Of a DNA stretch of 64,000 nucleotides, positions 1 through 64,000 are shown piece after piece. Positions within the stretch are counted from its first letter, which is position 1. The number at the start of each line of letters is the position of its first letter. The DNA comes from Candidatus Micrarchaeota archaeon (GTDB lineage Archaea > Micrarchaeota > Micrarchaeia > Norongarragalinales > Norongarragalinaceae). A program made the position numbers and the translations under genes. The DNA lies in NCBI GenBank assembly GCA_964630975.1, contig CAZVVY010000002.1, positions 44,633 to 108,632 on the forward strand, in the 5' to 3' direction. The notes beneath the pieces are model-generated. The model saw only the letters and a list, made by a program, of their open reading frames with translations, made no database searches and was not told the DNA's origin.

Positions 1-1185
1 GTTCACATACTTGCCGAAAACTTCTTCTTTTTCGCGGGGCAGGCAGCACAAAGCCGCCGTTCCCTTATCGTCGTACTTCGGCCTTCCGGCGCGCCCCGTC
101 ATTTGGGCGACTTCGAGGCCGGGAACGAATTCCGAGTAGGCGCCGTTGAACCTCTTCAAGTCGCGTACTATCACCCAAGACGCCGGGTAATCCAAGCCCA
201 TTGCGAGCGTGGTAGTGCAAACTATTGCCTTGAGGCACCTTTCCTCCTTGAAGCCCTTTTCAATCAATTCTCGTTGCTTTCCGATTAAGCCCGCGTGGTG
301 GAATGCGACGCCGCTTTTCAATGCGTTTGCAAGGGATCGGCATTGGGCGGTCGGGTTTCCCCCCAACGCCTTCAAAGCTTTTTCGGAGATTTTCCTGCAC
401 GCCGCTTTTTGTTGTTCACTCAACGATTTTTCGGTTACTTTTCCCAGTTTTCCGGCGAGCGACTCCGCGTTTCGCCGCGACGAAACGAAGACGAGCGCCT
501 GCCCGCCGCCGCCTTTTTCCTTCAAGGCGAGCTTCAACAACGCCGCTTCCCTGTTGCCGCGCAACTCCTCTTTTCTCGAGCCGAAGTCCAGGACTTTGCC
601 GTCGCACACGCCCACTTCCAGCGGGGTCGGCCGGTAACCGCTTTTCACTAGGCGGGCGCCCAGCCAACCCGCGATTTCCTCGTCGTTTGGAATCGTGGCA
701 CTCAACGCGAGTATGCGCACGCCCGTATCCAGAAACTTCGTCAAAACCATTTCCAAGGTAGTGCCGCGGCGCCCGTCGCCGAGCAGGTGCGCTTCGTCTA
801 TCACCGCCAACGAAACTTCTTTGAGCCAAGGCGCCTTGTGCCGGTACAAAGAATCCATTTTTTCGCTGGTAGCAACGACGACGTCGTACTCGCGCAAGTG
901 CTCCGAAGAAGAGTCGAGTTCGCCGGTTGCAAGGCCCACCGACAAGCCGAACGGCTCAAGGGCGGATGAAAACTCGCGCTTTTTTTCGGATGCAAGGGCG
1001 CGCAAGGGCACCACGTAAACGCTTTTGGCGTCGTTTTCCGCTATGGCCTTCAACGCGAGCAATGTCTTACCCGAAGCGGTCGGCGCGCTTACAACGCAGT
1101 TGCCGCCCCCCAAGTAATCCTGTTCCAGCGCCTGCTTCTGCAACGGGTTGGGTTTAGGGTAACCCAGCCTTGAAAAGGTTTGCAT
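1..1185 (-). CDS. hel308: Ski2/Hel308-type DEAH-box helicase, N-terminal ~395 aa (gene runs off the left edge)
   Basis: Absent from the ORF track because it has no stop in the window. My minus-strand translation from the ATG at 1185 gives MQTFSRLGYPKPNPLQKQALEQ...SAPTASGKT (Walker A), AVIDEAHLL (DEAH), LALSAT, VAFHHAGL and QMTGRAGRP (motif VI). The plus-strand ORFs listed over 103-1157 are shadow frames. Confidence 0.8.
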   Translation of the reverse strand, partial: MQTFSRLGYPKPNPLQKQALEQDYLGGGNCVVSAPTASGKTLLALKAIAENDAKSVYVVPLRALASEKKREFSSALEPFGLSVGLATGELDSSSEHLREYDVVVATSEKMDSLYRHKAPWLKEVSLAVIDEAHLLGDGRRGTTLEMVLTKFLDTGVRILALSATIPNDEEIAGWLGARLVKSGYRPTPLEVGVCDGKVLDFGSRKEELRGNREAALLKLALKEKGGGGQALVFVSSRRNAESLAGKLGKVTEKSLSEQQKAACRKISEKALKALGGNPTAQCRSLANALKSGVAFHHAGLIGKQRELIEKGFKEERCLKAIVCTTTLAMGLDYPASWVIVRDLKRFNGAYSEFVPGLEVAQMTGRAGRPKYDDKGTAALCCLPREKEEVFGKYVN

Positions 1186-1293
1186 AAATCCATCGTTATG
1201 CTGTTTTTCGTCGATTAAAAAAGGTTGGAGGGGTTGCTTCCGGTGGGAACCATTTAAATCTTTTTTTCGGCTTATCATTACGGGTTGATTTAA

Positions 1294-1953
1294 TTGTTGG
1301 TTTTGAATTTCAAGGCATACGAGCAGAGTTTGGGTAAAAAGGGTTTGAAGCTCGCCGAAATCGCGCGGGACGCCGCCGAAAAAACGGGTAAAAAAGTGGT
1401 GGCTTGCCCCCAACAGTGCGACTTGCGTTGGCTCCTGGAAAAAGTTCCGGAAACCGATAACTACAAGGTTTTGGCGCAGCACGCGGACGCCGTGGGGCAA
1501 GGCTCGCGAACCGGCTGGATTCCGTTGGAAGCCGTCAAGGACTGCGGGGCCTCCGGAATACTAGTCAACCACTCCGAGCACCGCATTCAAAACGTTGCCG
1601 AAACAATTGAAGCCGCCGAACAACTCGGCTTGCAAGCAATTGTTTGCGCGCAATCCCCCGAGGAAGCGCGCAACCACTCTTCTTTGAATCCGTTCGCCGT
1701 AGCCTTCGAGCCCCCCGACTTGATTGGGTCCGGCGTATCCGTTACCACCCGGCCGGAAATAGCGAAGCAATCCATTCACGCAATTGAAGAAGGAGGAGGC
1801 GCCCAGCCTTTCGTGGGTGCCGGCGTGAGCAAGCCGGAAGACGTCAAGGAATCGTTTGCCTTGGGCGCGAAAGGAGTTCTTTTGGCGAGCGCGTTCGTGA
1901 AAGCCGAAAAACCGGGCGTCTTACTCGAAGAAATGCTGGTGAAATCACCTTGA
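1294..1953 (+). CDS. tpiA: Triosephosphate isomerase, short archaeal type (219 aa)
   Basis: LVLNFKAYEQS at the N-terminus, ILVNHSEHR catalytic region, VAFEPPDLIGSG and GAGVS. The length is typical of archaeal TIM. Starts on TTG. Confidence 0.85.
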   Translation: MLVLNFKAYEQSLGKKGLKLAEIARDAAEKTGKKVVACPQQCDLRWLLEKVPETDNYKVLAQHADAVGQGSRTGWIPLEAVKDCGASGILVNHSEHRIQNVAETIEAAEQLGLQAIVCAQSPEEARNHSSLNPFAVAFEPPDLIGSGVSVTTRPEIAKQSIHAIEEGGGAQPFVGAGVSKPEDVKESFALGAKGVLLASAFVKAEKPGVLLEEMLVKSP

Positions 1954-2804
1954 AGTCCCACAAGGGCAGGCTGTTGCATTCGATGCCCCCCCACAATTTT
2001 CCGGGCAAGGAAGAACAGGACTACGAGTCCGCCAAATACGTAATAATTCCCGTGCCTTTCGATTCCACTACTTACTACGGGCCCAACGCCCGCAACGGCC
2101 CTCACGCCGTAATCCGAGCTTCCCGCCAGTTGCCTTTGTACGACTGGGAATCAAAAAGCGTTCCCGTCGAAAAAGGCGTTTTTTGCACCGCCGAACTGGA
2201 GCCCGTGCGCGGAGACGCGCGCTTGACCATTGAGCGCTTGCGCCAAGTTTGCGAGGAAATAGTTGACGACGGAAAGAAACCCGTGATACTCGGAGGCGAA
2301 CACTCTCTTTCCTTGGCGGGAGTGCGGGCGGCAAAGCCGGACAGCGTCCTCGTGTTGGATGCCCACGCGGATGCGTGGGACGAATTCGAAGGCTCGAAGT
2401 GGTCGCACGCCTGCGTTTCACGCAGGATTCACGAAGAAACGGGCGGCGCGGTAAGCGTTGCGGGAGTGCGCTCGATTTCCGAAGAGGAATCGGAGTACTC
2501 GAAGAAAAAAGGGTTCAACGTTTTTTACGCTAACAAATCCACCGTCGGCTCGGTGTTGAAGTCGTTGAAGGGCCGCGTATACGTTTCCGTTGACGTCGAC
2601 GTCTTCGACTCATCACTCATGCCGAGCACGGGCACGCCCGAACCCGGCGGGCTCGGCTGGGAACAAGTCTGCTCTTTATTGAAAGCGGTTTCGCGTAAGA
2701 ACGTTGTAGGGTTCGACTTAACCGAGCTAGCCCCGATTCCGGGGTTGGAAGCGCCGAATTACGCGGCCGCAAAATTATTGTACAAAATGGTCGGGTGGTT
2801 TTAA
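1950..2804 (+). CDS. speB: Agmatinase / ureohydrolase family
   Basis: Mn-binding motifs of the arginase fold: GGEHSLS, VLDAHADAW and VSVDVDVFD. There is a 4-nt overlap with tpiA. Confidence 0.75.
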   Translation: MKSHKGRLLHSMPPHNFPGKEEQDYESAKYVIIPVPFDSTTYYGPNARNGPHAVIRASRQLPLYDWESKSVPVEKGVFCTAELEPVRGDARLTIERLRQVCEEIVDDGKKPVILGGEHSLSLAGVRAAKPDSVLVLDAHADAWDEFEGSKWSHACVSRRIHEETGGAVSVAGVRSISEEESEYSKKKGFNVFYANKSTVGSVLKSLKGRVYVSVDVDVFDSSLMPSTGTPEPGGLGWEQVCSLLKAVSRKNVVGFDLTELAPIPGLEAPNYAAAKLLYKMVGWF

Positions 2805-2805
2805 G

Positions 2806-3930
2806 TTGAAGTCGCAAATGGTTTTTCCGGGAGGACTAACAAAGGAGGAATTCGTTAAAAAAGTGGAGGAAAACGTTCGCCTCAATGACTTGTATTTCGT
2901 TTGCCAGCCGTCGGCCGTGGAACACGTCGCCTTCGACTTGATGCGGCTCGGAGTTCCCCGCAAAAACTTTTTCACGGTGGGCGCCGACGAATTCGGCGAC
3001 GGCGAAAAACGCTTTTACGTATCCCACGAAGACGAAAAAGCCTTGAAAAAAGCCGCTTCCCTCAAAAAACCGCGATTCGTAATACTCACGGGCACGCGGC
3101 CCTTTAAGCAGGCGGACGACTGGCTCGACGCTTTCTTCACGCTGGAAGCCGCCCAACCCGTGTTGCCGACGAAACGCACGATTCCGGTGTGCACTTACGC
3201 GGCTTACCTGCGCGGCCACCGCAAGACAAAGGACGGCAAGGGCGGCCGCGCCTTCGCCTCCGAGCCCTTGGCCGCCTCGGCCCTAGTCGACTCGGTTCTG
3301 CAAAAGCCGTTCGGCTCCAAGTATTGCATCGTAACCCCGCACACCGTTGAAAAAGGAATACTCAAAAAGTTGTTGAAGCCGTTTTACCCGATGGGCGCCT
3401 TCGTGGAAGCCGCGCGCCGCGCCTACCCCGACTTGAACGTGAGCTTGTTCGCACCCGACGAGGAAGCATCCATAACGGTGCGCGCCGAACTCGACAAGGC
3501 GATGGGTCGAAAAGTGAACACGGCCTTCGTACGAAAATTCCGCGGAGCCGGAGTCGACGAAACCGAAGCCGAAGAATTCGTGGGCGACGTTTCCGGCACC
3601 AACGTGTTGTGCTTCGACGACTTGACTTCCACGGGCGGCTCACTCGAACGAACCGTCAAAAAATCGTTGGAGCAAGGCGCCAAAGGAGTGATGGTCGGCG
3701 TAACCCACATGGTTACCTTGCCCGCGCTCGTGCGCCTCCTCGAATCCAAAGCCGACCACGTCGTTTTCACGAATTCAATCGACTTGAACTACCTGCTCTC
3801 AACCGACCGCAAGCTCTCCAAGAAAGCAACCCAACTCGCGAGAAGGCATTACGGCAAGAAGTTGAAGTACGTCAGCATTGCGCCCGCCATCCTCTCGCAA
3901 AGCGCCCGCATACTGGCAAAGAGGAAGTAA
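2806..3930 (+). CDS. Divergent ribose-phosphate pyrophosphokinase-like phosphoribosyltransferase
   Basis: Prs-like layout: FGDGEKRFYV (compare FSDGE), YAAYLRGHRKTKDG (compare YxRQDRK), then the PRPP-binding loop VLCFDDLTSTGGSL and GVTHMV...VVFTNSI. Confidence 0.55.
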   Translation: MKSQMVFPGGLTKEEFVKKVEENVRLNDLYFVCQPSAVEHVAFDLMRLGVPRKNFFTVGADEFGDGEKRFYVSHEDEKALKKAASLKKPRFVILTGTRPFKQADDWLDAFFTLEAAQPVLPTKRTIPVCTYAAYLRGHRKTKDGKGGRAFASEPLAASALVDSVLQKPFGSKYCIVTPHTVEKGILKKLLKPFYPMGAFVEAARRAYPDLNVSLFAPDEEASITVRAELDKAMGRKVNTAFVRKFRGAGVDETEAEEFVGDVSGTNVLCFDDLTSTGGSLERTVKKSLEQGAKGVMVGVTHMVTLPALVRLLESKADHVVFTNSIDLNYLLSTDRKLSKKATQLARRHYGKKLKYVSIAPAILSQSARILAKRK

Positions 3931-4040
3931 ATTGTTCTTAGCCGATTTCCACGAACCCAAAAATTCCGCCTTGCCTACGATTGATTCTTTGGCAAGGCAC
4001 GGTTTTTCGTTCACGGTTTGTTTAGCCGCACACATCAAAG

Positions 4041-5252
4041 GTGATGAAAACGTTTTTTGCTGATCTCCACTTGCACTCCAAGTACTCGCGCGCCGTATCC
4101 AAGAACATGGATTTGCCGCACCTAGTTGAAGGGGCAAAACAAAAAGGGCTGCATTTGCTGGGCACCGGCGACTTCTCACACCCCGCGTGGCTCCACCACT
4201 TGAAACAAGAGTTGAAGGAAAGCGTTTTGCCGGGCTTATACGAAAAAAACGGCGTGCACTTCCTGCTCTCCAACGAAGTAGCCACTTTTTGCCCGGGTCA
4301 CCGCGTGCACCACTGCGTTTTCGCCCCGTCCTTCGATTGCGTGGACCAGTTGACGGACGCGTACTCCAAGCGCTCCAACCTCGCCGCGGACGGCCGACCC
4401 ATGATGGCGAAGACGACTCCCGCCGAATTCGTTGAACTCACTTTGGAGGCGTGCCCGGAAGCCGTAATCGTGCCGGCCCACGCGTGGACTCCGTGGTTCG
4501 GCGTGTTGGGAAGCAAAAGCGGTTACGACTCGGTTGAAGAAGCCTATGAAGACGAGGCGGACAAGATTTTCGCAATTGAAACCGGGTTAAGCAGCGACCC
4601 CGAAATGAATTGGCGGGTTTCCTCCCTCGACAAGTACGCGTTGCTGTCGAACAGCGACGCGCACTCGCCGCACCCCTTACGCATCGGCCGCGAAGCCAAC
4701 TGCTTCTCGAAGCCGTTGGGCTACAAAGAATTGTTTGACTCCGTAAGAAAAAAGGACTCCGAAAAATTCTTGTTCACCGTGGAAGTCGACCCCGCCTACG
4801 GCAAATACCATTTCGACGGGCATCGCGCCTGCAATTACTCGCGCGCCCCCGACTTGAACGACGACAAGTGCCCCAAGTGCGGCAAGCAGTTGACTTTGGG
4901 GGTGGAACACCGAGTCGAAGAACTGGCCGACCGCAAGCCCGGCTTCAAGCCCGAAGGCGCGATTCCCTACAAGAAACTGTTGCCGTTGCAGGAATTGTTC
5001 GCCCAACTCTTCGGAACCAACTCCTTTTCCAAGAAGGCGCGCTCCCTCGCCTGTTCATTGTCCGAAAAATTCGGCGGCGAATTCAACGTGCTCTTGAAAA
5101 CGCCTTTGGAAGAACTCGAAGAAGATTGTGAGCCCGCCGTATTCAACGCCATACGGTTGAACCGTGATGGAGGTATTCGCTTCAAGCCCGGTTTCGACGG
5201 CGTTTACGGCGTGCCCGACTTGTCGGGCCAGGGCCGCCTCACCGACTATTAG
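4041..5252 (+). CDS. endoQ: Endonuclease Q-like PHP-domain nuclease with zinc ribbon
   Basis: N-terminal PHP motif FADLHLHSKYSRAVS, later NSDAHSP, then the Zn-ribbon CNYSRAPDLNDDKCPKCGKQLTLGVEHRVEELAD. The ~400 aa length matches EndoQ. Confidence 0.6.
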   Translation: MMKTFFADLHLHSKYSRAVSKNMDLPHLVEGAKQKGLHLLGTGDFSHPAWLHHLKQELKESVLPGLYEKNGVHFLLSNEVATFCPGHRVHHCVFAPSFDCVDQLTDAYSKRSNLAADGRPMMAKTTPAEFVELTLEACPEAVIVPAHAWTPWFGVLGSKSGYDSVEEAYEDEADKIFAIETGLSSDPEMNWRVSSLDKYALLSNSDAHSPHPLRIGREANCFSKPLGYKELFDSVRKKDSEKFLFTVEVDPAYGKYHFDGHRACNYSRAPDLNDDKCPKCGKQLTLGVEHRVEELADRKPGFKPEGAIPYKKLLPLQELFAQLFGTNSFSKKARSLACSLSEKFGGEFNVLLKTPLEELEEDCEPAVFNAIRLNRDGGIRFKPGFDGVYGVPDLSGQGRLTDY

Positions 5253-5299
5253 CAATCGTTTTATTTGCGCCCCGCCTTTCATTCACTCGGTGGTTTGAA

Positions 5300-6316
5300 T
5301 TGTATAAGGTTGCGGTAAACGGCTTCGGCAGAATAGGGCAAACTTTTTTGAGGCAGACATTGAAGCACGAATCGTTCTACAAGAACTGTGAAATCGTTGC
5401 GTTGAACGCTTCCTACCCGCCCGAAATGATTGCTTACATGCTGAAATACGACTGCGTTCACGGCACGCTTGACGTTGAAGTTGAAGCAAAAGAAAAAAGC
5501 ATCGTGGTTGACGGGCACGAAATCGTTTTGACCGCCGAACGCGACCCCGCCAAACTCCCGTGGAACGATTACGGAGTCGACCTCGTCGTTGAAGGAACCG
5601 GCGCCTTCCGCAAGCGCGAGGACGCCGCCAAACACTTAACTGCCGGCGCCAAAAAAGTGTTGGTTACCGCGCCCGGCAAAGGCGTTGACTCCTCCATCGT
5701 GTTGGGAGTCAATGAAGACGATTATTCGCCGGAACACGAAGTCGTGGACGCCGCGTCGTGCACCACGAACTGCTTGGCTCCGACTTGCAAGGCGTTGCAC
5801 GACGCCTTCGAAATAAAGCGCGGCTTCATGACCACAATTCACGCTTACACGAACGACCAAAAAATACTGGATTCGCCGCACCACAAGGACGCGCGCCGCG
5901 GTCGGGCCGCCGCAACCTGCATGTTGCCCACTTCAACGGGCGCCGCAAAAGCGGTTGCCAACGTGTTGCCCGCGCTAAAAGGTCGGCTGGACGGTTTGGC
6001 GGTTCGCGTGCCCGTTCCCGACGGCTCCCTCGTCGATTTGACCGTCGAACTCGGTGAAAGCGTTACCGAAAAAAAGGTGAACGAGGCCTTCAAGGCGTTT
6101 GCCAAACAAAAACCCGACATAATGGGGTACTGCGCCGACCCGATTGTTTCAACGGACGTCATAAGCGACCCGCACTCGTGCGTAATCGACTCGTTGGAGA
6201 CGCGCGTGCTCGGCGAAGAGGGCTCGCTCGTGAAAGTGTTGGCGTGGTACGACAACGAAGCGGGTTATTCGATGCGCCTCGTCGACCTCGTGGAACTAAT
6301 GCGCGAAAAAGGTTAG
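5300..6316 (+). CDS. gap: Glyceraldehyde-3-phosphate dehydrogenase, class I (bacterial/eukaryotic type)
   Basis: NGFGRIGQ Rossmann start, catalytic ASCTTNCLAP, and WYDNEAGYS near the C-terminus. Confidence 0.9.
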   Translation: MYKVAVNGFGRIGQTFLRQTLKHESFYKNCEIVALNASYPPEMIAYMLKYDCVHGTLDVEVEAKEKSIVVDGHEIVLTAERDPAKLPWNDYGVDLVVEGTGAFRKREDAAKHLTAGAKKVLVTAPGKGVDSSIVLGVNEDDYSPEHEVVDAASCTTNCLAPTCKALHDAFEIKRGFMTTIHAYTNDQKILDSPHHKDARRGRAAATCMLPTSTGAAKAVANVLPALKGRLDGLAVRVPVPDGSLVDLTVELGESVTEKKVNEAFKAFAKQKPDIMGYCADPIVSTDVISDPHSCVIDSLETRVLGEEGSLVKVLAWYDNEAGYSMRLVDLVELMREKG

Positions 6317-6322
6317 TATTTT

Positions 6323-7126
6323 GCTGATTACAGTAGAAATTTTGTCAAGGCCTTAAACCTCAAACCAGTACTAGCACTCAATACGACGATCTACTACAGT
6401 AGAAATTTTGTCAAGGCCTTAAACTTCCTTGCGTTGCCCACTCAAACCCCCATCTACTACAGTAGAAATTTTGTCAAGGCCTTAAACGCGACAACTTCAC
6501 GGTAGGATACTGGTTATCTACTACAGTAGAAATTTTATCAAGGCCTTAAACCGGGTTATACCGAATTCATTTCGGCTACCATCTACTACAGTAGAAATTT
6601 TATCAAGGCCTTAAACTGTATATTGAAGTAGTATCTCCCGCAACATCTACTACAGTAGAAATTTTGTCAAGGCCTTAAACTGGTCACGGGCGAACGAGAA
6701 GGAATCGGATCTACTACAGTAGAAATTTTGTCAAGGCCTTAAACACCAACAGTCAATGTTCGCCCACCACCGAATCTACTACAGTAGAAATTTTGTCAAG
6801 GCCTTAAACTGGTGGGCGCACGTGTTGGCACTACCAATCTACTACAGTAGAAATTTTGTCAAGGCCTTAAACAGTTCAACGATTAAGTTTTACGTGAACA
6901 TCTACTACAGTAGAAATTTTGTCAAGGCCTTAAACCTATTCGCGTATTCAATACTGCGTGCGTATCTACTACAGTAGAAATTTTGTCAAGGCCTTAAACA
7001 ATACAAGTCATACCTTTATGGGACGCATCTACTACAGTAGAAATTTTGTCAAGGCCTTAAACCTCGATGCTTACTATAGCGTCAATCGGGATCTACTACA
7101 GTAGAAATTTTGTCAAGGCCTTAAAC
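6323..7126 (-). CRISPR. CRISPR array of Cas12a type: 13 repeats of 36 nt and 12 spacers of 27-30 nt
   Basis: Plus-strand repeat is atctactacagtagaaattttgtcaaggccttaaac. Its reverse complement, GTTTAAGGCCTTGACAAAATTTCTACTGTAGTAGAT, ends in the Cas12a 5'-handle stem-loop (UCUAC-UGUA-GUAGA), so the array is transcribed on the minus strand like the cas genes. Repeat starts: 6323 (degenerate), 6389, 6452, 6516, 6581, 6645, 6709, 6774, 6837, 6900, 6964, 7027, 7091. The repeats at 6516 and 6581 carry one substitution (ttttatcaagg). Confidence 0.97.
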
Positions 7127-7349
7127 AGCGCGTTTTTTGGTCCGAATCTAATTCGGTCTTTATTTGCCTTTAATTGTTTTGCCTACCAGGTTTTGGAAAT
7201 CACTCCAAAACGATTTTTTCAGATTATTCCTATTTTTTGATATGCTATCCGAATTCTTAAAACCTTTGTTTTTGGTTGTCTAACGCGTTTTTAGAAAAGA
7301 AAACGCTTTTTTTTATCTCAAAAATGCGGGGCGAGGTTTGCAGTTTTTT
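7127..7349 (-). promoter_or_regulatory. CRISPR leader (AT-rich, between the cas2 stop and the first repeat)
   Basis: A 223-nt non-coding A/T-rich stretch lies immediately upstream (minus-strand sense) of the intact-repeat end of the array. The degenerate repeat is at the opposite end. No transcription start can be read from sequence alone. Confidence 0.55.
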
Positions 7350-7622
7350 TTAGTGCATTATTAAGTCGGTTTCCTCGTTTTTGGCGTACCCGAACCGCAT
7401 TATTTGGTCTGATTTTTTTATTTCAAAAATTAGGATATTATCTCCTTGCGTGAACCTTTTTTCAAAGCGATGTTTGATGTTGGTTTTCACTATTTCGAGT
7501 ATTCTTTTGCTGTTGTTTATTTCATATACCGAGTATTGCAGTCGGCGGCCGTAACCTAAAATGAATTTTGAGAAATCGGTTCTCAAGTCGTCGTCTTGAA
7601 TGTCGTAGGAGAGAATAATCAT
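7350..7622 (-). CDS. cas2: CRISPR-associated endoribonuclease Cas2
   Basis: 90 aa, MIILSYDIQDD...RLQYSVYEI. Size and pattern fit Cas2. There is a 4-nt overlap with the cas1 stop. Confidence 0.85.
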   Translation of the reverse strand: MIILSYDIQDDDLRTDFSKFILGYGRRLQYSVYEINNSKRILEIVKTNIKHRFEKRFTQGDNILIFEIKKSDQIMRFGYAKNEETDLIMH

Positions 7623-8575
7623 TTTTTATGCCTGCTTAATTCAAAGACGGGGTATTCATCAATGTTTTTTTCCTTGATGAATGCTCGGTAATATTTTTGT
7701 ATGTACAAAAATATTTCTTCCTTGTTTTCAAGTATTTCTTTTAGGAATAGTTTTGAGTATTTTTTATTGAATTCTCGTTTCAAGTAGTATTGGCCGTTGA
7801 CTATTTTAAAGTCGGATGCGTTTATTTGTTTTAGGTTCGCGCTTTTTCTTATCCTTTTTTCGATTATGCACCGGAACGGTTCCATTAAGTCGCAAACCAG
7901 TGATTTTCTTTGGAAAAAGAATTTGTGGTAAACGCCGCAGTAAGTGTCGAAACCGTATAGTTCTAGGTTGGCTTCGATGAAGTTGAATAGATAGTAGTAC
8001 CCGATATCGAAAAGTAAATTGAATTCGTCGGTTTTGCATCTTGGCTTCCTTACCTTAAAGCCGAGGTTTTTGAAATAAGTTGAAAAAAATGTTTTTGAGG
8101 CGTTGCCTTCAATTCCCAGCAATTCTTGGCTGTCCCTAGCAAACGTTGTTTGGTCGTATAAACGGGTTATTTGTTTTATTGCTTCCTTGTCTTTCTTGCT
8201 TTTGTATCTGAGTGATTGAATTAGTTTTTTTTGGTTGTTTACCTTGTTTTTTATGATGTGTTTAGCGATTTTGAGATCGTCGGATTTCGTGTATTGTTTT
8301 TTTCTTAATAGGAAGTTGCCTTTGTTGTCTGGAAGTATTGAAAAATATGGTTTTAGGTTGTAGCCTAGGAAGATTATTGGTACTGCGTGTTTTTTCGCTT
8401 TTTTTATTAGGATTGAGGTTACTGAGCACTCGCCTTTGATGAAAACCAAAAAAATTTTGCGGCAGGAATGTTGCAGTAGTATTTTGTTGTTTTCGTCGAT
8501 TAAAATCAGGTTGGAATTCTTGAATTTTATTTTATTGTTTTTTTTGCTTTCGATGAACAGTATTTGTTTTGACAT
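7619..8575 (-). CDS. cas1: CRISPR-associated integrase Cas1
   Basis: GIEGNASKTFF, DIGYYYLFNFIEANL, YCGVYH and SLVCDLMEPFR (conserved E/H/D core). I place the start at MSKQILFIE (ATG at 8575). The ORF track extends to 8680, and alternative ATGs at 8593/8596 would overlap the cas4 end. Confidence 0.9.
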   Translation of the reverse strand: MSKQILFIESKKNNKIKFKNSNLILIDENNKILLQHSCRKIFLVFIKGECSVTSILIKKAKKHAVPIIFLGYNLKPYFSILPDNKGNFLLRKKQYTKSDDLKIAKHIIKNKVNNQKKLIQSLRYKSKKDKEAIKQITRLYDQTTFARDSQELLGIEGNASKTFFSTYFKNLGFKVRKPRCKTDEFNLLFDIGYYYLFNFIEANLELYGFDTYCGVYHKFFFQRKSLVCDLMEPFRCIIEKRIRKSANLKQINASDFKIVNGQYYLKREFNKKYSKLFLKEILENKEEIFLYIQKYYRAFIKEKNIDEYPVFELSRHKK

Positions 8576-8585
8576 GAAGTCGGGC

Positions 8586-9146
8586 CTACTCATCATCAGT
8601 ATAATAATCGCATAAGTGCCTATAAATGCATTTTCTACATTTGTTCGGGTTTTGAGTAAAGTTCGCGTCTTCCAAATCAAATGACTTCATTTCGGCGATT
8701 ACTTGCTTTAATCTCTTTTTTTCTGTCATTGACGGAAGTTTAACCGCGTAATTTTTGTTGTCCGAAAGAGATCGAAGAATAATTTTTTTTATTTGGTAAC
8801 CCATTTCGGTTAAGCAGTAGTATTGAGCATAAACTTGTAACAAGTATCCTTCATAGAGTTTCCTTATTTTGTTCTTCCTTTCTATCAGCGTTTTTTTCTT
8901 AACGTCGAATATATCTATTTTTCCGGTTAAACCGAGTTCTTCGCTGTAGACGCTTAACCCCGCCAATATTTTTTTCTTGGTTGAGTAAGTGCCGTCGTCT
9001 ATTCTTTTGTGGGCGTTGGTTCCGCGGACTTGGCACGCGCTTTGATAAGTTTCCTTATCGAGTTGATAATACAAATTATGAAAATAGATGCTTCGCGGGC
9101 AAAAAAGGAAGTCGTTTAAGTTGGATATTGCAATGTTTTCTTCCAC
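8586..9146 (-). CDS. cas4: CRISPR-associated RecB-like exonuclease Cas4
   Basis: 186 aa with N-terminal Cys (FCPRSIYF), the nuclease core GKIDIFD...LIERKNK, and the C-terminal Cys cluster CRKCIYRHLC. Confidence 0.88.
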   Translation of the reverse strand: MEENIAISNLNDFLFCPRSIYFHNLYYQLDKETYQSACQVRGTNAHKRIDDGTYSTKKKILAGLSVYSEELGLTGKIDIFDVKKKTLIERKNKIRKLYEGYLLQVYAQYYCLTEMGYQIKKIILRSLSDNKNYAVKLPSMTEKKRLKQVIAEMKSFDLEDANFTQNPNKCRKCIYRHLCDYYTDDE

Positions 9147-9149
9147 GGT

Positions 9150-12100
9150 TTACTTGCTCCGTTCAACTGCGAAGTTGATGAAGTCGTTCCTGCTGATTAG
9201 TAAATCGAGTTTTTTCTTTCCTTTGTTGGCCTTTATTCTTTCCAAGAGCATTAATCCTTTCAACCCTATGTGGTAAGCGCCGTTCGCGTCGGCGTCCTTG
9301 GGCTCGTTGTCTTTAGCTTTTCTTGAGTCGAAGAATTCGCCGTTTTCGTCTTTTACGCAGGAAAGTACGTAATCTTCTTCGGGGTCTTTTCTTGAGTTGC
9401 GTAACATTAAAATCGTTTTAAAGATTTTAATGAGGTTTTCAAAGAAAGCTTTTTTGTTTTGGCTGGCTATTTGGCTTATAATATTTTCGTCTTTTTGGAA
9501 GGAAACCCCGTATTCTTTGAACAATATTTTTAGTTTTTCGTTCGGTTTGACTTCCTTTGTATCCCATGAATTGTTTTTATTCTTGTTTCTGAAGCCGACT
9601 AGTTTCGTTCCGTTCGAGTAAACCGACCAATTGTCTTGAATTATTTTTGTTTCTTTTTTTCCGTTTTTAATGAATTTGGAGTAGTCGAAGTTGAATTCGA
9701 ATAAGCCTTCGCTCGAATCGTATTTGATGTAGTTGAATTTTTTGAAGAATTCCTTAGCTTTTTCTATGTTCTTGAATTTAGGTCTTAACAGATTTACGAA
9801 GCCTGTTTTCGGGCAAATCTTCGAGGTGTACGCCGCGGGAACGTAGTATATTATACCTGTTTCTTTTCCGAGTTTCTTAAATCCTTCAAATTTTCCGGTT
9901 AGTTGGTATGCGTTTAGGGATCCGCCGGCTTCTTTTTCGGTTCTTTCCTTGAAAACCAAGTAATTGAGTTTGTCTATTAGTTTTTTCTCGAACTTTTGGT
10001 ATACTTGCTTCTCGATTTTTAATCTCCCGCGCTTGAAGTCTAAGTTCAGGTCTTCCAAGACGATTATCGCGTTTTTTTCTATTGCGAGTTTAGCGATTTT
10101 GTGTACGATTTGGGATAGGTAGCCATCCTTCAATTTCTTTATGGTCTCGATTTTCTGCCAGCTTTTCCTTGCTTTGTCGCGTTCTTTTTCGCGTTCATCC
10201 AGTTTTTCGTGGTAATCACGTTTTCTTTCTTTGTCGTCCGAGATTACGTTGAAAGAGCCTTGTTCTTGGATTTCTCCTTTTGAATTCAATAGCGTGTAGT
10301 ACGCCAAGTGCCTTTCCCCGCGGTCAATGCTTAACACGAAAATGTCATCTTTTGTTTCGCGTATGTGGTCGTTGACCCGCTTGTTAATCGTTTTGCTGCC
10401 ATCGCGCGCCTGGAAGTTCAAGGTTATCGGGCAGTGGAAGAAGAAACGGTCTTCGGTGTACCTTTTGTTTTTTATAAAGTCGTATTTGAATTTACTGAAT
10501 TTTTTCCCTTTAATCGGGTCTTTGTTTTCTATTTTTTGGTTTTTTGGGTGAGTTACTTTCCTTTCCATTGACTTTGGGCGGTAGAATATTTCGGCTTCGC
10601 CGTTTAATTTGTAAGTTATGTCTGAAAGGTTTTCTTTGGAGAATAGTTCTTTCCAGTAAATTGTGTGCAGGTTTTTACGGCCTTCCGAATACTTCGAAAA
10701 GTCCTTGTTCCAAATTTGGAATAAGTAAAGTTTTCCTTCTTCGACCAAGTCAAGCAAATATTTTTCGCTTATTTTTTTGAATTCTATTTTATAGCCTTGG
10801 TCGGATACTTCTTTATAAAATTCTGATATGTCGACGTAATCTTCCGTTTTTTTGAATTGGAAATCGTATTCTTTCCATTCGGGGTGTTTTTGAATGCTCT
10901 TTTTGTAAAAGTCAATCATTTTATGGCAATCGCTTAATCGGAAATCCCTTTTTTTGAACCCGTTTTGTGGGTTTCCATGCTTGGTGTGGGCAGAGTGATT
11001 ACGAATCGCTTCGATTTCTTTTGATGGCTTGTAAAATGAAATGTTTTTTTTTGCAAATAATATTCTAGGTAGATTTTTTTCTGGGGTAGGCAATAATTTG
11101 TAGTCTATTTTTTCAAAATAATTTTTTCCAGCCGGAAGCCGTTCCAGTTCGTCAAAAACGTTTTTTTGTTTTGGGGTCATAATGGCTAAGTAGTATGACT
11201 CCTCTTTTCTCAATATAACAGAATAATAGTCTTTTTCCTTGTTTTTGTCCCAGCCGCTTAGGAGTTTGGGATTTTCAAAGTTTAACTTGAATTTTTCGGT
11301 GCTGAACGGTTTTTGCGTAACATAGTTTCTGACTTGATTGTATAGTGGGATTATATTCCCTAGTTCCGCAAACGATTCGTCGAAATCGTTATAGAAATCG
11401 TTATCGGTTTCAAGTGCCTCTGAATCCTTTTCTTTCTTGTTTTTGAAGTTGATGTTGAGGGGTTTTATGAAGTGGTATAGCCGCATTATTGAGTCCAGTA
11501 ACGCCTTTATTCTTGCGACGTTGGGCTCTTGGCTTTCAGCAGTTAATTTCTTTTTTTTGTCACTTATTTTTTCATATTCAGTGCGCGCTTTTTTTATTTC
11601 TTGAATCAAGTTTGTCTTTTTTTCTTCTAGTTTTGAGAAATAATTACATATCGGGTGTCCGGTTGAACCGATTTTTTTGAGGCCGCTCTCTATTTCGTGG
11701 ATTGAATACCTGCCTTTTTTCATCCATTTTTCTATTTTTTTGTCGGTTTTGAGGCCGAGTTCGGTTTTCGCGTATTCCCTTAGGGCTTGAAGTACTCTTT
11801 CCCGATCCCCGAATACTTCTTGTGAAATTCCTGTTAGGCATCTATCGTTTTTCAAGTAAACTAATTCCAAATCTTTTTCTTCTAGCTTTTCGAGGGTCGC
11901 TTCTATTTTTTTGAGTGTTTCCAAGCTTATTTTATCGTAAAATTCGTCTATTGCATCGAATACCTCCGTATTTTCCTCGAATTTTTCGAATGCGAACGAG
12001 GAGGATTTGCGGTCACTTAAGATTTGCTTGAATAACGGCGCGAGTTTTAATTTTCTAACCTTTTTTTGCTCGTTTTTGTCCGCTTGTTTTTGGGCGAGTT

Positions 12101-12914
12101 CGTTGACTAATTCGTTTAAGCCCTTTATTTTATTGTTGCCTTCTTCGCTTTTGCCTCCTATGATTAAGTTGAATTTTTCTATTCCTTCTTGGTTAAGGCA
12201 GTTGTTGAAGTTTTTCAAGTTGAAAAAATCTTTTAATTTCTCTCCGTTCAACTCGCTTTCAAAGTTTTCTTCTATTTGGTTGGCGTCAAATTCCTTGTAT
12301 CTGGTTATTTCTCCGAAGCGTGAAACGTCATCTAGGAATTTCGGTAGGTTGTCGTTGACTATCCTGTAAATCATTGACGTCGAAATTTCATCGCTTGAAA
12401 AAACGTTTTTGCGGTTGTTAAAAAAACCGCTAAAGTAGGTAACCCATTTATCGAATTTTTCGATTTCTTTGAGTTCCTCTTTTTTCCCTTTTTTTTCGAG
12501 CCATTCCGGCAATATTTTTTTGATGAATTCTTTCTTGAACAAGTATTTGAATTCTTCTTTTTTATTTATTTCGTCGTGAATTAGTTTCCTTAATTGTTTT
12601 TGGAGTTTTGCGTATTCTTCCCTTAATTTTTTGTTGTAAGGGTCTTTTTTCAGTTTCGTGTAAGCGTTGTTGTTTTCTTCCAATTTTTTTAACGGTATCT
12701 TGGCACCTTCCAAGCATTCTTCTATGAATTGCTTGTAGTATCCGTCCATTATTTTTTTGACTTTGTTGAAATCTTTTTGGCGTTGTTCGTCTTCTGTAAT
12801 CAGGTTGCGATCTTGAATTTTCTGCAGTGTTTTGCCGACTGGCTTTAATTCGAAGCGTAGAGTTTTCGTTAGGGGGTATTGGTTTGTAAACGAATCCCAA
12901 GTCGAGACCTTCAT
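9150..12914 (-). CDS. cas12a: Cas12a (Cpf1), type V-A effector, 1254 aa
   Basis: N-terminus FTNQYPLTKTLRFELKPVGKTL. Pre-crRNA RNase region KVTHPKNQKIENKDP...FIKNKRYTEDRFFFHCPITLNF. RuvC-I LSIDRGERHLAYY, RuvC-II AIIVLEDLN, RuvC-III DADANGAYHIGLKG. Nuc region LRNSRKD...FFDSRK. The operon order cas12a-cas4-cas1-cas2-array is canonical for type V-A. Confidence 0.97.
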   Translation of the reverse strand: MKVSTWDSFTNQYPLTKTLRFELKPVGKTLQKIQDRNLITEDEQRQKDFNKVKKIMDGYYKQFIEECLEGAKIPLKKLEENNNAYTKLKKDPYNKKLREEYAKLQKQLRKLIHDEINKKEEFKYLFKKEFIKKILPEWLEKKGKKEELKEIEKFDKWVTYFSGFFNNRKNVFSSDEISTSMIYRIVNDNLPKFLDDVSRFGEITRYKEFDANQIEENFESELNGEKLKDFFNLKNFNNCLNQEGIEKFNLIIGGKSEEGNNKIKGLNELVNELAQKQADKNEQKKVRKLKLAPLFKQILSDRKSSSFAFEKFEENTEVFDAIDEFYDKISLETLKKIEATLEKLEEKDLELVYLKNDRCLTGISQEVFGDRERVLQALREYAKTELGLKTDKKIEKWMKKGRYSIHEIESGLKKIGSTGHPICNYFSKLEEKKTNLIQEIKKARTEYEKISDKKKKLTAESQEPNVARIKALLDSIMRLYHFIKPLNINFKNKKEKDSEALETDNDFYNDFDESFAELGNIIPLYNQVRNYVTQKPFSTEKFKLNFENPKLLSGWDKNKEKDYYSVILRKEESYYLAIMTPKQKNVFDELERLPAGKNYFEKIDYKLLPTPEKNLPRILFAKKNISFYKPSKEIEAIRNHSAHTKHGNPQNGFKKRDFRLSDCHKMIDFYKKSIQKHPEWKEYDFQFKKTEDYVDISEFYKEVSDQGYKIEFKKISEKYLLDLVEEGKLYLFQIWNKDFSKYSEGRKNLHTIYWKELFSKENLSDITYKLNGEAEIFYRPKSMERKVTHPKNQKIENKDPIKGKKFSKFKYDFIKNKRYTEDRFFFHCPITLNFQARDGSKTINKRVNDHIRETKDDIFVLSIDRGERHLAYYTLLNSKGEIQEQGSFNVISDDKERKRDYHEKLDEREKERDKARKSWQKIETIKKLKDGYLSQIVHKIAKLAIEKNAIIVLEDLNLDFKRGRLKIEKQVYQKFEKKLIDKLNYLVFKERTEKEAGGSLNAYQLTGKFEGFKKLGKETGIIYYVPAAYTSKICPKTGFVNLLRPKFKNIEKAKEFFKKFNYIKYDSSEGLFEFNFDYSKFIKNGKKETKIIQDNWSVYSNGTKLVGFRNKNKNNSWDTKEVKPNEKLKILFKEYGVSFQKDENIISQIASQNKKAFFENLIKIFKTILMLRNSRKDPEEDYVLSCVKDENGEFFDSRKAKDNEPKDADANGAYHIGLKGLMLLERIKANKGKKKLDLLISRNDFINFAVERSK

Positions 12915-13115
12915 ACTATCCCACCACCTTTTATGCCGCTGGAGCGGTCTTGTCGGCGACGGAACTGAAACGACGTTTCTACCTATTTTTAAATTAACCG
13001 CGCCGAACTAATTGCTCCCCTAGAAAAAAGTTAGACGGCCGCGCTTTTTAATCCTATTTTTCTTGGCTTGCGCTGAATGCCTACTTAAAACAAGAAAAGA
13101 AATAGACGAAAAAGT

Positions 13116-14843
13116 TTAATCGTTTTCGAGGGTGGACGTGTCTCCGATGTCCAAGCCGAGTTCTTTTGCTTTTAGGACGCGGCGCATGATTTTACCGCTT
13201 CGCGTCTTCGGCAAGGAGTCGACTACCTCTATTTCGCGGGGGTAGGCGTGGCCCGCCAGCTTGGTTTTAACGAATTTCTTGATGTCTTCGTCGAGTTCCG
13301 GCGTGTGTTCGACTCCGTCGTTCAAGGTGATGAACGCCTTGATGATTTCTCCGCGCATCATGTCGGGCTTCCCGATTACGCCTGCTTCGGCGATGGCTTC
13401 GTGTTCGACGAGGACGCTTTCGACTTCAAAAGGTCCCACGCGTTCGCCGGACGTCTTGATTACGTCGTCGGCGCGGCCGATGAACCAGTAGTACCCGTCG
13501 TCGTCGCGGAGGGCGCGGTCGCCCGTTGTAAACCAGCCGTGCAAAAAGTATTTTTCGTAGCGTTCCTTGTCGGCCCAAACCGTTCTCATTATTGACGGCC
13601 ACGGCGGTTTTATGGCGAGGTTGCCTTCCTGGTTGTCGGGCAATTCGTTGCCGTTTTCGTCGATGATTGCAGCGGTTATGCCGGGGAACGGGCGGCCCAT
13701 GGAGCCCTCCTTAATTGTTTGGCACGGGTAGTTCACGATTAGTTGCGAGCCGGTTTCGGTTTGCCACCACGTGTCGTGGAACGGTTTGCCGAATACTTCG
13801 AGTCCCCACTCGATTGCTTCCGGGTTCAATGGCTCGCCCACGCTGTACAAGAGGCGCAGCGAGGATAAGTCGTGTTTTTCGACGAGTTCTTCACCGGACT
13901 TCATGAGCATTCTAATGGCGGTGGGCGCCGTGTACCAAACGCTTACCTTGTATTCTTCGATGATGGAATACCATTTTTCGGCGTTGAAGCGGCCGTCGAA
14001 CACGACGAACGGCGTCTTGTTGGTTAAGGGGCCGAGGATTCCGTAGGAAATTCCGGTTACCCATCCGTGGTCGGCGGTGCACCAGTAAACGTCGTCTTCG
14101 CGCAAGTCGAGCACCCACTTCGCGGTCAGTTTTTGCTGGATTATTCCGCCGTGGGCGTGCACTATTCCCTTCGGCTTTCCGGTCGTTCCCGAAGTGTACA
14201 ACATGAATGCGTAGTCGTCCTTGTCCATTGGTTCGGCTTCGAATTCCGTTGATTGTTTGCCGACCAGTTTTTTGTAGCTCAAAGCGTCGCCAACGTCTTC
14301 ATCGGAGTCAACCAGGATGACGTGCTTTAATGCGGGCAAGTCGCCGCGAATTTCGTCAATGCGCTTTTTGAGGTTCGAATCGGTTATTACGACGCTTGCC
14401 TCGCTGTGGCCGATGCGGTCCTTCAAGGCGTCCAACCCGAAGGCGGAGAAAAGCGTGCCGGCGATTGCGCCCGCCTTCAACGTTCCCAGGAACGAGAAGT
14501 GTACTTCGGGTACTCGGGGTAGGAAAAGGAAGACGCGTTCGCCTTTTCGGACTCCCAGTTCGCGCAAAGCGTTCGCGAACTTGTTGGATTCCTCGTTGAC
14601 TTGGTTGTAAGTGAACCGCTTTTTTTCGCCGTCGGCGCCCTCCCAATACATCGCGGTTTCGTCCGAGCGGTGCTTGGTTGCCTCGTGAGCGGCGTTCAAC
14701 TTGCCTTCCCCGAGCCAATCGACTTCTTTTTCGTATTCGCTCCAATCGAAGTCCTTGCAAGCGGCTTCGTAGTCCTTTAAAGCGGGCTCTTTTTTGAAGA
14801 ATTCCTGGGGTTTTTCAACTGTTTTTTGCTTCATTTGCTTCAA
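13116..14843 (-). CDS. AMP-forming acetyl/acyl-CoA synthetase
   Basis: AMP-binding signature LYTSGTTGKPKG, then TGDRALRDDDGYYWFIGRADDVIKTSGERV and a C-terminal PKTRSGKIMRR. Confidence 0.85.
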   Translation of the reverse strand: MKQMKQKTVEKPQEFFKKEPALKDYEAACKDFDWSEYEKEVDWLGEGKLNAAHEATKHRSDETAMYWEGADGEKKRFTYNQVNEESNKFANALRELGVRKGERVFLFLPRVPEVHFSFLGTLKAGAIAGTLFSAFGLDALKDRIGHSEASVVITDSNLKKRIDEIRGDLPALKHVILVDSDEDVGDALSYKKLVGKQSTEFEAEPMDKDDYAFMLYTSGTTGKPKGIVHAHGGIIQQKLTAKWVLDLREDDVYWCTADHGWVTGISYGILGPLTNKTPFVVFDGRFNAEKWYSIIEEYKVSVWYTAPTAIRMLMKSGEELVEKHDLSSLRLLYSVGEPLNPEAIEWGLEVFGKPFHDTWWQTETGSQLIVNYPCQTIKEGSMGRPFPGITAAIIDENGNELPDNQEGNLAIKPPWPSIMRTVWADKERYEKYFLHGWFTTGDRALRDDDGYYWFIGRADDVIKTSGERVGPFEVESVLVEHEAIAEAGVIGKPDMMRGEIIKAFITLNDGVEHTPELDEDIKKFVKTKLAGHAYPREIEVVDSLPKTRSGKIMRRVLKAKELGLDIGDTSTLEND

Positions 14844-14935
14844 CTCACCTTTTTTTTTAAATCGTGTTTTTTGTTATTGTTCGCGTCTTATTTATTTTGT
14901 TGGTTCATTTTACTTTGTTTGCCGCCTCCGCCGTT

Positions 14936-16879
14936 TTAAAGCCCGGAAGCGAATAAGAGGGCGACGATTCCCATTAGTTTTACGAGTATGTTCATTGCCG
15001 GGCCCGACGTGTCCTTGAACGGGTCGCCTACGGTGTCGCCGATTACGGCTGCCTTGTGCGCGTAACCGCCTTTGCCTCCGTAGTTGCCGGCTTCAACGAA
15101 TTTTTTGGCGTTATCCCACGCACCGCCGCTGTTAGCCATAACTATTCCGATGAGTACGCCGGCCACGAGCGCGCCGGCGAGCAAGCCGCCGAGCGCGGCT
15201 TTACCCAACAAAAAGCCGAAGGTTATTGGCGTGCCTATTGCTATTGCGGCCGGCAACACCATTTCCTTTAGTGAGGCAACCGTGGCGATGTCCACGCACT
15301 TCGCGTAATCCGGCTTCTTTTTTCCCTTTAGTATTGCCGGGTTTTCCTTGAATTGGCGGCGCACTTCGCCGACGAGTTCGAAAGCCGCTTTTTCAACTGC
15401 TTGAATGGTGAGGGCGGCGAACAAGAACGCGATTGCGCCTCCGGCTAAGAGGCCGGCTACGACTTCGGCGTCCATTAAGTTTATTGCCGTCAACCCCGCT
15501 TTGCTCGAGTAAACGCTGTAAAACGCGAGTGCCGTGAGCGCCGCCGACCCCACCGCGAACCCTTTGCCTATTGCCTTGGTCGTGTTGCCCGCCGAATCCA
15601 ACGCGTCCGTCCTTTCGCGAACCTTTTTTTTGAGGCCCGCCATTTCCACGATTCCTCCCGCATTGTCCACAACGGGGCCGTAAGCGTCGGCGGCCAAGCT
15701 GATGCCGAGAGTGGAAAGCATTCCCACGGCTGCGAGGCCCACGCCGTACAAGCCCGCGGAGTAGTGTGAGGCCAGCACGCCGAGGCATATTACGGCGATT
15801 ACCGGAACCGCGCTCTTCAAGCCCAGCGAGAAACCGTTGAGTATGACGGTGGCGGGGCCCGTGGTAGCGGATTCGGCGAGGCGTTGGGTGGGCCCGAATT
15901 CGGGCGAAGTGTAATATTCCGATGAAAAGGAAATCAGGGTGCCGGCAACCACTCCTATTGCAATCGCGTAAAAGTATTCGAGGCCGCCGCCCATCCACTG
16001 GGTTACGAGGAAGAAGGCGAATGCAATCGAGAATATTGAGGCCGCCGAGCTCGCGTTGCGCAACGCTTTTTCGGGTTCCGGTGCCTTCAAGAAAAGAGTG
16101 CCGAGCAGGGACGCCCCCAAACCGGTTACGCCCAACAACAACGGCAGCAACAATTCTTTTGGGCCGACGAGGGAGCCCAACGCCATCGCCGCTATTATTG
16201 CGCCGGCGTACGACTCGAACAAGTCGGCGCTCACGCCGGCGACGTCCCCGACGTTGTCGCCCACGTTGTCCGCTATTACCGCCGGGTTTCTAGGGTCGTC
16301 TTCGGGGATTCCCTTCTCGACTTTTCCGACGAGGTCGGCGCCCACGTCCGCGGCCTTCGTGTAAACCCCGCCGCCCACGCGCGCGAACAAGGCGACGCTC
16401 GAAGCTCCCGCCCCGAAGCCGAATAACGCTTCGAGCCCGAGGTATTCGTAAGAAAGCGAAACTCCGATGAGGCCTAGGCCGACGGCGAAAAGGGAAGTGA
16501 TTAAGCCGGATGAAAAACCGGTTTCCAGCGCGTCTTGAAGAGAGTGTTCGGCGGCTTGTGCGGTTCGCACGTTGGCGCGCGTGGAATTATTCATTCCGAT
16601 GAACCCGATGAACGCGGAGAGGGTTGCGCCGCAAGCGAATGCGGCGGCAGTTTTCCAGCCCAACAAAAAGTAGGCGGCTATTAATGCGAGCGCCGCGAAC
16701 GAGGCGATTACTTGGTATTCGCGTTTGAGGTAGGCGAAAGCGCCTTCGCGGACCGCCGAGGAAACCGAACGCATTTTCTTGGTTCCCGCGCTTTTCGCTT
16801 TGAGTCGCGCCGACAATACGCGTGAAGAAATTATTGCCAGGGCGCCGGCGGACAGCGCAACCATTACTTCGGCTTGCAT
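14936..16879 (-). CDS. hppA: Membrane-bound ion-translocating pyrophosphatase
   Basis: 647 aa polytopic protein with DNVGDNVGDVAG, DNAGGIVEMAG and GDTVGDPFKDTSGPAMNILVKL. Confidence 0.92.
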   Translation of the reverse strand: MQAEVMVALSAGALAIISSRVLSARLKAKSAGTKKMRSVSSAVREGAFAYLKREYQVIASFAALALIAAYFLLGWKTAAAFACGATLSAFIGFIGMNNSTRANVRTAQAAEHSLQDALETGFSSGLITSLFAVGLGLIGVSLSYEYLGLEALFGFGAGASSVALFARVGGGVYTKAADVGADLVGKVEKGIPEDDPRNPAVIADNVGDNVGDVAGVSADLFESYAGAIIAAMALGSLVGPKELLLPLLLGVTGLGASLLGTLFLKAPEPEKALRNASSAASIFSIAFAFFLVTQWMGGGLEYFYAIAIGVVAGTLISFSSEYYTSPEFGPTQRLAESATTGPATVILNGFSLGLKSAVPVIAVICLGVLASHYSAGLYGVGLAAVGMLSTLGISLAADAYGPVVDNAGGIVEMAGLKKKVRERTDALDSAGNTTKAIGKGFAVGSAALTALAFYSVYSSKAGLTAINLMDAEVVAGLLAGGAIAFLFAALTIQAVEKAAFELVGEVRRQFKENPAILKGKKKPDYAKCVDIATVASLKEMVLPAAIAIGTPITFGFLLGKAALGGLLAGALVAGVLIGIVMANSGGAWDNAKKFVEAGNYGGKGGYAHKAAVIGDTVGDPFKDTSGPAMNILVKLMGIVALLFASGL

Positions 16880-16920
16880 CTTGACTGAATTACTGCTTGA
16901 GGGAATTTAAGGGGGTGTGC

Positions 16921-18162
16921 TTACAGCTCGATTTTGTCTCCGATTACCGGTGCGTAAGCGTCGTAGCCTTCGTGCTTCAATTCTTCGGCGAAGTCGTTGC
17001 ACGCTTCGCCGTGGACGCAAACCACTTTTTCGGGTTTTACGGCGTCCACGTAATCGAATAATTGTATTCTTCCCGAGTGCGCCGAGAAGTCGAAGTGTTT
17101 CACGGGCAGGCGAACGCTTTTTTCGATTCCGTCGAACCTCATCTTGCCTTCGTTGACGAGCGAGTGTCCGTTGGTTCCCTCTACTTGGTAGCCGGTCAAC
17201 AAGACTACGGCGCTGTTGTTTTCGTTGCACTGGTTGACGTAGTTGAGCATTGGCCCTCCGCCAAGCATTCCCGCCGTGGAAACGATTACGCTGGGCTCGC
17301 GAAACGCTTTTTTTTCGTCGCGTCTGCCGCGCATTACCGTGGTGTTCTTCATTGCTTTCGCGAAGTTGTGGGCTCCCTTGATGTAGTCCGGGTAATCCAT
17401 TATTATGTCGCAAACCTTCTTGCCCATTCCGTTAACGAACACTTTGGCGTTGGTTCGCGCTCGCAGGACTTCGATGACTTCCTGGGTTCGGCCCACGGCG
17501 AAAGCGGGGACGAGCACGGTCAGTCCGTTGTCCAACGCTTTTTCGACTTCGGCGCAAAAATCCTTTTCCACTTTCTTGCGCGGCTCGTGGTCGCGCTGGG
17601 CGTAAGTGCTCTCGATTATTAGGACGTCCGCCTTTACGGGCTTTGCGGGAGGGTGCAGGCGCGTGTAACCCGTGTTGAAGTCGCCCGTGTACAACACTTT
17701 CTTCTTCTTGTGCTTGAACAAAACTTGTGCGCTGCCCGGAATGTGGCCCGCGTCCAGGAAGCGGAACTTGGACCCTTCCTTGAACTTGTAGTCTTCCTTA
17801 TAGCCAAGGCACGAAACGTGTTTTTCGAGTTGTTTAACGTTTTTGCGGGTGTAAGGCAGCTGCTTTTTTTCGCTTCTCGCGATTTTTTCGGAGTCGGCGA
17901 GCAACAAGTCCATTATGGGGAGGGTAGGGTAAGTGCAAAAAGTTTTGGGTGTGTTGTGCTTGTAGAGCAGGGGCGCGCACCCCGAGTGGTCGAGGTGGGC
18001 GTGCGTAATAATGCCGGCATCCACTTTTCCGGGGATTACGGGGCCTTCGTTGTGGTCGTGGACCTTCATCCCGCAATCGAATACGACTCTGAGTTCGCCG
18101 GTGTCCAAGAGAAAACAACTCTTGCCGACTTCCTGCGAGCCGCCCAAACAATGTAATTTCAT
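16921..18162 (-). CDS. Beta-CASP metallo-beta-lactamase family RNase (aCPSF2/RNase J-like)
   Basis: HAHLDHSG motif, with later D/H motifs of the beta-CASP module (YTGDF, VVCVHGE). 413 aa. Confidence 0.65.
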   Translation of the reverse strand: MKLHCLGGSQEVGKSCFLLDTGELRVVFDCGMKVHDHNEGPVIPGKVDAGIITHAHLDHSGCAPLLYKHNTPKTFCTYPTLPIMDLLLADSEKIARSEKKQLPYTRKNVKQLEKHVSCLGYKEDYKFKEGSKFRFLDAGHIPGSAQVLFKHKKKKVLYTGDFNTGYTRLHPPAKPVKADVLIIESTYAQRDHEPRKKVEKDFCAEVEKALDNGLTVLVPAFAVGRTQEVIEVLRARTNAKVFVNGMGKKVCDIIMDYPDYIKGAHNFAKAMKNTTVMRGRRDEKKAFREPSVIVSTAGMLGGGPMLNYVNQCNENNSAVVLLTGYQVEGTNGHSLVNEGKMRFDGIEKSVRLPVKHFDFSAHSGRIQLFDYVDAVKPEKVVCVHGEACNDFAEELKHEGYDAYAPVIGDKIEL

Positions 18163-18216
18163 AACATAATTTGGCGGGCAAACTTATTAAATCCGAGCCG
18201 CTTTACCGCTTTTGAA

Positions 18217-18837
18217 ATGCTTTTGAGTTATCAGGAATCAAAGCGCGTGCTCGGCCGAGCCGGCATAACGTTGGTGAACGCGTTCGACTGCCATTCCTTT
18301 GCGGAGTTGAAGCGCGCTTACCGCCGCCTTGAAAAGCCGGTGGTGTTGAAGGCATTGGGTTCGGTTCACAAGACCGAGCGCGACTTGATTTACTTGGGCG
18401 TCGAGTCGCTCGCCGAACTGCGGTTCGCGTACAAGAAGCTCAAGCACAACGCCGGACCGAACCCGGACTGCTTTTTGTTGCAGGAGCAGAAGAAGGGCGT
18501 GGAACTCATTATCGGCGGCCACCGCGACCCCGTTTTCGGCCCCGTCATATTGTTTGGGACGGGCGGCGTCTTAACCGAGTTGTACGGCGACGTGTCGATG
18601 AGGGTCGCGCCGTTGTCGAAGAAGGACGCCGGCGAATTGATTGAGGAAACGCGTGCCTCCGCGTTCTTGAGCCCGACCGGGTTCCGCGAGAAAAAGGCGC
18701 ACAAGGAGACCGTAACCGAATTGTTGTTGAAGTCGTCCAAGCTGTTGTTGAACGAAGACGTGCGCGAATTCGATTTCAACCCCGTAATCGTAACCGATAA
18801 AGAGGCGTTCATAGTGGATGCGAGGCTGATGGCGTGA
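18217..18837 (+). CDS. ADP-forming acetyl-CoA synthetase, beta (ATP-grasp) subunit
   Basis: An ATP-grasp_5-like sequence (PVVLKALGSVHKTERDLIYLGV...ELIIGGHRDPVFGPVILFGTGG). Overlaps the alpha subunit gene by 4 nt. Confidence 0.7.
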   Translation: MLLSYQESKRVLGRAGITLVNAFDCHSFAELKRAYRRLEKPVVLKALGSVHKTERDLIYLGVESLAELRFAYKKLKHNAGPNPDCFLLQEQKKGVELIIGGHRDPVFGPVILFGTGGVLTELYGDVSMRVAPLSKKDAGELIEETRASAFLSPTGFREKKAHKETVTELLLKSSKLLLNEDVREFDFNPVIVTDKEAFIVDARLMA

Positions 18838-20201
18838 AGAAATTGTTGGAACCCGAAAGCGTTGCCGTAATCGGCGCCTCGCGCAACCCGCGCTCGGTAG
18901 GCTACGGCGTCCTCCAAAGCCTGGTGCGGGGAAGCGTTTTGCATTCGCCTTATGCTCGAGGGTTCAATGGAAGGATTTACGCGGTAAACCCGAACGCGAA
19001 AAAAATTCTAGGACAAAAATGTTATGCCTCGGTACTCGACGTCAAAGGCAAAGTGGATTTGGCGGTGGTGTGCGTGCCCGCAAAAATCGTTCCATTCGTG
19101 TTGCGCGAGTGCGCCCAAAAAAAAGTGGGGGCGGTAGCCGTGTTGAGCGCGGGCTTCGCCGAACTCGGCGAAAAAGGGAAGCGGATGCAAAAGGAAATAG
19201 TGGACATCGCAGAAAAAGGCGGTTTCCCCTTGTTGGGTCCCAACTGTTTGGGAGTGATTTCGCCGCACTCGGACTTGAACGCCTCGTTCGGCGCGACAAT
19301 GCCTCCGAAAGGCGGAATCGCGTTCGTAACGCAGTCGGGTGCGCTCGCCGACAGCATAATCGATTGGGCGCTCGAAGAAGTTTACGCTTTCAGCCACATA
19401 GTGAGCTTGGGCAACATGGCGGCGCTCGGCCCCGAACAATTCGTGGAATGGTTCGCCTCTGACCCGAAGACGCGGGTCGTCGCCCTTTACTTGGAGGGAT
19501 TCAAGGATGCGCGCGCCTTCATGCGCGCCGTGAAAAAGGCGGTGCGTTCAGGCAAGCGCGTACTCGTTTTGAAGGGCGGCCAGTCGTCGGCGGGGTCCCG
19601 CGCCGCGTCTTCGCACACGGCCTCGATGGCGGGTTCGTACGAAGTGTTTCAGGCGGCGATGCGCCAAAGCGGCGCGTTGGTTGTCGACTCGCTTGAGGAA
19701 TTGTTCAAGTACTCGAAGGCGTTGAGTGAACAGCCGCGTGCAAAGAAGAATGCGGTCGCCGTTATAACGAACGGGGGCGGTGCCGGCGTGTTGTGCGCGG
19801 ATTACTGCCAGAGGTACGGCGTGAACCTGGTCAAGTTGAAGGAGTCCACCCTCAAAAAACTGGACCCGTTTTTGCACAAGGCGTACTCGCGCGCGAACCC
19901 GCTCGACATAATCGGGGACGCGTTGCCCGAGCAATACGAGAAGGCAATCGGCGTGGTGGCCGCCGAGCCCTACGTGCACGGAGTAATAGTGATTCAAACC
20001 TTGCAGACGATGACGGACACGGTGAAGGACGCGAAGGCCGTGATTCGCGCTTCCAAAAAGCATTCGAAGAAGCCGTTCGTAACCGTGTTCATGGGCGGCC
20101 ATTACAGCAAGCCCGGAAAGCAGTTGTTGCACAAGGCGGGCGTGCCGGATTACAACGACCCGAAGACGGCGGCAAAAGCGATGAGCATCCTCGTGCCTTA
20201 A
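18834..20201 (+). CDS. ADP-forming acetyl-CoA synthetase, alpha (CoA-binding/ligase) subunit
   Basis: PESVAVIGASRNP CoA-binding start, GPNCLGV, FVTQSGA and the phosphohistidine region SSHTASMAGS. Confidence 0.8.
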   Translation: MKKLLEPESVAVIGASRNPRSVGYGVLQSLVRGSVLHSPYARGFNGRIYAVNPNAKKILGQKCYASVLDVKGKVDLAVVCVPAKIVPFVLRECAQKKVGAVAVLSAGFAELGEKGKRMQKEIVDIAEKGGFPLLGPNCLGVISPHSDLNASFGATMPPKGGIAFVTQSGALADSIIDWALEEVYAFSHIVSLGNMAALGPEQFVEWFASDPKTRVVALYLEGFKDARAFMRAVKKAVRSGKRVLVLKGGQSSAGSRAASSHTASMAGSYEVFQAAMRQSGALVVDSLEELFKYSKALSEQPRAKKNAVAVITNGGGAGVLCADYCQRYGVNLVKLKESTLKKLDPFLHKAYSRANPLDIIGDALPEQYEKAIGVVAAEPYVHGVIVIQTLQTMTDTVKDAKAVIRASKKHSKKPFVTVFMGGHYSKPGKQLLHKAGVPDYNDPKTAAKAMSILVP

Positions 20202-21178
20202 ATTCTTTTTCCGTTGATTTCACTTATTTTTTTGGAGCGCGTCAAAAGCATTGCGGTTCGCAGTTCGCCCTCCCATTTGTCGAAGAGTTTCAAAACCGCT
20301 TTCGAGCCGCCTTCCTGTTGCGCTTTCAGGAATGGGCGGGCCGCCCCGGCAAGCGAAGCGCCGGAGCCGAGCGCCTTTGCAACGTGTAACCCGTTTCTTA
20401 TGCCGCCGGAAGCGATTAGCGGCAGGTCGGTTGCGCCGCGGCACTCGTTCAACGACTCCAATGCCGTCAGGCCGTAGTCGTTGAATGCCTTGCTTCCCCC
20501 GCGCAAGGCTTCGATTGCCGCGAAACTGGTTCCGCCGGTGCCCGCAACGTCGATTGCCTTTACTCCTGCTTCCGCGAGTTCGGCGGCTACGAATGCGTTT
20601 ATTCCGGCTCCGACTTCCTTGGCTATTACCGGCTTCTTGAGTTGGTCGCACGCTTCCCGAATTGCGGCTAGGCACCCGCGCCACTCCTTGTCTCCTTCGG
20701 GTTGAATCGCTTCCTGTAACGCGTTCAAATGGATGCATAACGCGTCCGCTTCTATTGCGTTGACTAGTTCCGCCGCTTTTCCGGTGCCGTACTCCTTCAA
20801 CTGGTAGGCGCCGAGGTTGGCGGCGAGAAAAACGTCCGGGGCAACCGCGCGGACCTGAAACGTTTCGGTTAACCCCGGGTTTTCAATCATTGCGCGCTGG
20901 CTACCCAAGCCCATTGCAACCCCTTTTTCCTGGCAGGCGCGCGCCAACTCCTCGTTGATTTTTTTGCCGCCCTGCCAGCCCCCGGTTATTGCGGTAACCA
21001 TTAAGGGTAGTTCGAGTTTTTTTCCGAGGAATTCGGTTGAGCAATCTATTTCCGAGTAATTCGTTTCGGGCAAGGCGTAGTAGTCGAGGCGGACCGCGTC
21101 CCAACTCGACTCGCCTTCGGTGTAGCCGTCGAGGGCGTGGTTGACGTGGTCTTGTTTGCGTTTTTCAACCGGGGTCAT
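20198..21178 (-). CDS. fni: Isopentenyl-diphosphate delta-isomerase, type 2 (FMN-dependent)
   Basis: RKQDHVNHAL at the N-terminus and TIM-barrel FMN motifs (AITGG..., IASGGIRNG). Last gene of the mvaD-mvaK2-fni string. Confidence 0.85.
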   Translation of the reverse strand: MTPVEKRKQDHVNHALDGYTEGESSWDAVRLDYYALPETNYSEIDCSTEFLGKKLELPLMVTAITGGWQGGKKINEELARACQEKGVAMGLGSQRAMIENPGLTETFQVRAVAPDVFLAANLGAYQLKEYGTGKAAELVNAIEADALCIHLNALQEAIQPEGDKEWRGCLAAIREACDQLKKPVIAKEVGAGINAFVAAELAEAGVKAIDVAGTGGTSFAAIEALRGGSKAFNDYGLTALESLNECRGATDLPLIASGGIRNGLHVAKALGSGASLAGAARPFLKAQQEGGSKAVLKLFDKWEGELRTAMLLTRSKKISEINGKRI

Positions 21179-21202
21179 AACATATTAACCCGTTATGGGC
21201 TC

Positions 21203-22405
21203 TTATATTTGTCTGCATTTTTCCCTAAATTTTTCGAACTTGGCGGGTCCTTCTTTTTTGAGTCCTTCACTTGAAACGCTTAATTCGATGGGCTTGACTT
21301 TCGGCTGCGGGTAGTTTTTCCAGAATCGTTCAAGCCTTTTCTTTTCTTGGGCGGAATTGCACCAAGCCGCGATTGCATCCCCCCCGCCAGCCCCGGGAAG
21401 GCGCGAAACGATTGCCCCGTTGGAGTTGCTTTCGTCGAGGAGTTTGGTTGCGGCATCCGATTCGACGCTTGCACCCATTCGTTTGCCCAACTCCTTCGTC
21501 TTGGCGCGTGCGTCGTTGAATGCAGCGACGAATTCCTTGAATGCGGGGTGTTCCAGCGTTCCGAGCGCGGCGTCGTAGGCCGCGGGTTTTTTTTCGGCGA
21601 ATTCGTTTAGTTTCTTTATGGCTTTAATTGCCCGAACATTTGCCTCGTTCAATTCGGAGAGGAACGCCGCGGATTCTTCCGGCTTCGCTTTCTTGTAGTC
21701 GTTGTATTTTGCAATCATTTCCCGCGTGCTCGTGCTTTCGCCAACGATGTCAGCTAACGCGGTTTGAAAACCGTGTGGAATGGGGATGGGTTCCGCAGTG
21801 TAATTCCATTCGGAGTCAACAGCCTCCACAACCGTTTTGTCCTTAATCAGTGAGGGAGAGTAGCGGGAGTAAGCGTGTCCCCCAAAACAAGCGGTTGCAA
21901 TGTCGAAGCCGCTGCCGACCTTTCCTTGAACCGTTGAGTGGATGTATTGAGCGATTTTATGAATCAGGTGAGCGTCTTTTTTCACGTCGTAGCCGTGCAA
22001 GACCATTATCGCTGCGGTGGCCGCCGCGGTGACTGCGGCGCTTGAACCGAGACCTGTCTTGGTTTTGCCCAAGCCGAATGCGGGGTCGGTGAGGGTGGTC
22101 AACTCGAATTCCTTGGTTTGATTTCCCTTCGCTTTCAAATAAATTAGGCAGTTTTCGGCAACGCCCTTTACGAATTCCACCGCTTTCTCGCTTTCGTCCA
22201 ACTCTTTTTTGAAAACGATTTTTTCGCCGTTGAATGACCCCTTGAGTTTTATACCGAATTGAGGCATGTGGAAGGTAATGCCGTCCGCTTCCGTGGCGCG
22301 AGCGAAAACTCGCTTGTCTACACCCGTGTTATAACTCGCGTTCGGTTGTTCGAGTACCGCGTATCCGCCTATCCACATTATTTTTCCCGGAGCCGAAACA
22401 ATCAT
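21203..22405 (-). CDS. mvaK2: Phosphomevalonate kinase, ERG8/MvaK2 type (GHMP kinase)
   Basis: SAPGKIMWIGGYAVLE N-terminus and the GHMP ATP loop KTGLGSSAAVTAA. Lies between mvaD and fni. Confidence 0.7.
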   Translation of the reverse strand: MIVSAPGKIMWIGGYAVLEQPNASYNTGVDKRVFARATEADGITFHMPQFGIKLKGSFNGEKIVFKKELDESEKAVEFVKGVAENCLIYLKAKGNQTKEFELTTLTDPAFGLGKTKTGLGSSAAVTAAATAAIMVLHGYDVKKDAHLIHKIAQYIHSTVQGKVGSGFDIATACFGGHAYSRYSPSLIKDKTVVEAVDSEWNYTAEPIPIPHGFQTALADIVGESTSTREMIAKYNDYKKAKPEESAAFLSELNEANVRAIKAIKKLNEFAEKKPAAYDAALGTLEHPAFKEFVAAFNDARAKTKELGKRMGASVESDAATKLLDESNSNGAIVSRLPGAGGGDAIAAWCNSAQEKKRLERFWKNYPQPKVKPIELSVSSEGLKKEGPAKFEKFREKCRQI

Positions 22406-22409
22406 TTTT

Positions 22410-23483
22410 TCACTCTATGATTATGTCGTTCTTTTCCTCGTCGAAGCGGTGCGGCACTACTTCTCCTGTTTCCGAGTTCAGCAAATGCCCTTCGGTCAGT
22501 TCCTTGGGCCCTTTTCCGATTCCGCAGACGAGGGTGCTCTCAATACCCTCGATTTCGGAGAGCATCTTCTTGATTTCCTCGACTTGGTCTTCAGTAGTGT
22601 AAACGTGCGCGTTCGGGCCCGCGTCGAAGGTGTATGCGGCAACTATCCCGCCCGCCTTTTCATTGTATTCGTGTATCGCGTAAATCACTTGTTTACTAAC
22701 GTCGTTCAAGTACAGGATGGGCGGCCAAGTGTCGAGCATTACCGCGTGCATGTTGCCGGATTCGCGCATTATCTTTTCTCCGAAGGTCGCGAAGTCTTTT
22801 GCCAGCACTGCTTTCTTCACCGTTTCCACTAAATTAGGAATGTAAGCGAGCCGAGCGGAGTAGAGCGTGCTGGTTTCAACGGTTTGCTTCATTCCGGCGC
22901 GCGATGAAACCTTCTTTTTTTCCTTTGCGGTCACGGCGATTACGTTGCGAAGTTCGGGCCAGTGGCTCGCGGGCGCGACTTGTTCGGCGTAGCAATCCGA
23001 ACCGTCATCCTTTTCGCCGCGCTTCCACTCGACGAAGCCGCCGGTAATGGATCGGGAGGCACTGCCGCTGCCGCGTCGTGCGAGTATGGAGAGTTCCTTG
23101 ACGTCTAGATTTAGGCCGAGTGCCTTCGTTGCCGCGCAGGCGAGCGCGGCTATTCCCGAGGCGGAAGACGCCATTCCGGCGGCGGTCGGGAACCCGTTGA
23201 TGGTAGCCACGCGCGCCTTCAAGTTGACGCCTGCTTTCTCGCGTACGATGTCGAGGAAGCTGCTTATTTTCTGCAATTCCTTTCCTTCGAGTTTCGTTCC
23301 GCCGAGCCAAACTTCGTCTTCCTTGAATGACTCGTCGAACGCCACGGTCGTGCGCGTCTTTATTGTTTCGTCCATCGTGAACGAGAGCGAGCCGTTCTGC
23401 GGGAGCATCAGCTTCGTGTCGCGCTTTCCCCAATACTTCGTTACCGCTATGTTAGGGGTTGCCTCTACCGTAGCCATTTTCAT
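22410..23483 (-). CDS. mvaD: Diphosphomevalonate decarboxylase
   Basis: PNIAVTKYWGKRD hallmark, GMASSASG GHMP loop and FDAGPN. Confidence 0.85.
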   Translation of the reverse strand: MKMATVEATPNIAVTKYWGKRDTKLMLPQNGSLSFTMDETIKTRTTVAFDESFKEDEVWLGGTKLEGKELQKISSFLDIVREKAGVNLKARVATINGFPTAAGMASSASGIAALACAATKALGLNLDVKELSILARRGSGSASRSITGGFVEWKRGEKDDGSDCYAEQVAPASHWPELRNVIAVTAKEKKKVSSRAGMKQTVETSTLYSARLAYIPNLVETVKKAVLAKDFATFGEKIMRESGNMHAVMLDTWPPILYLNDVSKQVIYAIHEYNEKAGGIVAAYTFDAGPNAHVYTTEDQVEEIKKMLSEIEGIESTLVCGIGKGPKELTEGHLLNSETGEVVPHRFDEEKNDIIIE

Positions 23484-23696
23484 GTTTTTTTCACCTTATT
23501 TGTTCAAGTTCGTTCTCAAGGCCTTTCCGATTTCTTCCAGATATTCTTTTCCTCCGGCTTTTTTCTTGTTTATTTTATTAGTCATTAGAACCTTTTTGAA
23601 TGCCGTCGCTTGAAGTAATTAGTTCCATCTTTTAATATTAGTTTTAGGTTTTCGTTTTGGTATTCTCATTTAAAGAACGTTTTCTTTTGATATTAG

Positions 23697-24632
23697 GTGA
23701 TTTTAGTGGGAAAAGGTTCCGGTTACGGCAAGGTAATTTTGTTCGGTGAACACTTCGTGGTTTATGGTCTCCCAGGCATAGCGTCAGCGGTCGGCTTGAC
23801 TACTGATGCGACGGTCAAGACGGCGGAAGCGTTGACCGTGAAGGATGCGCGCAAGGGAACCGAGGGTTATTCCGAGTCAAAGAAGGCCCACCAACTGGAA
23901 TCCTTCGAGTTGATGTTCAACAAGATGGGCCTCTCCGAAAAGAACTTCGACATCCGGCTTGGCGGGGAACTGCCCACCATGAGCGGAATCGGGGCTAGTG
24001 CTGCGAGTTGTGTTGCAATTGCGCGCGCGGTTTCGGATGAAATGAATTTGAATTACGCCGACGAACAAATCAACAAAACGGCTTACGAGATGGAGAAGGC
24101 GTTCGCCGGCAACCCGTCCGGAATAGACAATACCGTCGCCACTTTCGGCGGCCTCCTCTGGTTCGAAAAGAATTTTGGGGGTGGACCGAACAAGATTGAA
24201 CGGCTTCGGGTTCCCCAACCCGTTGAAATCGTGATGGGTAATTCGGGAGTGGTCGCAAACACCAAGGCGATGGTGGAAGGCGTTGCAGAACGCCGTGGAA
24301 AAGAGCCGGAAAAGTACGCCGCCGCTTTCAAGCAATTCGAGGGTTTGGTGTTCAAGGCGCGCGAGGCACTTGAAAAAGGCGATTTGCAAGCCGTTGGCGG
24401 GTTGATGGACGAAAATCACGATCTTTTGCAGGAAATCGAGGTTTCCTGTAAGGAGTTGGATGAATTGGTTGCAATTGCCAAGGAAAACGGCGCTTTTGGT
24501 GCAAAAGTAACCGGGGGCGGTGGCGGCGGCAGCATGGTCGCGTTGACTCCCGGCAAGGAGTTGCAGGAGAAAGTTGCCCGTGCAATGGAAGCCCGCGGCT
24601 TCAAGGTTTTGAGGACGATTATAGGGGTTTGA
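23697..24632 (+). CDS. mvk: Mevalonate kinase
   Basis: GKVILFGEHFVVYG, MSGIGASAAS and KVTGGGGGGSMVAL. Divergent from mvaD across a 213-nt AT-rich promoter region. GTG start. Confidence 0.85.
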   Translation: MILVGKGSGYGKVILFGEHFVVYGLPGIASAVGLTTDATVKTAEALTVKDARKGTEGYSESKKAHQLESFELMFNKMGLSEKNFDIRLGGELPTMSGIGASAASCVAIARAVSDEMNLNYADEQINKTAYEMEKAFAGNPSGIDNTVATFGGLLWFEKNFGGGPNKIERLRVPQPVEIVMGNSGVVANTKAMVEGVAERRGKEPEKYAAAFKQFEGLVFKAREALEKGDLQAVGGLMDENHDLLQEIEVSCKELDELVAIAKENGAFGAKVTGGGGGGSMVALTPGKELQEKVARAMEARGFKVLRTIIGV

Positions 24633-25874
24633 TTAGCCCCTTATTTTTTCCAGGAATGCGCGCACGCTCTCCATTTTTACGCGCTCGTTCGTCTTCGCAA
24701 AGTGTTCGTAGACCGCGTCGATTTCGCCGCCTTTTGCTCCGGCTTGAACCGCCAGGGCTCGCGTGTGCAGGCGCATGTGGCCGCGGTTGATTCCCTCGGT
24801 TGCAAGCGCCTTCAACGCGGCGAAGTTGTTGGCGAGGCCCACGCAAGCCATTACTTCGGCTAGTTCGCGAGCGGTCTTGACTCCCAACAGTTCGAGGTTG
24901 GCGCGCGCAACCGGGTTGAGTTTGATTGAGCCGCCCACGATTCCAGCGGCCAAAGGCATTTCGATGCTTCCCACCAAGTCGCCGTCCCCGTTTTTCTCGT
25001 ACTTGGCGAGAGGCGAGCATTTCCCGCTCAAACAAGCGTAACAATGCGCTCCGGCTTCGATTGCGCGCCAGTCGTTTCCGGTCGCAATTGCAACCGCGTC
25101 GACTCCGTTCATTATTCCCTTGTTGTTGGTGCAACAACGGTAAACGTCTTTTTCGGCGAAGTCGTACGCGCCAAGTATCGCGTTAATCGTTTCCTCGCCC
25201 AACACGCTTTTCGGGAAGGTCGCGGTTGCCTTGGCGGTTCTGTGAACGCACAAGTTGGTGAGTATGCGCAGGCCGGTTTCCTTGTCCGTCAACTCCTCTA
25301 TTTTTTGGGATAATGTTTCGCAAGCCGAGTTGACGGTGTTGGCGCCCATCGCGTCGCGCACGTCGAACAACACGTGGACGACCAGGTAGGGTCCGCTCCA
25401 ATGGGTTTCGATTGCGCGCGCTCCGCCTCCGCGCTTGGTCATGCTCGGGTTGGCTTCGTCGGCGAAGGCAATCAGTTCTGATTCTTTTTCCAGTATTTTT
25501 TTCTCGGTTTCCTTGTCGGCGTCGAGGACCTGTATTTGGCCGTCCATCACGGGCTCGCTTGACTCGGCTTTGAAGCCTCCTGTCTCGCCCGCTATTTTGG
25601 CGGCGTTTGAAGCGGCTGCAATTACCGAGGTTTCCTCGACCGCCATCGGCACCAGCAACTCCTTTCCGTTGACTTTGAAGTTGGGGGCAATGCCTACCGG
25701 TAGGCGCGTGGTTGAAACAACGTTTTCAATCATTATGTCGGCGTCCTTCAATTCGAGTTCGCTTGTTTCGGAGTAGTCGACTCCGGTCAATTCCTTGATT
25801 ATTTTTCGGCGTTCTTCAATTGTTTTCTTGTAGAATCCTTTTGTATTCATACGATTTTTTTGTGGTTTTAGCAA
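24633..25874 (-). CDS. hmgA: HMG-CoA reductase (class II-like)
   Basis: MIENVVSTTRLPVGIAPNFKVNGKELLVPMAVEETSVIAAAS, DAMGANTVN, and the C-terminal GHMRLH. At 413 aa it has no membrane anchor. Confidence 0.85.
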   Translation of the reverse strand: MLKPQKNRMNTKGFYKKTIEERRKIIKELTGVDYSETSELELKDADIMIENVVSTTRLPVGIAPNFKVNGKELLVPMAVEETSVIAAASNAAKIAGETGGFKAESSEPVMDGQIQVLDADKETEKKILEKESELIAFADEANPSMTKRGGGARAIETHWSGPYLVVHVLFDVRDAMGANTVNSACETLSQKIEELTDKETGLRILTNLCVHRTAKATATFPKSVLGEETINAILGAYDFAEKDVYRCCTNNKGIMNGVDAVAIATGNDWRAIEAGAHCYACLSGKCSPLAKYEKNGDGDLVGSIEMPLAAGIVGGSIKLNPVARANLELLGVKTARELAEVMACVGLANNFAALKALATEGINRGHMRLHTRALAVQAGAKGGEIDAVYEHFAKTNERVKMESVRAFLEKIRG

Positions 25875-25942
25875 TAAAAGACTTATTCGCTGATTGACGT
25901 ATGGCGAATCGTTTATTAACGCCGATGTTCCTTTGGCTAGTG

Positions 25943-26983
25943 ATGTTTGGTTCAGTGGGCATCATCGGTTATGGAACTTACGTTCCGCGCAAGCGAATAA
26001 AAATAGGCGAGATAGCGCGCGTTTGGGGTAAGGACGGCGAAGCGTTGAGCAGGTCGTTGAATGTAAAGGAGAAAGCGGTAGCCGCTTATGACGAGGACTC
26101 CTGCACTCTTGCGGTTGAGGCCGCGAGAATTGCCTGCCGCGACATTGATTCTTCGAGCATAGGCGCGGTTTTCGTCGGTTCGGAGAGCCCGCCTTATGCG
26201 GTAAAACCGTCTTCAACGGTGGTTGCCGAGGCCTTGGGTGCGACCCCGCGTTTGACTGCCGCGGACGTGGAGTTCGCTTGCAAGGCGGGTACTGTCGGGG
26301 TTCAGAGCGCTCTTGCAATGGTTGCGAGTAAAATGATTGATTGCGGCCTTTCCATTGGTTCGGATACCGCTCAAGGCAGGCCCAACGACGTTTTGGAGTT
26401 CAGCGCCGGTTCGGGTGCGGGCGCGATTTTGGTGGGGCGCGAGAACGTGTTGGCTACAATTGACGCAACCTTTTCTTTTTCAACGGATACGCCTGATTTT
26501 TGGAGGAGGAGCCACGCCGAATTCCCGAAGCACGCGGGCAGGTTTACCGGGGAGCCGGCTTACTTCAAGCACGTGTTCGGCGCTTCCAAATTGTTGTTTG
26601 AGGAGACGGGCACGGGTCCGGAGGACTTTGATTACGCGGTGTTCCACCAGCCCAACGGGCGTTTTCCGTTGAAGGCAGCAAAAAAACTGGGTTTTGAAAA
26701 GGAAAAGGTTTTGCCGGGCTTGGTTACTCCTTTCATAGGCAACACGTATAGCGGGGCGACCATGATAGGGTTGTCCGCCGTTTTGGACGTTGCAAAGCCG
26801 GGCGACCGGATTTTAGCGGTTTCATACGGCAGTGGTGCGGGAAGCGATGCTTTTTCGTTGACGACTACGAACGCGATTTCAAAAGGGCGCCAGCCGGTCC
26901 CGGTTTTCGAGCAGATAAAGGAAAAGGAGTACGTTGATTACGCGCTTTACGTTAAACACAGGAGGAAGTTGAAGAGCTTATGA
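25943..26983 (+). CDS. HMG-CoA synthase, archaeal type
   Basis: [15 protein letters not shown] start, [12 protein letters not shown], catalytic Cys in [18 protein letters not shown] and [10 protein letters not shown] use the ATG at 25943; the ORF track starts at 25901. Confidence 0.85.
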
Positions 26984-28143
26984 GGGGAGTTTCGATTGTG
27001 GGCGCGGGCATGACGCGTTTCGGCGAACACTGGGAAACCAGTTTTCGAGACCTAATCGTTCAAGCGGGGGTAACCGCGTTGACCGATGCGGGCATGCCCG
27101 GCCAGGACGTGCAAGCCATTTTCGGGGGTTGCATGGCCAGCAGCCGCTTCATCGCACAGGAGCACATCGGTTCCCTGATAGCCGACCAAGTCGGCTTGAG
27201 ACCCATTCCTTCAACGCGTTGCGAGGCCGCGTGCGCGTCCGGCGGAGTCGCCCTGCATTCCGGCTGGTTGGCCGTTGCATCGGGTAGGTATGATGTCGTG
27301 GTAGTGGGCGGCGTGGAGAAAATGACCGAAATCGGCACGTCGCGCGCCGCCCTTGCACTGGGCGGGGCGGGAGACCAGGAATGGGAGTTGTTCAACGGCG
27401 CTTCTTTTCCCTCGATTTATGCTTTGATGGCGCGCAAGCACATACACGATTACGGGACTACCGAAGAGCAGATGGCGGCTTGCGCGGTTAAGAATCACTC
27501 TAATGCGGCGCACAACGAGTACGCCCAGTACCGCAACCCGATAACCGTTGAACAAGTGATGGGCTCGGGGTACATTGCATCTCCTTTGAAGCTTTTTGAT
27601 TGTTCGCCTTTAACGGACGGGGCCGCGGCCGTCGTGCTTTGTGCTTCGGAGAAGGCGAAGCGGTATTCGGATACTCCCATTGAAATACTTTCGAGTTCCC
27701 AGGCCAGTGGAACCCTTTCGCTTGCAACCCGCTCTTCGTTTACTTCCATTGAAGCGACGCGCGTTGCCGCGAAGGATGCTTTCGGCCACGCCCGTTTGGA
27801 GCCGAAAAACGTCGACGTTGCCGAGGTGCACGATTGTTTCACCATAGCGGAGATAATGGCGATAGAGGACTTGGGCTTTTTTGAAAAAGGCGAGGGCGGG
27901 CGCGCTTCAGAGGAAGGACTGACCGCGTTGGGTTCCGACACGCCGGTCAACACGAGCGGCGGCTTAAAGGCGTGCGGCCATCCGGTGGGGGCTACCGGAG
28001 TAAAGCAAGCCGTTGAAATCGCTTGGCAGCTCCGCGGAGACGCGGGAAAGCGCCAGGTGGACGGAGCCGAAACGGGGTTGACTCACAACGTTGGCGGAAG
28101 CGGCGGTACCGCAGTCGTAAACATTTATCGGAGGGGTGACTGA
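26980..28143 (+). CDS. Acetoacetyl-CoA thiolase, archaeal type
   Basis: Catalytic Cys in [17 protein letters not shown], and [17 protein letters not shown]. Confidence 0.85.
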
Positions 28144-28543
28144 ATTGAAGGATGCGTTGCCGTTGATTTGGCGCAGGAGCAGGGAACGCTACCGCTTGCT
28201 TGGCAATCGATGCGAGTCCTGTAACCAGGCGTATTATCCTGCCAGAAAGATTTGCTCCAAATGCAGGCGTTCCTCCAAACTAGTTCCCGAAGAAATGCCT
28301 CTACGCGGCAGAATACTTTCATTTACCCGTGTTTTTTCTGCTCCGGAAGGGTTTGAAAACGAGGCCCCTTATTTTTTGGCGTTGATAGAGCTTGAAAACA
28401 AGGTGGTTATCCTTTCGCAGGTAGTTGATTCGCCCGAGGACAAGATATCCATTAATGCCTCGGTAAAAATGGTTTTCCGTCGCGTGTTTGAGGATGGTTC
28501 AAAGGGGGCCATTGCCTACGGCTTCAAGTTCAAGGTCGTCTAG
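28136..28543 (+). CDS. DUF35 OB-fold/zinc-ribbon protein (scaffold of the thiolase/HMGCS complex)
   Basis: 135 aa with the zinc ribbon CESCNQAYYPARKICSKC. Translationally coupled to the thiolase gene. Confidence 0.75.
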   Translation: MTELKDALPLIWRRSRERYRLLGNRCESCNQAYYPARKICSKCRRSSKLVPEEMPLRGRILSFTRVFSAPEGFENEAPYFLALIELENKVVILSQVVDSPEDKISINASVKMVFRRVFEDGSKGAIAYGFKFKVV

Positions 28544-28581
28544 GCGACTCCTTTATATTTTTACTCAGGCTTTTTCTTGTT

Positions 28582-29415
28582 ATGAGCATTCGTTCGTTCA
28601 CTTCTTTTCAGGAATTCGAGGAAGCCGCAAAAGGAATCGGCGTAGACGTGGACTTGAACGCTTTGCTTCGCTTGGACATTACGTTCATCGAGCCGTACCC
28701 GAATTACGTGGTCATAAACCTGCGCGACTACGGGAACATCCCCAACAACATGCTGGTTCTCACGCCCAAGGCGAGCCTTCTTTATTCGGATAAGCAGTTC
28801 ACGGACCGCGACTACTCTATTTACAAGCAGGCCTTGCGCCGCAAGTACGGCGAGGCAACGGTGTTGTCGTTCCTCGCGTTGAGCGAGGTTTTGAAGAGTT
28901 ATTCCGCGAAGTTTTCGGAGATAGACAAGCAAATCGACCGCTTCGGCGTGAATTCCAGCCTTGAAAAAATCGAGGAGACCGCCAGGGAGCTTCGAATGTT
29001 TGCGGACCGAATGGAGGACTTCGTGAACCTGCTTATCAGTTTGGAGGACCGCAAGGTAGACTTCATTCACACCAAGGTTCTCGCCTACGACTTCGACGTC
29101 TTGCTCGCCAAGTCCCGCCACTTGTTGGACCGCTCGCGAAACCACTTGTGGGAGTTGCGGGATATTCGCGAGGAAATGGACGTTAAGATTACGCGGAAGC
29201 TGAACAAGAACATCGAGAAGTTGACGGTGATAATGGCTTTTCTCACCGTGGTAAGCGTCGCCATATCGATTCCGAACACGGTGGGCACGTTTTACGGCAT
29301 TCCCACGTTGGCGGGAATGATCGGCACGACTTTCATGCTTACAACCCTTGCGGCATCCCTAATTGTTGCATTGGTTTGGGGAAAGTATTACTGGGACAAG
29401 GTGTTGAAGGAGTGA
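28582..29415 (+). CDS. CorA-like divalent-cation transporter family protein with an atypical pore motif
   Basis: Cytoplasmic helical domain followed by NKNIEKLTVIMAFLTVVSVAISIPNTVGTFYGIP and a second TM. The CorA YGMN position reads YGIP. Confidence 0.45.
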   Translation: MSIRSFTSFQEFEEAAKGIGVDVDLNALLRLDITFIEPYPNYVVINLRDYGNIPNNMLVLTPKASLLYSDKQFTDRDYSIYKQALRRKYGEATVLSFLALSEVLKSYSAKFSEIDKQIDRFGVNSSLEKIEETARELRMFADRMEDFVNLLISLEDRKVDFIHTKVLAYDFDVLLAKSRHLLDRSRNHLWELRDIREEMDVKITRKLNKNIEKLTVIMAFLTVVSVAISIPNTVGTFYGIPTLAGMIGTTFMLTTLAASLIVALVWGKYYWDKVLKE

Positions 29416-29822
29416 GTTGGTTCGCTTACGCGCTTGCCGCAATGTTCTGCGTTTCAATTGCAAACGTGTTCCTCAAGATATTCGTGCGCGACTACGCCGC
29501 AACTGTTACGCCGCACGCGTTGGCGGGCACGGCCGCCCTAGTCGCGGTTGCGGCCGCCGTTGCATATTTCCTTTTTTTCAGGGAGGCGGGCCAAGGGTTT
29601 TTGTCCGTGCTGCTCGCACTCGCGTTTTTCTCGCTCGCGTCCTTCGCACTCGTGTTCCTCGCCCTACAAACCGGGCAAGTCGCATTGGTGATGGCGGTGC
29701 TTAGCTTGGGCACGGTGGTCCTCGCAATAATTTCGGTTCCCGTGTTCGGCGACTCGTTCTCGCCCAAACAAGCACTCGCAATAATTTTCGCTACTATAAG
29801 TGTTTTGTCGCTCATAATATGA
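29376..29822 (+). CDS. EamA/DMT-superfamily small membrane transporter
   Basis: Four to five predicted TM helices (WFAYALAAMFCVSIANVFLKIF...). The true start is probably downstream of 29376, since the ORF overlaps the preceding gene by 40 nt. Confidence 0.45.
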   Translation: MGKVLLGQGVEGVSWFAYALAAMFCVSIANVFLKIFVRDYAATVTPHALAGTAALVAVAAAVAYFLFFREAGQGFLSVLLALAFFSLASFALVFLALQTGQVALVMAVLSLGTVVLAIISVPVFGDSFSPKQALAIIFATISVLSLII

Positions 29823-29823
29823 C

Positions 29824-30237
29824 TTATTGCTTGAGCCACTCTTCCTCGGTCAGGAACCGGCTGTTGGTCTTGATTTTAGTGGCTTCAACCTTTTTTTCAG
29901 GGGTTTCCAGTATTTGGTCGGTCAGCCACGACTTTTCTATTCCCAAGTCCTTTACGAGTTTCGCGCAGTGGTCCCGCATAGTGCAAGAACCGCAAATCCT
30001 CCAATAAGCGCATTGGTACAGCCACTTGCGTTGCACTCGTTCAGTCATGTTCTTTGCGGGCTTCGAACGCTTCTGTTTTATTTTGGTTTTGGCGGCTTTA
30101 GGCTTTTTCTTCCTAGGCATTTTTTTGGGTGCCTTGCGCGAACCCTTCTTCAAGGGCTTTACGCCTTTTTTTACGGGTTTACGCTTCTTTCCAACTTTTT
30201 TTTTCACGGATTTCTTCTTGACAACCATTAGTTTCAA
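29824..30237 (-). CDS. Hypothetical protein: Lys-rich N-terminal tail plus a Cys/His cluster domain
   Basis: The first ~60 aa are very Lys/Pro-rich (KKKSVKKKVGKKRKPVKKGVKPLKK...), followed by QCAYWRICGSCTMRDHC. Confidence 0.4.
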   Translation of the reverse strand: MKLMVVKKKSVKKKVGKKRKPVKKGVKPLKKGSRKAPKKMPRKKKPKAAKTKIKQKRSKPAKNMTERVQRKWLYQCAYWRICGSCTMRDHCAKLVKDLGIEKSWLTDQILETPEKKVEATKIKTNSRFLTEEEWLKQ

Positions 30238-30274
30238 CTCATTCGTGCGTTATTATCAGTAACAAAAGCGCTTA

Positions 30275-31204
30275 TTAAAGGTTGTCATTAGATAGTAGTA
30301 ACTTTATCTCTTTTCCTGTTTTTTTGAGTGCTTCCGCTTCCGTTATTTTTTCTTTTGGAAACGAAACGCCTCCTACGAGTTCGTGTCCGCCGCCATCGCC
30401 GTTCAACGCTTCTCCCAGCTTTTCGCACAATTCGGCGGCTTTTCCGGGCGCGTCCGCACGCTTTGCAACAGACATCCTGCCCTTTCCCGTTACGGCGGCG
30501 TACGCGCAACCCGCTTTCACGAGTAGTGCGGCGCAATGCAGTTGGTGTTGGAACGTGGAGGACAAGGCGTACAAGTAGCCGTTGCATTCCTTGACTTTCG
30601 CTTTTTTGAGGCCTTGCAACAAATCTTTTTGCTCTTCGAGTGAAGGAGGCTTTTGGACTGCTTTCAGGCACTTGCGGTAGGAGGCTCCTTTTTCAAGCAA
30701 CTCGATTACGCGCTTGAATGTTTCGGGTCCCGAGGACTCGAACCGGTGCGTATCCGATATGATGCCGCACAACAAGAGTTCGGCTTCCCTGGGCCCCTGC
30801 TTGACGAGCTTGGTAACGATTTCGGCGGTGCTGCCCGCCTTGGCATCGATTATTCCGGCCACGGAATCCGGTTGGATGTGGTGGTCGACCGCGAGCACGC
30901 GGCCTTCGAAGCCGTTCAACAAGTAATTCGCTTTTTTTCCGAGCACTTCGTAGTTGGAGCAGTCAACTAGGACCACGTTGTCGACTCCTTCCAAGGACTT
31001 GAGTTTGGGCGGGCGCGCGACGTCGAGCTCTTCCAACACGCGTTTTGCTTGCGAGTCAAGTGAGTCGCTTAAGGCGGCTTCTCCGCCGTAGTGGCGCGCC
31101 AAAACGATTGCGGAAGCGACCGCATCCACGTCGGCCAGCGAGTGCATGAGGAAAACAGTTTTGCCTTTCAGCCGCGGAAAACGCATAAAACGGTTATACG
31201 GCAA
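30275..31204 (-). CDS. DHH/DHHA1 family phosphoesterase (NrnA/RecJ-like)
   Basis: HSLADVDAVAS (motif I), LVDCS, AVDHHIQ (DHH) and GDGGGHELVGG (DHHA1 GGGH). Confidence 0.7.
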   Translation of the reverse strand: MPYNRFMRFPRLKGKTVFLMHSLADVDAVASAIVLARHYGGEAALSDSLDSQAKRVLEELDVARPPKLKSLEGVDNVVLVDCSNYEVLGKKANYLLNGFEGRVLAVDHHIQPDSVAGIIDAKAGSTAEIVTKLVKQGPREAELLLCGIISDTHRFESSGPETFKRVIELLEKGASYRKCLKAVQKPPSLEEQKDLLQGLKKAKVKECNGYLYALSSTFQHQLHCAALLVKAGCAYAAVTGKGRMSVAKRADAPGKAAELCEKLGEALNGDGGGHELVGGVSFPKEKITEAEALKKTGKEIKLLLSNDNL

Positions 31205-31232
31205 CGATTAAAATTGGTTTTCAGGACGGGTA

Positions 31233-31487
31233 TTATAATGTCTTGTAGACGCGGTCTCCCTGTCGGCACTCGCCGGAAACCTTCATTCCCACGCTTTGCC
31301 CGGCCCCCGCGCTTTCAACAGAGTCGTGCTCGATTTGCATTGATTCGACGACTTGCTCGAACGGCTCGCTTGCCTCAACGAATATTCGGTCGCCTTTCTT
31401 CAACGGCGCCGACAACTCGATTGCGGCAACGCCTATCTTCGAAAAATAGTTGAAAACCCTTCCAATCTCTTGTTTTTCGGTCATCAC
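31233..31487 (-). CDS. Small beta-barrel protein (EF-Tu domain-2-like)
   Basis: 84 aa: IGRVFNYFSKIGVAAIEL...KKGDRI...GQSVGMKV...GDRVY, the pattern of translation-factor domain II. Overlaps the pfdB stop by 4 nt. Confidence 0.4.
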   Translation of the reverse strand: MMTEKQEIGRVFNYFSKIGVAAIELSAPLKKGDRIFVEASEPFEQVVESMQIEHDSVESAGAGQSVGMKVSGECRQGDRVYKTL

Positions 31488-31852
31488 TCACTCACTTGCG
31501 CGCCCTCGCCTTCCTGCTTGGGCATCGATTTCTCCAACTCGCCCCTCAACTCGGCGCTCTTCTTCTGCAGTTTCTCGGTTTGGCTGTTGAACAAGGTTAT
31601 CCTGGAATCCAATTCCTCTTTTTCCTTCTTCAACTCTGCTTCCAACTCTTCCTTTGTGCGCGGCACGATTATGCCCCCCACGTACTTGTAGAACTTGTCG
31701 CCGCCCTTGCCCACTTCTTCGAGCGCCTTATCCAACTCCATTTTGCGGCCCTGTAAGGACTGCAACTGGTAGGTTATAAACTGGAGTTGTTGTTGTGCCT
31801 GCTGGAACTCGGCCAGTGCCTTGCGCGTTTCTTCATTCAATTCCTTTGCCAT
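31484..31852 (-). CDS. pfdB: Prefoldin beta subunit
   Basis: 122 aa coiled coil - beta hairpin (YKYVGGIIVPRTKEE) - coiled coil architecture. Confidence 0.8.
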   Translation of the reverse strand: MAKELNEETRKALAEFQQAQQQLQFITYQLQSLQGRKMELDKALEEVGKGGDKFYKYVGGIIVPRTKEELEAELKKEKEELDSRITLFNSQTEKLQKKSAELRGELEKSMPKQEGEGAQVSE

Positions 31853-32276
31853 CGTAAACCACCTTTGCCTTGAATTCGGGGCCGACTCGCTCGCCCCCGC
31901 ACTCGATGAATAACTTGTCTTTTTCCACCGTTATTACGTTTTCCCCGGCTTCGCTTTCACCGAACAATTTTTTCGCCCATTCAGGCCCCTTCACGGCGAA
32001 GCCCTTGCCGGCTTTTCCGCCGTGTTCCTTCAACCCCCTTAATTCAATTAACGGCTCCAACCAGCCGCCCTCGTAAAACGAGAGAACCGAAGGGTTGCCT
32101 TTCATCTCGTAAACGAGTAAGAGCCGCGAATAGCCGGCGGCACCCGCGCGCGCCGCCACTTCCGCCAGGCTGCGCTTGCCGCGGTTCTCGTACTTGCCGG
32201 TGACTCGGCCCAGAAAGCGGGCGACTCGGCGCGTCAGCTGAGACGGCTTTCGGGAAGTCGTAACGAATACGCTCAT
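31833..32276 (-). CDS. Brix/Imp4-domain ribosome-biogenesis protein
   Basis: MSVFVTTSRKPSQLTRRVARFLG...ENRGKRSL. I start at the ATG at 32276. The ORF-track extension to 32369 has no support and approaches the tRNA. Confidence 0.65.
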   Translation of the reverse strand: MSVFVTTSRKPSQLTRRVARFLGRVTGKYENRGKRSLAEVAARAGAAGYSRLLLVYEMKGNPSVLSFYEGGWLEPLIELRGLKEHGGKAGKGFAVKGPEWAKKLFGESEAGENVITVEKDKLFIECGGERVGPEFKAKVVYDGKGIE

Positions 32277-32393
32277 ACCAACATTACTCCTTAAACGAAT
32301 TAAAAACGCCGGGGCTGAGGAACCAAGTTGACTCCTCAACTCCGCTCGGTGCTTCGTCCTCGTCGTCAACTTCCGTTCACGGGTTTCTTTTAG

Positions 32394-32575
32394 CGCCGGG
32401 ACTGAGATTCGAACTCAGGCGGCCTTTCGACCACTGGTTTTCCAAAAACCCGCTTGCCCGCTTTGACTCCGCTTGATGCTTCGTCTTCAGCGGCCAACCC
32501 CGTTTACGGAACGAACGGTTCGCTTCGTTCGCGGGTTGTTCAAGACCAGCGCAATAACCACTCTGCCATCCCGGC
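32394..32575 (-). tRNA. tRNA-Ser(UGA) with a 99-nt intron at the canonical 37/38 position
   Basis: Hand fold. 5' exon: GCCGGGA-UG-GCA-GAGUGGUUAU-UGC-G-CUGGU-CU-UGA-A. The 3' exon AACCAG closes the anticodon stem, followed by the long variable arm UGGUCGAAAGGCCGC, T arm CUGAG-UUCGAAU-CUCAG, acceptor UCCCGGC and discriminator G. Intron is 32440-32538. No encoded CCA. Confidence 0.85.
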
Positions 32576-32757
32576 TTCCAATTATCTTTTTGACCTTTCT
32601 TTTTAATGAACGTTTTTCTTCGGGGAAGAAAAAAGTTCGCGCCAATAACCACTCTGCCATCCCGGCTTCCAATTATCTTTTTGACCTTTCTTTTTAATGA
32701 ACGTTTTTCTTCGGGGAAGAAAAAAGTTCGCGCCAATAACCACTCTGCCATCCCGGC
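32576..32757 (-). repeat. Two perfect 91-nt tandem units upstream of tRNA-Ser, each a 63-nt spacer plus a 28-nt copy of the tRNA 5' end
   Basis: The spacers at 32576-32638 and 32667-32729 are identical. The fragments at 32639-32666 and 32730-32757 (GCCGGGATGGCAGAGTGGTTATTGGCGC in RNA sense) match tRNA positions 1 to ~27 with one extra G. Confidence 0.95.
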
Positions 32758-32796
32758 AACAACGAATTAATATGTTCCCCGCGTCGTTTAATTGTT

Positions 32797-32886
32797 ATGC
32801 CTAAGAAGACGAAGTATGACGGCCTCGTTTACAACGTTACCACGGAGTCCGGTAATTTGTTTGCCAACGGCGTGCTCGTCCACAAC
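32797..32886 (+). other. Split-intein C-fragment (IntC, 30 aa)
   Basis: Hint blocks F/G: LVYNVTTE...[10 protein letters not shown], followed by the +1 Ser of the extein. Confidence 0.8.
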
Positions 32887-34143
32887 TCGGGCGGCCTCGG
32901 CACTCCGCCGCACTTGCGCGTTGAGCCGGGCGCGATTCACCGCGCACACAAAGGAGTACTGTTCATCGACGAAATCGCTTCGCTGTCGCCCAAATCACAG
33001 CAGGAATTGTTGACTGCAATGCAGGAAAAAAAGTATTCGATTACCGGGCAAAGCGAGATGAGTTCGGGCGCGCTAGTGCACACCGCGCCCGCGCCCTGCG
33101 ACTTCGTTCTCGTGGCTGCGGGAAACTACAAGGAGTTGCGCAGAATGCATCCGGCCCTGCGCAGCCGAATCCGCGGCTACGGCTACGAAGTGTACATGGA
33201 GGACTCGATGCCGGACACCGCCGAGAACAGGTGGCGTATAGTCGAATTCATCGCCCAGGAAGTGGAAAAGGATGGTAAAATACCGCACTTCAACCGCGCC
33301 GCAGTCGAATTAATCGTTAACGAGGCGCGCAAGCGCGCGGGCCGAAGAAACAAGTTGACCCTCAAATTGCGTGAGTTGGGAGGCCTCGTGCGCGCCGCGG
33401 GAGACGTTGCGCGCACACGCAAGCACAAGCTCGTCACCGAAAAAGACGTGAAGGAAGCGTTGAGTATCGCGACCACTCTCGAACAACAAATTTCGCGGCA
33501 AGTCGTTGACGCGCGCAAGGACTACCACGTGTTCCTGACCGAAGGCGCGCAAGTGGGCAAAGTCAACGGTCTCGCCGTAATGGGTGATTCCGGAATAATA
33601 ATGCCCATAGTGGCAGAGGCGGCGCCGTCCGCGTCCCGCGAGGAAGGCCGCGTAATCGCGACCGGTAAGCTCGGCGAAATCGCGCGCGAAGCCGTTGAAA
33701 ACGTGAGCGCGGTGTTGAAGAAATACCTCGGCGAAAACGTGCGCGCTTACGACTTGCACATTCAATTCCTGCAGACCTATGAAGGGGTGGAAGGGGATAG
33801 TGCCAGCATCTCGATTGCAGCCGCCGTGATTTCAGCGTTGCATGAGGTGGCAATCCGCCAGGACGTTGCAATGACGGGGTCGTTGAGCGTTCGCGGCGAA
33901 GTCCTGCCCGTTGGCGGGGTTACCGCGAAAATTGAAAGCGCTTTGGACGCGGGTTTGAAGACCGTTTTGATTCCGAAAGCGAATTACGAGGACTTGGGAA
34001 CGCTCGACAAAAAAGCGAAAAAACGCGTAATACCCGTTTCCAACATAATAGAGGTTTTAGAGGAGTCTTTGAAGCCCGGAAAAAAGAAGTCGGCGCTCAT
34101 CCGCAAAATGAAGAAGTCCTTCAAGGAAAACGGCTGGAAGTGA
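32797..34143 (+). CDS. lonB: LonB protease C-terminal half preceded by a 30-aa C-intein (split gene)
   Basis: [30 protein letters not shown] | [30 protein letters not shown] (Walker B)...[11 protein letters not shown]...[16 protein letters not shown] (catalytic Ser)...[10 protein letters not shown] (catalytic Lys). The Walker A and TM regions are missing here and are found at 55779-56780. Confidence 0.9.
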
Positions 34144-34827
34144 ATGGTTGCCGACGCCAAAACGATCTTTTCCTCTTTGTCCGAAGCCTTCGGGTCTTGC
34201 GGTTGGTGGCCCGTCAACGCGTCTTATGCTTCGCGCCCCCGTTTCCCCGAAAAAAACGCGGAAATCTTCGAAGTGATTGCCGGCGCAATACTGACACAGA
34301 ACACTTCATGGAAAAACGTTGAAAAAGCGTTGGCCAACCTTCGGGCCGCGAACCGTTTATCCGCCCGGGCAATCGCTTCTTGCCCTTTACCTGAATTGCG
34401 GGGGTTGTTGAAGCCGTCCGGCTACTATAACCAAAAAGCAGTTTACTTGAAGGGCGTGGCACGCCGCTTGAATGGCCGCGACCTCAAAAAATTTTTTTCG
34501 CGGCCCTTATCCAAACTAGGAAAAGAATTGATTTCGTGGAAGGGAGTCGGCCCTGAAACGAGGGACTCGATTTTGTTGTACGCCGCCGGAAAACCGGTGT
34601 TCGTGGTCGACGCGTTCACCCAGCGATTGGCGCGCCGTTACCCGTTGCCCGGCGAGTCGTACGCGCAATTGCAGGAGTTCTTCGAGTCATCCCTGCCGGC
34701 CGACGCGGAATTGTTTAACGAGTTTCACGCTTTGATAGTGGAACTCGCGAAGAGGCATTGCTTCAAGAAAAACCCGGATTGCGCGAACTGCCCGCTCAAA
34801 CACTCCTGCAAGAAAATCATTTCTTGA
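34144..34827 (+). CDS. HhH-GPD DNA glycosylase, endonuclease III-related, with a C-terminal Fe-S Cys cluster
   Basis: VIAGAILTQNTSWKNVEKAL, GVGPETRDSILLY (HhH), D in VVDAF, and CFKKNPDCANCPLKHSC. Confidence 0.7.
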   Translation: MVADAKTIFSSLSEAFGSCGWWPVNASYASRPRFPEKNAEIFEVIAGAILTQNTSWKNVEKALANLRAANRLSARAIASCPLPELRGLLKPSGYYNQKAVYLKGVARRLNGRDLKKFFSRPLSKLGKELISWKGVGPETRDSILLYAAGKPVFVVDAFTQRLARRYPLPGESYAQLQEFFESSLPADAELFNEFHALIVELAKRHCFKKNPDCANCPLKHSCKKIIS

Positions 34828-34969
34828 AGGAGTAAGCCACACAGGCAACGCCGAGAACAATCAATAAGTAGGGCCAGAACTCTTGTTCGGGCCACCAACC
34901 GAGTTTTTCGCCGAGCCAGAGCGCGCCGGCCGCGAAAAGCGACGCGCCGTAAACCCTTGAGTTGTTCAT
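34817..34969 (-). CDS. Small membrane protein (paralog of the upstream gene)
   Basis: 50 aa from the ATG at 34969 (MNNSRVYGASLFAAGALWLGEKLGWWPEQEFWPYLLIVLGVA...). Shares the G-WW...WP..L...G pattern with 34969-35259. The start overlaps the upstream stop. Confidence 0.4.
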   Translation of the reverse strand: MNNSRVYGASLFAAGALWLGEKLGWWPEQEFWPYLLIVLGVACVAYSFKK

Positions 34970-35259
34970 CAACGCTTCAACACGCTGGTTACCGCTATTA
35001 TGATTCCGACGGCCATTAGGATGGTAGGCCAAATCGGGAGGTCATAAGCCCACCAGCCCACTTCGTTTCCGAAGAAGAACAAGCCGAGCGCTATTAGTAT
35101 GAGACCTACTGCAATTGAGCCCGCGCCGTCTTCGTGGCAGCACTCGCCTTCTTCGGCGAGCTTCTCCATTTTCCTGCCGAAGCGTTCGGCTTCGCGCTCC
35201 ATCTCCTTTTCAACGTTCCTTTTTTTCTTAACCGTTTTTTTTCGAGCCAATTCAAGCAC
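34969..35259 (-). CDS. Small membrane protein with a charged N-terminal region
   Basis: 96 aa: a Lys/Glu-rich N-terminus, then two TM segments (IAVGLILIALGLFFFGNEVGWWAYDLPIWPTILMAVGIIIAV). Confidence 0.4.
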   Translation of the reverse strand: MLELARKKTVKKKRNVEKEMEREAERFGRKMEKLAEEGECCHEDGAGSIAVGLILIALGLFFFGNEVGWWAYDLPIWPTILMAVGIIIAVTSVLKR

Positions 35260-35325
35260 CTCTGGAATAAACTATTTTTTTCGGCGAATAAAAGGGGTTT
35301 TGATTGAATGAAAAAGAAGAATTAG

Positions 35326-35398
35326 CGCCTCGGCCGGGACTTGAACCCGGGTCGCCAGATTGACAGCCTGGAATGCTAGACCACTACACTACCGAGGC
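35326..35398 (-). tRNA. tRNA-Asp(GUC)
   Basis: Hand fold: GCCUCGG-UA-GUGU-AGUGGUCUA-GCAU-U-CCAGG-CUGUCAA-UCUGG-CGAC-CCGGG-UUCAAGU-CCCGG-CCGAGGC-G. 73 nt, no intron, no CCA. Confidence 0.9.
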
Positions 35399-35433
35399 AA
35401 ATGCTTAGTTTTGTGGGTGCAACGCTTATTTAA

Positions 35434-36411
35434 TTGTTCAGGAAAGCCGTTTTATTTCGTTTCTTCATTCTTTTTCTAATGGATTTCTTTTTGCCCCTCG
35501 CGATTCTATTGGCTTCGTTGGCGGCGCTCTACAAGTCGTCCGAGTTGGTCATAGAGTACGCTTCGGATTTGGCGCGCGCGTTCAGGATAGGGGACGCGGC
35601 AATAGGATTTTTTTTCTTGTCCATCGTTACTTCGCTTCCCGAGTTGTCGGTTTCTATTTTGTCGGCGTTGTCGGGCAACGTCGGCATTGCGGTGGGCAAC
35701 GTTTTCGGCTCGAACGTGGCCGACATAACTTTGGTTTTGGGAACTGCCGCGGTTTTTTCCAAGCTTGCCGTGAGCAAGCAGGTTTTGCGCGAAATAGTTT
35801 TCCTTTTGTTGGGTGTCAACCTCGTCACGCTCTTGTTGTTGACTTATGACACGGGGTCTCTCACCGGTTTTGCGTTGCTTGCGTTATTCGTTTATTATTC
35901 TTACAGGGTTTTCAACAACCCTTCGGCGGAAATCGCTTTGAGTGGCGGCGAGCGAGTGAACGTCCATACGAGTTCCGCCTTGTTTTTGGCTTCGTTCGCG
36001 GTAGTCGTATTTTCGTCGAATCTCGCGGTTGAAAACGCGGTTTTGTTGTCGGACTTGTTCGGCTTTTCGAAGACGTTAATCGGCGCAACCCTGATTGCGG
36101 CGGGCACTTCCCTGCCCGAAGTTTCGGTTACCTTGGCGGCGATAAGTAAGAGGAGGGCGAGTATGGCGGCCGGAAACGTGGTGGGCAGTTGCGTGGTCAA
36201 CTTGACTCTCGTGTTGGGTTCGGCGTTGGCTTTGGGTAACGCCATCGCCGTAAACAATTTCTTGAACCTAGTCGTTTTCTCGCTTGTCGCCAACACGGTT
36301 CTCGTTTACTTTTTGTTGTACAAGGAAAAGTTGGAGAGGCGCGAAGGCCTTATTTTGTTGGGGGGTTACGCGTTGTTCGTGCTTGCCTTGTTGGCGGGCC
36401 AAGCCTTTTGA
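35434..36411 (+). CDS. Ca2+/cation antiporter (CaCA family, YrbG-like)
   Basis: Two alpha-repeats, GNVFGSNVADITLVLG and GNVVGSCVVNLTLVLG, in a ~10-TM protein. Confidence 0.75.
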   Translation: MFRKAVLFRFFILFLMDFFLPLAILLASLAALYKSSELVIEYASDLARAFRIGDAAIGFFFLSIVTSLPELSVSILSALSGNVGIAVGNVFGSNVADITLVLGTAAVFSKLAVSKQVLREIVFLLLGVNLVTLLLLTYDTGSLTGFALLALFVYYSYRVFNNPSAEIALSGGERVNVHTSSALFLASFAVVVFSSNLAVENAVLLSDLFGFSKTLIGATLIAAGTSLPEVSVTLAAISKRRASMAAGNVVGSCVVNLTLVLGSALALGNAIAVNNFLNLVVFSLVANTVLVYFLLYKEKLERREGLILLGGYALFVLALLAGQAF

Positions 36412-36422
36412 GTAAGCGTGAG

Positions 36423-36557
36423 TCCCGCAGGCCAGATTTCCAAAACGCCTTTTTCTTTTGAAAAGAAAAAGTTTTTTTTTTGAACTGGCAACCCCCTGAT
36501 ATCCACTTGGATTTTCTAACTACAGTCAGGTGCTCTGCCAAATTGAGCTACTGCGGG
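36423..36557 (-). tRNA. tRNA-Tyr(GUA) with two introns: 19 nt at 37/38 and 42 nt inside the T-loop
   Basis: Hand fold: CCCGCAG-UA-GCUC-AAUUUGGCA-GAGC-A-CCUGA-CUGUAG[19-nt intron 36501-36519]A-UCAGG-GGGUU-GCCAG-UUCAAA[42-nt insert 36437-36478]U-CUGGC-CUGCGGG-A. The C1-G72 pair is typical of archaeal tRNA-Tyr. The mature length would be 74 nt. Confidence 0.8.
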
Positions 36558-36599
36558 TCAGCAACTCTTATTAAGTGAATTGCTTTTTTAATAAACGTT

Positions 36600-38117
36600 A
36601 TGCGTAAAACTCGATTGAGTATGGCCGCCTTGTTGTTGTTGGCCTCCTGTTTTGTGGTTGCCGGCGACTTGGAGGATGAAGCCGCGATTTACTCGAGGGA
36701 AGGCGAAAGCGTTTCGATAGTCGACGTTTCCGCGGGCGGCAACGCGTACCACTTCGTTTTATTCGACGACATTGAAGGCGTGGTGTTAAAGAAGGTTTCG
36801 GGCGGGTTTGAGGAAGTCAACGAATCCGAAGAATTGTCGCAAGCGGTGAGAGCTTACCAAGAACACGTCTTCAACGAGTTGGGCGTGGGCAACCTTTCGA
36901 CGGTTAGCTTGGAACTCGACTACTTCCTCGGCTTAGTGCATCCTTGCTGGTACGGATGCGACTTTTTGGGGAAGCAGAAAGGAAGCCAGTTTTATTTGTT
37001 CACTAAGACTGCACGCAACGACTTTCCGCGCTCTTTCGCCGTCTTGGACGAGTTAGAAGAATACCCTCCCTACCTTTACGACGCGATGAGCGCGGTCAAC
37101 GAATCATTTCTTGCGTTGGAATCACAGATTAGCGCGGGCGACGCGGACGGAGTAATCCGAAGCTTTTCAACGATTGAATCCAATTTGGATACGGTTAACG
37201 AGTACTACGATGAGTTGGCTTTCGTTCAAGACGAAATAATTTCCGAGTGGAGCTCCGACATATTCTACGTTTTCAGGGAGCATCGGCGGTGCGACAAGGC
37301 GACGCAAGTCGACGAATCCGTTTCCGTGCTCAAGTCGATGATTGCAACCGGTAACCGCGTGCCCAGCAGCGAGTTGTTGGAACGCTTGCAAAAAGAGTCC
37401 GAAGAGCGGGCGCCCATCGCCCAACGCCGCCGAATCGTTAGGACGCGCGAAGGCGCCTTATCCGACATTCAGAACACTACGCGGGAAATATCCGAATTGT
37501 TTTCTTCCAGCTTGTCCCTTGAAGAACTTAATTCAAAGGTTTCCGAACTCGAAGCCATTTACGCCGACTTGGAGGCCGCCGAAGACTTGTCGTCCGCCCA
37601 AGAATACGAGCAGCAATTCGACGCGAAAAAAGAAGAGGTCTACTTCATTTTAGAAGGTTACCAGGACTTTTACTCTTATTACAACGAGTCGGCTTATTCC
37701 CTCGGCCAAGCCGAGGAAAACGTGGAAGGGGCAGTCAAGAAGTACGGCTCCAACGACGAGCGTGTAATAGATTTGCAAAGCGATTTACAGGGCTTGCGCT
37801 CGCAATTGTCGCTTGCACAAAACCAGTTGGCTTCGGGCGCCGACCCCGAAGTGAAGACGCTGCTTGAAGGCATAACCGCGAACGCCACCTCGCTTTCAAC
37901 GCGTGCCGTCGAAATGAAGGCCCGCGAAAACGAGTTGGACTTCGTGTTAATCGGCGGAATCCTGTTGTTGTTTGCAAGCGCGGCCGCGATATTCGTTTAC
38001 TTCAAGAAGTACAAGGAGGAAGAGCCGCCCGAAGTGGACGTATCCGAGTTGCGCGACACTTCGACTTCGGCTTCGCCGGGCAGCATCGTGGAGCCGGGCG
38101 GCGAAAACCAACCTTAA
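36600..38117 (+). CDS. Hypothetical acidic surface protein (signal peptide plus C-terminal TM anchor)
   Basis: N-terminal MRKTRLSMAALLLLASCFVVAG, a long acidic helical region, and a C-terminal TM (VLIGGILLLFASAAAIFVYF) followed by KKYKEEE. Confidence 0.5.
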   Translation: MRKTRLSMAALLLLASCFVVAGDLEDEAAIYSREGESVSIVDVSAGGNAYHFVLFDDIEGVVLKKVSGGFEEVNESEELSQAVRAYQEHVFNELGVGNLSTVSLELDYFLGLVHPCWYGCDFLGKQKGSQFYLFTKTARNDFPRSFAVLDELEEYPPYLYDAMSAVNESFLALESQISAGDADGVIRSFSTIESNLDTVNEYYDELAFVQDEIISEWSSDIFYVFREHRRCDKATQVDESVSVLKSMIATGNRVPSSELLERLQKESEERAPIAQRRRIVRTREGALSDIQNTTREISELFSSSLSLEELNSKVSELEAIYADLEAAEDLSSAQEYEQQFDAKKEEVYFILEGYQDFYSYYNESAYSLGQAEENVEGAVKKYGSNDERVIDLQSDLQGLRSQLSLAQNQLASGADPEVKTLLEGITANATSLSTRAVEMKARENELDFVLIGGILLLFASAAAIFVYFKKYKEEEPPEVDVSELRDTSTSASPGSIVEPGGENQP

Positions 38118-38150
38118 TAGCGTTTGGAAAACACAATTTTTTCTTCCAGA

Positions 38151-38223
38151 GGGAGGTTGGGGTAGCCTGGCATCCTACCGGCTTTGGGGGCCGGCGACCC
38201 GAGTTCGAATCTCGGACCTCCCA
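38151..38223 (+). tRNA. tRNA-Pro(UGG)
   Basis: Acceptor GGGAGGU/ACCUCCC, anticodon arm CCGGC-UUUGGGG-GCCGG (U33, UGG, G37), and T arm CCGAG-UUCGAAU-CUCGG, followed by a T-run. The D-arm register is slightly ambiguous by hand. Confidence 0.8.
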
Positions 38224-38229
38224 CTCTTT

Positions 38230-38490
38230 TTATTGGATGTGTACGCCGAGCAACTCCAAGATTATTAGTGCGCCCACTCCCGCCAAACCGAAGATTGCGG
38301 AAACGAGTACCGTCAATAAGTTGATGCTTATTTCGAGTTCGTATGATGCGCCCAGCCAGTTCACCGCCAAAAGGGCGAGCACGCCGAGTACGGTGTTCAC
38401 GAGCACGCGCTTGATTATTACCGCGAGTATTACTGCCATTATTATCAGAAATACTGCGAGTCCCCACAAAGGTAAAGCGAATCCAATCAT
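38230..38490 (-). CDS. Small integral membrane protein (BofA-like?)
   Basis: 86 aa with three hydrophobic segments. Overlaps the nnrD stop by 4 nt. Confidence 0.4.
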   Translation of the reverse strand: MIGFALPLWGLAVFLIIMAVILAVIIKRVLVNTVLGVLALLAVNWLGASYELEISINLLTVLVSAIFGLAGVGALIILELLGVHIQ

Positions 38491-39227
38491 TTGAGTGCCT
38501 CCGGTAAGGCGCGAGCCAAGTCCTCCGCATTGAATACGCGCCGTTTCTTTTTTAGTTTGTCGCCCGCCTTCCCGTTAATCCAAGCCGCGGCGCAAGCCGA
38601 CTCGAACGCCGGGTTTTTACAGTGTAACGCCGCGCACAACCCTGCGAGAACGTCGCCCGTGCCCCCGCGCGCCATTACCTCGTTTCCGGTCTTGTTTTCC
38701 ACGACTCGTTTTGGCGAGGCGACGAAATCGGTTTCTCCTTTCAGCAACACCGCGCAGTCGTTTTCCCTTGCGGCCCGAAAAGCGTTTTTCTTTCCCGCTT
38801 TCAAGCCGAACGCATCTTCGAATTCGCGGGAGTGCGGCGTAACCAAACAGTTCTTGAAAGAGTCCGCCATCCTTATTGCGCCCGCGTCGAGAACCGTGCG
38901 CCTCGCTTTTTTTACTACGCGGTTGACGAGCCGCTTGTTTGACGCGTTGACCTCCAAACCGTTTCCGACGAGCACGCAATCGAATTTTTCGGGCTCCATT
39001 TTTTTCTCGGTTATGAAACACTTGTTTTTTTGTTTTTCTTGCGCGTTTGGGGGGTAAGGCGAGTAGTAATGCACCAAGTCGGTGAAGCGCGAAGCGGCTT
39101 CGATTGCCAGCAGGGGTGCGCCGTGGTATTTTTGGGAGCCGCCGACTATGAGCAGGCGCCCGTTAACTCCCTTGCGTCCCTTGCGCGTGAGAACGATTTT
39201 TTTGAGTATGCTTTTAGCCAGCGCCAT
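38487..39227 (-). CDS. nnrD: NAD(P)H-hydrate dehydratase (YjeF C-terminal carbohydrate-kinase domain)
   Basis: LLIVGGSQKYHGAPLLA, VLDAGAI and ARGGTGDVLAGL. Confidence 0.7.
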   Translation of the reverse strand: MALAKSILKKIVLTRKGRKGVNGRLLIVGGSQKYHGAPLLAIEAASRFTDLVHYYSPYPPNAQEKQKNKCFITEKKMEPEKFDCVLVGNGLEVNASNKRLVNRVVKKARRTVLDAGAIRMADSFKNCLVTPHSREFEDAFGLKAGKKNAFRAARENDCAVLLKGETDFVASPKRVVENKTGNEVMARGGTGDVLAGLCAALHCKNPAFESACAAAWINGKAGDKLKKKRRVFNAEDLARALPEALK

Positions 39228-39249
39228 AACTTCTTAACCCGCGCAAGAT

Positions 39250-41229
39250 TTAAACGATTTCGGAGTCGCCGTCCTTAACAACGCGGAAAACCTTGTCCGC
39301 GAACGCCTCCAACTCGCGCTCGTGCGAAACCACGATGACTTGCCCGTTAATCGAGTCGAATACGGCGCGCATTTTGTAGAGTTGTTCCTTGCTGAAGCCG
39401 TCGGTGGGTTCGTCCAAAATCAAGAGGTTTTCCTTTAATGCCGGGTATTCGCGGCGCGTCAACTCGTTTAGTGCCAGGCGGTAGGCGAGTGCAACCGCCG
39501 TTTTTTCCCCGCCGCTCAACGCGTTAACGTCCTGCTCGTAGCCGTCCTGCGTTATTTGCGGCGCGAACGACGCGTCCACTCGCGCATCCAATTCCGAGCC
39601 CTCCAACAAAGCGAAAACCCATTTGCGGAATTGCGAGTCGAACTCGCGGTTGATTACTCCGAGCACTTCTTCTTCCACGTTTTCCACGGTTGGAACGAAT
39701 TTTTGGTCGAGCCATTCTACGCGCTCTAATAGTTCGGTCAGCCGCTTTTTTTCCGAGCGCGCCTTTTCAAGCCTCTTCCTTTTCTCATTCAACAGCGAAT
39801 CCTTTTCTTCGAGTTTTGCCTTGGCGCGCTCCAAAGCTTTTTCGAGACGTGAAAACGCTTCTTCGCTTTCGCGCAACTCTTTTTTTGCTTGTTCCCATTC
39901 CTTCAGCGACGACGATAATTCTTTGATTTCCTTCTTTTTTTGTTTTAATTCGCGCCGTTTTTCCTCCAACTCTTTTTCTTCGCGTTCAACGCGCTTCTTC
40001 AATTCAACGGCGCGCTTTTCCGCTTTTTTCGCGGCTTCCAAGCGCAACTCGAATTCTTTTCTTGCTTGGGCGAGGCGGCGCGCTTCGTCCAAGCGCTTTT
40101 CGAGTTCGGCTGCGCGCGCCTCGGCTTCAACGGATTCCTTCAACAATTGTTCGGCTTTTTTCGCCTCGCTTTCGGCGTCGCCAACCATTTCGCCGCTGAT
40201 TTTTTGTCCGCAAGTCGGGCACCTGCCTTGCTTTGCCAAATCCTTTTTCCTTTTTGATTCGGCCCTCAAAACCGCTTCCTTTCTTTTTGTTTCGGTTGCG
40301 AGTTCTCGTGCCTTCAACCATTTTTTGTGCAGTTCTTCCGGGGTTTCAGCCGGTTTTTTTGGCTCTTCCGGCTTTTCAATTTGCAGTTCCCCCCGCTCTT
40401 TTTTCACGGATTCCAAGGAAGACTCTATTCGTTGCACCAGCGTCGAGAGCGAGTTAACGGATTCCCGTGCCGCCGCGGCCTCCGACTTTTTTTCCTGTAA
40501 TGCGGCTTCTTTTTCGCGGGCTTTTTCAAGCGAGTCGGATAAGCTCCGCTTTTTTTGTTCCGCGGACTCAACTATTTTTTGTAATTCTTTTTTTTCCTCC
40601 CCCAATTCTTCGACGACCTTCTCGTCTTCTTCAAGGCCGCGAGTCGAGCCCCGCAAGTACTCGCACTTCTTCTTTATTTGTGAGGAATACGTTTTCGCGT
40701 TGTCGCGCGCCGACTTGTATTCTTCGACTCCGAAAACTTTGCGCAGGGTTTGCAGGCGTTCGTCCGGCTTTTCGTTGAGCACGGCTTTCATTTCTTCCTG
40801 GGGAGTGAAAACCGCGTAACGGTAAATTACGCTAGTGTTCCTAGCGCCTTCGGGCTCGTTGAAGCCGAGTATTTTCAGTATTGCGGGCTTCATTTCGGAC
40901 GGCGAGTAATCGGTTTCGACTCCGTCCACTTCGATTGAGCCCTTGGTTTGAGCGACGCGGCCCGACTTCTTTTTTATGCCGCGCTTGACGCGCACTCGTG
41001 AGCCTTTCACTTCCAAGGCCACTTCGACGCTTGCCTCTTCAGCCCCGTGCCGCAACAAGTGCGAGGCCTTCAACCCGCCCAAGCCGAACAACGCGAATTC
41101 TATTGCATACAAAATAGTGCTCTTGCCGGAGCCCACGTCGCCTTCCAATAGCACGGAGCCGGCCGGCAATTCCAAGTCGGCTTTCTTGTAGGAACGAAAG
41201 TTTTCAACTGTTACGCGGCTTATCCTCAT
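39250..41229 (-). CDS. rad50: Rad50 ATPase (short form, 659 aa)
   Basis: Walker A GDVGSGKST, zinc hook CPTCGQ in the middle of the Glu/Lys-rich coiled coil, signature LSGGEKTAVALAYRLAL, and Walker B LLILDEPT. Confidence 0.9.
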   Translation of the reverse strand: MRISRVTVENFRSYKKADLELPAGSVLLEGDVGSGKSTILYAIEFALFGLGGLKASHLLRHGAEEASVEVALEVKGSRVRVKRGIKKKSGRVAQTKGSIEVDGVETDYSPSEMKPAILKILGFNEPEGARNTSVIYRYAVFTPQEEMKAVLNEKPDERLQTLRKVFGVEEYKSARDNAKTYSSQIKKKCEYLRGSTRGLEEDEKVVEELGEEKKELQKIVESAEQKKRSLSDSLEKAREKEAALQEKKSEAAAARESVNSLSTLVQRIESSLESVKKERGELQIEKPEEPKKPAETPEELHKKWLKARELATETKRKEAVLRAESKRKKDLAKQGRCPTCGQKISGEMVGDAESEAKKAEQLLKESVEAEARAAELEKRLDEARRLAQARKEFELRLEAAKKAEKRAVELKKRVEREEKELEEKRRELKQKKKEIKELSSSLKEWEQAKKELRESEEAFSRLEKALERAKAKLEEKDSLLNEKRKRLEKARSEKKRLTELLERVEWLDQKFVPTVENVEEEVLGVINREFDSQFRKWVFALLEGSELDARVDASFAPQITQDGYEQDVNALSGGEKTAVALAYRLALNELTRREYPALKENLLILDEPTDGFSKEQLYKMRAVFDSINGQVIVVSHERELEAFADKVFRVVKDGDSEIV

Positions 41230-42392
41230 TCGAGTGCCGCCTCCGCTTCACTGCAAACGCGGGCCTCAAAGTCCGCCTTTCTTTCGCCCGGCATTTGCTC
41301 GGTCTTCAACGCCTTCAACAAGCGCATTGCTTTCGACGGTTCGCCGAACGCCTGCGTGAACAACTCTTTTTCGATTTCGCCTCGTTCCCTTGCCTTGACG
41401 CGCACGCGCTCGACGCTTTCGCGCTCCAACGAATTCTTGTTCACGTAAACGGTTTCCGAAGGGAAAAACGCTTTTACGGCGCCCCAATCTACTTCGCCGG
41501 GGTTGCCCTTCATTTCGCCGGATACCTTGACCAATGAAACGTCGCACTCTTTTTTCGGCAACGCCTTCAATCCCTCTTCAAGCCGTTCGGGTGAAAACCC
41601 GGAAGCGTCGAACCCGTATGATTTTATGCTTCCCGCGTCAACTTCCACGAATTCCGGCTCTCCGCCTTCGCGGAAAACGTAGAAGCCCGTCTTATGCTTC
41701 GACAATTCTTCGAGGTCGCGGAAGTCGCTAGCCCACAACGGGCCGGGGTAAACCAGCGTGCCCCCGCGCTCTTTTTCGACTCGGCGCTCGTGCACGTGGC
41801 CCGAAGCATAGTAATCGAACCCTTTCGGCAGCAATGAAAGGGGAACGCCTGCAACGCCTTTCAAGTAATCGGGCTTGTATCTCTCGATTGCGGAGTGAAA
41901 CACGAACACTTTTTTTCCTTTTTCTTCTTCCAACGGCGCCAAGTCCAAGTCCTTGAATGCCTCCAATTCGAGGCCGCCGCGCCGCGCACTCATCCCCGCT
42001 ATTTTCACGCCCGTCTTTTCGTCCTCGACGAAACCCAGCTTCAATTTTTCGTTTTCGTACTCTCCGAAAACCGCTTTTGTCAGGATGCCCGCGCTCGCCA
42101 ACACGTCGATTATGCTTGCCTCAACAGGTGAATAGTCGTGGGAACCGTAAACAACGTAAATCCTTCTCCCCGAATCCGTGAATTCGCGCATCTTTTTTAC
42201 GGCGCGGTTGACTACGCGCATTTCGGGGAGCGGCGTGTGAAACAAGTCGCCCGCTATGATGACGAAGTCGAGGTCGGATTGAATGCAGTAATCCATTGCT
42301 TCCTCGAACGCGCGCAAATTGCGTTCGCGGAGCTCGGGCTGGCGGAATGCGCCGAGGTGCACGTCGGCCAAGTGCGCAAAAGAATACGGCAT
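41226..42392 (-). CDS. mre11: Mre11 nuclease
   Basis: Phosphoesterase motifs HLADVHLG, IAGDLFH, YGSHD and SGHVHE. Overlaps the rad50 start by 4 nt. Confidence 0.9.
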   Translation of the reverse strand: MPYSFAHLADVHLGAFRQPELRERNLRAFEEAMDYCIQSDLDFVIIAGDLFHTPLPEMRVVNRAVKKMREFTDSGRRIYVVYGSHDYSPVEASIIDVLASAGILTKAVFGEYENEKLKLGFVEDEKTGVKIAGMSARRGGLELEAFKDLDLAPLEEEKGKKVFVFHSAIERYKPDYLKGVAGVPLSLLPKGFDYYASGHVHERRVEKERGGTLVYPGPLWASDFRDLEELSKHKTGFYVFREGGEPEFVEVDAGSIKSYGFDASGFSPERLEEGLKALPKKECDVSLVKVSGEMKGNPGEVDWGAVKAFFPSETVYVNKNSLERESVERVRVKARERGEIEKELFTQAFGEPSKAMRLLKALKTEQMPGERKADFEARVCSEAEAALE

Positions 42393-42456
42393 AAACGTTT
42401 TTTGGTCGGCAAACTATTAATCGGTTTTGAGGGGGGGGAGGTTCCGTTTCTTCCCT

Positions 42457-43899
42457 TCAACCCACGAACGCCTTTCTCTTCACTTCTTTTCCGGCCTTCG
42501 CGTAATCATCGAACAACGGCACTTTCACGGGCAATGCACAAGGAGTGAAAACGCTGGAAACGATTGCTTCGCCCTTGTCAAGCGCGCCGATCGCCTTGTA
42601 GTCGTCGGACAAATCCTGTGCCGCGCTACCGATTATGGCTTCGCGCTCGCTTCTCATCTCGTTGCCGAGAATGATTTTCGTGTTCAGGTTGGCGAGCACT
42701 TCTTTTGGAATCAAGCTGGCTAATTGCGTAATCGCTATCAAGCCCACACCGAACTTTCGGCCCTCGCGCGCAATCGTGGAGAACACGTTGGAGCCCGCGG
42801 ACTCGTTGAGCACGCGTGGCGCTTCTTCCAAGACTATTGAAACCGGGCGGTGCTCTTTTTCCCGCCGCGCCGAAGAAAACACGGCGTTGGTAAGAATGCT
42901 TGCAACCAGCAACTCGGTTTCGCCTCCGAACGCGGAAGTATCTATTACCGCTTTCTTGCCCGAAAACAATGCTTCCGCCACGTCGTCTACCACGGTGTTG
43001 CTTCCCGCGTTCACGAACAACGATTCCTTCAACAACAAGCGCATCTTTCTTTGAAGCACGGCGGCAGTGCCTTCGTGGACGTTGTCCAGTGCTTTTCCTT
43101 CAAGTAAGGCGTCAAGCCAATCCTCGCCGTGCTCGTTGAACGCAGTGTAAAGGGCTTCGCGCTGGGCTTCACTGAACCGCGTAACGCCGTTGAAGTGCCA
43201 CGGCTTCACCAGCGACTTGTTGATTTTCAAGGTTATCGCGCCGTTGCGCGGGTTCGGCGAGTAAACGACGAGGCCGCCGCGCGCTTTAGGGTGCCTCTCC
43301 AAGGCTCGCTGGTATTCGCCGTGCGCGTCCAACACGAGCACGCCGCAGTAATCGGATTCCATCAACGACCAAAGCATTACTTTTACGAGGTTGCTTTTTC
43401 CGCGGCCGGTTGAAGCGGGTATGAGCACGTGGTGCGTCAAGACCTTTTCGCCGTCAAGCGCCACTTCCTTGCCGAGTTGTCGGCTGCCCGAGCGCACGAA
43501 TCCCAAAAACAATTTTTTGTCCGCGTCCTCCAACAACTGCAAGTCTTTTTCTTCGACTCCGCGAACCATTGAAAAGAATCTTGGAAGCGTCTTTACGGCG
43601 TGCGGCTTGCCCGTTATTTCAACGAGTCCCTTTACTTTTGCCAGGACGTAGTTGCGGAATTCCTCTTCGAAGAAACGCGTTTCTTCGCCGACGCCCTCCA
43701 GTTTCATTCCGCTTGCCAATTCCCTTGCCTCGGCCGAAACCTGGCTTCCGTACGCCAAGTCGTAAACCTGCAACAAGTGTTTTCCGCCGCCCGGCGACTC
43801 GGCGACCAGCAAGCCGCCTATTTCGAGTTTTTCGCCGGCTTTCTGCCTGACGAGTATTTCACCGAAGCCGCCCGAAATTATTTGCCCTAAAACATTCAA
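42457..43899 (-). CDS. herA: HerA-type (FtsK/HerA superfamily) DNA translocase ATPase
   Basis: Walker [15 protein letters not shown] and Walker B-like [10 protein letters not shown]. Positioned between nurA and mre11. Confidence 0.8.
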
Positions 43900-44853
43900 T
43901 CAAATCACGTCCAAAACCGAGTGTGCATCCGTCGCCCGCAACAACCCCGCGTTTTTCAAGCCCAATAACTGTCTGGCTGCCGCGGTTTCCCTGAACGAGA
44001 CGCGCGCCATCTTGTCCGCGTCCACGAGGCCGTAAGGGTAGCCCGGGAAACACGGGTCCGAACATTGGAAGGCGACCTTCTCCGCGATTCCCTCCCCGCC
44101 TCCTTTTTCGACTTCAAAACGGAACGCGTAATCGCTTCTTGAATGAAAACGTGCAACGAATATTTCCGCGTTGTGGTCGGGGTGTTCGTTTTCGCATACC
44201 GGGCCGTACAACCAAGCTCCTTCGGGCGCCATCTTTTGTACTGCAACAGTCAACGGCAGGTTGGTGGTCGTCAACAGCGAACACGTCTTGGCTACGCCGC
44301 ACAATTTCCCGGAGCCGAAACACTTGTGCGCGTAATCGGCTTCGCCTGAAACACTCGTCTCCAACGCCCCGTCGCGCACCACTACCTCCGCCTCATTCAA
44401 CGCCTTTTCGGTCAGCGCCCACTCCGCGTAACGCCTTGCAACGTTGCCCATTGCCGAAGGCAATGCCTTGCGGCCGTTCAACGAAACCGTTTTGTCGAAC
44501 GCATTCAACTCGAAGCCATCCAAACAAAAGCCGTTCAACTCGCGACATTCGGATTCCAGGATGCGGCCGCCGTTCTGCGCCCTTGCAATCACTAGGAACT
44601 CCGCTTTCTCTTGTTTGACTCGTTTGTCCGCGTTGAACACGTTGTAATACGCGCGCACCAAGTGCACGGCCGTTGACGGAGAGTTCAACAAACAGATGTT
44701 GCCGCCGTCAACGCACGCCACCCTGCCGCCGCGCGCATCCAACGGCCGAAAACGGTTTTCGTCGAAGGGAATGGCGCGGTAACGCGGGTCCGAGAAAAAC
44801 GGTTCACCTGATTCTTCTACGCTTACCTGCAAATCCAATAAATCCTTTAACAC
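43900..44853 (-). CDS. nurA: NurA-like 5'-3' nuclease
   Basis: 317 aa with VACVDGGN near the N-terminus (NurA catalytic Asp region). Its stop abuts the herA start. The call rests mainly on operon context. Confidence 0.55.
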   Translation of the reverse strand: MLKDLLDLQVSVEESGEPFFSDPRYRAIPFDENRFRPLDARGGRVACVDGGNICLLNSPSTAVHLVRAYYNVFNADKRVKQEKAEFLVIARAQNGGRILESECRELNGFCLDGFELNAFDKTVSLNGRKALPSAMGNVARRYAEWALTEKALNEAEVVVRDGALETSVSGEADYAHKCFGSGKLCGVAKTCSLLTTTNLPLTVAVQKMAPEGAWLYGPVCENEHPDHNAEIFVARFHSRSDYAFRFEVEKGGGEGIAEKVAFQCSDPCFPGYPYGLVDADKMARVSFRETAAARQLLGLKNAGLLRATDAHSVLDVI

Positions 44854-44949
44854 GCTTTTTTCAAGGATTTCAAACCTAAAAATCGTTTCCCTCGACGAAA
44901 ATCCTTAAAAATGACAACCATTATTAACTATTCTCGACGAAATGTCGGT

Positions 44950-45381
44950 ATGGACTCAAAAGATTCGGCGATTTTAGTCGAATTGTTGGCGGATTCCCGT
45001 CAGTCGACCGCGTCAATAGCGCGCAAAACAAGGGTTCCACGTGCAACGGTCCACGAAAGAATTCAACGCTTTCGGGAGAAGGGGTTGATTCGGCGGTTCA
45101 CCGTCGAGCTCGACCACTCCCTTTTTGGGCGACCTACCACCGCGTTCGTGTTGGCCGGGTTATCCCCTTCTTCCGAATCCAACCCCCGCTCCATTGCAAA
45201 AAAAGTGTTGGCGCTGGAAGGCGTGGAAGAAGTCCACCTGCTTGCCGGCGAATGGGATTTACTGGCAAAGGCGCGCGCCGCTTCCATTAAGGAATTAAGT
45301 GTTTCAATTGTCGGCCGCATTAGGAAAATCGGCGGGGTTTCACGCACCCTCACTTTTCCCGTTTTCTCGTCTTACGGGTAG
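44950..45381 (+). CDS. Lrp/AsnC family transcriptional regulator
   Basis: MDSKDSAILVELLADSRQSTASIARKTRVPRATVHERIQRFREKGLIRRF (HTH) plus a C-terminal RAM-like domain. An alternative start is at 44911. Confidence 0.75.
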   Translation: MDSKDSAILVELLADSRQSTASIARKTRVPRATVHERIQRFREKGLIRRFTVELDHSLFGRPTTAFVLAGLSPSSESNPRSIAKKVLALEGVEEVHLLAGEWDLLAKARAASIKELSVSIVGRIRKIGGVSRTLTFPVFSSYG

Positions 45382-46694
45382 GCGCGGTTGATTACGCGCG
45401 GGAACGGGATTGCGTCGCGGATGTGCTCGAGGTCGAGCACCCATTTCAGGAGACGCTCCACGCCGAGGCCGAACCCGCTGTGCGGAACGCTTCCGTACCT
45501 CCTCAAGTCGAGGTACCATTCGTAGTCCTTCAAGTCGAGGCCTTCCCCGTTCATCCTCTTCACGAGCTTGTCGTATTCCCAGATTCTTTGGGAACCCCCG
45601 ATTATTTCGCCGTGCCCTTTTGGTGCGAGCAAGTCCGAGTTCAACGCGTGCTCGCCGTCGGGCGCGGCCTCCATGTAAAAAGGCTTTATTTTGATCGGAA
45701 AATTCTTGACGAAAACGGGTTTGTCCAAGTCGTTCGTCAGCGCCGCCTCGTCCTTTGCGCCGAAGTCGTCGCCCCAATCTATTCCCGCCTTGTCAACCGC
45801 TTCCTCGTAACTCATTCTATTGAAAGGCGGCTCGACCACCGACAACTCGTCGGCCTTGCGGTCGAAGTTGCGCAGCAAACCGCTTTGCTCGTCTGCCATC
45901 TTGCGACACACGAACGAAATCATTTCCTCTTGTAGGCGCATGTTGTCCTCGTTGTCGTAGTGTGCCGCCTCCTCTTCCAAATGCCAATACTCGGCCAAGT
46001 GCTTCGTAGTCCTGCTTTTCTCGGCCCTGAATGAAGGCGCGAGTACGAACACTTTTTCGAGTGCTCCAATCAAGGCTTCGTTGTACAATTGCGCGCTTTG
46101 CGACAAGTACGCCTTGTCCCCGAAGTAGTCCAAGTCGAACAAGGTCGAACCCCCTTCGCACCCGCTCTTCGTTATGATGGGCGGCGAAAACTCGTAGAAC
46201 CCTTGTTCGTCGAAGAACTCGCGCAAGTAACGGACCACGTGGTGGCGCGCCTTGAGAATGGACGTCATTTTTTGGGAGCGCAGCCACAAGTGCCGCACGT
46301 CGAGCAGGAACTCGGTGCTCTGGTCCTTCGTAATCGGGTATGCTTCGCCCAAGTGAGCCAACTCGAATTCGTCGGCGCGCATTTCCCAGCCGCCCGGCGC
46401 GCGGTCGTCCTTGTGAATGGTTCCCCCCACTTTGACGGCGGACTCTATGAATGCTTTTTTCGCGTCTTCAAGCGCTTTTTCGCCGGCAACCCCTTTCTTG
46501 ACCGTGCATTGGAGTACGCCGGACCTGTCACGCACTACCACGAAAGCCATTCCGCCGCTGGAGCGCGACCGGTAAACCCAACCGCGCACGCGTACCTTGC
46601 CGCCTTCGGCGTATTCGCCGTTCAACACGCTTGAAATCGAAGCGAATTCAGTCGTCATAACACAAACCCTTTGTTTTTGCGATTTATTATTCAT
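45372..46694 (-). CDS. asnS: Class IIb aminoacyl-tRNA synthetase, most like asparaginyl-tRNA synthetase
   Basis: N-terminal OB fold (VRVRGWVYRSR), motif 2 FRAEKSRTTKHLAEYWHLE, and motif 3 GFGLGVERLLKWV...IPFPRVINRAYP. The C-terminal tail resembles AsnRS more than archaeal AspRS. Confidence 0.6.
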   Translation of the reverse strand: MNNKSQKQRVCVMTTEFASISSVLNGEYAEGGKVRVRGWVYRSRSSGGMAFVVVRDRSGVLQCTVKKGVAGEKALEDAKKAFIESAVKVGGTIHKDDRAPGGWEMRADEFELAHLGEAYPITKDQSTEFLLDVRHLWLRSQKMTSILKARHHVVRYLREFFDEQGFYEFSPPIITKSGCEGGSTLFDLDYFGDKAYLSQSAQLYNEALIGALEKVFVLAPSFRAEKSRTTKHLAEYWHLEEEAAHYDNEDNMRLQEEMISFVCRKMADEQSGLLRNFDRKADELSVVEPPFNRMSYEEAVDKAGIDWGDDFGAKDEAALTNDLDKPVFVKNFPIKIKPFYMEAAPDGEHALNSDLLAPKGHGEIIGGSQRIWEYDKLVKRMNGEGLDLKDYEWYLDLRRYGSVPHSGFGLGVERLLKWVLDLEHIRDAIPFPRVINRAYP

Positions 46695-47989
46695 TCGCGG
46701 CGGTACTCGAAAGACCCTATCTTGTCGAAAATCAGTTTTTTCGCTTGTTCCGGCTCTTTCCCAAGCATTTCACGCCCGTTGCTGCCGGGCTTGAACTTTC
46801 TTGCTATCGTAACGTAAAACTTTTGGCTTTCCTCGGGGTCGCCTCCCACCTTTAAGTTGAATTTTTTCTGTTTTTGCATTAGCCCGAGTACCTTATCCCA
46901 ATCCATTTTCTTGTCCAAGTCGATGTGGTGAACCAAGTAGGATACGTTGTCGGAGTCGGTTTCTATTGTCGTCCCCAAAAAAGTGCTGTTCGGCCCCAAC
47001 TCTTCTTTTATCCGTTGGACGAGCCGCGAATGCGGGAGCTCTTGTCGGGCGGGCAACAAAACGCTTTCTCCCTCCAAGTCCCGGCCGTCAATTCGTTGGT
47101 ATCCTTCCTTGTCAACGCCTATCTCCATTTTCAACGGCAAAATGCTTTGCAATAACTTGTATTTTTTAGGGTCGTCGGGAAACCAGGACGCCAGAGCTTC
47201 CCTCGCCCTTAACGCGTCCCCGTTAACCGTGTCCAACAACTTTTTGCGGTAGTAATTGAGCCGGTGCCTGCTTGCGTCGTCGAAAACGGTTTCGATTCGT
47301 TCCCGCAGGAATTTTTTTGCGTCTTCGGACGGCTGCAAACCCGTTTTTTGTTGCAAGGCAACCGCGCGCAAAATGCTTGCGTAACTGCTTCTCTTCGCAT
47401 ATTTATCATTGAAAGAGAAAACACCGGTTTTTACGTGGTTTACGCTTTCGTTATTGTTGTGGGTAATTATTTGGCTTTCACTGAACTCGTGGGACAAGGC
47501 GTGGCGTGCGTCCACGGCCAGCGAGTTAACGGTCGTGTCGGAATAAGCCAGCCGCGACTTGAGCCGCGATTTGGTTCCGCCCTTCTTTTTTTTCCTGCTT
47601 TTCTTGCTGAAAGGGGATATATCCACTCCCATTTTCCGCCCCCCGCCCAAATTAACTATGATGCGGTAAACCCCCCAAGAATTGGGTTGTTCCACTCCCG
47701 GCAAGAACGCGATTTTTTTCTCCTTTTTCAACGCTTTTATTACGGGATTTAATTCGTTGTCCGTACCCGAAAAAAGGAGGTCCAAGTCGGTTCCGACAAG
47801 GTTTCCCCGGGAAGACGGGGACTGCCTTGAAAGCAATGCATCCCTTACGGCTCCCCCGAAAACGAACAACGGCCTGGTCTTCTTGCCTTTCTCTCTTTTA
47901 GCGGGGGTTATCCCTTTTTTGTTGAAGGCGTCAATCAATACGCGAAGCGCTTTCGCTTCCCTGCTTTCAGGGTGAAACAACGGGGGCAT
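46691..47989 (-). CDS. Nucleotidyltransferase with a class II CCA-adding/poly(A)-polymerase-like head motif
   Basis: FVFGGAVRDALL...VGTDLDLLF matches the GG-x-VRD...D-x-D head signature. The remaining ~330 aa are not recognisable by eye. Confidence 0.4.
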   Translation of the reverse strand: MPPLFHPESREAKALRVLIDAFNKKGITPAKREKGKKTRPLFVFGGAVRDALLSRQSPSSRGNLVGTDLDLLFSGTDNELNPVIKALKKEKKIAFLPGVEQPNSWGVYRIIVNLGGGRKMGVDISPFSKKSRKKKKGGTKSRLKSRLAYSDTTVNSLAVDARHALSHEFSESQIITHNNNESVNHVKTGVFSFNDKYAKRSSYASILRAVALQQKTGLQPSEDAKKFLRERIETVFDDASRHRLNYYRKKLLDTVNGDALRAREALASWFPDDPKKYKLLQSILPLKMEIGVDKEGYQRIDGRDLEGESVLLPARQELPHSRLVQRIKEELGPNSTFLGTTIETDSDNVSYLVHHIDLDKKMDWDKVLGLMQKQKKFNLKVGGDPEESQKFYVTIARKFKPGSNGREMLGKEPEQAKKLIFDKIGSFEYRRE

Positions 47990-48186
47990 ACTTTGTTATG
48001 GTGGTTCCTTTTTTTCAACCTTTGTTTGCGAATAAACCTTTATTTCAGTAAATTCATATGGCGGGTTGTGTCGGAAATGAGGCGTTTGGCGAAAATGATT
48101 GAGGGATTATTGGAGTCGCGAGTCGACTTGGCTTCGAACGGGATAGACGTCCACATAACGCGGAAGAAAGGGCGCGCCCTAAAAGA

Positions 48187-48555
48187 GTGATTTTGAAGGG
48201 AAACACGATAAAGAAAGCGGTTTTCGGGGTCGGAGGCGAACAAATAATTAAGTTGAGTTATAAGCGCCAGGCTCCGCAAATAAGTCACTCGCATTCTTCG
48301 AACCACGTCCGGCAACTCGTTCATGCTTTTGGCGGACCTGCGTCCAGCGAGGATTTCGAGCCGGAACCCGTAGAACTCTTTTCAAGCATAGCCCGCGACT
48401 TAAAGTCAATACACAAAAACGGGTTTCCGAACGAATACTCGTATCGCACTTATAACGATAAACGCGTTGAACTCAAGGACTTCGATGAGCTCGAACGGCT
48501 TGGCGAAGAATTTAATGCTTGTGAGCCGCGTAAAGAACGGGAAACCAACGAATAG
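48187..48555 (+). CDS. Hypothetical protein (weak call)
   Basis: 122-aa ORF with a GTG start and no recognisable motif. The competing minus-strand ORF 48040-48324 cannot be excluded. Confidence 0.25.
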   Translation: MILKGNTIKKAVFGVGGEQIIKLSYKRQAPQISHSHSSNHVRQLVHAFGGPASSEDFEPEPVELFSSIARDLKSIHKNGFPNEYSYRTYNDKRVELKDFDELERLGEEFNACEPRKERETNE

Positions 48556-48620
48556 TTTTTTTTAGCGGTTTTAGTGCAAGGGCCCACCCTTCTTTTAATT
48601 CGGTTAACCTAATCCTTTTT

Positions 48621-48962
48621 ATGTTCAAGCAAGTCGTCGTCCTTCGCACCGACCTCAAAATGGGTAAGGGAAAACTCGTGGCACAGGCCGGCCACGCCTT
48701 TTTGGAGGCGTACAAGAAAGCCGACAAGAAAGACGTGAAGGCGTGGGAAGCCGGCGGATGCCAGAAAGTGGCCGTGCGCGCGTCCAACGAAAAAGAATTG
48801 TCGGAGTTGCGTGAAAAGGCGCGCCACCTCAAGTTACCGGTTGCATTGATTCGCGACGCGGGCCACACGCAAGTCCCGCCCGGGTCGGTTACCGCACTCG
48901 CGATCGGACCCGCCAAGGAATCCGAAGTGGACAAGGTTACGGGGGGTTTGAAGCTGTTATGA
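48621..48962 (+). CDS. pth2: Peptidyl-tRNA hydrolase, archaeal type
   Basis: 113 aa: KQVVVLRTDLKMGKGKLVAQAGHA...ALIRDAGHTQVPPGSVTALAIGP. Confidence 0.88.
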   Translation: MFKQVVVLRTDLKMGKGKLVAQAGHAFLEAYKKADKKDVKAWEAGGCQKVAVRASNEKELSELREKARHLKLPVALIRDAGHTQVPPGSVTALAIGPAKESEVDKVTGGLKLL

Positions 48963-49043
48963 AAGTAGTGAAGCCGAAAGGGTTCGACCCAAAAAAAAAC
49001 GTTTTCTTGGGTTTTAGCCGAAAACAAGTTTAACGGTTCCACC

Positions 49044-49298
49044 GTGTTCTCGGTTTTGAACGGCGGCCTCCACTTGCAACCCGAAGCGTCCTCCGAAAAC
49101 CACTCGGTGTTGTCCCGCGGCTTGGTAGTACGCAACGGCGACCAAATGATTTTGAAGTTTAATTCCTTGGAGCACAACGACCCCGACTTAATGCTTTTCG
49201 ACCACGGCGAGGCGTTGGCGGACGCTTTTTCCCGCGTTTTGAAGGAGAACATTGAAATGCCGCGCAAGTGGCGGCAACGCTTGGAAGAACGCCGTTGA
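49044..49298 (+). CDS. Hypothetical small protein (weak call)
   Basis: 84-aa ORF filling the gap between pth2 and hjc, with no motif recognised. Confidence 0.25.
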   Translation: MFSVLNGGLHLQPEASSENHSVLSRGLVVRNGDQMILKFNSLEHNDPDLMLFDHGEALADAFSRVLKENIEMPRKWRQRLEERR

Positions 49299-49299
49299 T

Positions 49300-49671
49300 T
49301 CAAGAAACGTCTTCCAAGGCCATTCCTGAAAAATAGTCTCGTTTTGACAAAGTAAACGTTTTTCCGGCTTCGCGCAAGGCGGCCAACGGAAAGAACCGCC
49401 ACTTCTTGCGCGGCAACTTCCAAGCAACGAACACCTGCATCCCCGTGGTGCGCTCCCAGTCGCGGAGAATCGCTATTTTTTCTTTTCTCAACCGCAAATC
49501 GTTTTTCCACGCCTTGCACTCGACGCCGAACTTCTTCGTGGTGTGCAAAGCAATCAAGTCGGGTGAGATTCCGTCCGCACCGGAGCCCGAGGCCCGCACC
49601 ACGTAATACCCTTTGGAGTTGAGGCGGCGCTTCAAGTCGCGTTCCATCGCGGTTCCCCGGTTGTATGACAC
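49300..49671 (-). CDS. hjc: Holliday junction resolvase Hjc
   Basis: 123 aa: GTAMERDLKRRLNSKGYYVVRASGSG...PDLIAL...GVECKAW (the E...D...E-x-K nuclease core). Confidence 0.78.
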   Translation of the reverse strand: MSYNRGTAMERDLKRRLNSKGYYVVRASGSGADGISPDLIALHTTKKFGVECKAWKNDLRLRKEKIAILRDWERTTGMQVFVAWKLPRKKWRFFPLAALREAGKTFTLSKRDYFSGMALEDVS

Positions 49672-49696
49672 GGGAAGAATTAAGCCGACGATTTAT

Positions 49697-50260
49697 TTAT
49701 CCGTACACGTTCATTGCCCGCCCGTTTACCTTTCCGTACGGAACGCGCTTAATTCCGTGCGCTTCAATGAATGCGCGCCCGCGCGGTTCCAATAATTCGC
49801 GCACTTTTTTCAAGTATTCCTCCAATTTGAATCCGCTTTGTTCCAGGTAGGTGTGCGGGCCTTCAACGTCGAGAATCACGTGAAACTTTTTTTCAGGGTA
49901 TTCCGCCGGGAACACGCCTTGAAAGTGTTCGTCGAATTCGCCGCCGTTCTCCGGGCTCAAGGACAACCCCGTCAAGTGAATTTTTTCCGCTTTCGTGCCG
50001 AGGTGTTCCCGGAGTTCCCTTGCGAAAACGGGGGAAGACCCCAAGTCCAGTATTCTTACTTCCTTGTTTTCCGCGAGTTTTTCTTTTATGAATGCCAGGA
50101 ACCCGTTTCCCCCGAGGCGTTCCCCGTATTCGTCAAGGCCGCGATTGCAGTGGTAAGGCTCCGTTGCGCCGTTTGCTCCGGCGTCTCTTCGCTTTATTTC
50201 GCTTTCAAAAGCCGTTTCTTGCACTCTTTTTATTTGAACCCGCTTCTTTATTAATCGCAA
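49697..50260 (-). CDS. Possible class I SAM-dependent methyltransferase (divergent)
   Basis: VRILDLGSSPV resembles motif I (VLDLGCG) and FHVILDVEG resembles motif II/III. The evidence is weak. Confidence 0.3.
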   Translation of the reverse strand: MRLIKKRVQIKRVQETAFESEIKRRDAGANGATEPYHCNRGLDEYGERLGGNGFLAFIKEKLAENKEVRILDLGSSPVFARELREHLGTKAEKIHLTGLSLSPENGGEFDEHFQGVFPAEYPEKKFHVILDVEGPHTYLEQSGFKLEEYLKKVRELLEPRGRAFIEAHGIKRVPYGKVNGRAMNVYG

Positions 50261-50283
50261 TCGCCCAACCCTTATTGGAGCCT

Positions 50284-50691
50284 ATGAATACGGGCATCAA
50301 AGTTGGAGATTGCATGCAATCCTCCTTGGTAAAAATTAATGATTCCGCTAGCGTCGTTGAGGCGGCGCGAAAAATGAAGGATTCCGGCGTTGGTTCGCTC
50401 CTCATCGAGGATTCGAAAGGCATTTACGGCATCGTCACCGCCGACGACCTCGTGTTGAAGGTGGTGGCAAGCGAAAAAATGGGTTCGAGCGTTAAAGACG
50501 TTTCGAGCAAGCCCTTGATTTGCATTGGCGCCGAAGCCGACTTGTCGGAGGCCGCCAAGAAAATGGGTGAGCGCGACGTCAAGCGCTTGGTCGTCCGAAA
50601 GGACCAAAAAATAGTCGGAATCATTTCCCAAAAGGACTTGATCAGGATCTCTCCTTCTTTGTACGACGTTATCGCGAAACGCTCGCGGTAA
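50284..50691 (+). CDS. CBS-domain pair protein
   Basis: 135 aa from the ATG at 50284, with two CBS repeats (IKVGDCM...GIVTADDLV; VKDVSSKPL...GIISQKDLI). Confidence 0.8.
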   Translation: MNTGIKVGDCMQSSLVKINDSASVVEAARKMKDSGVGSLLIEDSKGIYGIVTADDLVLKVVASEKMGSSVKDVSSKPLICIGAEADLSEAAKKMGERDVKRLVVRKDQKIVGIISQKDLIRISPSLYDVIAKRSR

Positions 50692-50783
50692 GCCTGTATT
50701 AGAGTGCCGGATGGCCCTCCCGACCAGTGACGGAGCAACGGTTCAACAGGTGCTCGCTTCAAGGCCCGTAAAGAGGCGTTTAA

Positions 50784-51158
50784 GTGGATAACCTGGACAA
50801 GTTCCTGCGTTCCCTGGAACAAAAAATCGTGTTGGTCGAAGGCAAGCACGACGTCAACGCTTTCCACTCACTCGGCTTGCACCCCCGCTTTTTGAAGGCG
50901 GTGGGAAAACCCGAGAAAGTCATGCGAAAAGCGTTGGAGTTGTCGGAAAAAAAGCCGAAGAGCGTAGTGCTCTTGTTCGACTACGACGACGAGGGAAAGC
51001 GCAAGAACGAGGAGTTCGAACGCTTATTCAATTGCGAGGGCTTCGGCTCGGTTTTGGACCGCGCCCCGCGAAAGCGCCTGCAAGCCTTCCTCGGCTTGAA
51101 AACAGTAGAGGAATTGAAAGCAAAATATGAAGAATACAAGGTGAAGCAAAATGGGTAA
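50784..51158 (+). CDS. Small stand-alone Toprim-domain protein
   Basis: IVLVEGKHDVNAF (Toprim Glu) and VLLFDYDDEGKRK (DxD). Overlaps the dnaG start by 8 nt. Confidence 0.55.
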   Translation: MDNLDKFLRSLEQKIVLVEGKHDVNAFHSLGLHPRFLKAVGKPEKVMRKALELSEKKPKSVVLLFDYDDEGKRKNEEFERLFNCEGFGSVLDRAPRKRLQAFLGLKTVEELKAKYEEYKVKQNG

Positions 51159-52425
51159 ATCATACATTGATACCGTTAAATACCTGGTAAAAGCCAGGTT
51201 CAACGTTTCCGGAATAGTTGAAAAGCCGGACATAGTCGGAGCGCTCTTCGGGCAAACCGAAGGCCTGCTCGGCGACGACTTGGACTTCCGCGAACTCCAA
51301 AAAAACGGGAGAATCGGGAGGATTGAAGTCGACGCCAAGGTTCACAAGGGAAAGACGGCCGGCACCATTCTCGTGCCCTCCAGCTTGGACATGGTTGAGA
51401 CGAGCATTCTCGCGGCCGCACTCGAAATAGTGGACCGCGTGGGGCCCTGCGACGCAAACATTCAAGTGGATCGAATCGAGGACACGCGCTCCCTCAAGCG
51501 CAAAGTCGTGGTCGACCGCGCCAAAAAACTTTTGAGTTCGCTCGTACACTCCGAAATACCTGACAGCAAGGAGTTGAGTGAAGTCGTCCGCAAGGAATCC
51601 AAGGTCTCCGACATAGTTTCCTACGGCGCCGATAAACTGCCCGCGGGGCCGGACGTGGCATCCAACGACGAAATAATTTTGGTTGAAGGAAGGGCGGACG
51701 TAGCCAACTTGTTGAAGCACAGCATCAAAAACGCGGTTGCAATCGGCGGAGCAAAAGTAGGCAAAACCGTTTCGCAGCTCGCACGCGAAAAAGAGGCGAC
51801 GGCGTTCCTCGACGGAGACCGCGGCGGGGACATTATTCTCCGCGAACTCGTAGCCGCGACCGAAATAGATTTCGTTGCACGAGCGCCCCGCGGAAAGGAA
51901 GTCGAAGAGTTGACGCGCAAGGAGTTAATCAAGGCTCTGCGCTCCAGGATACCTTTGGAGCAGGCGGTTGCAAACCTTGACTACCAGCGCGACCACCGCT
52001 CGAACGGCCGCTACCCGCCGGCCGACCGCCGAAGCGGCAACGGCGGCTCGCGCTCGTCCTATCAGTACCGTGGAAGAAAAGACGAAAGCCGCGACGAAAA
52101 CCCGGAACCAAAAAAAGAAGAATCGCGTTCGCCTGAAGAACAAGCCAAGATAAATGCCGCCAACTCCGTGTTAAAGGAGTTGGAGGGTTCACTCAAGACG
52201 CGCTTCCTCGGTCCCGACGGCTCGCTCGTAAACGAAGTCCCCCTACGCGAAATAATGAAGGCGTTGGAGTCTTCGAAAGGAGTTGAAACCGTGGTGCTGG
52301 ACGGAATAGTTACCCAGCGCCTCGTCGACTTGAGCGAGAAAAAAGGAGTCAAGTGCCTGGCGGGAGTGCGCGCCGGAAACCTGTCGCGCAAGCCCGACAA
52401 GATGTTGATTTCGCTGGCACAATAA
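51151..52425 (+). CDS. dnaG: Archaeal DnaG-like primase (Toprim; exosome-associated type)
   Basis: N-terminal YLVKARFNVSGIVEKPDIVGALFGQTEGLLG, the Toprim motifs ILVEGRADVANL and FLDGDRGGD, and an Arg/Ser/Glu-rich low-complexity linker. Confidence 0.88.
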   Translation: MGKSYIDTVKYLVKARFNVSGIVEKPDIVGALFGQTEGLLGDDLDFRELQKNGRIGRIEVDAKVHKGKTAGTILVPSSLDMVETSILAAALEIVDRVGPCDANIQVDRIEDTRSLKRKVVVDRAKKLLSSLVHSEIPDSKELSEVVRKESKVSDIVSYGADKLPAGPDVASNDEIILVEGRADVANLLKHSIKNAVAIGGAKVGKTVSQLAREKEATAFLDGDRGGDIILRELVAATEIDFVARAPRGKEVEELTRKELIKALRSRIPLEQAVANLDYQRDHRSNGRYPPADRRSGNGGSRSSYQYRGRKDESRDENPEPKKEESRSPEEQAKINAANSVLKELEGSLKTRFLGPDGSLVNEVPLREIMKALESSKGVETVVLDGIVTQRLVDLSEKKGVKCLAGVRAGNLSRKPDKMLISLAQ

Positions 52426-52456
52426 GCGTTTTTAATTTTCCTTTACTTTTTTTCTT

Positions 52457-53869
52457 ATGAATTTTGAATCGACCGCCGAAACAAGCATTCCAAAGGACCC
52501 GCTGGAACAAGTCATCGGGCAGGATAACGCGGTTCACATAGCCAAAGTCGCGGGCCGGCAGCGCCGCCACTTGTTGATGGTCGCCCCGCCGGGCACCGGC
52601 AAAAGCATGATTGCGCAGGCAATCGCCTACCACTTGCCGAAGCCGACCGAGGAAATCAGCGTCCTCCACAACGCGGCTAACCCGGAGCGCCCGGTACTCG
52701 AAGTGCGTTCCACAGAGGAAGCCGCCAAGGAAGACGCTTTGGCCCAGGGAGTTCGCGGCAGGCTCGTCGAACCAGTGGAAGTCCCTTCGTTCGTAGCCGA
52801 ACGCCTCGGGTTCCGCTGCCGCAAGTGCGGGTCGCTCAGCCGCGCCTCGCAAAAGGCGTGCCCCAAATGCGGGTTCGACAAGCGCTTTTCGGAGAACCCT
52901 TTCCCAAACATTTACGTCGGAGTAGAGGAAAAACCGGAGCGCGTGCACACTACGCGCCTTCGCGACGACAACTCCGAGGAAGTAATCGTTTACGAGCGCG
53001 CCGGGGAAAAAGTGCGCATACTCGACCAATCCTCCTTGCAAGCGTTGGAGGACTTGAAGAGGCGCGGCCCGCGCAAGGTACTCGTGCCATTCGACCGCAA
53101 GCCGTTCGTGGTCGCCACGGGCTCGTCCGAAACCGAGCTCTTGGGCGACGTCAAGCACGACCCTTACGGGGGCCACCACCAAATCGGGACTCCGGCCTAC
53201 CAGCGAGTCGTCCCCGGGGCGATACACGAAGCCCACCAAGGCGTGCTCTTCATAGACGAGTTGAGTGCATTGGCGGGAGTGCAACGCTACTTGTTCACGG
53301 CGATGCAGGAAAAAAAGTATGCTATTTCCGGCCGCAACCCTCAAAGCGCGGGCGCAAGCGTGCGCGTGGATGCCGTGCCCTGCAACTTCATACTGGTCGC
53401 GGCAAGCAACATAAACGACTTGCCTTACATTTTGCCGCCTTTGCGCTCGCGCATCAAGGGCAACGGCTACGAGGTCTTGCTGGAAACCGTGATGCAGGAC
53501 ACCCCGCAAAACCGCGAAAAACTCTTGCAGTTTACCGCCCAAGAAATACGCAAGGACGGAAAAATCCCGCACGCAAACCCGAAAGCAGTCGAAGCGTTGT
53601 GCGACGAGGCACGAAAAATCGCGCGCGAATTCGACGGCGCCGAAAACTCTTTGACCCTGCGCTTCCGCGAGTTAAGCGGGTTGATTCGCTTGGCAGGCGA
53701 CATAGCCGTCGGCAAAGAAGCAGAATTAATCGAGCCGGCATTCGTCAAGGAAGCAGCCGAACGCGGCAAAAACATCGAACAACAATTAAGCGAAAAATAC
53801 GGGTCGGTGTGGCGCGCCTCGCAAGAGGAAGCCGCGAAGACGCGCGGCCGCCAAAAGGAAGTCGGCTAA
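52457..53869 (+). CDS. LonB-like AAA+ ATPase lacking both TM helices and protease domain, with a zinc-ribbon insert
   Basis: Walker A APPGTGKS, the insert CRKCGSLSRASQKACPKCG, and LLGDVKHDPYGGHHQIGTPAYQRVVPGAIHEAHQGVLFIDEL (Walker B), RSRIKGNGYEV. The protein ends after the AAA+ lid with no GDSAS/K protease motifs. Confidence 0.75.
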   Translation: MNFESTAETSIPKDPLEQVIGQDNAVHIAKVAGRQRRHLLMVAPPGTGKSMIAQAIAYHLPKPTEEISVLHNAANPERPVLEVRSTEEAAKEDALAQGVRGRLVEPVEVPSFVAERLGFRCRKCGSLSRASQKACPKCGFDKRFSENPFPNIYVGVEEKPERVHTTRLRDDNSEEVIVYERAGEKVRILDQSSLQALEDLKRRGPRKVLVPFDRKPFVVATGSSETELLGDVKHDPYGGHHQIGTPAYQRVVPGAIHEAHQGVLFIDELSALAGVQRYLFTAMQEKKYAISGRNPQSAGASVRVDAVPCNFILVAASNINDLPYILPPLRSRIKGNGYEVLLETVMQDTPQNREKLLQFTAQEIRKDGKIPHANPKAVEALCDEARKIAREFDGAENSLTLRFRELSGLIRLAGDIAVGKEAELIEPAFVKEAAERGKNIEQQLSEKYGSVWRASQEEAAKTRGRQKEVG

Positions 53870-53870
53870 A

Positions 53871-54314
53871 CTAGTTGCCTTTCCTTTCAGCCAACATTTT
53901 TTGGTATGCTTCCCTTATGCGGTTCGCCCTGACATTGTTTGCCGGTTTCGTGCCTTCCCTTGGCGGCTCAAGAATTCCTTCGAGGGAAACGGGAACGTTC
54001 ATTGTTGAGCGCACGCTTTCCCCCTCTTTTTGAATGTGCCACGCAACGTTTCCGTGCTTGTCCGCCAACTTCTTTATTTTTGAGTTTAGTTTTTCGAATT
54101 CTTCGGGAGTCATGGAAAATTCGAGTTTGGCGAGTGCACCATAACCTTTCGGGGTTTTAATGACGCTCCCAAAACGTATGTTTCCTTTTTCTGGATGCCA
54201 GTCCAGTTTTATTTCTCTTCTTTCATTTAGCTCCAATCCGCTGAACGTGGGCGCCTCGATTTCTGATTTCAATACTCCCTCGATTCCTTCGTGCAGTTTT
54301 AAGAGTTCCTCCAT
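53871..54314 (-). CDS. Hypothetical protein
   Basis: 147-aa ORF with good coding appearance and no motif recognised. Confidence 0.4.
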   Translation of the reverse strand: MEELLKLHEGIEGVLKSEIEAPTFSGLELNERREIKLDWHPEKGNIRFGSVIKTPKGYGALAKLEFSMTPEEFEKLNSKIKKLADKHGNVAWHIQKEGESVRSTMNVPVSLEGILEPPREGTKPANNVRANRIREAYQKMLAERKGN

Positions 54315-54345
54315 TCACTCACCGAAAGAGTATGACCTAACCCGT

Positions 54346-54858
54346 TTAACTACTCATTGCGAAGCCGAGCACTTGCGCCGCCTTAACGGTCCACTGGCCC
54401 TTGACGGTTTCCGAGTCGGCTTCCACGAACACTTTTCCTCCGTCAACGTAAATGCAGTTGCATTCGCCTATCAACAACACGATGTTCGGGTTCGAACAGT
54501 TATTGGTTTCGTCGGTGCACCCGATGTTTTCTTCTCCGGGCACCGTGCCGTACGTCCACAATTCCTTGCCCGCCTTGCGGGCTTCGTCGGCGACTTGAAC
54601 CATTAACACGCTTAACGCGGAGTTCAACTCGCTTTGGCCCGAGTACATCCTGGCCTCGCTCACCAGGCGGTCCGACGACAACGCGTCCTTGACTTCCTGC
54701 CACCCGCTTTTAACGATTACGCCGTTAACCTTTTTTTCACTGGGTTGGTTTGACAACGCGAACAACACGATTGCCGAGAAAACGCCGATGCCCACTATTG
54801 CGAGCACGAGTGCCTCGAACTTGTTGCCCTTCTTTTTTTCTTTTTTCTTCTTCGTCAT
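54346..54858 (-). CDS. Hypothetical membrane-anchored protein
   Basis: Lys-rich start followed by one TM (ALVLAIVGIGVFSAIVLFAL) and an extracytoplasmic domain with several Cys. Confidence 0.4.
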   Translation of the reverse strand: MTKKKKEKKKGNKFEALVLAIVGIGVFSAIVLFALSNQPSEKKVNGVIVKSGWQEVKDALSSDRLVSEARMYSGQSELNSALSVLMVQVADEARKAGKELWTYGTVPGEENIGCTDETNNCSNPNIVLLIGECNCIYVDGGKVFVEADSETVKGQWTVKAAQVLGFAMSS

Positions 54859-55742
54859 ATCGTCAACTCCAATCCTTCTCTTGCAAGACTGCTTTCTTCG
54901 AAAACCGTTTTCGCTTCTTCAAGCAACGGCTCGCGGTCTTCATAGCGGTTGCTGAAATGCGTTAACAACAATTTTTGTGCTCCCGCCTTTTTAGCGGTTT
55001 TGGCGGCTTGCAGGGCCGTGGAATGCTTTTTTTCCTTTGCCATTCCCGCCTCTTTTTCCGAGAAGCACGAATCCATTACCAGCAAGTCCGCTTTTTTCGC
55101 TGCACCCGTCAATTCCTTGCAGGGCGCGGTGTCGCCGCTGAAAACTATTTTTCTGCCGGGCTGCCTGTAAGTAACGTCTTTAAGCCGCACTTTTTTCCCG
55201 TTGATTTTCAACTCTTTTTTCTCGGATAACTCGGAGAACAAGCGCCCCTTCACGCCCAGCGACTTCGCTTTTTCCTCGTGAAAACGCGTTTTTTCGGGTT
55301 CCTGTAATGTGTAGCCCACGGCCGGGCACCCGTGTTCGACCGGGAAGGCCTCGACCGAAAACAACTCGCATTCGAATACGCGGCTTTTTCTCACGTCTTT
55401 AACGGTTACGGGGAAAGAAGTGCGCAGTTCGCGGGTCGCAAACAAGGTTTCAAAAAAGTTTTTTGTGCCGCGCGGGCCGAAAACTTTCAGTTCGCGTTGA
55501 CGGCCCGACATGTTCATGGTCTGCGTCAAGCCGAGCAAGCCCAGCCAGTGGTCTGCGTGCAAGTGCGTCAAGAACACGGCGTCCGTTTTGGCGTAGCTCA
55601 CGCCGTACTTCATCATTTGGCGTTGCACGCCTTCACAGGCGTCGAACAAGTAGACTCCTCCATAGCGCACCGCGTAGCACGCGGGCACGCGCCGCTTCGT
55701 GGGCAGGGACGCCGCGCTTCCAAGAACCGTCAAACCAATCAT
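54855..55742 (-). CDS. rnz: Ribonuclease Z (tRNA 3' endonuclease)
   Basis: LTVLGSAASLPT, the FLTHLHADHWLGL metallo-beta-lactamase motif, and LTHFSNRY at the C-terminus. Confidence 0.82.
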   Translation of the reverse strand: MIGLTVLGSAASLPTKRRVPACYAVRYGGVYLFDACEGVQRQMMKYGVSYAKTDAVFLTHLHADHWLGLLGLTQTMNMSGRQRELKVFGPRGTKNFFETLFATRELRTSFPVTVKDVRKSRVFECELFSVEAFPVEHGCPAVGYTLQEPEKTRFHEEKAKSLGVKGRLFSELSEKKELKINGKKVRLKDVTYRQPGRKIVFSGDTAPCKELTGAAKKADLLVMDSCFSEKEAGMAKEKKHSTALQAAKTAKKAGAQKLLLTHFSNRYEDREPLLEEAKTVFEESSLAREGLELTI

Positions 55743-55778
55743 ACAATATAGATATATTTCGCAAACCGTTTTATTACG

Positions 55779-56780
55779 TTGCGTGGAAGTGTTTTAGTGG
55801 CCGAAAAAAAGTCGAAGAAGAATTATTTGCCGAAGGGATTCAAGAGCACGGCTTCCCTCAAAGTGAAGAAGCGCTTGGTGGACCAAGTCGTAGGGCAAGA
55901 GCGCAGCGTGGAAATAATTCGCAAGGCCGCCTCGCAAAAACGGAACGTGTTGTTGATTGGAACCCCGGGAACCGGGAAAAGCATGCTTGCCCAGGCGATG
56001 AGCGAGTTGTTGCCCGTGCAAAAACTGTTCGACGTACTCGTAAAGAAAAACCCTGAAAACGAGAACGCGCCCTTGATTGAATCCGTTCCCGCGGGCCAAG
56101 CAAAAAAAATCCTCGAAAAAGAACGAAGCAAGGCGCGCGTGCCCGCCAACAACACGAGTTTGGCGATAACCGTTGCCTTGTTCGTTTTCTCGTTTTTGCT
56201 TCTCACTTTTTGGAGGGAGTCCCTCGGCGACATCATTACCGCCGCCCTACTGATTTGCCTCTTCGTGATGGGGGGCATAATGGCGGTCGGCTCGCAGTTA
56301 GGCCGCGGAATGAAGGTATTCGATTACGCGGACGCCGTAAAAATCCTGGTGGATAACGCCAAGCAAAAGCGCGCGCCGTTCGTGGACGCCACGGGCGCGC
56401 GTTCGGGCGCTTTGCTCGGCGACTGCCGCCACGACCCGTTCCAATCGTTTTCGCCCGATACGACGGTTGCCTGCAAAGGGGTTGAGACGACGATGGGCGA
56501 GTTGTGGCAAAAGTATTCCGCGAAGTACCCGGAACTAATTGAAACGAATGAAGACGGTTACCAAGCAATTGTTTTGCCGGAAAACGAAGAAGTTTTCGTG
56601 GACGGGTTCGTTGACGGCGCTGAAAGCAAAGTGCGCGTTCGCATAATCAATCGTCGGCCTTACAGCGGCGAACTCGTGGAAGTCGGCGGGTTGAAGACGA
56701 CTCCCGAACACGTTTTCATCACGAAGAACGGCGAGAAAAAGGCGTTGGACGTAACGGAAAGCGAGTTAATCACGCAATGA
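55779..56780 (+). CDS. lonB: LonB protease N-terminal half (Walker A plus two TM helices) fused to a 111-aa N-intein (split gene)
   Basis: VVGQERSVEIIRKAASQKRNVLLIGTPGTGKS (Walker A), TMs LAITVALFVFSFLLLTF and ITAALLICLFVMGGIMAVG, and GALLGDCRHDPFQ | SFSPDTTV...GGLKTTPEHVF...ELITQ-stop. The start is TTG at 55779 or GTG at 55797. Confidence 0.88.
   Translation: MRGSVLVAEKKSKKNYLPKGFKSTASLKVKKRLVDQVVGQERSVEIIRKAASQKRNVLLIGTPGTGKSMLAQAMSELLPVQKLFDVLVKKNPENENAPLIESVPAGQAKKILEKERSKARVPANNTSLAITVALFVFSFLLLTFWRESLGDIITAALLICLFVMGGIMAVGSQLGRGMKVFDYADAVKILVDNAKQKRAPFVDATGARSGALLGDCRHDPFQSFSPDTTVACKGVETTMGELWQKYSAKYPELIETNEDGYQAIVLPENEEVFVDGFVDGAESKVRVRIINRRPYSGELVEVGGLKTTPEHVFITKNGEKKALDVTESELITQ
56445..56777 (+). 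other. Split-intein N-fragment (IntN, 111 aa)
   Basis: Begins with Ser1 in block A (SFSPDTTV) immediately after the conserved LonB DPFQ. Block B T-x-x-H is present (LKTTPEHVF). Ends at a stop codon where a homing endonuclease or linker would sit. Confidence 0.8.
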
Positions 56781-56809
56781 TTTTATAAGCCGACGCAACA
56801 AAATAATTA

Positions 56810-57823
56810 ATGGTTCACAAGGAACGCGCGGAATTCGTTTACAAGGGTTTGCCCGAGGACTACTACGAGTTAACCGAGTTGCACGTGCACGTGGGGTCCG
56901 GCGTGAGCCCCGAAATAATGTGGTCGTTGGCGCACTCGCAGGGAATCAAGACCACGGGCAAGGATTACTGGAAATTCCTGGAAACGATTACGGTTCAGCC
57001 CGGCAAAGTCAAGTCACTCAACGATTACTTGAAGTTGTTCGACGTAACCGAGTTGATTCAGTCGTCACCCGAAGGAATGGAGAAAAGCGTTTACTCGATG
57101 GTGGGCGGCGCGTACCGAGCCAACCTCATCACGCGTCTCGAAGTGCGCTTCAACCCGATGCTGCGCAACCGCGGCGGCGAACGCGACTTGGACCACATAA
57201 TTTTCGCGGCAATACGCGGAATGGAGCGCGCAACCCTGGAATACCCCGTTAAGGCGGGTTTGATTCTCGCACTTGACCGCCGCTTCCCGAAGGAAACCAA
57301 TTCAATCATAGTTGACAAGGCAATCCAGTACCGCGACCGCGGCGTAATCGGCCTCGACATTGCGGGGCCTTACAAGGACGGTTTTCGCTTCGAGGACTAC
57401 GCGGATTTGTACGAAAAAGCGCGCAAGCACGGCTTGGGGTTGACCGCGCACTCGGGCGAGACGGGTGCCGGGGGCTTGCGTGAAGCAATTGAGTCGTTGC
57501 GCTTACACCGAGTTGGGCACGGCGTGCAGGCGGCTTGGAACCCCGAATTGTTGGGGTTGTTGCGCGACAAGGGCGTTACCCTCGAGATTTGCCCGACCTC
57601 CAACTTGGAGACCACGGCGTTGAAAAGCAAGAAGGAGTTGGCGTTCGTGTTGAAGCGCCTGCTTGAAGAGGAAGTGAAGTTCACGATTAACACGGACGGC
57701 CCCGAAATGTTGAACACGAGTTTGCGCAACGAGCGCCGCTTCCTGCTCGAAGAAGGAATGCTCGACGAAGAACAATTATGGTGGTGCGAGCAGTGGGCGC
57801 GGCAGGCCTCGTTCATTAAGTGA
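56810..57823 (+). CDS. Adenosine/adenine deaminase family metallohydrolase
   Basis: ELHVHVGSG, LTAHSGE, RVGHG and FTINTDGP (metal and catalytic motifs of the ADA fold). Confidence 0.72.
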   Translation: MVHKERAEFVYKGLPEDYYELTELHVHVGSGVSPEIMWSLAHSQGIKTTGKDYWKFLETITVQPGKVKSLNDYLKLFDVTELIQSSPEGMEKSVYSMVGGAYRANLITRLEVRFNPMLRNRGGERDLDHIIFAAIRGMERATLEYPVKAGLILALDRRFPKETNSIIVDKAIQYRDRGVIGLDIAGPYKDGFRFEDYADLYEKARKHGLGLTAHSGETGAGGLREAIESLRLHRVGHGVQAAWNPELLGLLRDKGVTLEICPTSNLETTALKSKKELAFVLKRLLEEEVKFTINTDGPEMLNTSLRNERRFLLEEGMLDEEQLWWCEQWARQASFIK

Positions 57824-57838
57824 AGTTGAATAAACGAG

Positions 57839-57979
57839 TGCAGGGGGAGGGATTTCCTAAACCTTTCTTTTTGGGTGAAACACTTTTCTTTCCCAAAGAA
57901 AAGGGTTCTTCGAACCCTCGAACCCCTGAGGGACTAGGCCCTGAACCTAGCACGGTTGACCAGGCTTCGCTACCCCTGC
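57839..57979 (-). tRNA. tRNA-Leu(CAG) with a 56-nt insert in the T-loop
   Basis: Hand fold: GCAGGGG-UA-GCG-AAGCCUGGUCAAC-CGU-G-CUAGG-UUCAGGG-CCUAG-(variable arm UCCCUCAGGGGUUC)-GAGGG-UUCGAA[56-nt insert 57853-57908]U-CCCUC-CCCCUGC-A. The mature length would be 85 nt. The exact insert boundaries are ambiguous because GAA repeats at both ends. Confidence 0.8.
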
Positions 57980-58027
57980 ACTTCACTAATTGTGTTGTGG
58001 GGGGTTACTAAAAGCTTTGTTTCGGGC

Positions 58028-58759
58028 TTAACCGTACATGGGGTTGGCGCCTTCTTTCTCGTATTCTTGGTGGAACTCGCGCATTTTTTGGATGGATTCC
58101 TTCATTTTTTGTTGGATGTTGTTTCCTTCTTCACGCAAGTCGGCGGTGTCAACTGTTACGCCGGTGAGCCCCGAAATTTTTTCGAGTAAGTCGGCGGCGG
58201 CCTTTGGGTCTAGCGCTTGCTTTGTTTCGGTGAGGATGTTGGCGGCGTTTACTCCGCGGGAAGCGCATTCGGCGATGAGCACTCCGCTCACTCCTTGCGT
58301 GGCGCCCTCCTTGATTAGCTTGACGTCGTTTGCCTTGAGTTTTTCAGCCATTTGGTCGGTGCTGGGAATCCCGTGGGTTTCGCCTTTGGGTTTGGGCGAG
58401 GCAATGCCGGCGAGCGAGTAAACGGCTGAAACGTTTTTTTCCTTGGCGTAGCGAAGGATTTCCTCGGTTAAGTCGTTCACGATTTTTGCGGGTATCACGA
58501 ATTCGGAGAATAACACGATTAAGTCGTGTTCCTTGCTTGCGTACACGCGGGCCGGGGGTACGGGTTTGTAGTCGTGTATTGCTGATACGGGAGGGAAGTA
58601 ATCGCTTTCTATTTCGCCGACGAGTTCCATACCCATTTTTTCGGCGAGGTAGGCGCTGGCAATCGTGCCAATCATCCCTATTCCCGGGAATCCCTCGATT
58701 AGAACGGGGTTATTGGTCTCTATTTTCTTGTTTTCCTTGATGACTACTTTTCGGCTCAT
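58028..58759 (-). CDS. PAC2-family proteasome assembly chaperone (PbaA/B-like)
   Basis: PVLIEGFPGIGMIGTIASAYLAEKMGMELVGEIESDYFPP is the characteristic PAC2 N-terminal pattern. 243 aa. Confidence 0.55.
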   Translation of the reverse strand: MSRKVVIKENKKIETNNPVLIEGFPGIGMIGTIASAYLAEKMGMELVGEIESDYFPPVSAIHDYKPVPPARVYASKEHDLIVLFSEFVIPAKIVNDLTEEILRYAKEKNVSAVYSLAGIASPKPKGETHGIPSTDQMAEKLKANDVKLIKEGATQGVSGVLIAECASRGVNAANILTETKQALDPKAAADLLEKISGLTGVTVDTADLREEGNNIQQKMKESIQKMREFHQEYEKEGANPMYG

Positions 58760-58784
58760 AAACGAGTTAATCGCGCCGAGTTTT

Positions 58785-59597
58785 TTATAGTATGTCTGCC
58801 GAGCGCGCCAAATGGTAGGCGGCGAGGGAGAGGGGCAGGCAAACCGCGGCGTAAGCGAACGCTTTTCGCGGCTTGTTTTCGTTGAAGGCGACGAAGGACG
58901 AGGTTATTATGGAGAACAAGGCGAGGTAGGCTTGGTTGCCGAGGGATATCGCGTTTGCTAGCGCGGCGCGTTCCGCAGAGGAAGAAGAGAATACGGCTTG
59001 CATTCCGGAGCCGAAGTCCAGGGATTCAACGAGGTTGTAGAGGAAGCCGAGGATGAAGGGGACGAGGATTGCCGCCGAGGCGAGCAACGAATATTTTTGG
59101 AGGGCTGCCGCGGACGCGGCTTCACGGTAAATGAATTGGAGTTCGAGCACGTCTTCGGCGACTTGTTTGAACGTCTTGGAGACGTCTGCGCCCGACTCGT
59201 AGGCGTTGGCAATCATTTCGAGCACGCGCTTGAACAGGAAGGAGTCGGTTTCGTGCCTTCGCAAGGCTTTTGGCGGAGGGGTTCCCGCGCGAATTCTGCG
59301 GGCAATCGATTTGAAGTGTTTTCCGAGTTCGCCGCGTTGTTTTGCGAGTTCTTCCAAGGAGTCCTCCATTGCCGTGCCTTTCGGCCGCGAACTGAGTTGC
59401 AGTAATGCTTCGGGCAACCGTTCTTCGAGTTCCAACCGATTTTTTTCCTTCAAATATTCCTGTCGCAGTTCGTGGGCAACGGGCGGAATCGCGAGGGCGG
59501 CCAGGGAGGCGAGCAGCGATTGCTCCAACGGCAGGGGCAGTAAGGTGAGTAAGGTCAAGGCGGCTGCCGAAGACGCGAGCAGGATTTTCTTGTTCAT
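58785..59597 (-). CDS. Type IV pilus/archaellum-type platform membrane protein (T2SS-F/TadC-like)
   Basis: N-terminal TMs, a cytoplasmic helical domain and C-terminal TMs. Overlaps the upstream paralog by 4 nt, in an operon with the secretion ATPase. Confidence 0.5.
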   Translation of the reverse strand: MNKKILLASSAAALTLLTLLPLPLEQSLLASLAALAIPPVAHELRQEYLKEKNRLELEERLPEALLQLSSRPKGTAMEDSLEELAKQRGELGKHFKSIARRIRAGTPPPKALRRHETDSFLFKRVLEMIANAYESGADVSKTFKQVAEDVLELQFIYREAASAAALQKYSLLASAAILVPFILGFLYNLVESLDFGSGMQAVFSSSSAERAALANAISLGNQAYLALFSIITSSFVAFNENKPRKAFAYAAVCLPLSLAAYHLARSADIL

Positions 59598-60430
59598 TTT
59601 GTTGCAAGCCCCGTTGGCGCGGACTGCCTTGCGTAGGCGAGCACGAAGAGGTCGACGAGCGGGAACACCGCGACGAAGAAGAACACGACTTGCAGGGGTG
59701 AAAAAGTGGATTCGAGGAGCGAGGAGGATATTACGGCGTAAGCGCCGAAGAACGCGGGGATTATGGCGCTTACGGCTATGAATATCGTGCCCAGAAAAGC
59801 GGTTTTCGCGGCGTGCTCGCGCACGGCCTGCTTTTGCTTTTGTATTGCTTCGTCGGCCAGCTTGCGCAAGGCATCGGGCGCGCCTCCCCGCGAATAAGTG
59901 ACGTATAATTGTGCGAAGACGCGTTTTGCGAGCATTGAAGACGTTTGTTTTGAGGCGTGCTCGAATGCTTGCGAGTAAGTGGCGCGGCCTTTTGAAACCG
60001 TTTTTCGTATCAACTCTGCTTGTTTTCCGAATTCGCCGCAGCCCTTCGCCGACTCCAACGCGGCTTCAAAAGAAGTGCCTGATTCGAGTTCGCTTGCGAT
60101 TACGGGTAGTGCGAGGGGGAGGCAGGACTCGATTTCTCCAGCCTTGTTGCCCGCGGCTTTTTCGGGCAGGCGGCTTAGCGCGGCCAAGGTAATTGCCGCG
60201 GCGAACAAGGAGTATGCGGCGGCGGACGCGGCGTGCACTCCGGCCGCTATAGCGGTTGCCAGGGTTGCGGCGGCTGAAAAGGCGGCCGACAACAAGGTAA
60301 AAGAAGAGTATTCGTTTGGAGAGCAAGTCCACTCGGCTTGCTTCAAAGGTTCGGCGACGCTTTCCGCGATTCCAAACGCGTCCGGCAATTGAAAAGTTCT
60401 ACCCGCTTTTTTGGCTGCTTCCGCAATCAT
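59594..60430 (-). CDS. Type IV pilus/archaellum-type platform membrane protein (T2SS-F/TadB-like)
   Basis: Same architecture as 58785-59597. Overlaps the ATPase stop by 4 nt. Confidence 0.5.
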   Translation of the reverse strand: MIAEAAKKAGRTFQLPDAFGIAESVAEPLKQAEWTCSPNEYSSFTLLSAAFSAAATLATAIAAGVHAASAAAYSLFAAAITLAALSRLPEKAAGNKAGEIESCLPLALPVIASELESGTSFEAALESAKGCGEFGKQAELIRKTVSKGRATYSQAFEHASKQTSSMLAKRVFAQLYVTYSRGGAPDALRKLADEAIQKQKQAVREHAAKTAFLGTIFIAVSAIIPAFFGAYAVISSSLLESTFSPLQVVFFFVAVFPLVDLFVLAYARQSAPTGLATK

Positions 60431-61695
60431 TTGAACGACTCCGCTTGCACTGCTTTAAAGAATTCGGCGTGGTTTTTCGGTGCCGTCGAAAGCCATTCGG
60501 CGCGCTTTTTGACGAGCGCGACTAATTCCTTTTTGGTGCACCCGTAGTTGGAGGCAACTTCGCGCAGGCAACGGCTTTTGGAAGGGTCCGCCAAGACGTC
60601 GAACGCCTTGCCTTCGCGCACTTCACATAATTCGGTTACGCGGCGCCGTTCGCGTTGAAAACCCCTTTCGAGTATTGCGCGCCTTTTTTGTACGAGGATT
60701 AAGTCGACGGCGTTCAAGTCTTGTTTTCGCGCGCCCAGGGAAGTCAAACGGTTTAACGCGTCCGCGGCGGTGGTGGAGTGAAAAGTGGCGTAAGTGCCCC
60801 TTGCCTGGCCCGCCAGAAGGGAGTCGAATAACGCGGTTGTTTCGCGGGAGTCGCGGACTTCGCCGATTATTACGCGGTCGGGCCTCATTCGCAGCGTGTC
60901 CTTAACCAAATCGTTCAAACCTATTCCAAGTCCTTCGTTCGCGATTATGCGCACGGTGTGCTCGTGCGGAACGTTTATTTCAGGGGTTTCTTCAGTAATT
61001 ATAACGCGCTCGGTTTTCGGGATGAAGGAGAACAAGGCGTTGAGGGTGGTGGTTTTTCCGGAGCCCGTGGTGCCGCATACGAGGAGTGAAGCGTCGCCGA
61101 ACAAAACCGTCCAGAGGAAGGCCGCGCATTCCGCGGTCATCGTGCCGTTGTCCACGAGTTCTTTCACGGAAAACGGCTTGTTGCGGAACCTGCGGATTGT
61201 CGCCTCGAACCCGGAAGACGCGAGAGGCGAAATGCAGGCGTGCAGGCGCGAACCGTTCGGGAGGACCGCGTTGAGGCGTGGGCTTTGCAGGGTGAGGCGC
61301 CTTCCCAGGGGGCGAGCCATTTTGTTGACCGCGTTTATAGCAAACTCTTTTTCGATGAACGCGTTGGTTTCCAGCCAACCTTTTCCTCGGTGGTAGACGC
61401 GCACCCTGCCTTGGCCGTTAACCGTTATTTCTTCCAAGTCGTCGTCGGCGAGGAGGGGGTCGAATGCGCCGAAGCCGTCACAATTCATTTTGGCGGCGCG
61501 AATTATTTTTCCCGCGGATTCCCTGGGAAGCAAAACGTTTTCCTGCCTGCACAACGCCTTCAATTCGGTTTCGGCTTGCGAGCCGTCCGGCAGGCGCTTC
61601 GACAATTCCTCGAACAATTCCTCTTCTTCTTTTTCGAGGAAGATTTCGGGCGCTTCGTATTCCGCCGACCCTTTTATTGCCCAGCCTAAACCCAT
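60427..61695 (-). CDS. Type II/IV secretion-family ATPase (FlaI/TadA/VirB11-like)
   Basis: Walker A CGTTGSGKTTTLNAL, ITEETPEI, and RPDRVIIGEVRDSRE (Asp/His boxes). I prefer the start MGLGWAIKG (ATG at 61695); the ORF track starts at 61788. Confidence 0.82.
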   Translation of the reverse strand: MGLGWAIKGSAEYEAPEIFLEKEEEELFEELSKRLPDGSQAETELKALCRQENVLLPRESAGKIIRAAKMNCDGFGAFDPLLADDDLEEITVNGQGRVRVYHRGKGWLETNAFIEKEFAINAVNKMARPLGRRLTLQSPRLNAVLPNGSRLHACISPLASSGFEATIRRFRNKPFSVKELVDNGTMTAECAAFLWTVLFGDASLLVCGTTGSGKTTTLNALFSFIPKTERVIITEETPEINVPHEHTVRIIANEGLGIGLNDLVKDTLRMRPDRVIIGEVRDSRETTALFDSLLAGQARGTYATFHSTTAADALNRLTSLGARKQDLNAVDLILVQKRRAILERGFQRERRRVTELCEVREGKAFDVLADPSKSRCLREVASNYGCTKKELVALVKKRAEWLSTAPKNHAEFFKAVQAESFK

Positions 61696-62015
61696 TCCAA
61701 CACGTCTCCTTTTTTGAACGGGTTTTTTCCGCGAGGCACTTCCACCAAGTATTTGAACGGTTTTTTCGGGGTTATCCAGGGGTGCCACGGCTCGACGTCG
61801 ATTACTTGCAATACTTTTTTTCGCGAGTCAAGGAATACGGCGGTGAAAGGAGGGCAAAACAGTGAATGAATCGCGTTCAACCCCCTCGACTCCGATTTGA
61901 ATTCGAAGAACAGCGGCTTGAAGGAAGGGCCCTTGAACATTATGCCTCTCGTTTTTTGGAGAGCTGTTTTCGCGGCCCGGCATTCGAGTTGCTTGCGGCC
62001 GCCCCTTAATTTCAT
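61686..62015 (-). CDS. DUF192 (COG1430) family protein
   Basis: FTAVFLDSRKKVLQVIDVEPW...YLVEVPRG...GDVLEW pattern. The start is uncertain (ATG at 62015 or 61940). The ORF-track start at 62078 would overlap uppS. Confidence 0.5.
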   Translation of the reverse strand: MKLRGGRKQLECRAAKTALQKTRGIMFKGPSFKPLFFEFKSESRGLNAIHSLFCPPFTAVFLDSRKKVLQVIDVEPWHPWITPKKPFKYLVEVPRGKNPFKKGDVLEWV

Positions 62016-62068
62016 CAATTTTGTTAGCGCCGCACGATTTAAATGTTGTTTCAAACAATACTTCTCGT

Positions 62069-62749
62069 ATGCGTTCATTGAAGTCCATAGCGATCATTCC
62101 CGACGGCAACCGGCGTTACGCAAAGAAGTCCGGTCTTGCGTTGCCCGAAGCTTACGCGGCGGGCTTCGAAAAAGTTAAGTCGGTTTTCGAGTGGTCCAAG
62201 GAGGAAGGCCTCGAGTCCGCCACTTTTTGGGCGTTGTCACTCGACAACTTACGCAAGCGCTCCAAAACCGAGCTCGACGTGGTCCTCGGGTTGTTGGGCA
62301 GCCGCCTTGACGGTTTCCTGTCAAAAGGGTTCGACGAGGCGCGCATCAACTTCTTCGGCCGGCTTGAAGAGCTTCCCGACGGCCTCCGAGAAAAGTTTGC
62401 CGAGACCGAAGAGCGCACCAAGAAAAACCAAGGCTTTGAATTGAATTTCGCGGTTGCTTACGGCGGGCGCGACGAGCTGTTTCACGCCGCCGAGTCGTTG
62501 GCGCGCGATTACGCTTCGGGTTCGGCGGAACTTTCCCAAAAAGAATTCGAGAAACGGTTGTACTTGCCGCGGGAACCTGATTTGGTGGTCCGCACCGGTT
62601 CGGCCCAGCGGTTGAGCGGTTTTCTTCCCTGGCAAAACGAGTATTCCGAGCTTTTTTTCTCCGAAAAGTTGTGGCCCGAGTTTTCGCGCGCCGACTTCGA
62701 TGAGGCACTCGGGTTTTATTCTTCTTCGGAGAGCCGTCGCGGCCGCTAA
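62069..62749 (+). CDS. uppS: cis-Prenyltransferase (undecaprenyl-diphosphate synthase family)
   Basis: IAIIPDGNRRYA, FWALSLDNLRKR, and RTGSAQRLSGFLPWQNEYSELFF. I start at MRSLKSIA (ATG at 62069). Confidence 0.85.
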   Translation: MRSLKSIAIIPDGNRRYAKKSGLALPEAYAAGFEKVKSVFEWSKEEGLESATFWALSLDNLRKRSKTELDVVLGLLGSRLDGFLSKGFDEARINFFGRLEELPDGLREKFAETEERTKKNQGFELNFAVAYGGRDELFHAAESLARDYASGSAELSQKEFEKRLYLPREPDLVVRTGSAQRLSGFLPWQNEYSELFFSEKLWPEFSRADFDEALGFYSSSESRRGR

Positions 62750-63210
62750 ACCTTGTCCCAAACGTTTTTGACTATGCATTCGCTTCTTTCGGCTACGCTC
62801 GACGATATTTGTGCGCCCAACTCGCCGCGCGTCTTTTCTTCGGGCAGGTGGTGGACGAGTTCGCGGGCAATCTTCAATGCCTTGTACTCGTCTTTTTTTT
62901 GTTGGGTGAGCGAGTTCTTGTTCAAGTTGAATAAGGTTTCCGTGTAGCCGTTGTTGAACCGGAAGCTGTGCGTGGAGTGGCCGTTGCCGGAGTCAACCGA
63001 CAAGTTGATTACGCGTTCCTCCCCCGACTTCTTGTTGAAGCAGAACACTTCGCCGTGGGCAACCCCGTAATAAGGGTTGCCTGCCTTGAACGCCTTGTGC
63101 TTCAAGTTTAAAGCCCACCAACGCACTTTTTTGTCTTTCAAGGCGGAGTCTCCGTTGTCAAGCCAAATCGATGGGTCGAATTCAATGTTCAGAAAAGGAG
63201 TTTTGTCCAA
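62746..63210 (-). CDS. Hypothetical protein
   Basis: 154-aa ORF with no motif recognised. Confidence 0.4.
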   Translation of the reverse strand: MDKTPFLNIEFDPSIWLDNGDSALKDKKVRWWALNLKHKAFKAGNPYYGVAHGEVFCFNKKSGEERVINLSVDSGNGHSTHSFRFNNGYTETLFNLNKNSLTQQKKDEYKALKIARELVHHLPEEKTRGELGAQISSSVAERSECIVKNVWDKV

Positions 63211-63258
63211 TCAATTGTCACCGTTTTTTGTGGAGGAAAAGTATTGCAGGCAAAACTT

Positions 63259-64000
63259 TTATTTGTTGCGCAGGATTTCGTCCATGTCGCCGAAAGCCGA
63301 AAGGAAACGACCGGCCCCCAATAAGCCGCCGGCGCCCGCCAAGGCGTCCAAGCCCTTGTTGTCCCTCGCATCCAAGAACCGGCGGGCGCGGGCGTGCCAT
63401 TTCAAAGCCGAGCATTCGCGTCTCCAAGCCGCCTCGTAATCGCTTCTTTCAACGAGGCGCGCGCACTTGGAGCCGAACACCAGCCCCCCTCCCGTTGTCG
63501 CCTTTGTTTGCCCGGCGGCGTCACCCACCAAGGTGGCGCGACCTTCCCGCGTTTTTGTGCGGGAAGTCCTCGGAATCAAGGCGTAAAACTCTCTTTTGGC
63601 GGTGCCGGCACCCGTTTTTTCAAGAAACCTTTTTTTTGAGGCCTTCACCCTTGAAAAGTCGGTGGAGCCGAAGCCGACCCGCGCGGTTTTCGCGTTTACG
63701 GGCACGACCCAGCCGAAGAAGCCCGGGAAGAGTTCGGCGTCCAAGTACACGTGGACGCGCCCGTCGTTTTCGAGCTCGCACTCGCGCTCGAAACACGAAA
63801 CGAATTCTTTTATGGGCGGGAAGCCGGCGAGGCGCGCTACGGTTGAAGACGCACCGTCCGCTCCGATTACGGGGCCTTTCGGAAGCCGCTTGACGCGCTT
63901 CTTAAAAAGAAATTCGGCGCCTTCGCCTTGCGCTTCAAGAAAGCATTGTTCGTCGAATTTCTGGCGGTCGATTACTTTTGCAACGCTTTTTCGGCGCACG
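63259..64000 (-). CDS. Geranylgeranyl reductase-family FAD-dependent oxidoreductase (C-terminal part; gene continues past the right edge)
   Basis: VIGADGASSTVARLAGF and ATLVGDAAGQTKATTGGGL. The reading frame is open to the window end. Confidence 0.65.
   Translation of the reverse strand, partial: VRRKSVAKVIDRQKFDEQCFLEAQGEGAEFLFKKRVKRLPKGPVIGADGASSTVARLAGFPPIKEFVSCFERECELENDGRVHVYLDAELFPGFFGWVVPVNAKTARVGFGSTDFSRVKASKKRFLEKTGAGTAKREFYALIPRTSRTKTREGRATLVGDAAGQTKATTGGGLVFGSKCARLVERSDYEAAWRRECSALKWHARARRFLDARDNKGLDALAGAGGLLGAGRFLSAFGDMDEILRNK

What the first reader, a model, noticed from the sequence alone, without database searches (positions are those of the whole stretch)
32576..32757. Two perfect 91-nt tandem units upstream of tRNA-Ser, each a tRNA 5'-end copy plus a hairpin and promoter-like spacer
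Seen in sequence (read in tRNA sense, minus strand), the layout is F'-U-F'-U-[full tRNA-Ser].
- F' is GCCGGGATGGCAGAGTGGTTATTGGCGC: tRNA positions 1 to ~27 (acceptor 5' strand plus D-arm) with one extra G. Both copies are identical.
- U is a 63-nt spacer, identical in both copies: GAACTTTTTTCTTCCCCGAAGAAAAACGTTCATTAAAAAGAAAGGTCAAAAAGATAATTGGAA.
- U begins with a T-run and a perfect 9-bp hairpin (TTTTTCTTC-CCC-GAAGAAAAA), extended by GAAC/GTTC.
- U then has an A-rich box, ATTAAAAAG, centred about 27-28 nt before the next GCCGGG. That is where an archaeal TATA box would sit.

Each unit therefore looks like a mini-gene: promoter, 28-nt tRNA 5' piece, then hairpin/oligo-T terminator.

Inference, three alternatives:
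(a) Tandem duplication of the promoter and 5' exon by slippage.
(b) Serial att-site scars from integrase events at the tRNA.
(c) Functional 5' mini-exons of a fragmented (split or tri-split-like) tRNA system whose partner pieces lie elsewhere. The break near position 26 resembles the 25/26 junction reported for tri-split tRNAs.

I cannot discriminate between these from this window.
Basis: partly seen in the sequence, partly recalled or inferred. Interest (0 to 1): 0.65.

Follow-up and report, generated by a model that had tools for sequence, protein, structure and literature searches.

The report
Duplicated tRNA-Ser 5′ stump cassette
Upstream of a serine tRNA gene in a tiny DPANN archaeon (Micrarchaeota) sit two identical 91-base cassettes, each a dead copy of the gene's first 24 bases plus a terminator hairpin and a replacement promoter; it is an old recombination relic that strains gain and lose, not a split tRNA.

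Summary
Window 32576-32757 holds two perfect 91-nt units directly upstream of a tRNA-Ser(UGA) gene. That gene carries a 99-nt intron, so default tRNA finders miss it.

Each unit has three parts:
- tRNA positions 1-24, then one extra base and CGC;
- a 13-bp T-run/A-run hairpin;
- a TATA-like box 32-24 nt before the next GCCGGG.

Comparison with other assemblies and relatives decides most of the interpretation.
- **Copy number varies.** Near-identical strains carry 0, 1 or at least 2 units.
- **The cassette is old.** A single homologous cassette, usually also 91 nt, lies at the same place in five other Micrarchaeota lineages. Two of those lineage groups also include genomes with none.
- **The core is conserved.** Hairpin plus TATA is 89-98% identical, with compensatory stem changes. 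The 20 nt before the tRNA are scrambled.
- **The stump is not held to tRNA rules.** It tracks its own tRNA's sequence but can lose invariant tRNA bases.

The second copy is therefore an unequal-recombination or slippage duplicate. The cassette itself is most likely a minimal relic of a recombination event in the 5' part of the gene. That event was probably integrase-type, leaving the displaced 5' fragment plus terminator plus new promoter. The split-tRNA reading is not supported. No mobile element or free attP was found. Interest is moderate.

The parts
32786..32793 (-). P1: native TATA-like box AATTAAAC, 36-29 nt upstream of the first stump. It lies in the 39-nt divergent intergenic region (32758-32796) shared with the Lon-C gene.
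   Evidence: The motif AACAATTAAA sits at nearly the same distance as in the promoter of tRNA-Asp in this window. It is conserved in L076, L010 and L023. In 0-unit strains it lies directly upstream of the full tRNA. Promoter activity is inferred, not measured.
32734..32757 (-). F'1: stump copy of tRNA-Ser positions 1-24 (GCCGGGATGGCAGAGTGGTTATTG).
32667..32733 (-). U1: 67-nt spacer. Contents: GCGC; hairpin GAAC-TTTTTTCTTC-CCC-GAAGAAAAA-C-GTTC (32699-32729); box ATTAAAAAG (32690-32698); a 23-nt non-conserved run to the next +1.
32643..32666 (-). F'2: second, identical stump.
32576..32642 (-). U2: second, identical spacer. Hairpin at 32608-32638. Its ATTAAAAAG box (32599-32607) is the promoter (P2) that would drive the real tRNA gene.
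32393..32575 (-). tRNA-Ser(UGA) gene: exon 1 at 32539-32575, 99-nt intron at 32440-32538 (canonical 37/38 register), exon 2 at 32393-32439.
   Evidence: ARAGORN with introns allowed. Precursor and mature folds.
32302..32392 (-). 3' trailer relic with no T-run separating it from the tRNA. It holds a paralogue of the intron's 3' two-thirds (about 32338-32383), a degenerate tRNA 3' end GGTTCCTCAGCCCCGGCG (32307-32324), and a T5 run (32302-32306).
   Evidence: Local alignment score 36 against 14.7 +/- 2.3 for shuffles. Conserved in L010, and present twice in L076.
32797..34143 (+). Divergent neighbour: intein-C plus the C-terminal part of LonB. Context only.
31833..32276 (-). Downstream neighbour: Brix/Rpf1-like gene, used as a synteny anchor. 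Context only.

Best explanation
What it is (shown): two identical copies of a 91-nt cassette.
- Each begins with a non-functional stump of the adjacent tRNA-Ser(UGA) gene: positions 1-24, one extra base, then CGC.
- Then comes a 13-bp hairpin with a T6 run on one strand and a T5 run on the other.
- Then a TATA-like box sits 32-24 nt before the next GCCGGG.

How it works (inferred from sequence and from general knowledge of archaeal transcription):
- The native promoter P1, and the promoter of unit 1, each start a transcript that contains only the stump. It ends at the oligo-T run, giving a dead-end RNA of about 40 nt.
- Only the last promoter produces pre-tRNA-Ser. That precursor is then spliced (99-nt intron) and trimmed from a relic-bearing trailer.
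- The hairpin/T-run keeps stump-containing read-through RNA from being fused to the tRNA. It also stops antisense transcription towards the Lon-C gene.

History (shown by comparison):
- One cassette is an old feature of this gene in a clade of Micrarchaeota.
- Recombination or slippage between the 24-nt or 91-nt direct repeats repeatedly duplicates it (here) or deletes it (0-unit strains).
- The same process keeps the stump identical to the real 5' end.

Origin of the first cassette (inferred, least certain): a site-specific, integrase-type insertion into the 5'-distal part of the gene. It displaced the original 5' fragment with its promoter and supplied a new promoter. The interior of the insert has since been reduced to the two parts that still matter, terminator and promoter.
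For: Anatomy and perfect repeat.

Copy-number states with identical flanks:
- 2 units in the window and in L001;
- 1 unit in L002;
- 0 units in L005, where the flank joins the full tRNA directly;
- Logan contig ends that fit at least 2 units.

Homologous cassette in five other lineages:
- L076, period 90;
- L010, L023/L078 and L024, period 91;
- L083-L088, period 116, plus a decayed older unit upstream.

Presence/absence in other lineages:
- within the UBA95 species, the intergenic region is 286 nt in some assemblies and 377 nt in others, a 91-nt difference;
- L024 has the unit while L081, with the same flank, does not.

Shared derived features: an extra base after position 24 and the tail CGCG[A/G]A occur in all lineages, which argues for a single origin.

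Conservation:
- the U core is 89-98% identical (77-83% for L010);
- the 20 nt before the tRNA are 32-64% identical;
- the hairpin is paired in 100% of cells, with two compensatory pairs.

Concerted evolution: each stump matches its own lineage's tRNA best, at positions 7, 16 and 22.

The stump is not under tRNA constraint: GG to CA in the D-loop of L023/L078, and G1 to A in L010.

Promoter and terminator readings:
- P1 has the same motif and spacing as the tRNA-Asp promoter;
- similar T-rich palindromes lie in other intergenic regions, such as window 36450 between two same-strand ORFs.

Other tRNA-fragment relics in the clade:
- 3' relics behind tRNA-Ser;
- a 170-nt insert bounded by a 38-nt repeat behind tRNA-Asp in L076, with an empty site in the window.

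Precedent from the literature:
- pTN3-like integrases use the 5' half of a tRNA gene, and the restored gene is expressed from an element promoter (PMC8371274);
- CalSub-E1 sits in the 5'-distal part of a tRNA-Ser gene, and re-use of att sites gives arrays (PMC6563490).
Against: - No integrase gene, element DNA or attP-bearing element was found. Only 67 nt lie between the repeats. IMG/VR gave either no hit or hits with no similar context around the match. Phage and plasmid searches gave only weak, partial matches at E about 0.6-0.7.
- The hairpin abuts the TATA box in every lineage. A larger element would have had to be trimmed once, early, to exactly this minimum.
- No transcript data exist, so P1, P2 and T6 activity are unproven.
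- The core is more conserved than a generic promoter and terminator strictly need to be. The cassette also persists although precise loss is easy and evidently viable. Both facts leave room for an unrecognised function.
Confidence: 0.6

Rival explanations
1. Purely local origin with no mobile element. An ancestral tandem duplication of the whole tRNA-Ser gene (promoter, tRNA, trailer, terminator hairpin) was followed by an internal deletion in the upstream copy, from about position 28 to the hairpin. A 5' deletion in a downstream copy left the 3' relics. Later copy-number changes arose by unequal crossing-over.
For: - In L023/L077 the functional tRNA is followed by a GAAC...GTTC T-rich hairpin resembling the one in U. 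After it come a 3' fragment and a repeated trailer start (TCCCAAAG / TCCCAGAC).
- The window trailer holds a paralogue of the intron plus a 3' end.
- No element was found.
- Arrays with decayed older units exist.
Against: - U shows no significant similarity to the native upstream flank P1: score 12 against a shuffled mean of 12.8.
- No lineage with two intact tandem genes was seen among the loci examined.
- The L076 tRNA-Asp insert has the 38-nt bounded-repeat form typical of site-specific insertion.
Confidence: 0.2
2. The cassette is selected for a function of its own. One version: it is a mini-gene making a ~40-nt tRNA-5'-fragment-like RNA. Another: the palindrome next to the BRE/TATA is an operator for a dimeric regulator of tRNA-Ser(UGA) expression. 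Copy number would then tune the dose.
For: - The core is 89-98% identical across lineages whose Brix-like protein is only about 43% identical. The adjacent 20 nt are randomised.
- There are two compensatory changes in the palindrome.
- The motif ATTAAAAAGAA[AG] occurs only in this context in about 548 kb of fetched DNA.
- The cassette persists in six lineages although precise deletion is easy.
Against: - It is dispensable: there are 0-unit strains in two species, and 0-unit lineages L081, L025 and L036.
- The stump accumulates changes at invariant tRNA positions.
- L010 has a relaxed core at 77-83% identity.
- Conservation of a TATA box with fixed spacing and of a terminator is expected once P2 is the only promoter that yields tRNA.
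Confidence: 0.12
3. The stumps are functional 5' mini-exons of a split or tri-split tRNA whose partner pieces lie elsewhere.
For: Promoter-stump-terminator anatomy.
Against: - A complete tRNA-Ser(UGA) gene is adjacent.
- The units are absent in viable strains and lineages.
- G18G19 or G1 is lost in some stumps.
- The 3' extension is only 8 nt before T6 and is part of a self-complementary hairpin.
- There is no orphan 3' piece, and no tRNA-like context at GTTCGCGC sites in the window.
Confidence: 0.02
4. Assembly artefact: the second unit comes from mis-assembly of a single-copy locus.
For: One MEGAHIT assembly of run ERR2407577 shows a single unit (L002).
Against: - The JGI contig has two units.
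- Logan k=31 contigs from three runs break exactly at the two branch nodes that exist only with at least 2 units.
- Units of this kind, and decayed second units, occur in other species.
Confidence: 0.03

Closest known systems
Displaced tRNA-gene fragments left by elements that integrate into the 5' half of a tRNA gene. Examples: pTN3-like SSV-family integrases of Thermococcales; CalSub-E1 in tRNA-Ser of Ca. Caldiarchaeum (PMC8371274, PMC6563490).
   Same: - A direct repeat made of the tRNA 5' end.
- The original promoter is left with a dead 5' fragment.
- The intact gene is restored and driven by a promoter from the inserted DNA.
- Empty sites occur in relatives.
- Re-use of the site can give arrays.
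   Different: - Only 67 nt lie between the repeats, with no integrase moieties or element genes.
- The same minimal insert is conserved across six lineages.
- The two units here are identical duplicates, not two different elements.
Integrase-less att-flanked remnants (cis-mobilisable elements, CIMEs) and other eroded genomic islands at tRNA genes. This comparison is from my own knowledge and was not checked in the literature here.
   Same: attL-like and attR-like repeats are retained after loss of the recombination genes. Tandem accretion at one site is possible.
   Different: CIMEs are kilobase-sized and bacterial. Here the remnant is a terminator plus a promoter, and nothing shows that it can still be mobilised.
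Copy-number-variable tandem duplications produced by unequal crossing-over or replication slippage between short direct repeats.
   Same: Perfect head-to-tail copies, 0/1/2 polymorphism among near-identical strains, and homogenisation of the repeated 24 nt.
   Different: The repeat unit is itself a structured promoter-stump-terminator cassette with a conserved core, not anonymous DNA.
Split and tri-split tRNA genes (Nanoarchaeum equitans, Caldivirga maquilingensis).
   Same: A short tRNA 5' piece with its own promoter-like box, in a DPANN archaeon that also has a split protein gene.
   Different: - There is no complementary leader.
- A full gene is adjacent.
- The stump is dispensable and decaying.

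Membership tests
att scar of a 5'-distal tRNA-integrating element | A direct repeat consisting of part of the tRNA gene brackets the insert. | tested here: met
   A 24-nt exact repeat of tRNA positions 1-24 brackets the 67-nt U.
att scar of a 5'-distal tRNA-integrating element | An empty (unoccupied or precisely excised) site exists in close relatives. | tested here: met
   L005, L077/L079 and L081 join the flank directly to the full tRNA.
att scar of a 5'-distal tRNA-integrating element | The insert supplies a promoter for the restored gene. | tested here: inconclusive
   A TATA-like box at -32 to -24 is conserved in all lineages. No transcription data exist.
att scar of a 5'-distal tRNA-integrating element | An integrase gene (or its split halves) and element genes lie between the repeats. 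| tested here: not met
   Only 67 nt lie between the repeats, with no conserved ORF. The +-strand ATG frame differs between lineages (my reading of the sequences).
att scar of a 5'-distal tRNA-integrating element | A free or integrated full-length element carries the matching attP (promoter, core, hairpin). | tested here: not met
   Four IMG/VR scans gave either nothing or matches with no similar context. Phage and plasmid BLAST gave only weak partial matches at E about 0.6-0.7.
Split / tri-split tRNA gene | The fragment is required, with no contiguous gene for the same tRNA. | tested here: not met
   A full tRNA-Ser(UGA) gene lies immediately downstream. 0-unit genomes exist.
Split / tri-split tRNA gene | The 3' extension of the 5' piece is complementary to the leader of a 3' piece, forming a bulge-helix-bulge (BHB) splice junction. 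| tested here: not met
   The extension is GCGCGAAC followed by T6, and it is part of a self-complementary hairpin. No partner lies in the window. The rest of the genome could not be searched.
Split / tri-split tRNA gene | The fragment keeps the invariant tRNA nucleotides. | tested here: not met
   G18G19 has become CA in L023/L078. G1 has become A in L010.
Tandem duplication by unequal recombination or slippage | Head-to-tail identical copies with copy-number polymorphism between close strains. | tested here: met
   100% identity over 2.3 copies. States of 0, 1 and at least 2 units. A 91-nt presence/absence difference within a second species.
Archaeal oligo-T terminator (with hairpin) | A run of at least 5 T on the transcribed strand at the end of a transcription unit. 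| tested here: inconclusive
   T6 in the tRNA sense and T5 in the antisense are conserved, and the stem is 100% paired with two compensatory pairs. Similar palindromes lie in other intergenic regions. Termination was not measured.

The most novel reading that the evidence does not exclude
The promoter-stump-terminator cassette is kept by selection as a genetically encoded tRNA-5'-fragment gene. Alternatively, it is a palindromic operator-promoter module controlling tRNA-Ser(UGA). In either case recombination-driven copy number (0/1/2) acts as a dosage or phase switch in Micrarchaeota.
Probability: 0.12. Interest if true: 0.75.

Novelty: new variant of a known kind. Interest (0 to 1): 0.4.

Why it matters
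- It documents a compact relic at the 5' side of a tRNA gene in a DPANN archaeon. Recombination into the 5'-distal part of tRNA genes is described as much rarer than into the 3' part (PMC6563490).
- It shows how such a relic can be pared down to terminator plus promoter and then persist across lineages.
- It gives a clean natural example of concerted evolution and copy-number flux driven by a 24-nt repeat.
- It is a warning for annotation and assembly. The tRNA is missed by default tools, a spurious 124-aa ORF is called over it, and short-read graphs break there.
- It leaves one real puzzle: why a dispensable cassette keeps a 46-47-nt core at about 90% identity.
- It does not add a new case of split tRNAs.

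Tried and rejected
- **U as a copy of the native upstream flank.** Smith-Waterman score 12 against a shuffled mean of 12.8, so rejected.
- **Known RNA families.** An Rfam E-value scan of 32250-32810 gave only chance-level hits, E >= 0.37.
- **attP or element search.** Four IMG/VR pattern scans gave nothing or hits with unrelated context. BLAST against phages and plasmids gave only weak partial matches at E about 0.6-0.7.
- **GTDB genome scan with the 23-nt stump.** It found only single-copy tRNA-Ser genes, in Bathyarchaeia, Nitrosopumilales and Micrarchaeota UBA95 tRNA-Ser(GGA), and no double hits.
- **Small conserved ORF in U.** Rejected, because loop-length differences shift the frame between lineages (my reading of the sequences).
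- **Partner pieces for a split tRNA in the window.** None found.
- **A BHB that would splice out a unit.** Rejected on logic: the two junctions are direct repeats and cannot pair, and T6 intervenes.
- **The 7-mer CGCGAAC shared by the stump tail and the 99-nt intron.** Judged uninformative, because relatives with the same tail have unrelated short introns.

Full report
**1. The observation**

Read on the minus strand, the region runs as follows:
- a 39-nt flank;
- stump F' (GCCGGGATGGCAGAGTGGTTATTG) followed by the 67-nt spacer U, twice;
- the full tRNA gene.

Tandem Repeats Finder gives period 91, 2.3 copies, 100% identity and score 412 at 32552-32757. U occurs exactly twice, against 0 expected in shuffles. 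Default ARAGORN and Rfam at gathering threshold do not see the tRNA. With introns allowed, ARAGORN finds tRNA-Ser(UGA) at c[32393,32575] with a 99-nt anticodon-loop intron. The spliced 84-nt sequence folds as a class II cloverleaf.

**2. Organism and context**

- The neighbours are the C-terminal part of LonB on the plus strand, divergent and 39 nt from the first stump, and a Brix/Rpf1-like gene on the minus strand downstream.
- Homologues of both are named Candidatus Micrarchaeota, a DPANN lineage.
- The other three tRNA genes in the window have A/T boxes at about -38 to -29.
- The flank before the first stump carries AACAATTAAAC at -36 to -29. This is the same motif and nearly the same distance as the tRNA-Asp promoter.
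- That flank therefore looks like the original tRNA-Ser promoter (P1). The box in U (P2) sits 3-4 nt closer to +1.

**3. The same locus in other assemblies of the same species**

The Brix protein is 100% identical in all of these.

| Assembly | Source | State |
|---|---|---|
| L001 (= the window) | JGI contig | 2 units |
| L002 | MEGAHIT contig, run ERR2407577 | 1 unit |
| L005 | Logan contig, run SRR26284128 | 0 units |

- In L005 the flank ...TCGTTGTT is joined directly to GCCGGG of the full gene. The only other difference is one base in the variable arm.
- Logan contigs from ERR1878617 and ERR2407577 end at ...TTATTGGCGCGA.
- Logan contigs from ERR1878617 and ERR2407578 start at TTGGAAGCCGGG....
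- Those are exactly the two 30-mers that branch in a k=31 graph only if at least two units are present. This is my inference.

The repeat is therefore real and its copy number is polymorphic. The insert relative to the empty site is a 24-nt duplication of the tRNA 5' end plus 67 nt of other DNA.

**4. Relatives**

Using the Brix and Lon-C homologues as anchors, I recovered the locus from five other lineages that carry the cassette.

| Lineage | Relatedness to window | State |
|---|---|---|
| L076 | Lon-C 96% identical | 1 unit, period 90 |
| L010 (GCA_054919755.1) | Brix 90% identical | 1 unit, period 91; the stump starts with A |
| L023/L078/L080 (UBA95 species) | Lon-C 86% identical | 1 unit, period 91, plus a small decayed fragment upstream |
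| L083-L088 (GCA_002792915.1) | Lon-C 71% identical | 1 intact unit, period 116 with a second TATA box, behind a decayed older unit |
| L024 | Brix 43% identical | 1 unit, period 91 |

Absence is also seen:
- L077 and L079, the same species as L078, have intergenic regions of 286 nt against 377 nt, a difference of 91.
- L081, which has the same flank as L024, has no unit.
- L025 and L036 have no unit.

All units share the extra base after position 24 and the tail CGCG[A/G]A. This points to one origin.

**5. What is conserved**

- The 46-47-nt U core (tail, hairpin, CATTAAAAAGAA[A/G]) is 89-98% identical between lineages, and 77-83% for L010.
- The 20 nt between the box and +1 are 32-64% identical. 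The exception is the closest pair, window and L076, at 95%.
- The 13 hairpin pairs are formed in 100% of cells.
- There are two compensatory changes: A-U to G-C in L024, and C-G to U-A in L010.
- The motif ATTAAAAAGAA[AG] occurs nowhere else in about 548 kb of fetched DNA.
- T-rich palindromes of the same style lie in other intergenic regions, for example window 36450 between two same-strand ORFs, and L021 7311. The hairpin type is therefore the local form of a bidirectional terminator.

**6. The stump**

- Each stump matches the 5' end of its own lineage's tRNA best. The informative positions are A7 versus G7, C16 versus T16, and TTATTG versus TTAATG.
- Yet it can lose invariant tRNA bases: G18G19 to CA in L023/L078, and G1 to A in L010.
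- This is the signature of homogenisation by recombination with the real 5' end, the same process that makes the 0/1/2 states. It is not the signature of selection for tRNA function.

**7. Mechanism**

Shown:
- the anatomy;
- the polymorphism;
- the conservation pattern;
- the concerted evolution.

Inferred:
- P1, and P2 of the upstream unit, start short transcripts that stop at T6. Archaeal RNA polymerase terminates at oligo-T; this is general knowledge, not tested here.
- Only the last P2 yields pre-tRNA-Ser.
- A plausible reason for keeping an efficient terminator concerns read-through. A read-through precursor would carry a second copy of the acceptor and D-arm 5' strand, and that copy could mispair with the tRNA body.
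- The second unit in this window is an unequal-recombination or slippage duplicate of the first.

**8. Origin of the first unit**

U is not detectably related to the native flank, so simple duplication of 'promoter plus 5' exon' does not explain it. Four observations fit what integration into the 5'-distal part of a tRNA gene produces:
- a displaced 5' fragment that keeps the old promoter;
- a bounded direct repeat;
- a new promoter on the insert side;
- empty sites in relatives.

That kind of integration is known for pTN3-like integrases and for CalSub-E1 in a tRNA-Ser gene (PMC8371274, PMC6563490).

The clade also shows other fragment relics:
- one or two intron-plus-3'-end relics behind tRNA-Ser;
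- a 170-nt insert bounded by a 38-nt repeat behind tRNA-Asp in L076, with the empty site in the window.

Against this origin, no integrase, element DNA or attP was found. A plain gene-duplication-plus-deletion history therefore remains a serious rival. It is helped by the similar GAAC...GTTC hairpin behind the tRNA in L023.

**9. Split tRNA**

This reading is not supported. Section 4 lists the genomes that lack the unit, and section 6 covers the decay of the stump. In addition:
- a full gene is adjacent;
- the extension of the stump is a self-complementary terminator, not a leader complement;
- there is no partner in the window.

**10. Verdict**

It is a conserved but dispensable promoter-stump-terminator relic at tRNA-Ser(UGA) of a Micrarchaeota clade, duplicated here. 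It is a new variant of known kinds (att-type tRNA fragment relic; copy-number-variable tandem duplicate). Interest is moderate. The unexplained point is the strength of core conservation in a cassette that can be lost precisely.

Noticed in passing
window 55779-56780 (+) and 32797-34143 (+): LonB is encoded in two pieces 23 kb apart, with a split intein. Lon-N ends ...RHDPFQ and continues into an intein-N-like tail (SFSPDTTV...ELITQ*). Lon-C starts with an intein-C-like peptide ([30 protein letters not shown]) before [12 protein letters not shown]. Relatives have either a contiguous LAGLIDADG intein at this site (P0046) or none (P0037). Lon-C forms of about 450 aa are common in DPANN. A literature search found no paper describing a split-intein LonB.
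   Followed up: partly
window 6329-12914: A type V-A CRISPR-Cas locus sits in a low-GC island (36-45% GC against about 55% in the flanking DNA): Cas12a at 9150-12914 (-), Cas4 at 8586-9146 (-), Cas1 at 7619-8680 (-), and a repeat array at 6329-7128. Spacers were not analysed.
   Followed up: partly
window 32440-32538 (intron) and 32302-32392 (trailer): The tRNA-Ser intron is 99 nt here. In relatives it is 22-33 nt or absent. Its 3' two-thirds form a structured module around GACGAAGCAYCRAGCGGAGT. A paralogue of that module lies in the 3' trailer, followed by a degenerate tRNA 3' end (score 36 against shuffles 14.7 +/- 2.3). L076 has two such trailer relics. No Rfam match.
   Followed up: partly
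L076 about 2980-3170 (minus strand), compared with window 35180-35325: Behind tRNA-Asp, L076 has a 170-nt insert bounded by a 38-nt direct repeat (13 nt of tRNA 3' end plus 25 nt of trailer). A T-rich hairpin lies directly before the displaced 3' fragment. The window has the empty site, and L010 has an older version.
   Followed up: partly
window 32377-32751 (-): A 124-aa ORF runs through the two units and the tRNA. It is called as a gene in the JGI annotation of the source contig and has no Pfam hit. It is almost certainly spurious.
   Followed up: yes
L021 4302-4497: tRNA-Ser(GGA) of Micrarchaeota UBA95 appears to carry two introns, one in the anticodon loop and one in the T-loop. It shares the first 27 nt with the window's tRNA-Ser(UGA). 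This was read by eye only.
   Followed up: no
window about 52454-53815 (+): A second Lon-like reading frame lies here. Its two tblastn pieces are 39% and 51% identical to a full-length LonB homologue, so it is a possible paralogue close to the Lon-N gene.
   Followed up: no
window 36450-36470: The T-rich palindrome TTTTTCTTTTGAAAAGAAAAA, followed by T10, lies between two same-strand ORFs. It is an example of the clade's generic bidirectional terminator style.
   Followed up: partly

Follow-up and report, generated by a model that had tools for sequence, protein, structure and literature searches.

The split-intein lonB gene of a Micrarchaeota archaeon and its neighboring tRNA-Ser stump cassette look linked, yet most likely arose independently, at a tRNA flank prone to recombination

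Naturally split inteins are known from the PolB of Nanoarchaeum equitans (NEQ068/NEQ528) and from cyanobacterial DnaE, in which an essential gene is split at an intein and the two parts lie at distant loci, with an IntN of about 100 to 120 aa and an IntC of about 30 to 36 aa that ends in HN and is followed by the nucleophile. Inteins are also present in the LonB proteins of Euryarchaeota (e.g., the Pyrococcus Lon inteins in InBase), where they are one-piece and lie in the AAA+ module. The fractured genes described by Dassa et al. 2009 (NAR 37:2560, PMC2677866) are encoded on phage-like metagenomic fragments, carry GIY-YIG or Vsr-like enzymes that are not known from inteins, and are accompanied by a gene-breaking model of which step IV is the uncoupling of the halves. 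A literature search found no published description of a LonB split-intein family.

The locus described here lies in a window of 64,000 nt (the whole stretch of DNA that was analyzed) from a Candidatus Micrarchaeota archaeon, and LonB is predicted to be made in this organism from two genes whose products a naturally split intein would join by protein trans-splicing. It resembles PolB and DnaE in the splitting of an essential gene at an intein, the separate loci, the fragment lengths, and the HN-nucleophile ending, and the euryarchaeal inteins in its place in the AAA+ module of an archaeal LonB. It differs in that the host is a membrane AAA+ protease and not a polymerase, that the intein begins with Ser (with Ser, Thr, or Cys in relatives), and that splicing is a prediction from sequence. 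The relevant features are as follows.

31833..32285, minus strand: conserved gene of about 147 aa, present in 32 of 35 genomes and a constant companion of tRNA-Ser(UGA)
32393..32575, minus strand: tRNA-Ser(UGA), interrupted after position 37 by a 99-nt intron (ARAGORN intron mode)
32552..32642, minus strand: inner 91-nt unit, whose 24-mer (32552-32575) is the true tRNA 5' end (repeat search)
32643..32757, minus strand: outer 91-nt unit, followed by the terminal stump copy of 24 nt (repeat search)
32758..32796, no strand assigned: junction of outer stump and C-half, with a AATTAATA box at 32765-32772, 25-32 nt 5' of the ATG (read from the sequence)
32797-34143, plus strand: C-half ORF (448 aa), IntC plus LonB C-extein
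32797..32886, plus strand: IntC, the intein C-fragment (30 aa, MPKK...GVLVHN; blocks F/G)
32887..34143, plus strand: LonB C-extein with Walker B, AAA-LID, and Lon_C, the protease domain that carries the GDSAS serine (Pfam)
34144..34827, plus strand: HhH-GPD base-excision repair gene (Pfam HhH-GPD, 1.9e-16)
52457..53869, plus strand: protease-less LonB-like AAA+ paralogue (52% identity, AAA part only)
54855..55742, minus strand: RNase Z-like metallo-beta-lactamase gene, marker of the ancestral lonB locus (Pfam Lactamase_B_2, tRNase Z)
55779-56780, plus strand: N-half, N-extein plus IntN
55779..56444, plus strand: LonB N-extein with Walker A and a membrane (TM) hairpin, ending ...GDCRHDPFQ
56445..56780, plus strand: IntN (111 aa, SFSPDTTV...TPEH...ELITQ) and stop; blocks A and B

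The C-half reads, in order, intein blocks F/G, the terminal HN, Ser at +1, Walker B, the LID, and the Lon_C domain; the Asn end is thus followed by one of the three residues (Ser, Thr, or Cys) that characterize a split-intein C-fragment. The C-extein begins SGGLGTPPH, matches Lon_C (4.5e-30) and LonB_AAA-LID (2.2e-10) in Pfam, and is 63 to 87% identical to the lonB C-parts of 60 relatives, and its stop codon is abutted by the ATG of the HhH-GPD gene (TGAATG). The first-pass annotation had the anatomy right: it placed the start of IntC and the C-extein at 32797, divergent from duplicated truncated tRNA-Ser copies, with a closed upstream frame and a 30-aa IntC, and both halves on the plus strand with the C-half leading. 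The outermost stump (32734-32757, minus strand) stops 39 nt short of the ATG, the truncated copies are two exact 24-mers in perfect 91-nt units, and the C-half precedes the N-half by 23 kb. A TAA at 32737-32739 closes the C-half frame and none of the 19 codons from there to the start codon is ATG, GTG, or TTG, so IntC is 30 aa long; it has the same length in the congener, is 33 to 50 aa in other relatives, and weakly matches the Neq Pol IntC NEQ528 (PDB 5OXX chain B; E=0.07). The position of the AATTAATA box suggests that it is a putative promoter of a leaderless mRNA.

On the other side of the split, IntN carries the block A nucleophile at residue 1 (Ser1, with DTxV), a block B TxxH motif (TPEH), and its own stop codon (56778-56780), and the true start of the N-extein may be a GTG at 55797, 3' of a TTTTATTA box. 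No Pfam model reaches threshold on IntN, and its homologues are the IntN fragments of 20+ relatives and the N-part of the one-piece inteins in two genomes (G036 and G049). The host gene is thus interrupted at one conserved site, and its two ORFs, each with its own start and stop, lie at different loci. A six-frame search of the whole genome found no intact lonB, only the two halves and the protease-less paralogue, an absence that is not absolute because the genome is about 90% complete. The paralogue has no Lon_C domain, is kept in 60/60 relatives, and is no replacement for lonB. We infer trans-splicing because both halves and the catalytic residues are conserved across >20 genomes.

Several intein forms are found among relatives at the same insertion site, DPFQ/SGGLGTP, as follows.

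G036: one-piece intein that contains an endonuclease domain (weak LAGLIDADG_3/Intein_splicing match)
G049: one-piece mini-intein
G017: N-extein, IntN, and endonuclease in one ORF, with a 4-nt overlap with the IntC ORF
G003 and G046: N-half, free-standing endonuclease gene (344/374 aa), and C-half, adjacent
G054: halves adjacent, without an endonuclease gene
G016: N-half and free endonuclease gene retained, C-half on another contig

One-piece, fractured, adjacent, and dispersed LonB forms thus occur in one archaeal order, in contrast to PolB and DnaE, and the order offers living examples of every gene-breaking stage of Dassa et al. at a single insertion site, including one where only the C-half has departed and the N-half is still in place with a free endonuclease gene. 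G003 and G046 have the same fractured layout as the loci of Dassa et al., at the original locus and in the original orientation, but the endonuclease here is LAGLIDADG-like, a homologue of the domain that one-piece relatives carry in frame, the hosts are cellular DPANN-sized archaea, and in G016 the halves are uncoupled with the endonuclease gene still present. The genome analyzed here is not a fractured gene in that sense, since its halves are 23 kb apart with the C-half first and no endonuclease gene, and its layout matches step IV (PMC2677866). Pfam and PDB sequence searches with IntN, the free endonuclease, and small ORFs of genus g5 gave nothing significant.

We compared 60 genomes of the same order; G000 denotes the genome analyzed and G001 its congener. 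Intact lonB is head-to-head with RNase Z throughout, and this arrangement is seen in every intein-free genome, in both one-piece genomes (G036 and G049), and in G003, G017, and G054, where the halves are adjacent. In all split genomes of family f1, RNase Z is head-to-head with the N-half and the C-half is gone from the locus; the N-half has thus kept the ancestral place and the C-half is the piece that moved. Family f10 is the opposite, with the C-half staying at RNase Z and the N-half having moved. The C-half lies beside tRNA-Ser(UGA) only in genera g1, g5, and g9, and the junction is present in G000, G001, G005, G013, G018, G009, and G020. The congener has the same gene order (147-aa gene, tRNA-Ser, junction, C-half, and HhH-GPD, the last again 3' of the C-half), and the junction is preserved there as AACAAGGAATTAATATGC...TTTAATTGGTTATG, about 40 nt. 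In outgroups G031, G012, and G006 the order is EF-1alpha, S10, zero to three ORFs, tRNA-Ser, 147-aa gene; the C-half block occupies the S10 position upstream of tRNA-Ser, and S10/EF-1alpha are replaced as neighbors in g1, g5, and g9. S10 and EF-1alpha are on contig C9 in our genome, with no tRNA-Ser fragment beside them. The layout of C-half, Rad50/Mre11, and then DnaG, paralogue, RNase Z, and N-half is common to G000 and G005 and is therefore old. Synteny beyond two to three genes is scrambled: where lonB is intact, the genes 3' of it map to our contigs C8, C2 (115 kb), and C10 (those of G007 and G012) or elsewhere (those of G006), and in none of these three genomes do they match the genes that follow the C-half. 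Two inversions, a block interchange, or a duplication with loss are candidate paths for the rearrangement. One inversion alone, with breakpoints in the gap separating the halves and in that between S10 and the tRNA, was also considered, as it explains the head-to-head junction, and was rejected since the predicted opposite strands and an S10 gene after the N-half are both absent.

The tRNA-Ser(UGA) gene is missed by default ARAGORN and by Rfam, and its intron requires intron mode. Exact 24-nt copies of its positions 1-24 are present at 32643-32666 and 32734-32757, and each 91-nt unit contains these positions together with a degenerate piece of anticodon stem (about 8 nt), a T-run/hairpin, and a ATTAAAAAGAAAGG box; copies in the two repeat families (D1 and D2) are 100% identical at a spacing of 91 nt. 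A fourth exact copy of the 24-mer, elsewhere in the genome, belongs to the beginning of a tRNA-Ser(GGA) gene with two introns (C3:16077-16277). For a reading of the stumps as parts of a split or trans-spliced tRNA, no sequence able to pair with a separate 3' half was found. A single stump-plus-hairpin unit lies upstream of tRNA-Ser in G013 (91 nt) and G018 (116 nt), and there is none in G001, G005, G009, or six outgroup genomes. The stump is thus restricted to genera g1 and g5 (twice in G000 and in G013 and G018). In each of these three genomes it lies precisely where the C-half block ends, and the two-copy repeat is unique to G000.

We consider it probable that the gene fractured in place and that its halves were uncoupled later, the C-half relocating to tRNA-Ser and the stump arising as a separate event. 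The ancestral lonB would have been head-to-head with RNase Z and have carried an intein with a LAGLIDADG-like homing endonuclease at the site noted above. Fracture in place would have given an N-half, an endonuclease gene, and a C-half with their own starts and stops, and ordinary genome rearrangements would later have cut between these already independent genes, separately in several lineages. The in situ forms at the RNase Z locus make it most likely that uncoupling occurred between genes already separate, and the adjacent form of G003 is sister to the dispersed genus g10 with supports of 98 and 96 in two marker sets. Uncoupling has most likely occurred at least three times, independently and with different partners. 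The series of forms and the number of uncouplings support fracture first and scattering later, against a chromosomal break creating the split, and they suggest a route by which a naturally split intein gene becomes dispersed.

In g1 and g5, and probably g9, the N-half would have stayed by RNase Z and the C-half would have come to lie head-to-head with tRNA-Ser(UGA), displacing S10/EF-1alpha. The 5' stump of the tRNA, together with the hairpin and promoter-like box, would be a separate and probably later acquisition of the g1 and g5 ancestor, and the second 91-nt copy a recent tandem duplication in this genome only. Because the stump is present in g1 and g5 only and is missing in g9, which has the same junction, it is probably younger than the relocation; alternatively, it may have been born in the relocation event and then lost in g9, G001, and G005. 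The placement of g9 was addressed with trees of EF-2 plus RpoA (1531 columns) and of lonB plus RNase Z (924 columns); a clade of g1, g5, and g9 is neither rejected (AU p=0.48 and 0.29) nor recovered, and both trees left the deep branching of the f1 backbone without resolution around g9. Intein-free genera may be nested among split ones, which, if true, requires repeated cassette invasion or replacement of lonB alleles.

It is possible, but unlikely, that the 5' half of tRNA-Ser(UGA) is an integrase-type or otherwise site-specific target and that the C-half, perhaps along with neighboring genes, arrived on an element with the stump as a leftover att repeat; the 5' flank would then be a recurrent target that captured the free C-half, possibly twice (in g9 and in g1 plus g5), with the stump cassette as its footprint. 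As in archaeal tRNA-linked integrative elements, a partial tRNA repeat lies by an intact gene with an island on the same side that varies in many genomes (zero to three ORFs between S10 and the tRNA, and one to three copies of a small ORF family in g5). The stump spans roughly tRNA positions 1-33 with its own terminator-like hairpin and promoter-like box, and two g9 genomes differ by an inversion, right at the junction, of nothing but the tRNA gene. Should g9 and g1 plus g5 not be sisters, the C-half would have arrived at this tRNA on two occasions, and targeted capture would be favored over chance. However, in contrast to those elements, the 5' half is repeated here and not the usual 3' half, the repeats bracket only the 67 nt of hairpin and promoter-like box, and the relocated gene lies outside the pair. 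A Pfam scan of flanking ORFs (30275-42392 in part) and of the small g5 ORFs found no integrase or recombinase, including in the ten neighboring ORFs, and the small g5 ORFs have no Pfam match. Base composition is also flat across the block (GC of 0.50-0.59 across 24-62 kb), with no foreign-island signal over this range. In a genome of this kind a tRNA gene borders about 8% of the intergenic gaps (roughly 30 to 35 tRNAs per about 800 genes, the gene number being estimated), so that, with at least three independent uncouplings, it is unremarkable for one to have ended at a tRNA. Were the flank a recurrent target, split-intein halves would be dispersed by a defined mobile mechanism and not by random rearrangement.

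Less probable again, and in our view quite improbable, is the origin proposed in the first-pass annotation, in which one rearrangement cut a contiguous intein-bearing lonB in its linker or endonuclease region, with tRNA-Ser as the other breakpoint and its 5' fragments as the scar. The proposed position holds, as the boundary of IntN and IntC is that of the endonuclease domain in one-piece relatives, but the fractured and adjacent in situ forms in the same family need no chromosomal break, and G016 has kept the endonuclease gene with its N-half. Similarly, the upstream flank of tRNA-Ser does coincide with a synteny break relative to the outgroups, with the stump at the block boundary in three genomes, but it is probably not where the split originated: in genus g10 and families f9 and f10 the same split is found with no tRNA nearby and with flanks that are unrelated, an outcome that the first-pass annotation had itself named as refuting the link, and in four g10 genomes the C-half lies between an HTH gene and unrelated genes. 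Against the repeat as a scar of the split speak g9, which has the junction and no stump, and the duplication being specific to G000. Both halves also have clean starts and stops with no endonuclease remnants at either junction, and they share a strand, whereas a single inversion predicts opposite strands. We favor instead a lineage-specific relocation, most likely at a recombination-prone tRNA flank.

An assembly artefact, either a chimera joined at 32757-32797 or an assembler loop producing the 91-nt repeat, can be dismissed with near certainty, since even in a metagenome-style assembly of 18 contigs, with perfect short tandem repeats that are prone to mis-assembly, the adjacency of tRNA-Ser and C-half recurs in seven independently assembled genomes of three genera, the junction sequence itself is common to G001, and the 91-nt spacing of stump and tRNA is repeated in G013, and by these comparisons the junction and contig are not chimeric.

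The 147-aa gene matches no Pfam family and adjoins tRNA-Ser(UGA) orthologues in 12 genomes of two families. By eye only, its product resembles Brix-domain proteins.

LonB is encoded in this genome by two open reading frames on the plus strand, of which the half carrying IntC and the C-extein (C-half) precedes the half carrying the N-extein and IntN (N-half), as the first-pass annotation had read.

32797-34143, plus strand: C-half, IntC followed by the C-extein with Walker B, LonB AAA-LID and the Lon_C protease domain
52457-53869: protease-less AAA+ paralogue, not a full lonB
54855-55742: RNase Z-like gene, divergent neighbour of the N-half
55779-56780, plus strand: N-half, with Walker A and a membrane hairpin, ending ...GDCRHDPFQ, then IntN and a stop
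C-terminal to the N-extein of the N-half, plus strand: IntN, 111 aa, SFSPDTTV...TPEH...ELITQ

No intact lonB is present in the 735-kb genome, which has only the AAA+ paralogue. The catalytic motifs (Walker A, Walker B, the GDSAS serine, and the lysine of the protease dyad) are retained in the halves, as are the intein motifs (Ser1, TPEH, HN, and Ser+1), with identities across relatives of 63-87% for the C-part and 45-79% for the N-half, and the two halves are predicted to be joined by trans-splicing. IntC is only 30 aa, again as first read, because a TAA at 32737-32739 closes the frame 60 nt upstream with no ATG, GTG, or TTG between. Judged by position, the A/T-rich boxes AATTAATA (32765-32772, upstream of the C-half) and TTTTATTA (55769-55776, upstream of the N-half) would be spaced as in archaeal promoters that drive leaderless mRNAs. 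We note that the N-half is called from a TTG at 55779, which lies just 36 nt away from the start of RNase Z; GTG 55797, with TTTTATTA 21-28 nt upstream, is the more likely start for such an mRNA.

Among 60 relatives searched in the same order (lonB loci fetched for 45, N-half and tRNA-Ser loci for subsets), lonB is intein-free in about 29 genomes, carries a one-piece intein in 5, and is split into adjacent halves in 4 and into halves at separate loci in 21; none was found in 2. In all intein-free genomes fetched (families f1, f2, f7, f8, and f9) lonB is divergent from the RNase Z-like gene, as it is in G036 and G049, with one-piece inteins, and in G003, G017, and G054, with adjacent forms. The N-half keeps this position in all split f1 genomes, including the one studied here (G000), and because it stays at the place used by unsplit and adjacent lonB, the C-half is the piece that left. 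Family f10 is reversed: the C-half adjoins RNase Z, now co-directionally, and the N-half is elsewhere. In one genome, G046, the C-half and the N-half each occur twice (loci L024 and L026/L066), once in a fractured locus and once on short contigs, which may reflect a strain mixture or a real duplication.

The relatives present a graded series of intein forms at one site, between DPFQ and SGGLGTP. G036 has a one-piece intein that includes an endonuclease domain (LGTAFGDGG..., a weak LAGLIDADG_3 match), and G049 a one-piece mini-intein; in G017 the N-extein, IntN, and endonuclease share one ORF, with a 4-nt overlap with the IntC/C-extein ORF. G003 (f1) and G046 (f9) have three genes, the N-half, a free-standing 344/374-aa endonuclease clearly homologous to the G036 domain, and the C-half, and in G054 the halves are adjacent without an endonuclease. 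The G003 and G046 layout matches the fractured gene of Dassa et al. 2009 (PMC2677866), and the dispersed lonB state matches step IV, uncoupling of the halves, of their model. The split had been tentatively attributed at first pass to a break inside a once-contiguous intein. In G016 (genus g10) the free endonuclease gene still lies behind the N-half and the C-half is on another contig, an order that shows directly where the cut fell, between endonuclease and C-half genes already independent of each other, so that the split can be explained without breaking the chromosome within an uninterrupted intein; no endonuclease remnant is found at either junction in the window. The dispersed natural split inteins of Neq PolB and cyanobacterial DnaE are of the same kind. 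The LonB case has a documented fractured-gene ancestry. LonB is a new host protein for such an intein, and the literature searched, in which split inteins were paired with Lon or DPANN, gave no description of it.

Inteins of the split family (loci L007-L066) begin with Ser, Thr, or Cys, and their terminal Asn is preceded by His, Ser, or Lys (for example VLCKN in G005, FLVSN in g9, ILASN in G036), an unusual variability at catalytic positions. Families f2 and f7 have a second, unrelated intein allele at the same lonB site (L037 of G056, L038 of G041, and L040 of G045), with Cys1 (CIPGG.../CIPAG...), an ...LTHN end, and full-length and mini forms.

The C-half lies beside tRNA-Ser(UGA) and its partial 5' copies (stumps), as first reported.

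32393-32575, minus strand: tRNA-Ser(UGA), with a 99-nt intron, found by ARAGORN in intron mode and missed by default ARAGORN and by Rfam
32552-32642, minus strand: perfect 91-nt unit (repeat analysis)
32643-32733, minus strand: perfect 91-nt unit (repeat analysis)
32734-32757, minus strand: terminal 24-mer, the outermost tRNA copy, ending 39 nt before the C-half ATG

Seven genomes have the C-half next to tRNA-Ser(UGA) and a conserved 147-aa gene: G000 and G001 (g1), G005, G013, and G018 (g5, with one or more small ORFs between), and G009 and G020 (g9). The adjacency recurs across these seven independent assemblies, and G001 has the junction sequence itself, which excludes a chimeric join at 32757-32797. 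The synteny break proposed at tRNA-Ser is real at this flank, although a general link to the split fails, through the kind of observation named at first pass as refuting it: in four g10 genomes the C-half has an HTH gene on one side, unrelated genes on the other and no tRNA, and in f9 and f10 it is not adjacent to tRNA-Ser. The order EF-1alpha, S10, tRNA-Ser, 147-aa gene is found in G031 (f7) and, with 1-3 ORFs inserted before the tRNA, in G012 (g4) and G006 (g6). S10 and EF-1alpha are on contig C9 in G000, with the C-half block in their place; together with the outgroup order, this shows that relocation ended at the upstream flank of tRNA-Ser, a flank variable in many lineages.

The small g5 ORFs form one family (L008 of G005, 5199-6828, three tandem paralogues; L009 of G013, 3861-4313; L010 of G018, 6281-6646). 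They encode 120-190 aa with a C-terminal motif like ...NGNL.FT.KEHGF.L.G...GRKR and without Pfam matches, and mark the flank as a variable islet. Two g9 genomes differ in the orientation of the tRNA-Ser(UGA) gene, which alone is turned round with respect to the neighbouring C-half (L013 of G020, 294-400, versus L012 of G009, 4172-4255; by blastn, the tRNA matches at 76% identity on the minus strand and the C-half at 86% on the plus strand). G020 contigs end near this site, which may be a local inversion at a recombination-prone spot or an assembly effect.

The two 91-nt units and the terminal 24-mer give three exact copies of tRNA-Ser positions 1-24. Stumps in relatives combine positions 1-24 with a degenerate anticodon-stem piece, the hairpin GGAC-T6CTTC...GAAGA5C-GTCC, and a ATTAAAAAGAAGG box. 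Single homologous copies lie 91 nt (G013) and 116 nt (G018) upstream of the tRNA, so the stump dates back at least to the common ancestor of g1 and g5; it is absent from G005, G009, and six outgroup genomes, G001 has a 6-nt trace at most, and a second copy is present only in G000. Because g9 has the junction without the stump, the simplest order is relocation of the C-half to tRNA-Ser first, the stump later, and its duplication in G000 last, which argues against the stump being a scar of the split. The stump could alternatively have been made by relocation itself and then lost three times, a less simple history than relocation preceding the stump.

The first 24 and last 13 nt of tRNA-Ser(UGA) are identical in tRNA-Ser(GGA) (G000 contig C3:16077-16277, outside the window), which has two introns (after position 37 and in the T-loop) and is missed by ARAGORN even in intron mode. 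The hairpin TTTCTTTC...GAAAGAAA is common to its T-loop intron, the tRNA-Ser(CGA) intron (C2:114196-114336), and the 67-nt stump spacer, and an ...TTGGAA end to the first and last of these, which suggests one intron-like element family. Downstream of tRNA-Ser(UGA), a degenerate partial intron copy (32339-32382, minus strand, 75% identical to 32466-32509) is followed by CTCAGCCCCGGCG (32307-32319, minus strand), resembling a tRNA 3' end; together they may be what is left of an old tandem copy of tRNA-Ser. At the corresponding position G001 (L007 ~3100-3165) has a hairpin and GGTTGCAAATCTCGGCCCAGGCG.

Two marker sets, lonB exteins plus RNase Z (924 columns) and EF-2 plus RpoA (1531 columns), both recover g1+g5 (support 100) and g3+g10 (support 98 and 96); neither resolves the position of g9 or the f1 backbone. 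Neither a g1+g5+g9 clade (p=0.48 and 0.29) nor one uniting every split f1 genus (p=0.52 and 0.36) is rejected by AU tests. Because G003, the sister to g10, has adjacent halves, uncoupling in g10 is independent of that in g1/g5(/g9), and with f10 as a third, there are at least three independent uncouplings. With roughly 30-35 tRNA genes in G000 and an estimated total of about 800 genes, some 8% of intergenic gaps touch a tRNA, so for one of at least three events to end there is unremarkable. New here are the polarity of the move, this minimum number of uncouplings, the ancestral S10/tRNA-Ser linkage replaced by the C-half, and the argument about the stump.

The layout C-half, tRNAs, Rad50/Mre11 ... 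DnaG, paralogue, RNase Z, N-half, in which C precedes N and strand is the same throughout for the two halves, is common to G000 and G005 and is therefore older than the g1/g5 split. Two inversions, a block interchange, or a tandem duplication with reciprocal loss all fit this order, and synteny is too scrambled beyond two or three genes for a choice among them. A single inversion from the gap between N and C to that between S10 and the tRNA fits the head-to-head tRNA/C-half junction, but it predicts opposite strands for the halves and S10 behind the N-half; the halves are on the same strand and S10 does not follow the N-half. Base composition is flat across the region, and no integrase was found among the neighbours scanned.

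The A' and A'' parts of RNA polymerase are separate genes in most archaea; here the A subunit is a single frame of ~1131 aa (C3 from ~91143; 1130-1190 aa in most relatives), which suggests that the two are fused.

What the first reader, a model, noticed from the sequence alone, without database searches (positions are those of the whole stretch)
55779..56780. LonB protease is split into two genes carrying complementary intein halves, a candidate naturally split trans-splicing intein
Seen in sequence:
- This ORF encodes the LonB N-terminus: Walker A GTPGTGKS and the two TM helices typical of membrane LonB.
- It follows the conserved LonB sequence up to GALLGDCRHDPFQ, then switches to SFSPDTTVACKG...GGLKTTPEHVFITKNG...ELITQ and stops.
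- The switch point falls inside the invariant LonB block that normally reads DPFQSGGLGTP.
- The appended 111 aa carry Hint block A (Ser1, SFSPDTTV) and block B (T-x-x-H, TTPEH).
- The missing continuation, SGGLGTPPH...VLFIDEI...GDSAS...TAK, is at 32797-34143. It is preceded by a 30-aa peptide ending in [10 protein letters not shown] (Hint blocks F/G, terminal HN, +1 Ser).

IntN (111 aa) plus IntC (30 aa) gives a ~141-aa mini-intein, split where a homing endonuclease is normally inserted. All splicing residues (Ser1, TxxH, HN, Ser+1) and all Lon catalytic residues are intact, and both halves have their own start, stop and AT-rich upstream region.

Established knowledge: natural split inteins are known for cyanobacterial DnaE and Nanoarchaeum PolB, and contiguous inteins are catalogued in some archaeal Lon genes.

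Inference: I am not aware of a split-intein Lon. The spliced product would be about 640 aa, the normal LonB size.
Basis: partly seen in the sequence, partly recalled or inferred. Interest (0 to 1): 0.85.

Follow-up and report, generated by a model that had tools for sequence, protein, structure and literature searches.

The report
Naturally split intein in archaeal LonB
In this small DPANN archaeon the membrane protease LonB is encoded as two genes 23 kb apart, each ending or starting with half of a self-splicing intein; hundreds of related archaea carry the same arrangement, so the protease is almost certainly stitched together after translation, and I found no published description of this.

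Summary

**The two genes.** ORF 55779-56780 (+) carries LonB residues 1-222 (Walker A, two TM helices) plus a 111-aa tail. ORF 32797-34143 (+) carries a 30-aa head plus the remaining 418 aa of LonB. Unsplit relatives read HDP[FL]Q-SGGLGTP without a break, so the two exteins abut exactly (640 aa).

**Intein identity.** A profile of 12 fused tail+head pairs matches solved inteins: KlbA 7.6e-12, NrdJ-1 1.7e-9, and Pho RadA 2.3e-7 over its full length. An AlphaFold model of the tail hits only inteins in Foldseek.

**Conservation.**
- 119 of the 120 best N-half homologues stop after a 92-185-aa tail. Residue 1 is S, C or T, and TxxH is present in 116/119.
- 73 C-halves carry 30-68-aa heads. The terminal Asn and +1 Ser are invariant.

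**Other states at the same site in relatives** (Micrarchaeota, Diapherotrites/Iainarchaeota, some Woesearchaeota):
- empty;
- cis intein with an endonuclease-like insert;
- cis mini-intein;
- 'fractured' gene with a free-standing endonuclease-like ORF;
- adjacent halves;
- dispersed halves, as here.

The site lies in AAA+ pore loop-1.

Splicing itself is untested. This is a new member of a known kind (natural split inteins). No report turned up in the searchable literature.

The parts
55779..56780 (+). lonB N-half gene: N-extein plus IntN plus stop. TTG start at 55779; alternative GTG at 55797 used by public gene calls.
   Evidence: (P0001 100% identical, 327 aa)
55779..56444 (+). N-extein, LonB aa 1-222. 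Walker A at 55959-55982, TM helices at 56160-56213 and 56232-56291. Ends ...CRHDPFQ inside pore loop-1.
   Evidence: (aligned to TonLonB up to Q217); pore loop-1 range from PMC9569914
56445..56777 (+). IntN, 111 aa. Ser1 (SFSPDTTV, 56445-56468), block B TTPEH (56697-56711), ends ...ELITQ before TGA.
   Evidence: (profile E=1.8e-39)
32797..34143 (+). lonB C-half gene: IntC plus C-extein plus stop.
   Evidence: (TIGR00764 638.6 bits)
32797..32886 (+). IntC, 30 aa: [30 protein letters not shown] (blocks F/G, penultimate His, terminal Asn).
   Evidence: TIGR01443 24.1 bits > 15.6; best PDB hit is the Neq PolB IntC
32887..34140 (+). C-extein, 418 aa, starting with the +1 Ser of SGGLGTPPH. Walker B at 32956-32973, LonB AAA-lid, protease domain with Ser (33793-33807) and Lys (33916-33930) motifs.
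55743..55778 (+). Short divergent intergenic region between the RNase Z-like gene (54855-55742, -) and the N-half, with the AT-rich run ATATAGATATATTT at 55747-55760. Promoter-like by eye only.
   Evidence: inference
32758..32796 (+). Immediate upstream region of the C-half with AT-rich AATTAATAT / TTTAATTGTT. Promoter-like by eye only.
   Evidence: inference

Best explanation
The window encodes a functional, naturally split class-1-type intein (Ser1 ... TxxH ... His-Asn / Ser+1). The intein is inserted in pore loop-1 of the AAA+ module of the membrane protease LonB.

Proposed mechanism, step by step (shown = read from sequence or tool results; inferred = not tested):
1. Two unlinked genes are expressed separately. 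Shown: separate starts and stops, 23 kb apart. Inferred: separate promoters.
2. The N-half inserts into the membrane through its two TM helices and presents IntN on the cytoplasmic side. The soluble C-half carries IntC at its N-terminus. Inferred from LonB topology.
3. IntN (111 aa) and IntC (30 aa) associate into one Hint fold. Shown: homology and a structural model. Inferred: the association itself.
4. The standard four-step splicing reaction follows. First an N-O acyl shift at Ser1. Then transesterification to the Ser+1 side chain. Then cyclisation of the terminal Asn. Finally an O-N shift.
5. The product joins ...HDPFQ to SGGLGTPPH... and gives a 640-aa LonB with Walker A, Walker B, pore loop and protease domain in one chain. 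Inferred; not demonstrated.

Evolutionary origin: the split form derives from a cis intein at the same site whose endonuclease-like insert was first separated into its own ORF ('fractured gene') and then lost. Genome rearrangement afterwards moved the C-half away.
For: **Exact complementarity of the exteins.** Unsplit relatives read HDP[FLY]Q|[ST]GGLGTP at this point (40 full-length LonBs; loci L006-L063).

**Hint homology.**
- TIGR01443 scores above its cutoff on IntC.
- The A1 profile hits the KlbA intein at 7.6e-12, the NrdJ-1 split intein at 1.7e-9 and the Pho RadA mini-intein at 2.3e-7 (profile positions 7-167 against chain 6-166). CDC21, VMA, PolII, DnaX and RecA inteins follow.
- The top 14 Foldseek matches of the IntN model are all inteins, including the NeqN chain of the Nanoarchaeum split intein.

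**Selection on catalytic residues**.
- Residue 1 is S in 91, C in 25 and T in 3 of 119 N-halves.
- TxxH is present in 116/119.
- The terminal Asn is present in 73/73 and the +1 Ser in 73/73.
- The penultimate residue is His in 56/73.

**The split arrangement is old and stable.** The same dispersed layout recurs in a relative with only 59% (N-half) and 74% (C-half) identity: the C-half lies downstream of a DHH-family gene, about 21-23 kb upstream of the N-half, which sits beside an RNase Z-like gene. A second relative (73% identity) shows the same C-half neighbourhood.

**The split point equals the insert position of cis inteins.** IntN aligns to residues 9-115 of the 173-aa cis mini-intein P0296 and to residues 31-117 of the 496-aa cis intein P0306. 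IntC aligns to the last 22-24 residues of each.

**Intermediates exist at the same site.**
- cis intein with insert: L010, L005, P0306.
- IntN-insert fusion ORF overlapping the IntC ORF by ATGA: L074.
- Free-standing ORF between the halves: L068, L069, L070, L073.
- Adjacent halves with no ORF between them: L071.
- The free-standing ORF is homologous to the internal domain of the cis intein (BLASTP 4e-42). It is also homologous to the internal regions of intein-containing RtcB and RFC models.

**Neither half can work alone.** Walker A is on one half; Walker B, the lid and the protease domain are on the other. The break lies in pore loop-1 (TonLonB Q217|S218; loop residues 209-232 per PMC9569914).
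Against: - No experimental or expression evidence of splicing was accessible.
- The residue aligned to the block-F Asp of KlbA and Neq inteins (YDL) is Asn in 71 of 73 family members (YN). The effect on catalysis is unknown.
- The penultimate His is replaced by K, S, A, C or Y in 17/73 relatives, though not in the window.
- Pfam Intein_splicing stays below its gathering score (23.5 against 35.8 bits for the fused sequence).
- No Foldseek match reaches E <= 0.001 (best 0.015).
- The single-sequence model of the fused intein was unusable (pLDDT 40).
- An intact lonB elsewhere in this genome cannot be excluded from a 64-kb window.
- There is no family-wide charge complementarity between IntN and IntC: mean net charge is +5.6 and +2.7.
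Confidence: 0.85

Rival explanations
1. The intein halves act only as a non-covalent dimerisation module. IntN and IntC bring the two LonB fragments together, but the peptide bond is never formed, so LonB works as a two-chain enzyme.
For: The block-F Asp is replaced by Asn family-wide. The penultimate His is lost in about 23% of relatives. No splicing data exist.
Against: All four nucleophile or leaving-group positions are conserved or substituted only by other nucleophiles (S/C/T at position 1; Asn 73/73; Ser+1 73/73; TxxH 116/119). That pattern is not needed for mere binding. A 141-aa Hint domain left in the middle of pore loop-1 would sit in the substrate channel of the hexamer. Inteins lacking the penultimate His are known to splice (general knowledge).
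Confidence: 0.08
2. These are decaying pseudogene fragments. A cis-intein lonB was broken by a rearrangement, and the pieces are non-functional remnants, with another protease or an intact lonB doing the job.
For: Whole-genome content could not be inspected. DPANN genomes are reduced and lose genes readily.
Against: Both ORFs are intact, with all Lon and intein catalytic motifs. The same dispersed arrangement is kept in lineages only 59-74% identical. Hundreds of intact N- and C-halves exist in many lineages. In the GTDB scan each genome gave a single LonB locus, and the closest representative (UBA95, 86% identical) gave only the split C-half. That scan was pattern-based and not exhaustive.
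Confidence: 0.04
3. This is an assembly or annotation artefact: a contiguous intein-containing lonB mis-assembled or frameshifted into two pieces.
For: One relative (L003) shows a cis intein apparently broken by a frameshift with overlapping frames.
Against: In the window the halves are 23 kb apart, with the C-half upstream of the N-half. Each has its own stop or start and unrelated neighbours. The same proteins recur in independent assemblies from several sources.
Confidence: 0.02

Closest known systems
Nanoarchaeum equitans PolB split intein (Neq Pol; NEQ068/NEQ528; PDB 5OXX/5OXZ)
   Same: A DPANN archaeon with a cellular housekeeping gene split into two distant genes. Ser1 ('oxyester') nucleophile, a 30-aa IntC, and a split at the canonical endonuclease-insertion point. 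NEQ528 is the best single-sequence PDB match of the window's IntC, and the NeqN chain is among the Foldseek hits.
   Different: The host protein is PolB, not LonB. The +1 residue there is Thr (NEQ528 alignment) against Ser here. It comes from a hyperthermophile and is essentially a single-species case (general knowledge). The LonB family spans many lineages and keeps its evolutionary intermediates. Block F reads YD in Neq and YN here.
Cyanobacterial DnaE split inteins (Ssp/Npu DnaE)
   Same: A lineage-wide, vertically kept split intein with dispersed halves, needed to assemble an essential enzyme. [quoted passage not shown]
   Different: Bacterial, with Cys1/Cys+1 (general knowledge), and hosted in DNA polymerase III alpha. 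No family-wide electrostatic complementarity is seen in the LonB family.
'Fractured genes' of Dassa et al. [quoted passage not shown]
   Same: Relatives L068, L069, L070 and L073 have exactly this layout: N-half, free-standing ORF, C-half on one strand. The NrdJ-1 intein is the second-best PDB profile hit.
   Different: [quoted passage not shown] Here the host is a protease on archaeal chromosomes. The intervening ORF descends from the intein's own internal domain. The window itself has lost the ORF and the linkage.
Contiguous LonB inteins of Euryarchaeota (10 listed by Novikova et al. 2016, PMC4760082)
   Same: Same host protein, with an intein in the P-loop ATPase module.
   Different: They are contiguous. 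Cis inteins at this site were found in Micrarchaeota instead (L005, L010, P0296, P0306).

Membership tests
Intein (Hint-fold protein-splicing domain) | Sequence or structure homology of the inserted sequence to Hint splicing domains | tested here: met
   The A1 profile hits solved inteins down to 7.6e-12, with a full-length match to the Pho RadA mini-intein. TIGR01443 scores above cutoff on IntC. The top 14 Foldseek hits of the IntN model are inteins. Pfam PF14890 stays below its gathering score.
Intein (Hint-fold protein-splicing domain) | Nucleophile (Cys/Ser/Thr) at intein position 1 | tested here: met
   Ser1 in the window. S 91, C 25, T 3 in 119 homologues.
Intein (Hint-fold protein-splicing domain) | Block B Thr-x-x-His | tested here: met
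   TPEH in the window. TxxH in 116/119, and Thr and His invariant in alignments A1 and A5.
Intein (Hint-fold protein-splicing domain) | C-terminal His-Asn followed by a +1 Ser/Thr/Cys | tested here: met
   ...LVHN|S in the window. Asn 73/73, Ser+1 73/73, His 56/73.
Intein (Hint-fold protein-splicing domain) | Block F Asp (F:4) that coordinates the splicing steps in many class 1 inteins | tested here: not met
   The aligned residue is Asn (VYNV) in the window and in 71/73 relatives. KlbA and NeqC have YD at this position. This is not a universal requirement of inteins.
Intein (Hint-fold protein-splicing domain) | Insertion in a conserved host site, with exteins that reconstitute an uninterrupted homologue | tested here: met
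   40 unsplit LonBs read HDP[FLY]Q|[ST]GGLGTP. The site is TonLonB Q217|S218, within pore loop-1.
Naturally split intein | IntN and IntC on two separate genes, each fused to one extein, each with its own start and stop | tested here: met
   The halves are 23 kb apart on the same strand.
Naturally split intein | Protein trans-splicing activity (a ligated product) | not testable with these tools
   Needs co-expression or proteomics.
Naturally split intein | No intact copy of the host gene in the same genome | tested here: inconclusive
   There is no other LonB or intein match in the 64-kb window. The closest GTDB genome (UBA95) gave one locus only, but that scan was pattern-based. The whole genome was not available.
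'Fractured gene' arrangement (Dassa et al. 2009) | A free-standing endonuclease gene lying between the two split-intein halves | tested here: not met
   Not met in the window: no related ORF anywhere in it (tblastn), and the halves are unlinked. Met in relatives L068, L069, L070 and L073.

The most novel reading that the evidence does not exclude
This is a previously undescribed, lineage-wide family of natural Ser1/Ser+1 split inteins, possibly the largest cellular one after cyanobacterial DnaE. Trans-splicing within pore loop-1 has become an obligatory, and perhaps regulatory, step in assembling the membrane AAA+ protease LonB in many Micrarchaeota, Iainarchaeota/Diapherotrites and some Woesearchaeota. 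The same clade preserves every stage of gene breaking: cis intein with endonuclease-like insert, fused or free-standing ORF, adjacent halves, dispersed halves.
Probability: 0.45. Interest if true: 0.75.

Novelty: new member of a known kind. Interest (0 to 1): 0.66.

Why it matters
- **Few cellular cases.** The textbook natural split inteins in cellular genomes are cyanobacterial DnaE and Nanoarchaeum PolB; most others come from phage or metagenome fragments and sit in DNA-metabolism enzymes. Here a split intein interrupts a protease and is conserved across a broad set of DPANN archaea.
- **A natural series for gene breaking.** The same locus in related genomes shows cis, fractured, adjacent and dispersed states. 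The gene-breaking model of split-intein origin can therefore be tested by phylogeny rather than inferred from scattered cases.
- **Protein engineering.** Hundreds of orthologous IntN/IntC pairs from environmental (probably mesophilic) organisms use Ser (or Cys/Thr) at position 1 and Ser at +1. Split inteins whose catalytic nucleophiles are not Cys are sought for ligation under oxidising conditions.
- **Annotation.** Public records call the N-half 'ATP-binding protein' or 'hypothetical'. LonB may therefore be scored as truncated or missing in these genomes.

Tried and rejected
- **AlphaFold2 on the fused IntN+IntC as a single sequence.** pLDDT was 40, so the model was unusable.
- **Mixed alignments of whole N-halves and C-halves against a fused first row** (A2, A3, A4). 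MAFFT misaligned them. It placed IntC (..PYNGYLYNLTT..) onto the IntN segment RRPYSGELVEV. I therefore modelled IntN alone (A5).
- **An 85-aa query (IntC plus the start of the C-extein) in the big protein search.** It returned only short fragments, and the whole C-half had to be used.
- **Electrostatic 'zipper' between IntN and IntC, as in DnaE.** Not supported. Family means are +5.6 and +2.7, and only the window's IntN is acidic at -8.
- **My recollection that TonLonB Phe216 is the pore residue.** I could not verify it. I rely instead on the published pore loop-1 range of 209-232.
- **Typing the intervening ORF as a LAGLIDADG endonuclease.**
  - No Pfam hit and no solved-structure hit.
  - It carries LGTLFGDGG / FLDGLLSSE-like motifs and matches the internal regions of intein-containing RtcB and RFC NCBIfam models plus a PHROG of unknown function.
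  - I therefore call it endonuclease-like, not proven.
- **Same insertion site in Thermococcales LonB inteins.** Not tested; no sequence was accessible.
- **Literature.** Ten full-text searches found no description of a split LonB intein. The library lacks most subscription journals.
Full report
**1. The observation**

The N-half (55779-56780) has 333 aa from a TTG start. Public gene calls begin at GTG 55797 and give 327 aa (P0001, 100% identical). Its features are:
- Walker A GTPGTGKS at aa 61-68;
- two strongly hydrophobic segments at aa 128-145 and 152-171;
- LonB sequence up to ...GALLGDCRHDPFQ at aa 222;
- 111 further residues, SFSPDTTV...TTPEH...ELITQ, then TGA.

The next gene (adenosine deaminase) starts 30 nt later.

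The C-half (32797-34143, 448 aa) opens with [30 protein letters not shown]. It continues SGGLGTPPH...VLFIDE...GDSAS...GVTAK.

The NCBIfam LonB equivalog TIGR00764 matches model positions 4-212 on the N-half. It matches positions 195-608 on the C-half at 638.6 bits. Pfam finds Lon_C and the LonB AAA-lid only on the C-half.

In-frame stops lie 9 codons upstream of the N-half TTG and 19 codons upstream of the C-half ATG. Each piece is therefore a self-contained gene.

The same proteins, at 99-100% identity, appear in assemblies held by NCBI, ENA, JGI and Logan. This excludes a one-off assembly error.

**2. Are the appended pieces intein halves?**

Single-sequence profile evidence is mixed.
- IntC passes NCBIfam intein_Cterm (24.1 bits, cutoff 15.6).
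- Its best solved-structure match is NEQ528, the C-half of the Nanoarchaeum PolB split intein.
- IntN alone is only marginal against Pfam Intein_splicing (E=0.17). The fused sequence reaches E=5e-5, below the gathering score.

Family-level evidence is decisive.

| Solved intein | E-value | Note |
|---|---|---|
| Mja KlbA | 7.6e-12 | |
| NrdJ-1 (naturally split) | 1.7e-9 | |
| Pho RadA mini-intein | 2.3e-7 | profile 7-167 against chain 6-166, essentially end to end |

Pho CDC21, VMA, PolII, DnaX and RecA inteins follow.

An AlphaFold2 model of IntN with a 112-sequence alignment has pLDDT 70-94 over the intein part. Its top 14 Foldseek/PDB matches are all inteins: TliVMA, KlbA, PhoCDC21-1, NeqN, Ssp DnaB and Mtu RecA. 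The top four have TM 0.59-0.63 and probability 1.00, although E-values are only 0.015-0.1.

**3. A large conserved family**

Of the 120 best homologues of the N-half (554 with E<=1e-3), 119 are 317-428-aa proteins. They follow LonB to HDP[FLY]Q and then carry a 92-185-aa tail. Source names given are Micrarchaeota, Diapherotrites and Norongarragalinales.

Of the 120 best homologues of the C-half, 78 lack the N-terminal part of LonB. Among these, 73 carry a 30-68-aa head of the form ..VYNVTTETGNLF..LVHN before SGGLGTP. Another 40 are ordinary uninterrupted LonBs of 613-677 aa, also from Micrarchaeota, reading HDPFQ|SGGLGTP.

Conservation follows the catalytic logic of splicing:

| Position | Count |
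|---|---|
| Residue 1 | S 91, C 25, T 3 of 119 |
| TxxH | 116/119 |
| Terminal Asn | 73/73 |
| +1 Ser | 73/73 |
| Penultimate His | 56/73 (otherwise K, S, A, C or Y) |

There is one deviation. The residue aligned to the block-F Asp of KlbA and NeqC (YD) is Asn in 71/73 members.

**4. What relatives show at the same site**

| State | Loci | Detail |
|---|---|---|
| Empty | most LonBs | uninterrupted |
| Cis intein with large internal domain, one ORF | L010 (1164 aa), P0306 (1159 aa, Thr1), L005 (1073 aa) | L005 belongs to a second intein lineage with PF14890 at 2e-12 and LAGLIDADG_3; L003 is the same type, apparently frameshifted |
| Cis mini-intein | P0296 (837 aa, 173-aa intein) | no insert |
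| IntN fused to the internal domain | L074 (703-aa ORF) | its stop overlaps the ATG of the IntC-bearing ORF (ATGA) |
| 'Fractured' | L068, L069, L070, L073 | N-half, free-standing 334-388-aa ORF, C-half on one strand |
| Adjacent halves, nothing between | L071 | 134-bp gap |
| Dispersed | window; contig NODE_1_527582; L072; UBA95 | see below |

On NODE_1_527582 the C-half lies about 21 kb upstream of the N-half, as in the window. In L072 there is no N-half within 10 kb. In UBA95 there is none within 3 kb.

The free-standing ORFs are 39-69% identical to one another. They are homologous to the internal domain of the L010 cis intein (BLASTP 4e-42). They are also homologous to the internal parts of NCBIfam's intein-containing RtcB and RFC models (E down to 6e-22).

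These ORFs have no Pfam or PDB match. I therefore describe them as endonuclease-like rather than as proven homing endonucleases.

The window's IntN aligns to residues 9-115 of the 173-aa cis mini-intein and to residues 31-117 of the 496-aa cis intein. IntC aligns to the last 22-24 residues of each. The break therefore sits exactly where the insert sits.

Gene neighbourhoods point the same way.
- An RNase Z-like metallo-beta-lactamase gene lies upstream of the N-half. It is immediately divergent in the window (54855-55742), L065 and L071, and within one to three genes in L067, L069, L070, L073 and L074.
- A DUF373 gene follows the C-half in the cis, fractured and adjacent loci. It does not follow it in the window.
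- In the window the C-half instead lies downstream of a DHH-family gene. The same holds in L066 and L072.

The C-half was therefore moved once. The dispersed state has since been inherited by lineages now only 59% (N-half) and 73-74% (C-half) identical. That is hard to reconcile with decay.

**5. Where in LonB**

Aligned to Thermococcus onnurineus LonB (4zpx), the junction falls between Q217 and S218. A published structural comparison places pore loop-1 of TonLonB at residues 209-232 (PMC9569914).

The intein therefore interrupts the substrate-translocating loop between Walker A and Walker B. Each half lacks motifs essential for ATPase activity. An unexcised Hint domain would sit at the axial channel.

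**6. Mechanism and rivals**

The best-supported reading has confidence 0.85.
- The two genes are expressed separately.
- IntN and IntC associate at the cytoplasmic face of the membrane.
- Standard class-1-type splicing through Ser1, Ser+1 and the terminal Asn yields a 640-aa LonB.

The sequence and homology steps are shown. Association and ligation are inferred.

Rivals:

| Rival | Confidence | Main argument against |
|---|---|---|
| Non-covalent two-chain LonB | 0.08 | selective conservation of nucleophiles |
| Pseudogene fragments | 0.04 | breadth and age of the arrangement |
| Artefact | 0.02 | independent assemblies |

Caveats: there are no expression or splicing data, the block-F residue is Asn, and the rest of the genome could not be inspected for an intact lonB.

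**7. Comparison with known systems, and novelty**

The closest analogue is the Nanoarchaeum PolB split intein. It shares the DPANN host, Ser1, a 30-aa IntC and dispersed genes.

In spread across a lineage, the closest parallel is cyanobacterial DnaE. [quoted passage not shown]

The arrangement in relatives matches the 'fractured genes' of Dassa et al. 2009. That paper reports them for DNA synthesis and repair enzymes, mainly in phage.

Ten full-text searches used combinations of split intein, intein, Lon, LonB, DPANN, Micrarchaeota and split gene. None returned a description of a split LonB intein. The library omits most subscription journals, so absence is not proof.

I classify this as a new member of a known kind. 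The mechanism is classical. The host protein, the taxonomic breadth and the preserved evolutionary series are new as far as I can tell.

**8. Scores**

| Item | Score |
|---|---|
| Interest | 0.66 |
| Most novel reading (undescribed, lineage-wide split-intein family with obligatory or regulatory trans-splicing of LonB and a complete gene-breaking series): probability | 0.45 |
| Interest if that reading is true | 0.75 |

Noticed in passing
window 6323-7126 and 9150-12914 (-): A complete-looking type V-A CRISPR locus. It comprises a 1254-aa Cas12a/Cpf1 (Pfam RuvC_1 2.8e-91, REC1, REC2, NUC, PI) and an array of 13 repeats with period 63-66. Read on the minus strand the 36-nt repeat is GTTTAAGGCCTTGACAAAATTTCTACTGTAGTAGAT. 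Notable in a small Micrarchaeota-type genome.
   Followed up: partly
window 32552-32757: A perfect 91-bp tandem repeat, 2.3 copies at 100% identity, ending 40 bp before the ATG of the lonB C-half. Its function is unknown; it could be regulatory, a recent duplication or an assembly artefact.
   Followed up: no
P0290, P0292, P0282 (relatives): LonB of these archaea is an intein hotspot. P0290 is a split N-half that also carries a cis intein with an endonuclease domain inside Walker A (GTGK|C...HN|S). P0292 carries one at FVDA|C...HN|TGSRAG. P0282 shows an intein ending ...THN|CGAIHRA, a site downstream of the pore-loop site.
   Followed up: partly
L074 2626-6164: An intermediate in which IntN stays fused to the endonuclease-like domain (703-aa ORF, Thr1). 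The IntC-bearing C-half starts at an ATG overlapping the stop (GCATGATGG), which suggests translational coupling.
   Followed up: partly
L068 1231-2364; L069 8875-10041; L070 8973-9977; L073 7411-8526: Free-standing ORFs between split halves. They have no Pfam or PDB match, but they match the internal region of NCBIfam's intein-containing RtcB and RFC models and phrog_14115 of unknown function. This is an uncharacterised, probably endonuclease, domain family with LGTLFGDGG / FLDGLLSSE-like motifs.
   Followed up: partly
window 56445-56777 versus 32797-32886 (alignment A3): MAFFT repeatedly aligned IntC (..KVPYNGYLYNLTT..) onto the IntN segment ..NRRPYSGELVEV... This internal similarity is consistent with the pseudo-two-fold symmetry of Hint domains.
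   Followed up: no
window 32797-32886 and 73 homologues: The block-F position that is Asp in KlbA and Neq inteins (YD) is Asn (YN) in 71/73 members of this family. The consequence for catalysis is unknown.
   Followed up: partly
L071 4727-6727; L072 773-1732: In L071 a TPP-dependent enzyme gene carries its own intein with a LAGLIDADG domain, 2 kb from the adjacent split lonB. L072 has a free-standing LAGLIDADG_3 ORF next to HMG-CoA reductase.
   Followed up: no
window 57893-57978 (-): ARAGORN calls an 86-nt tRNA-Leu(CAG) that the Rfam tRNA model did not report at its gathering score.
   Followed up: no
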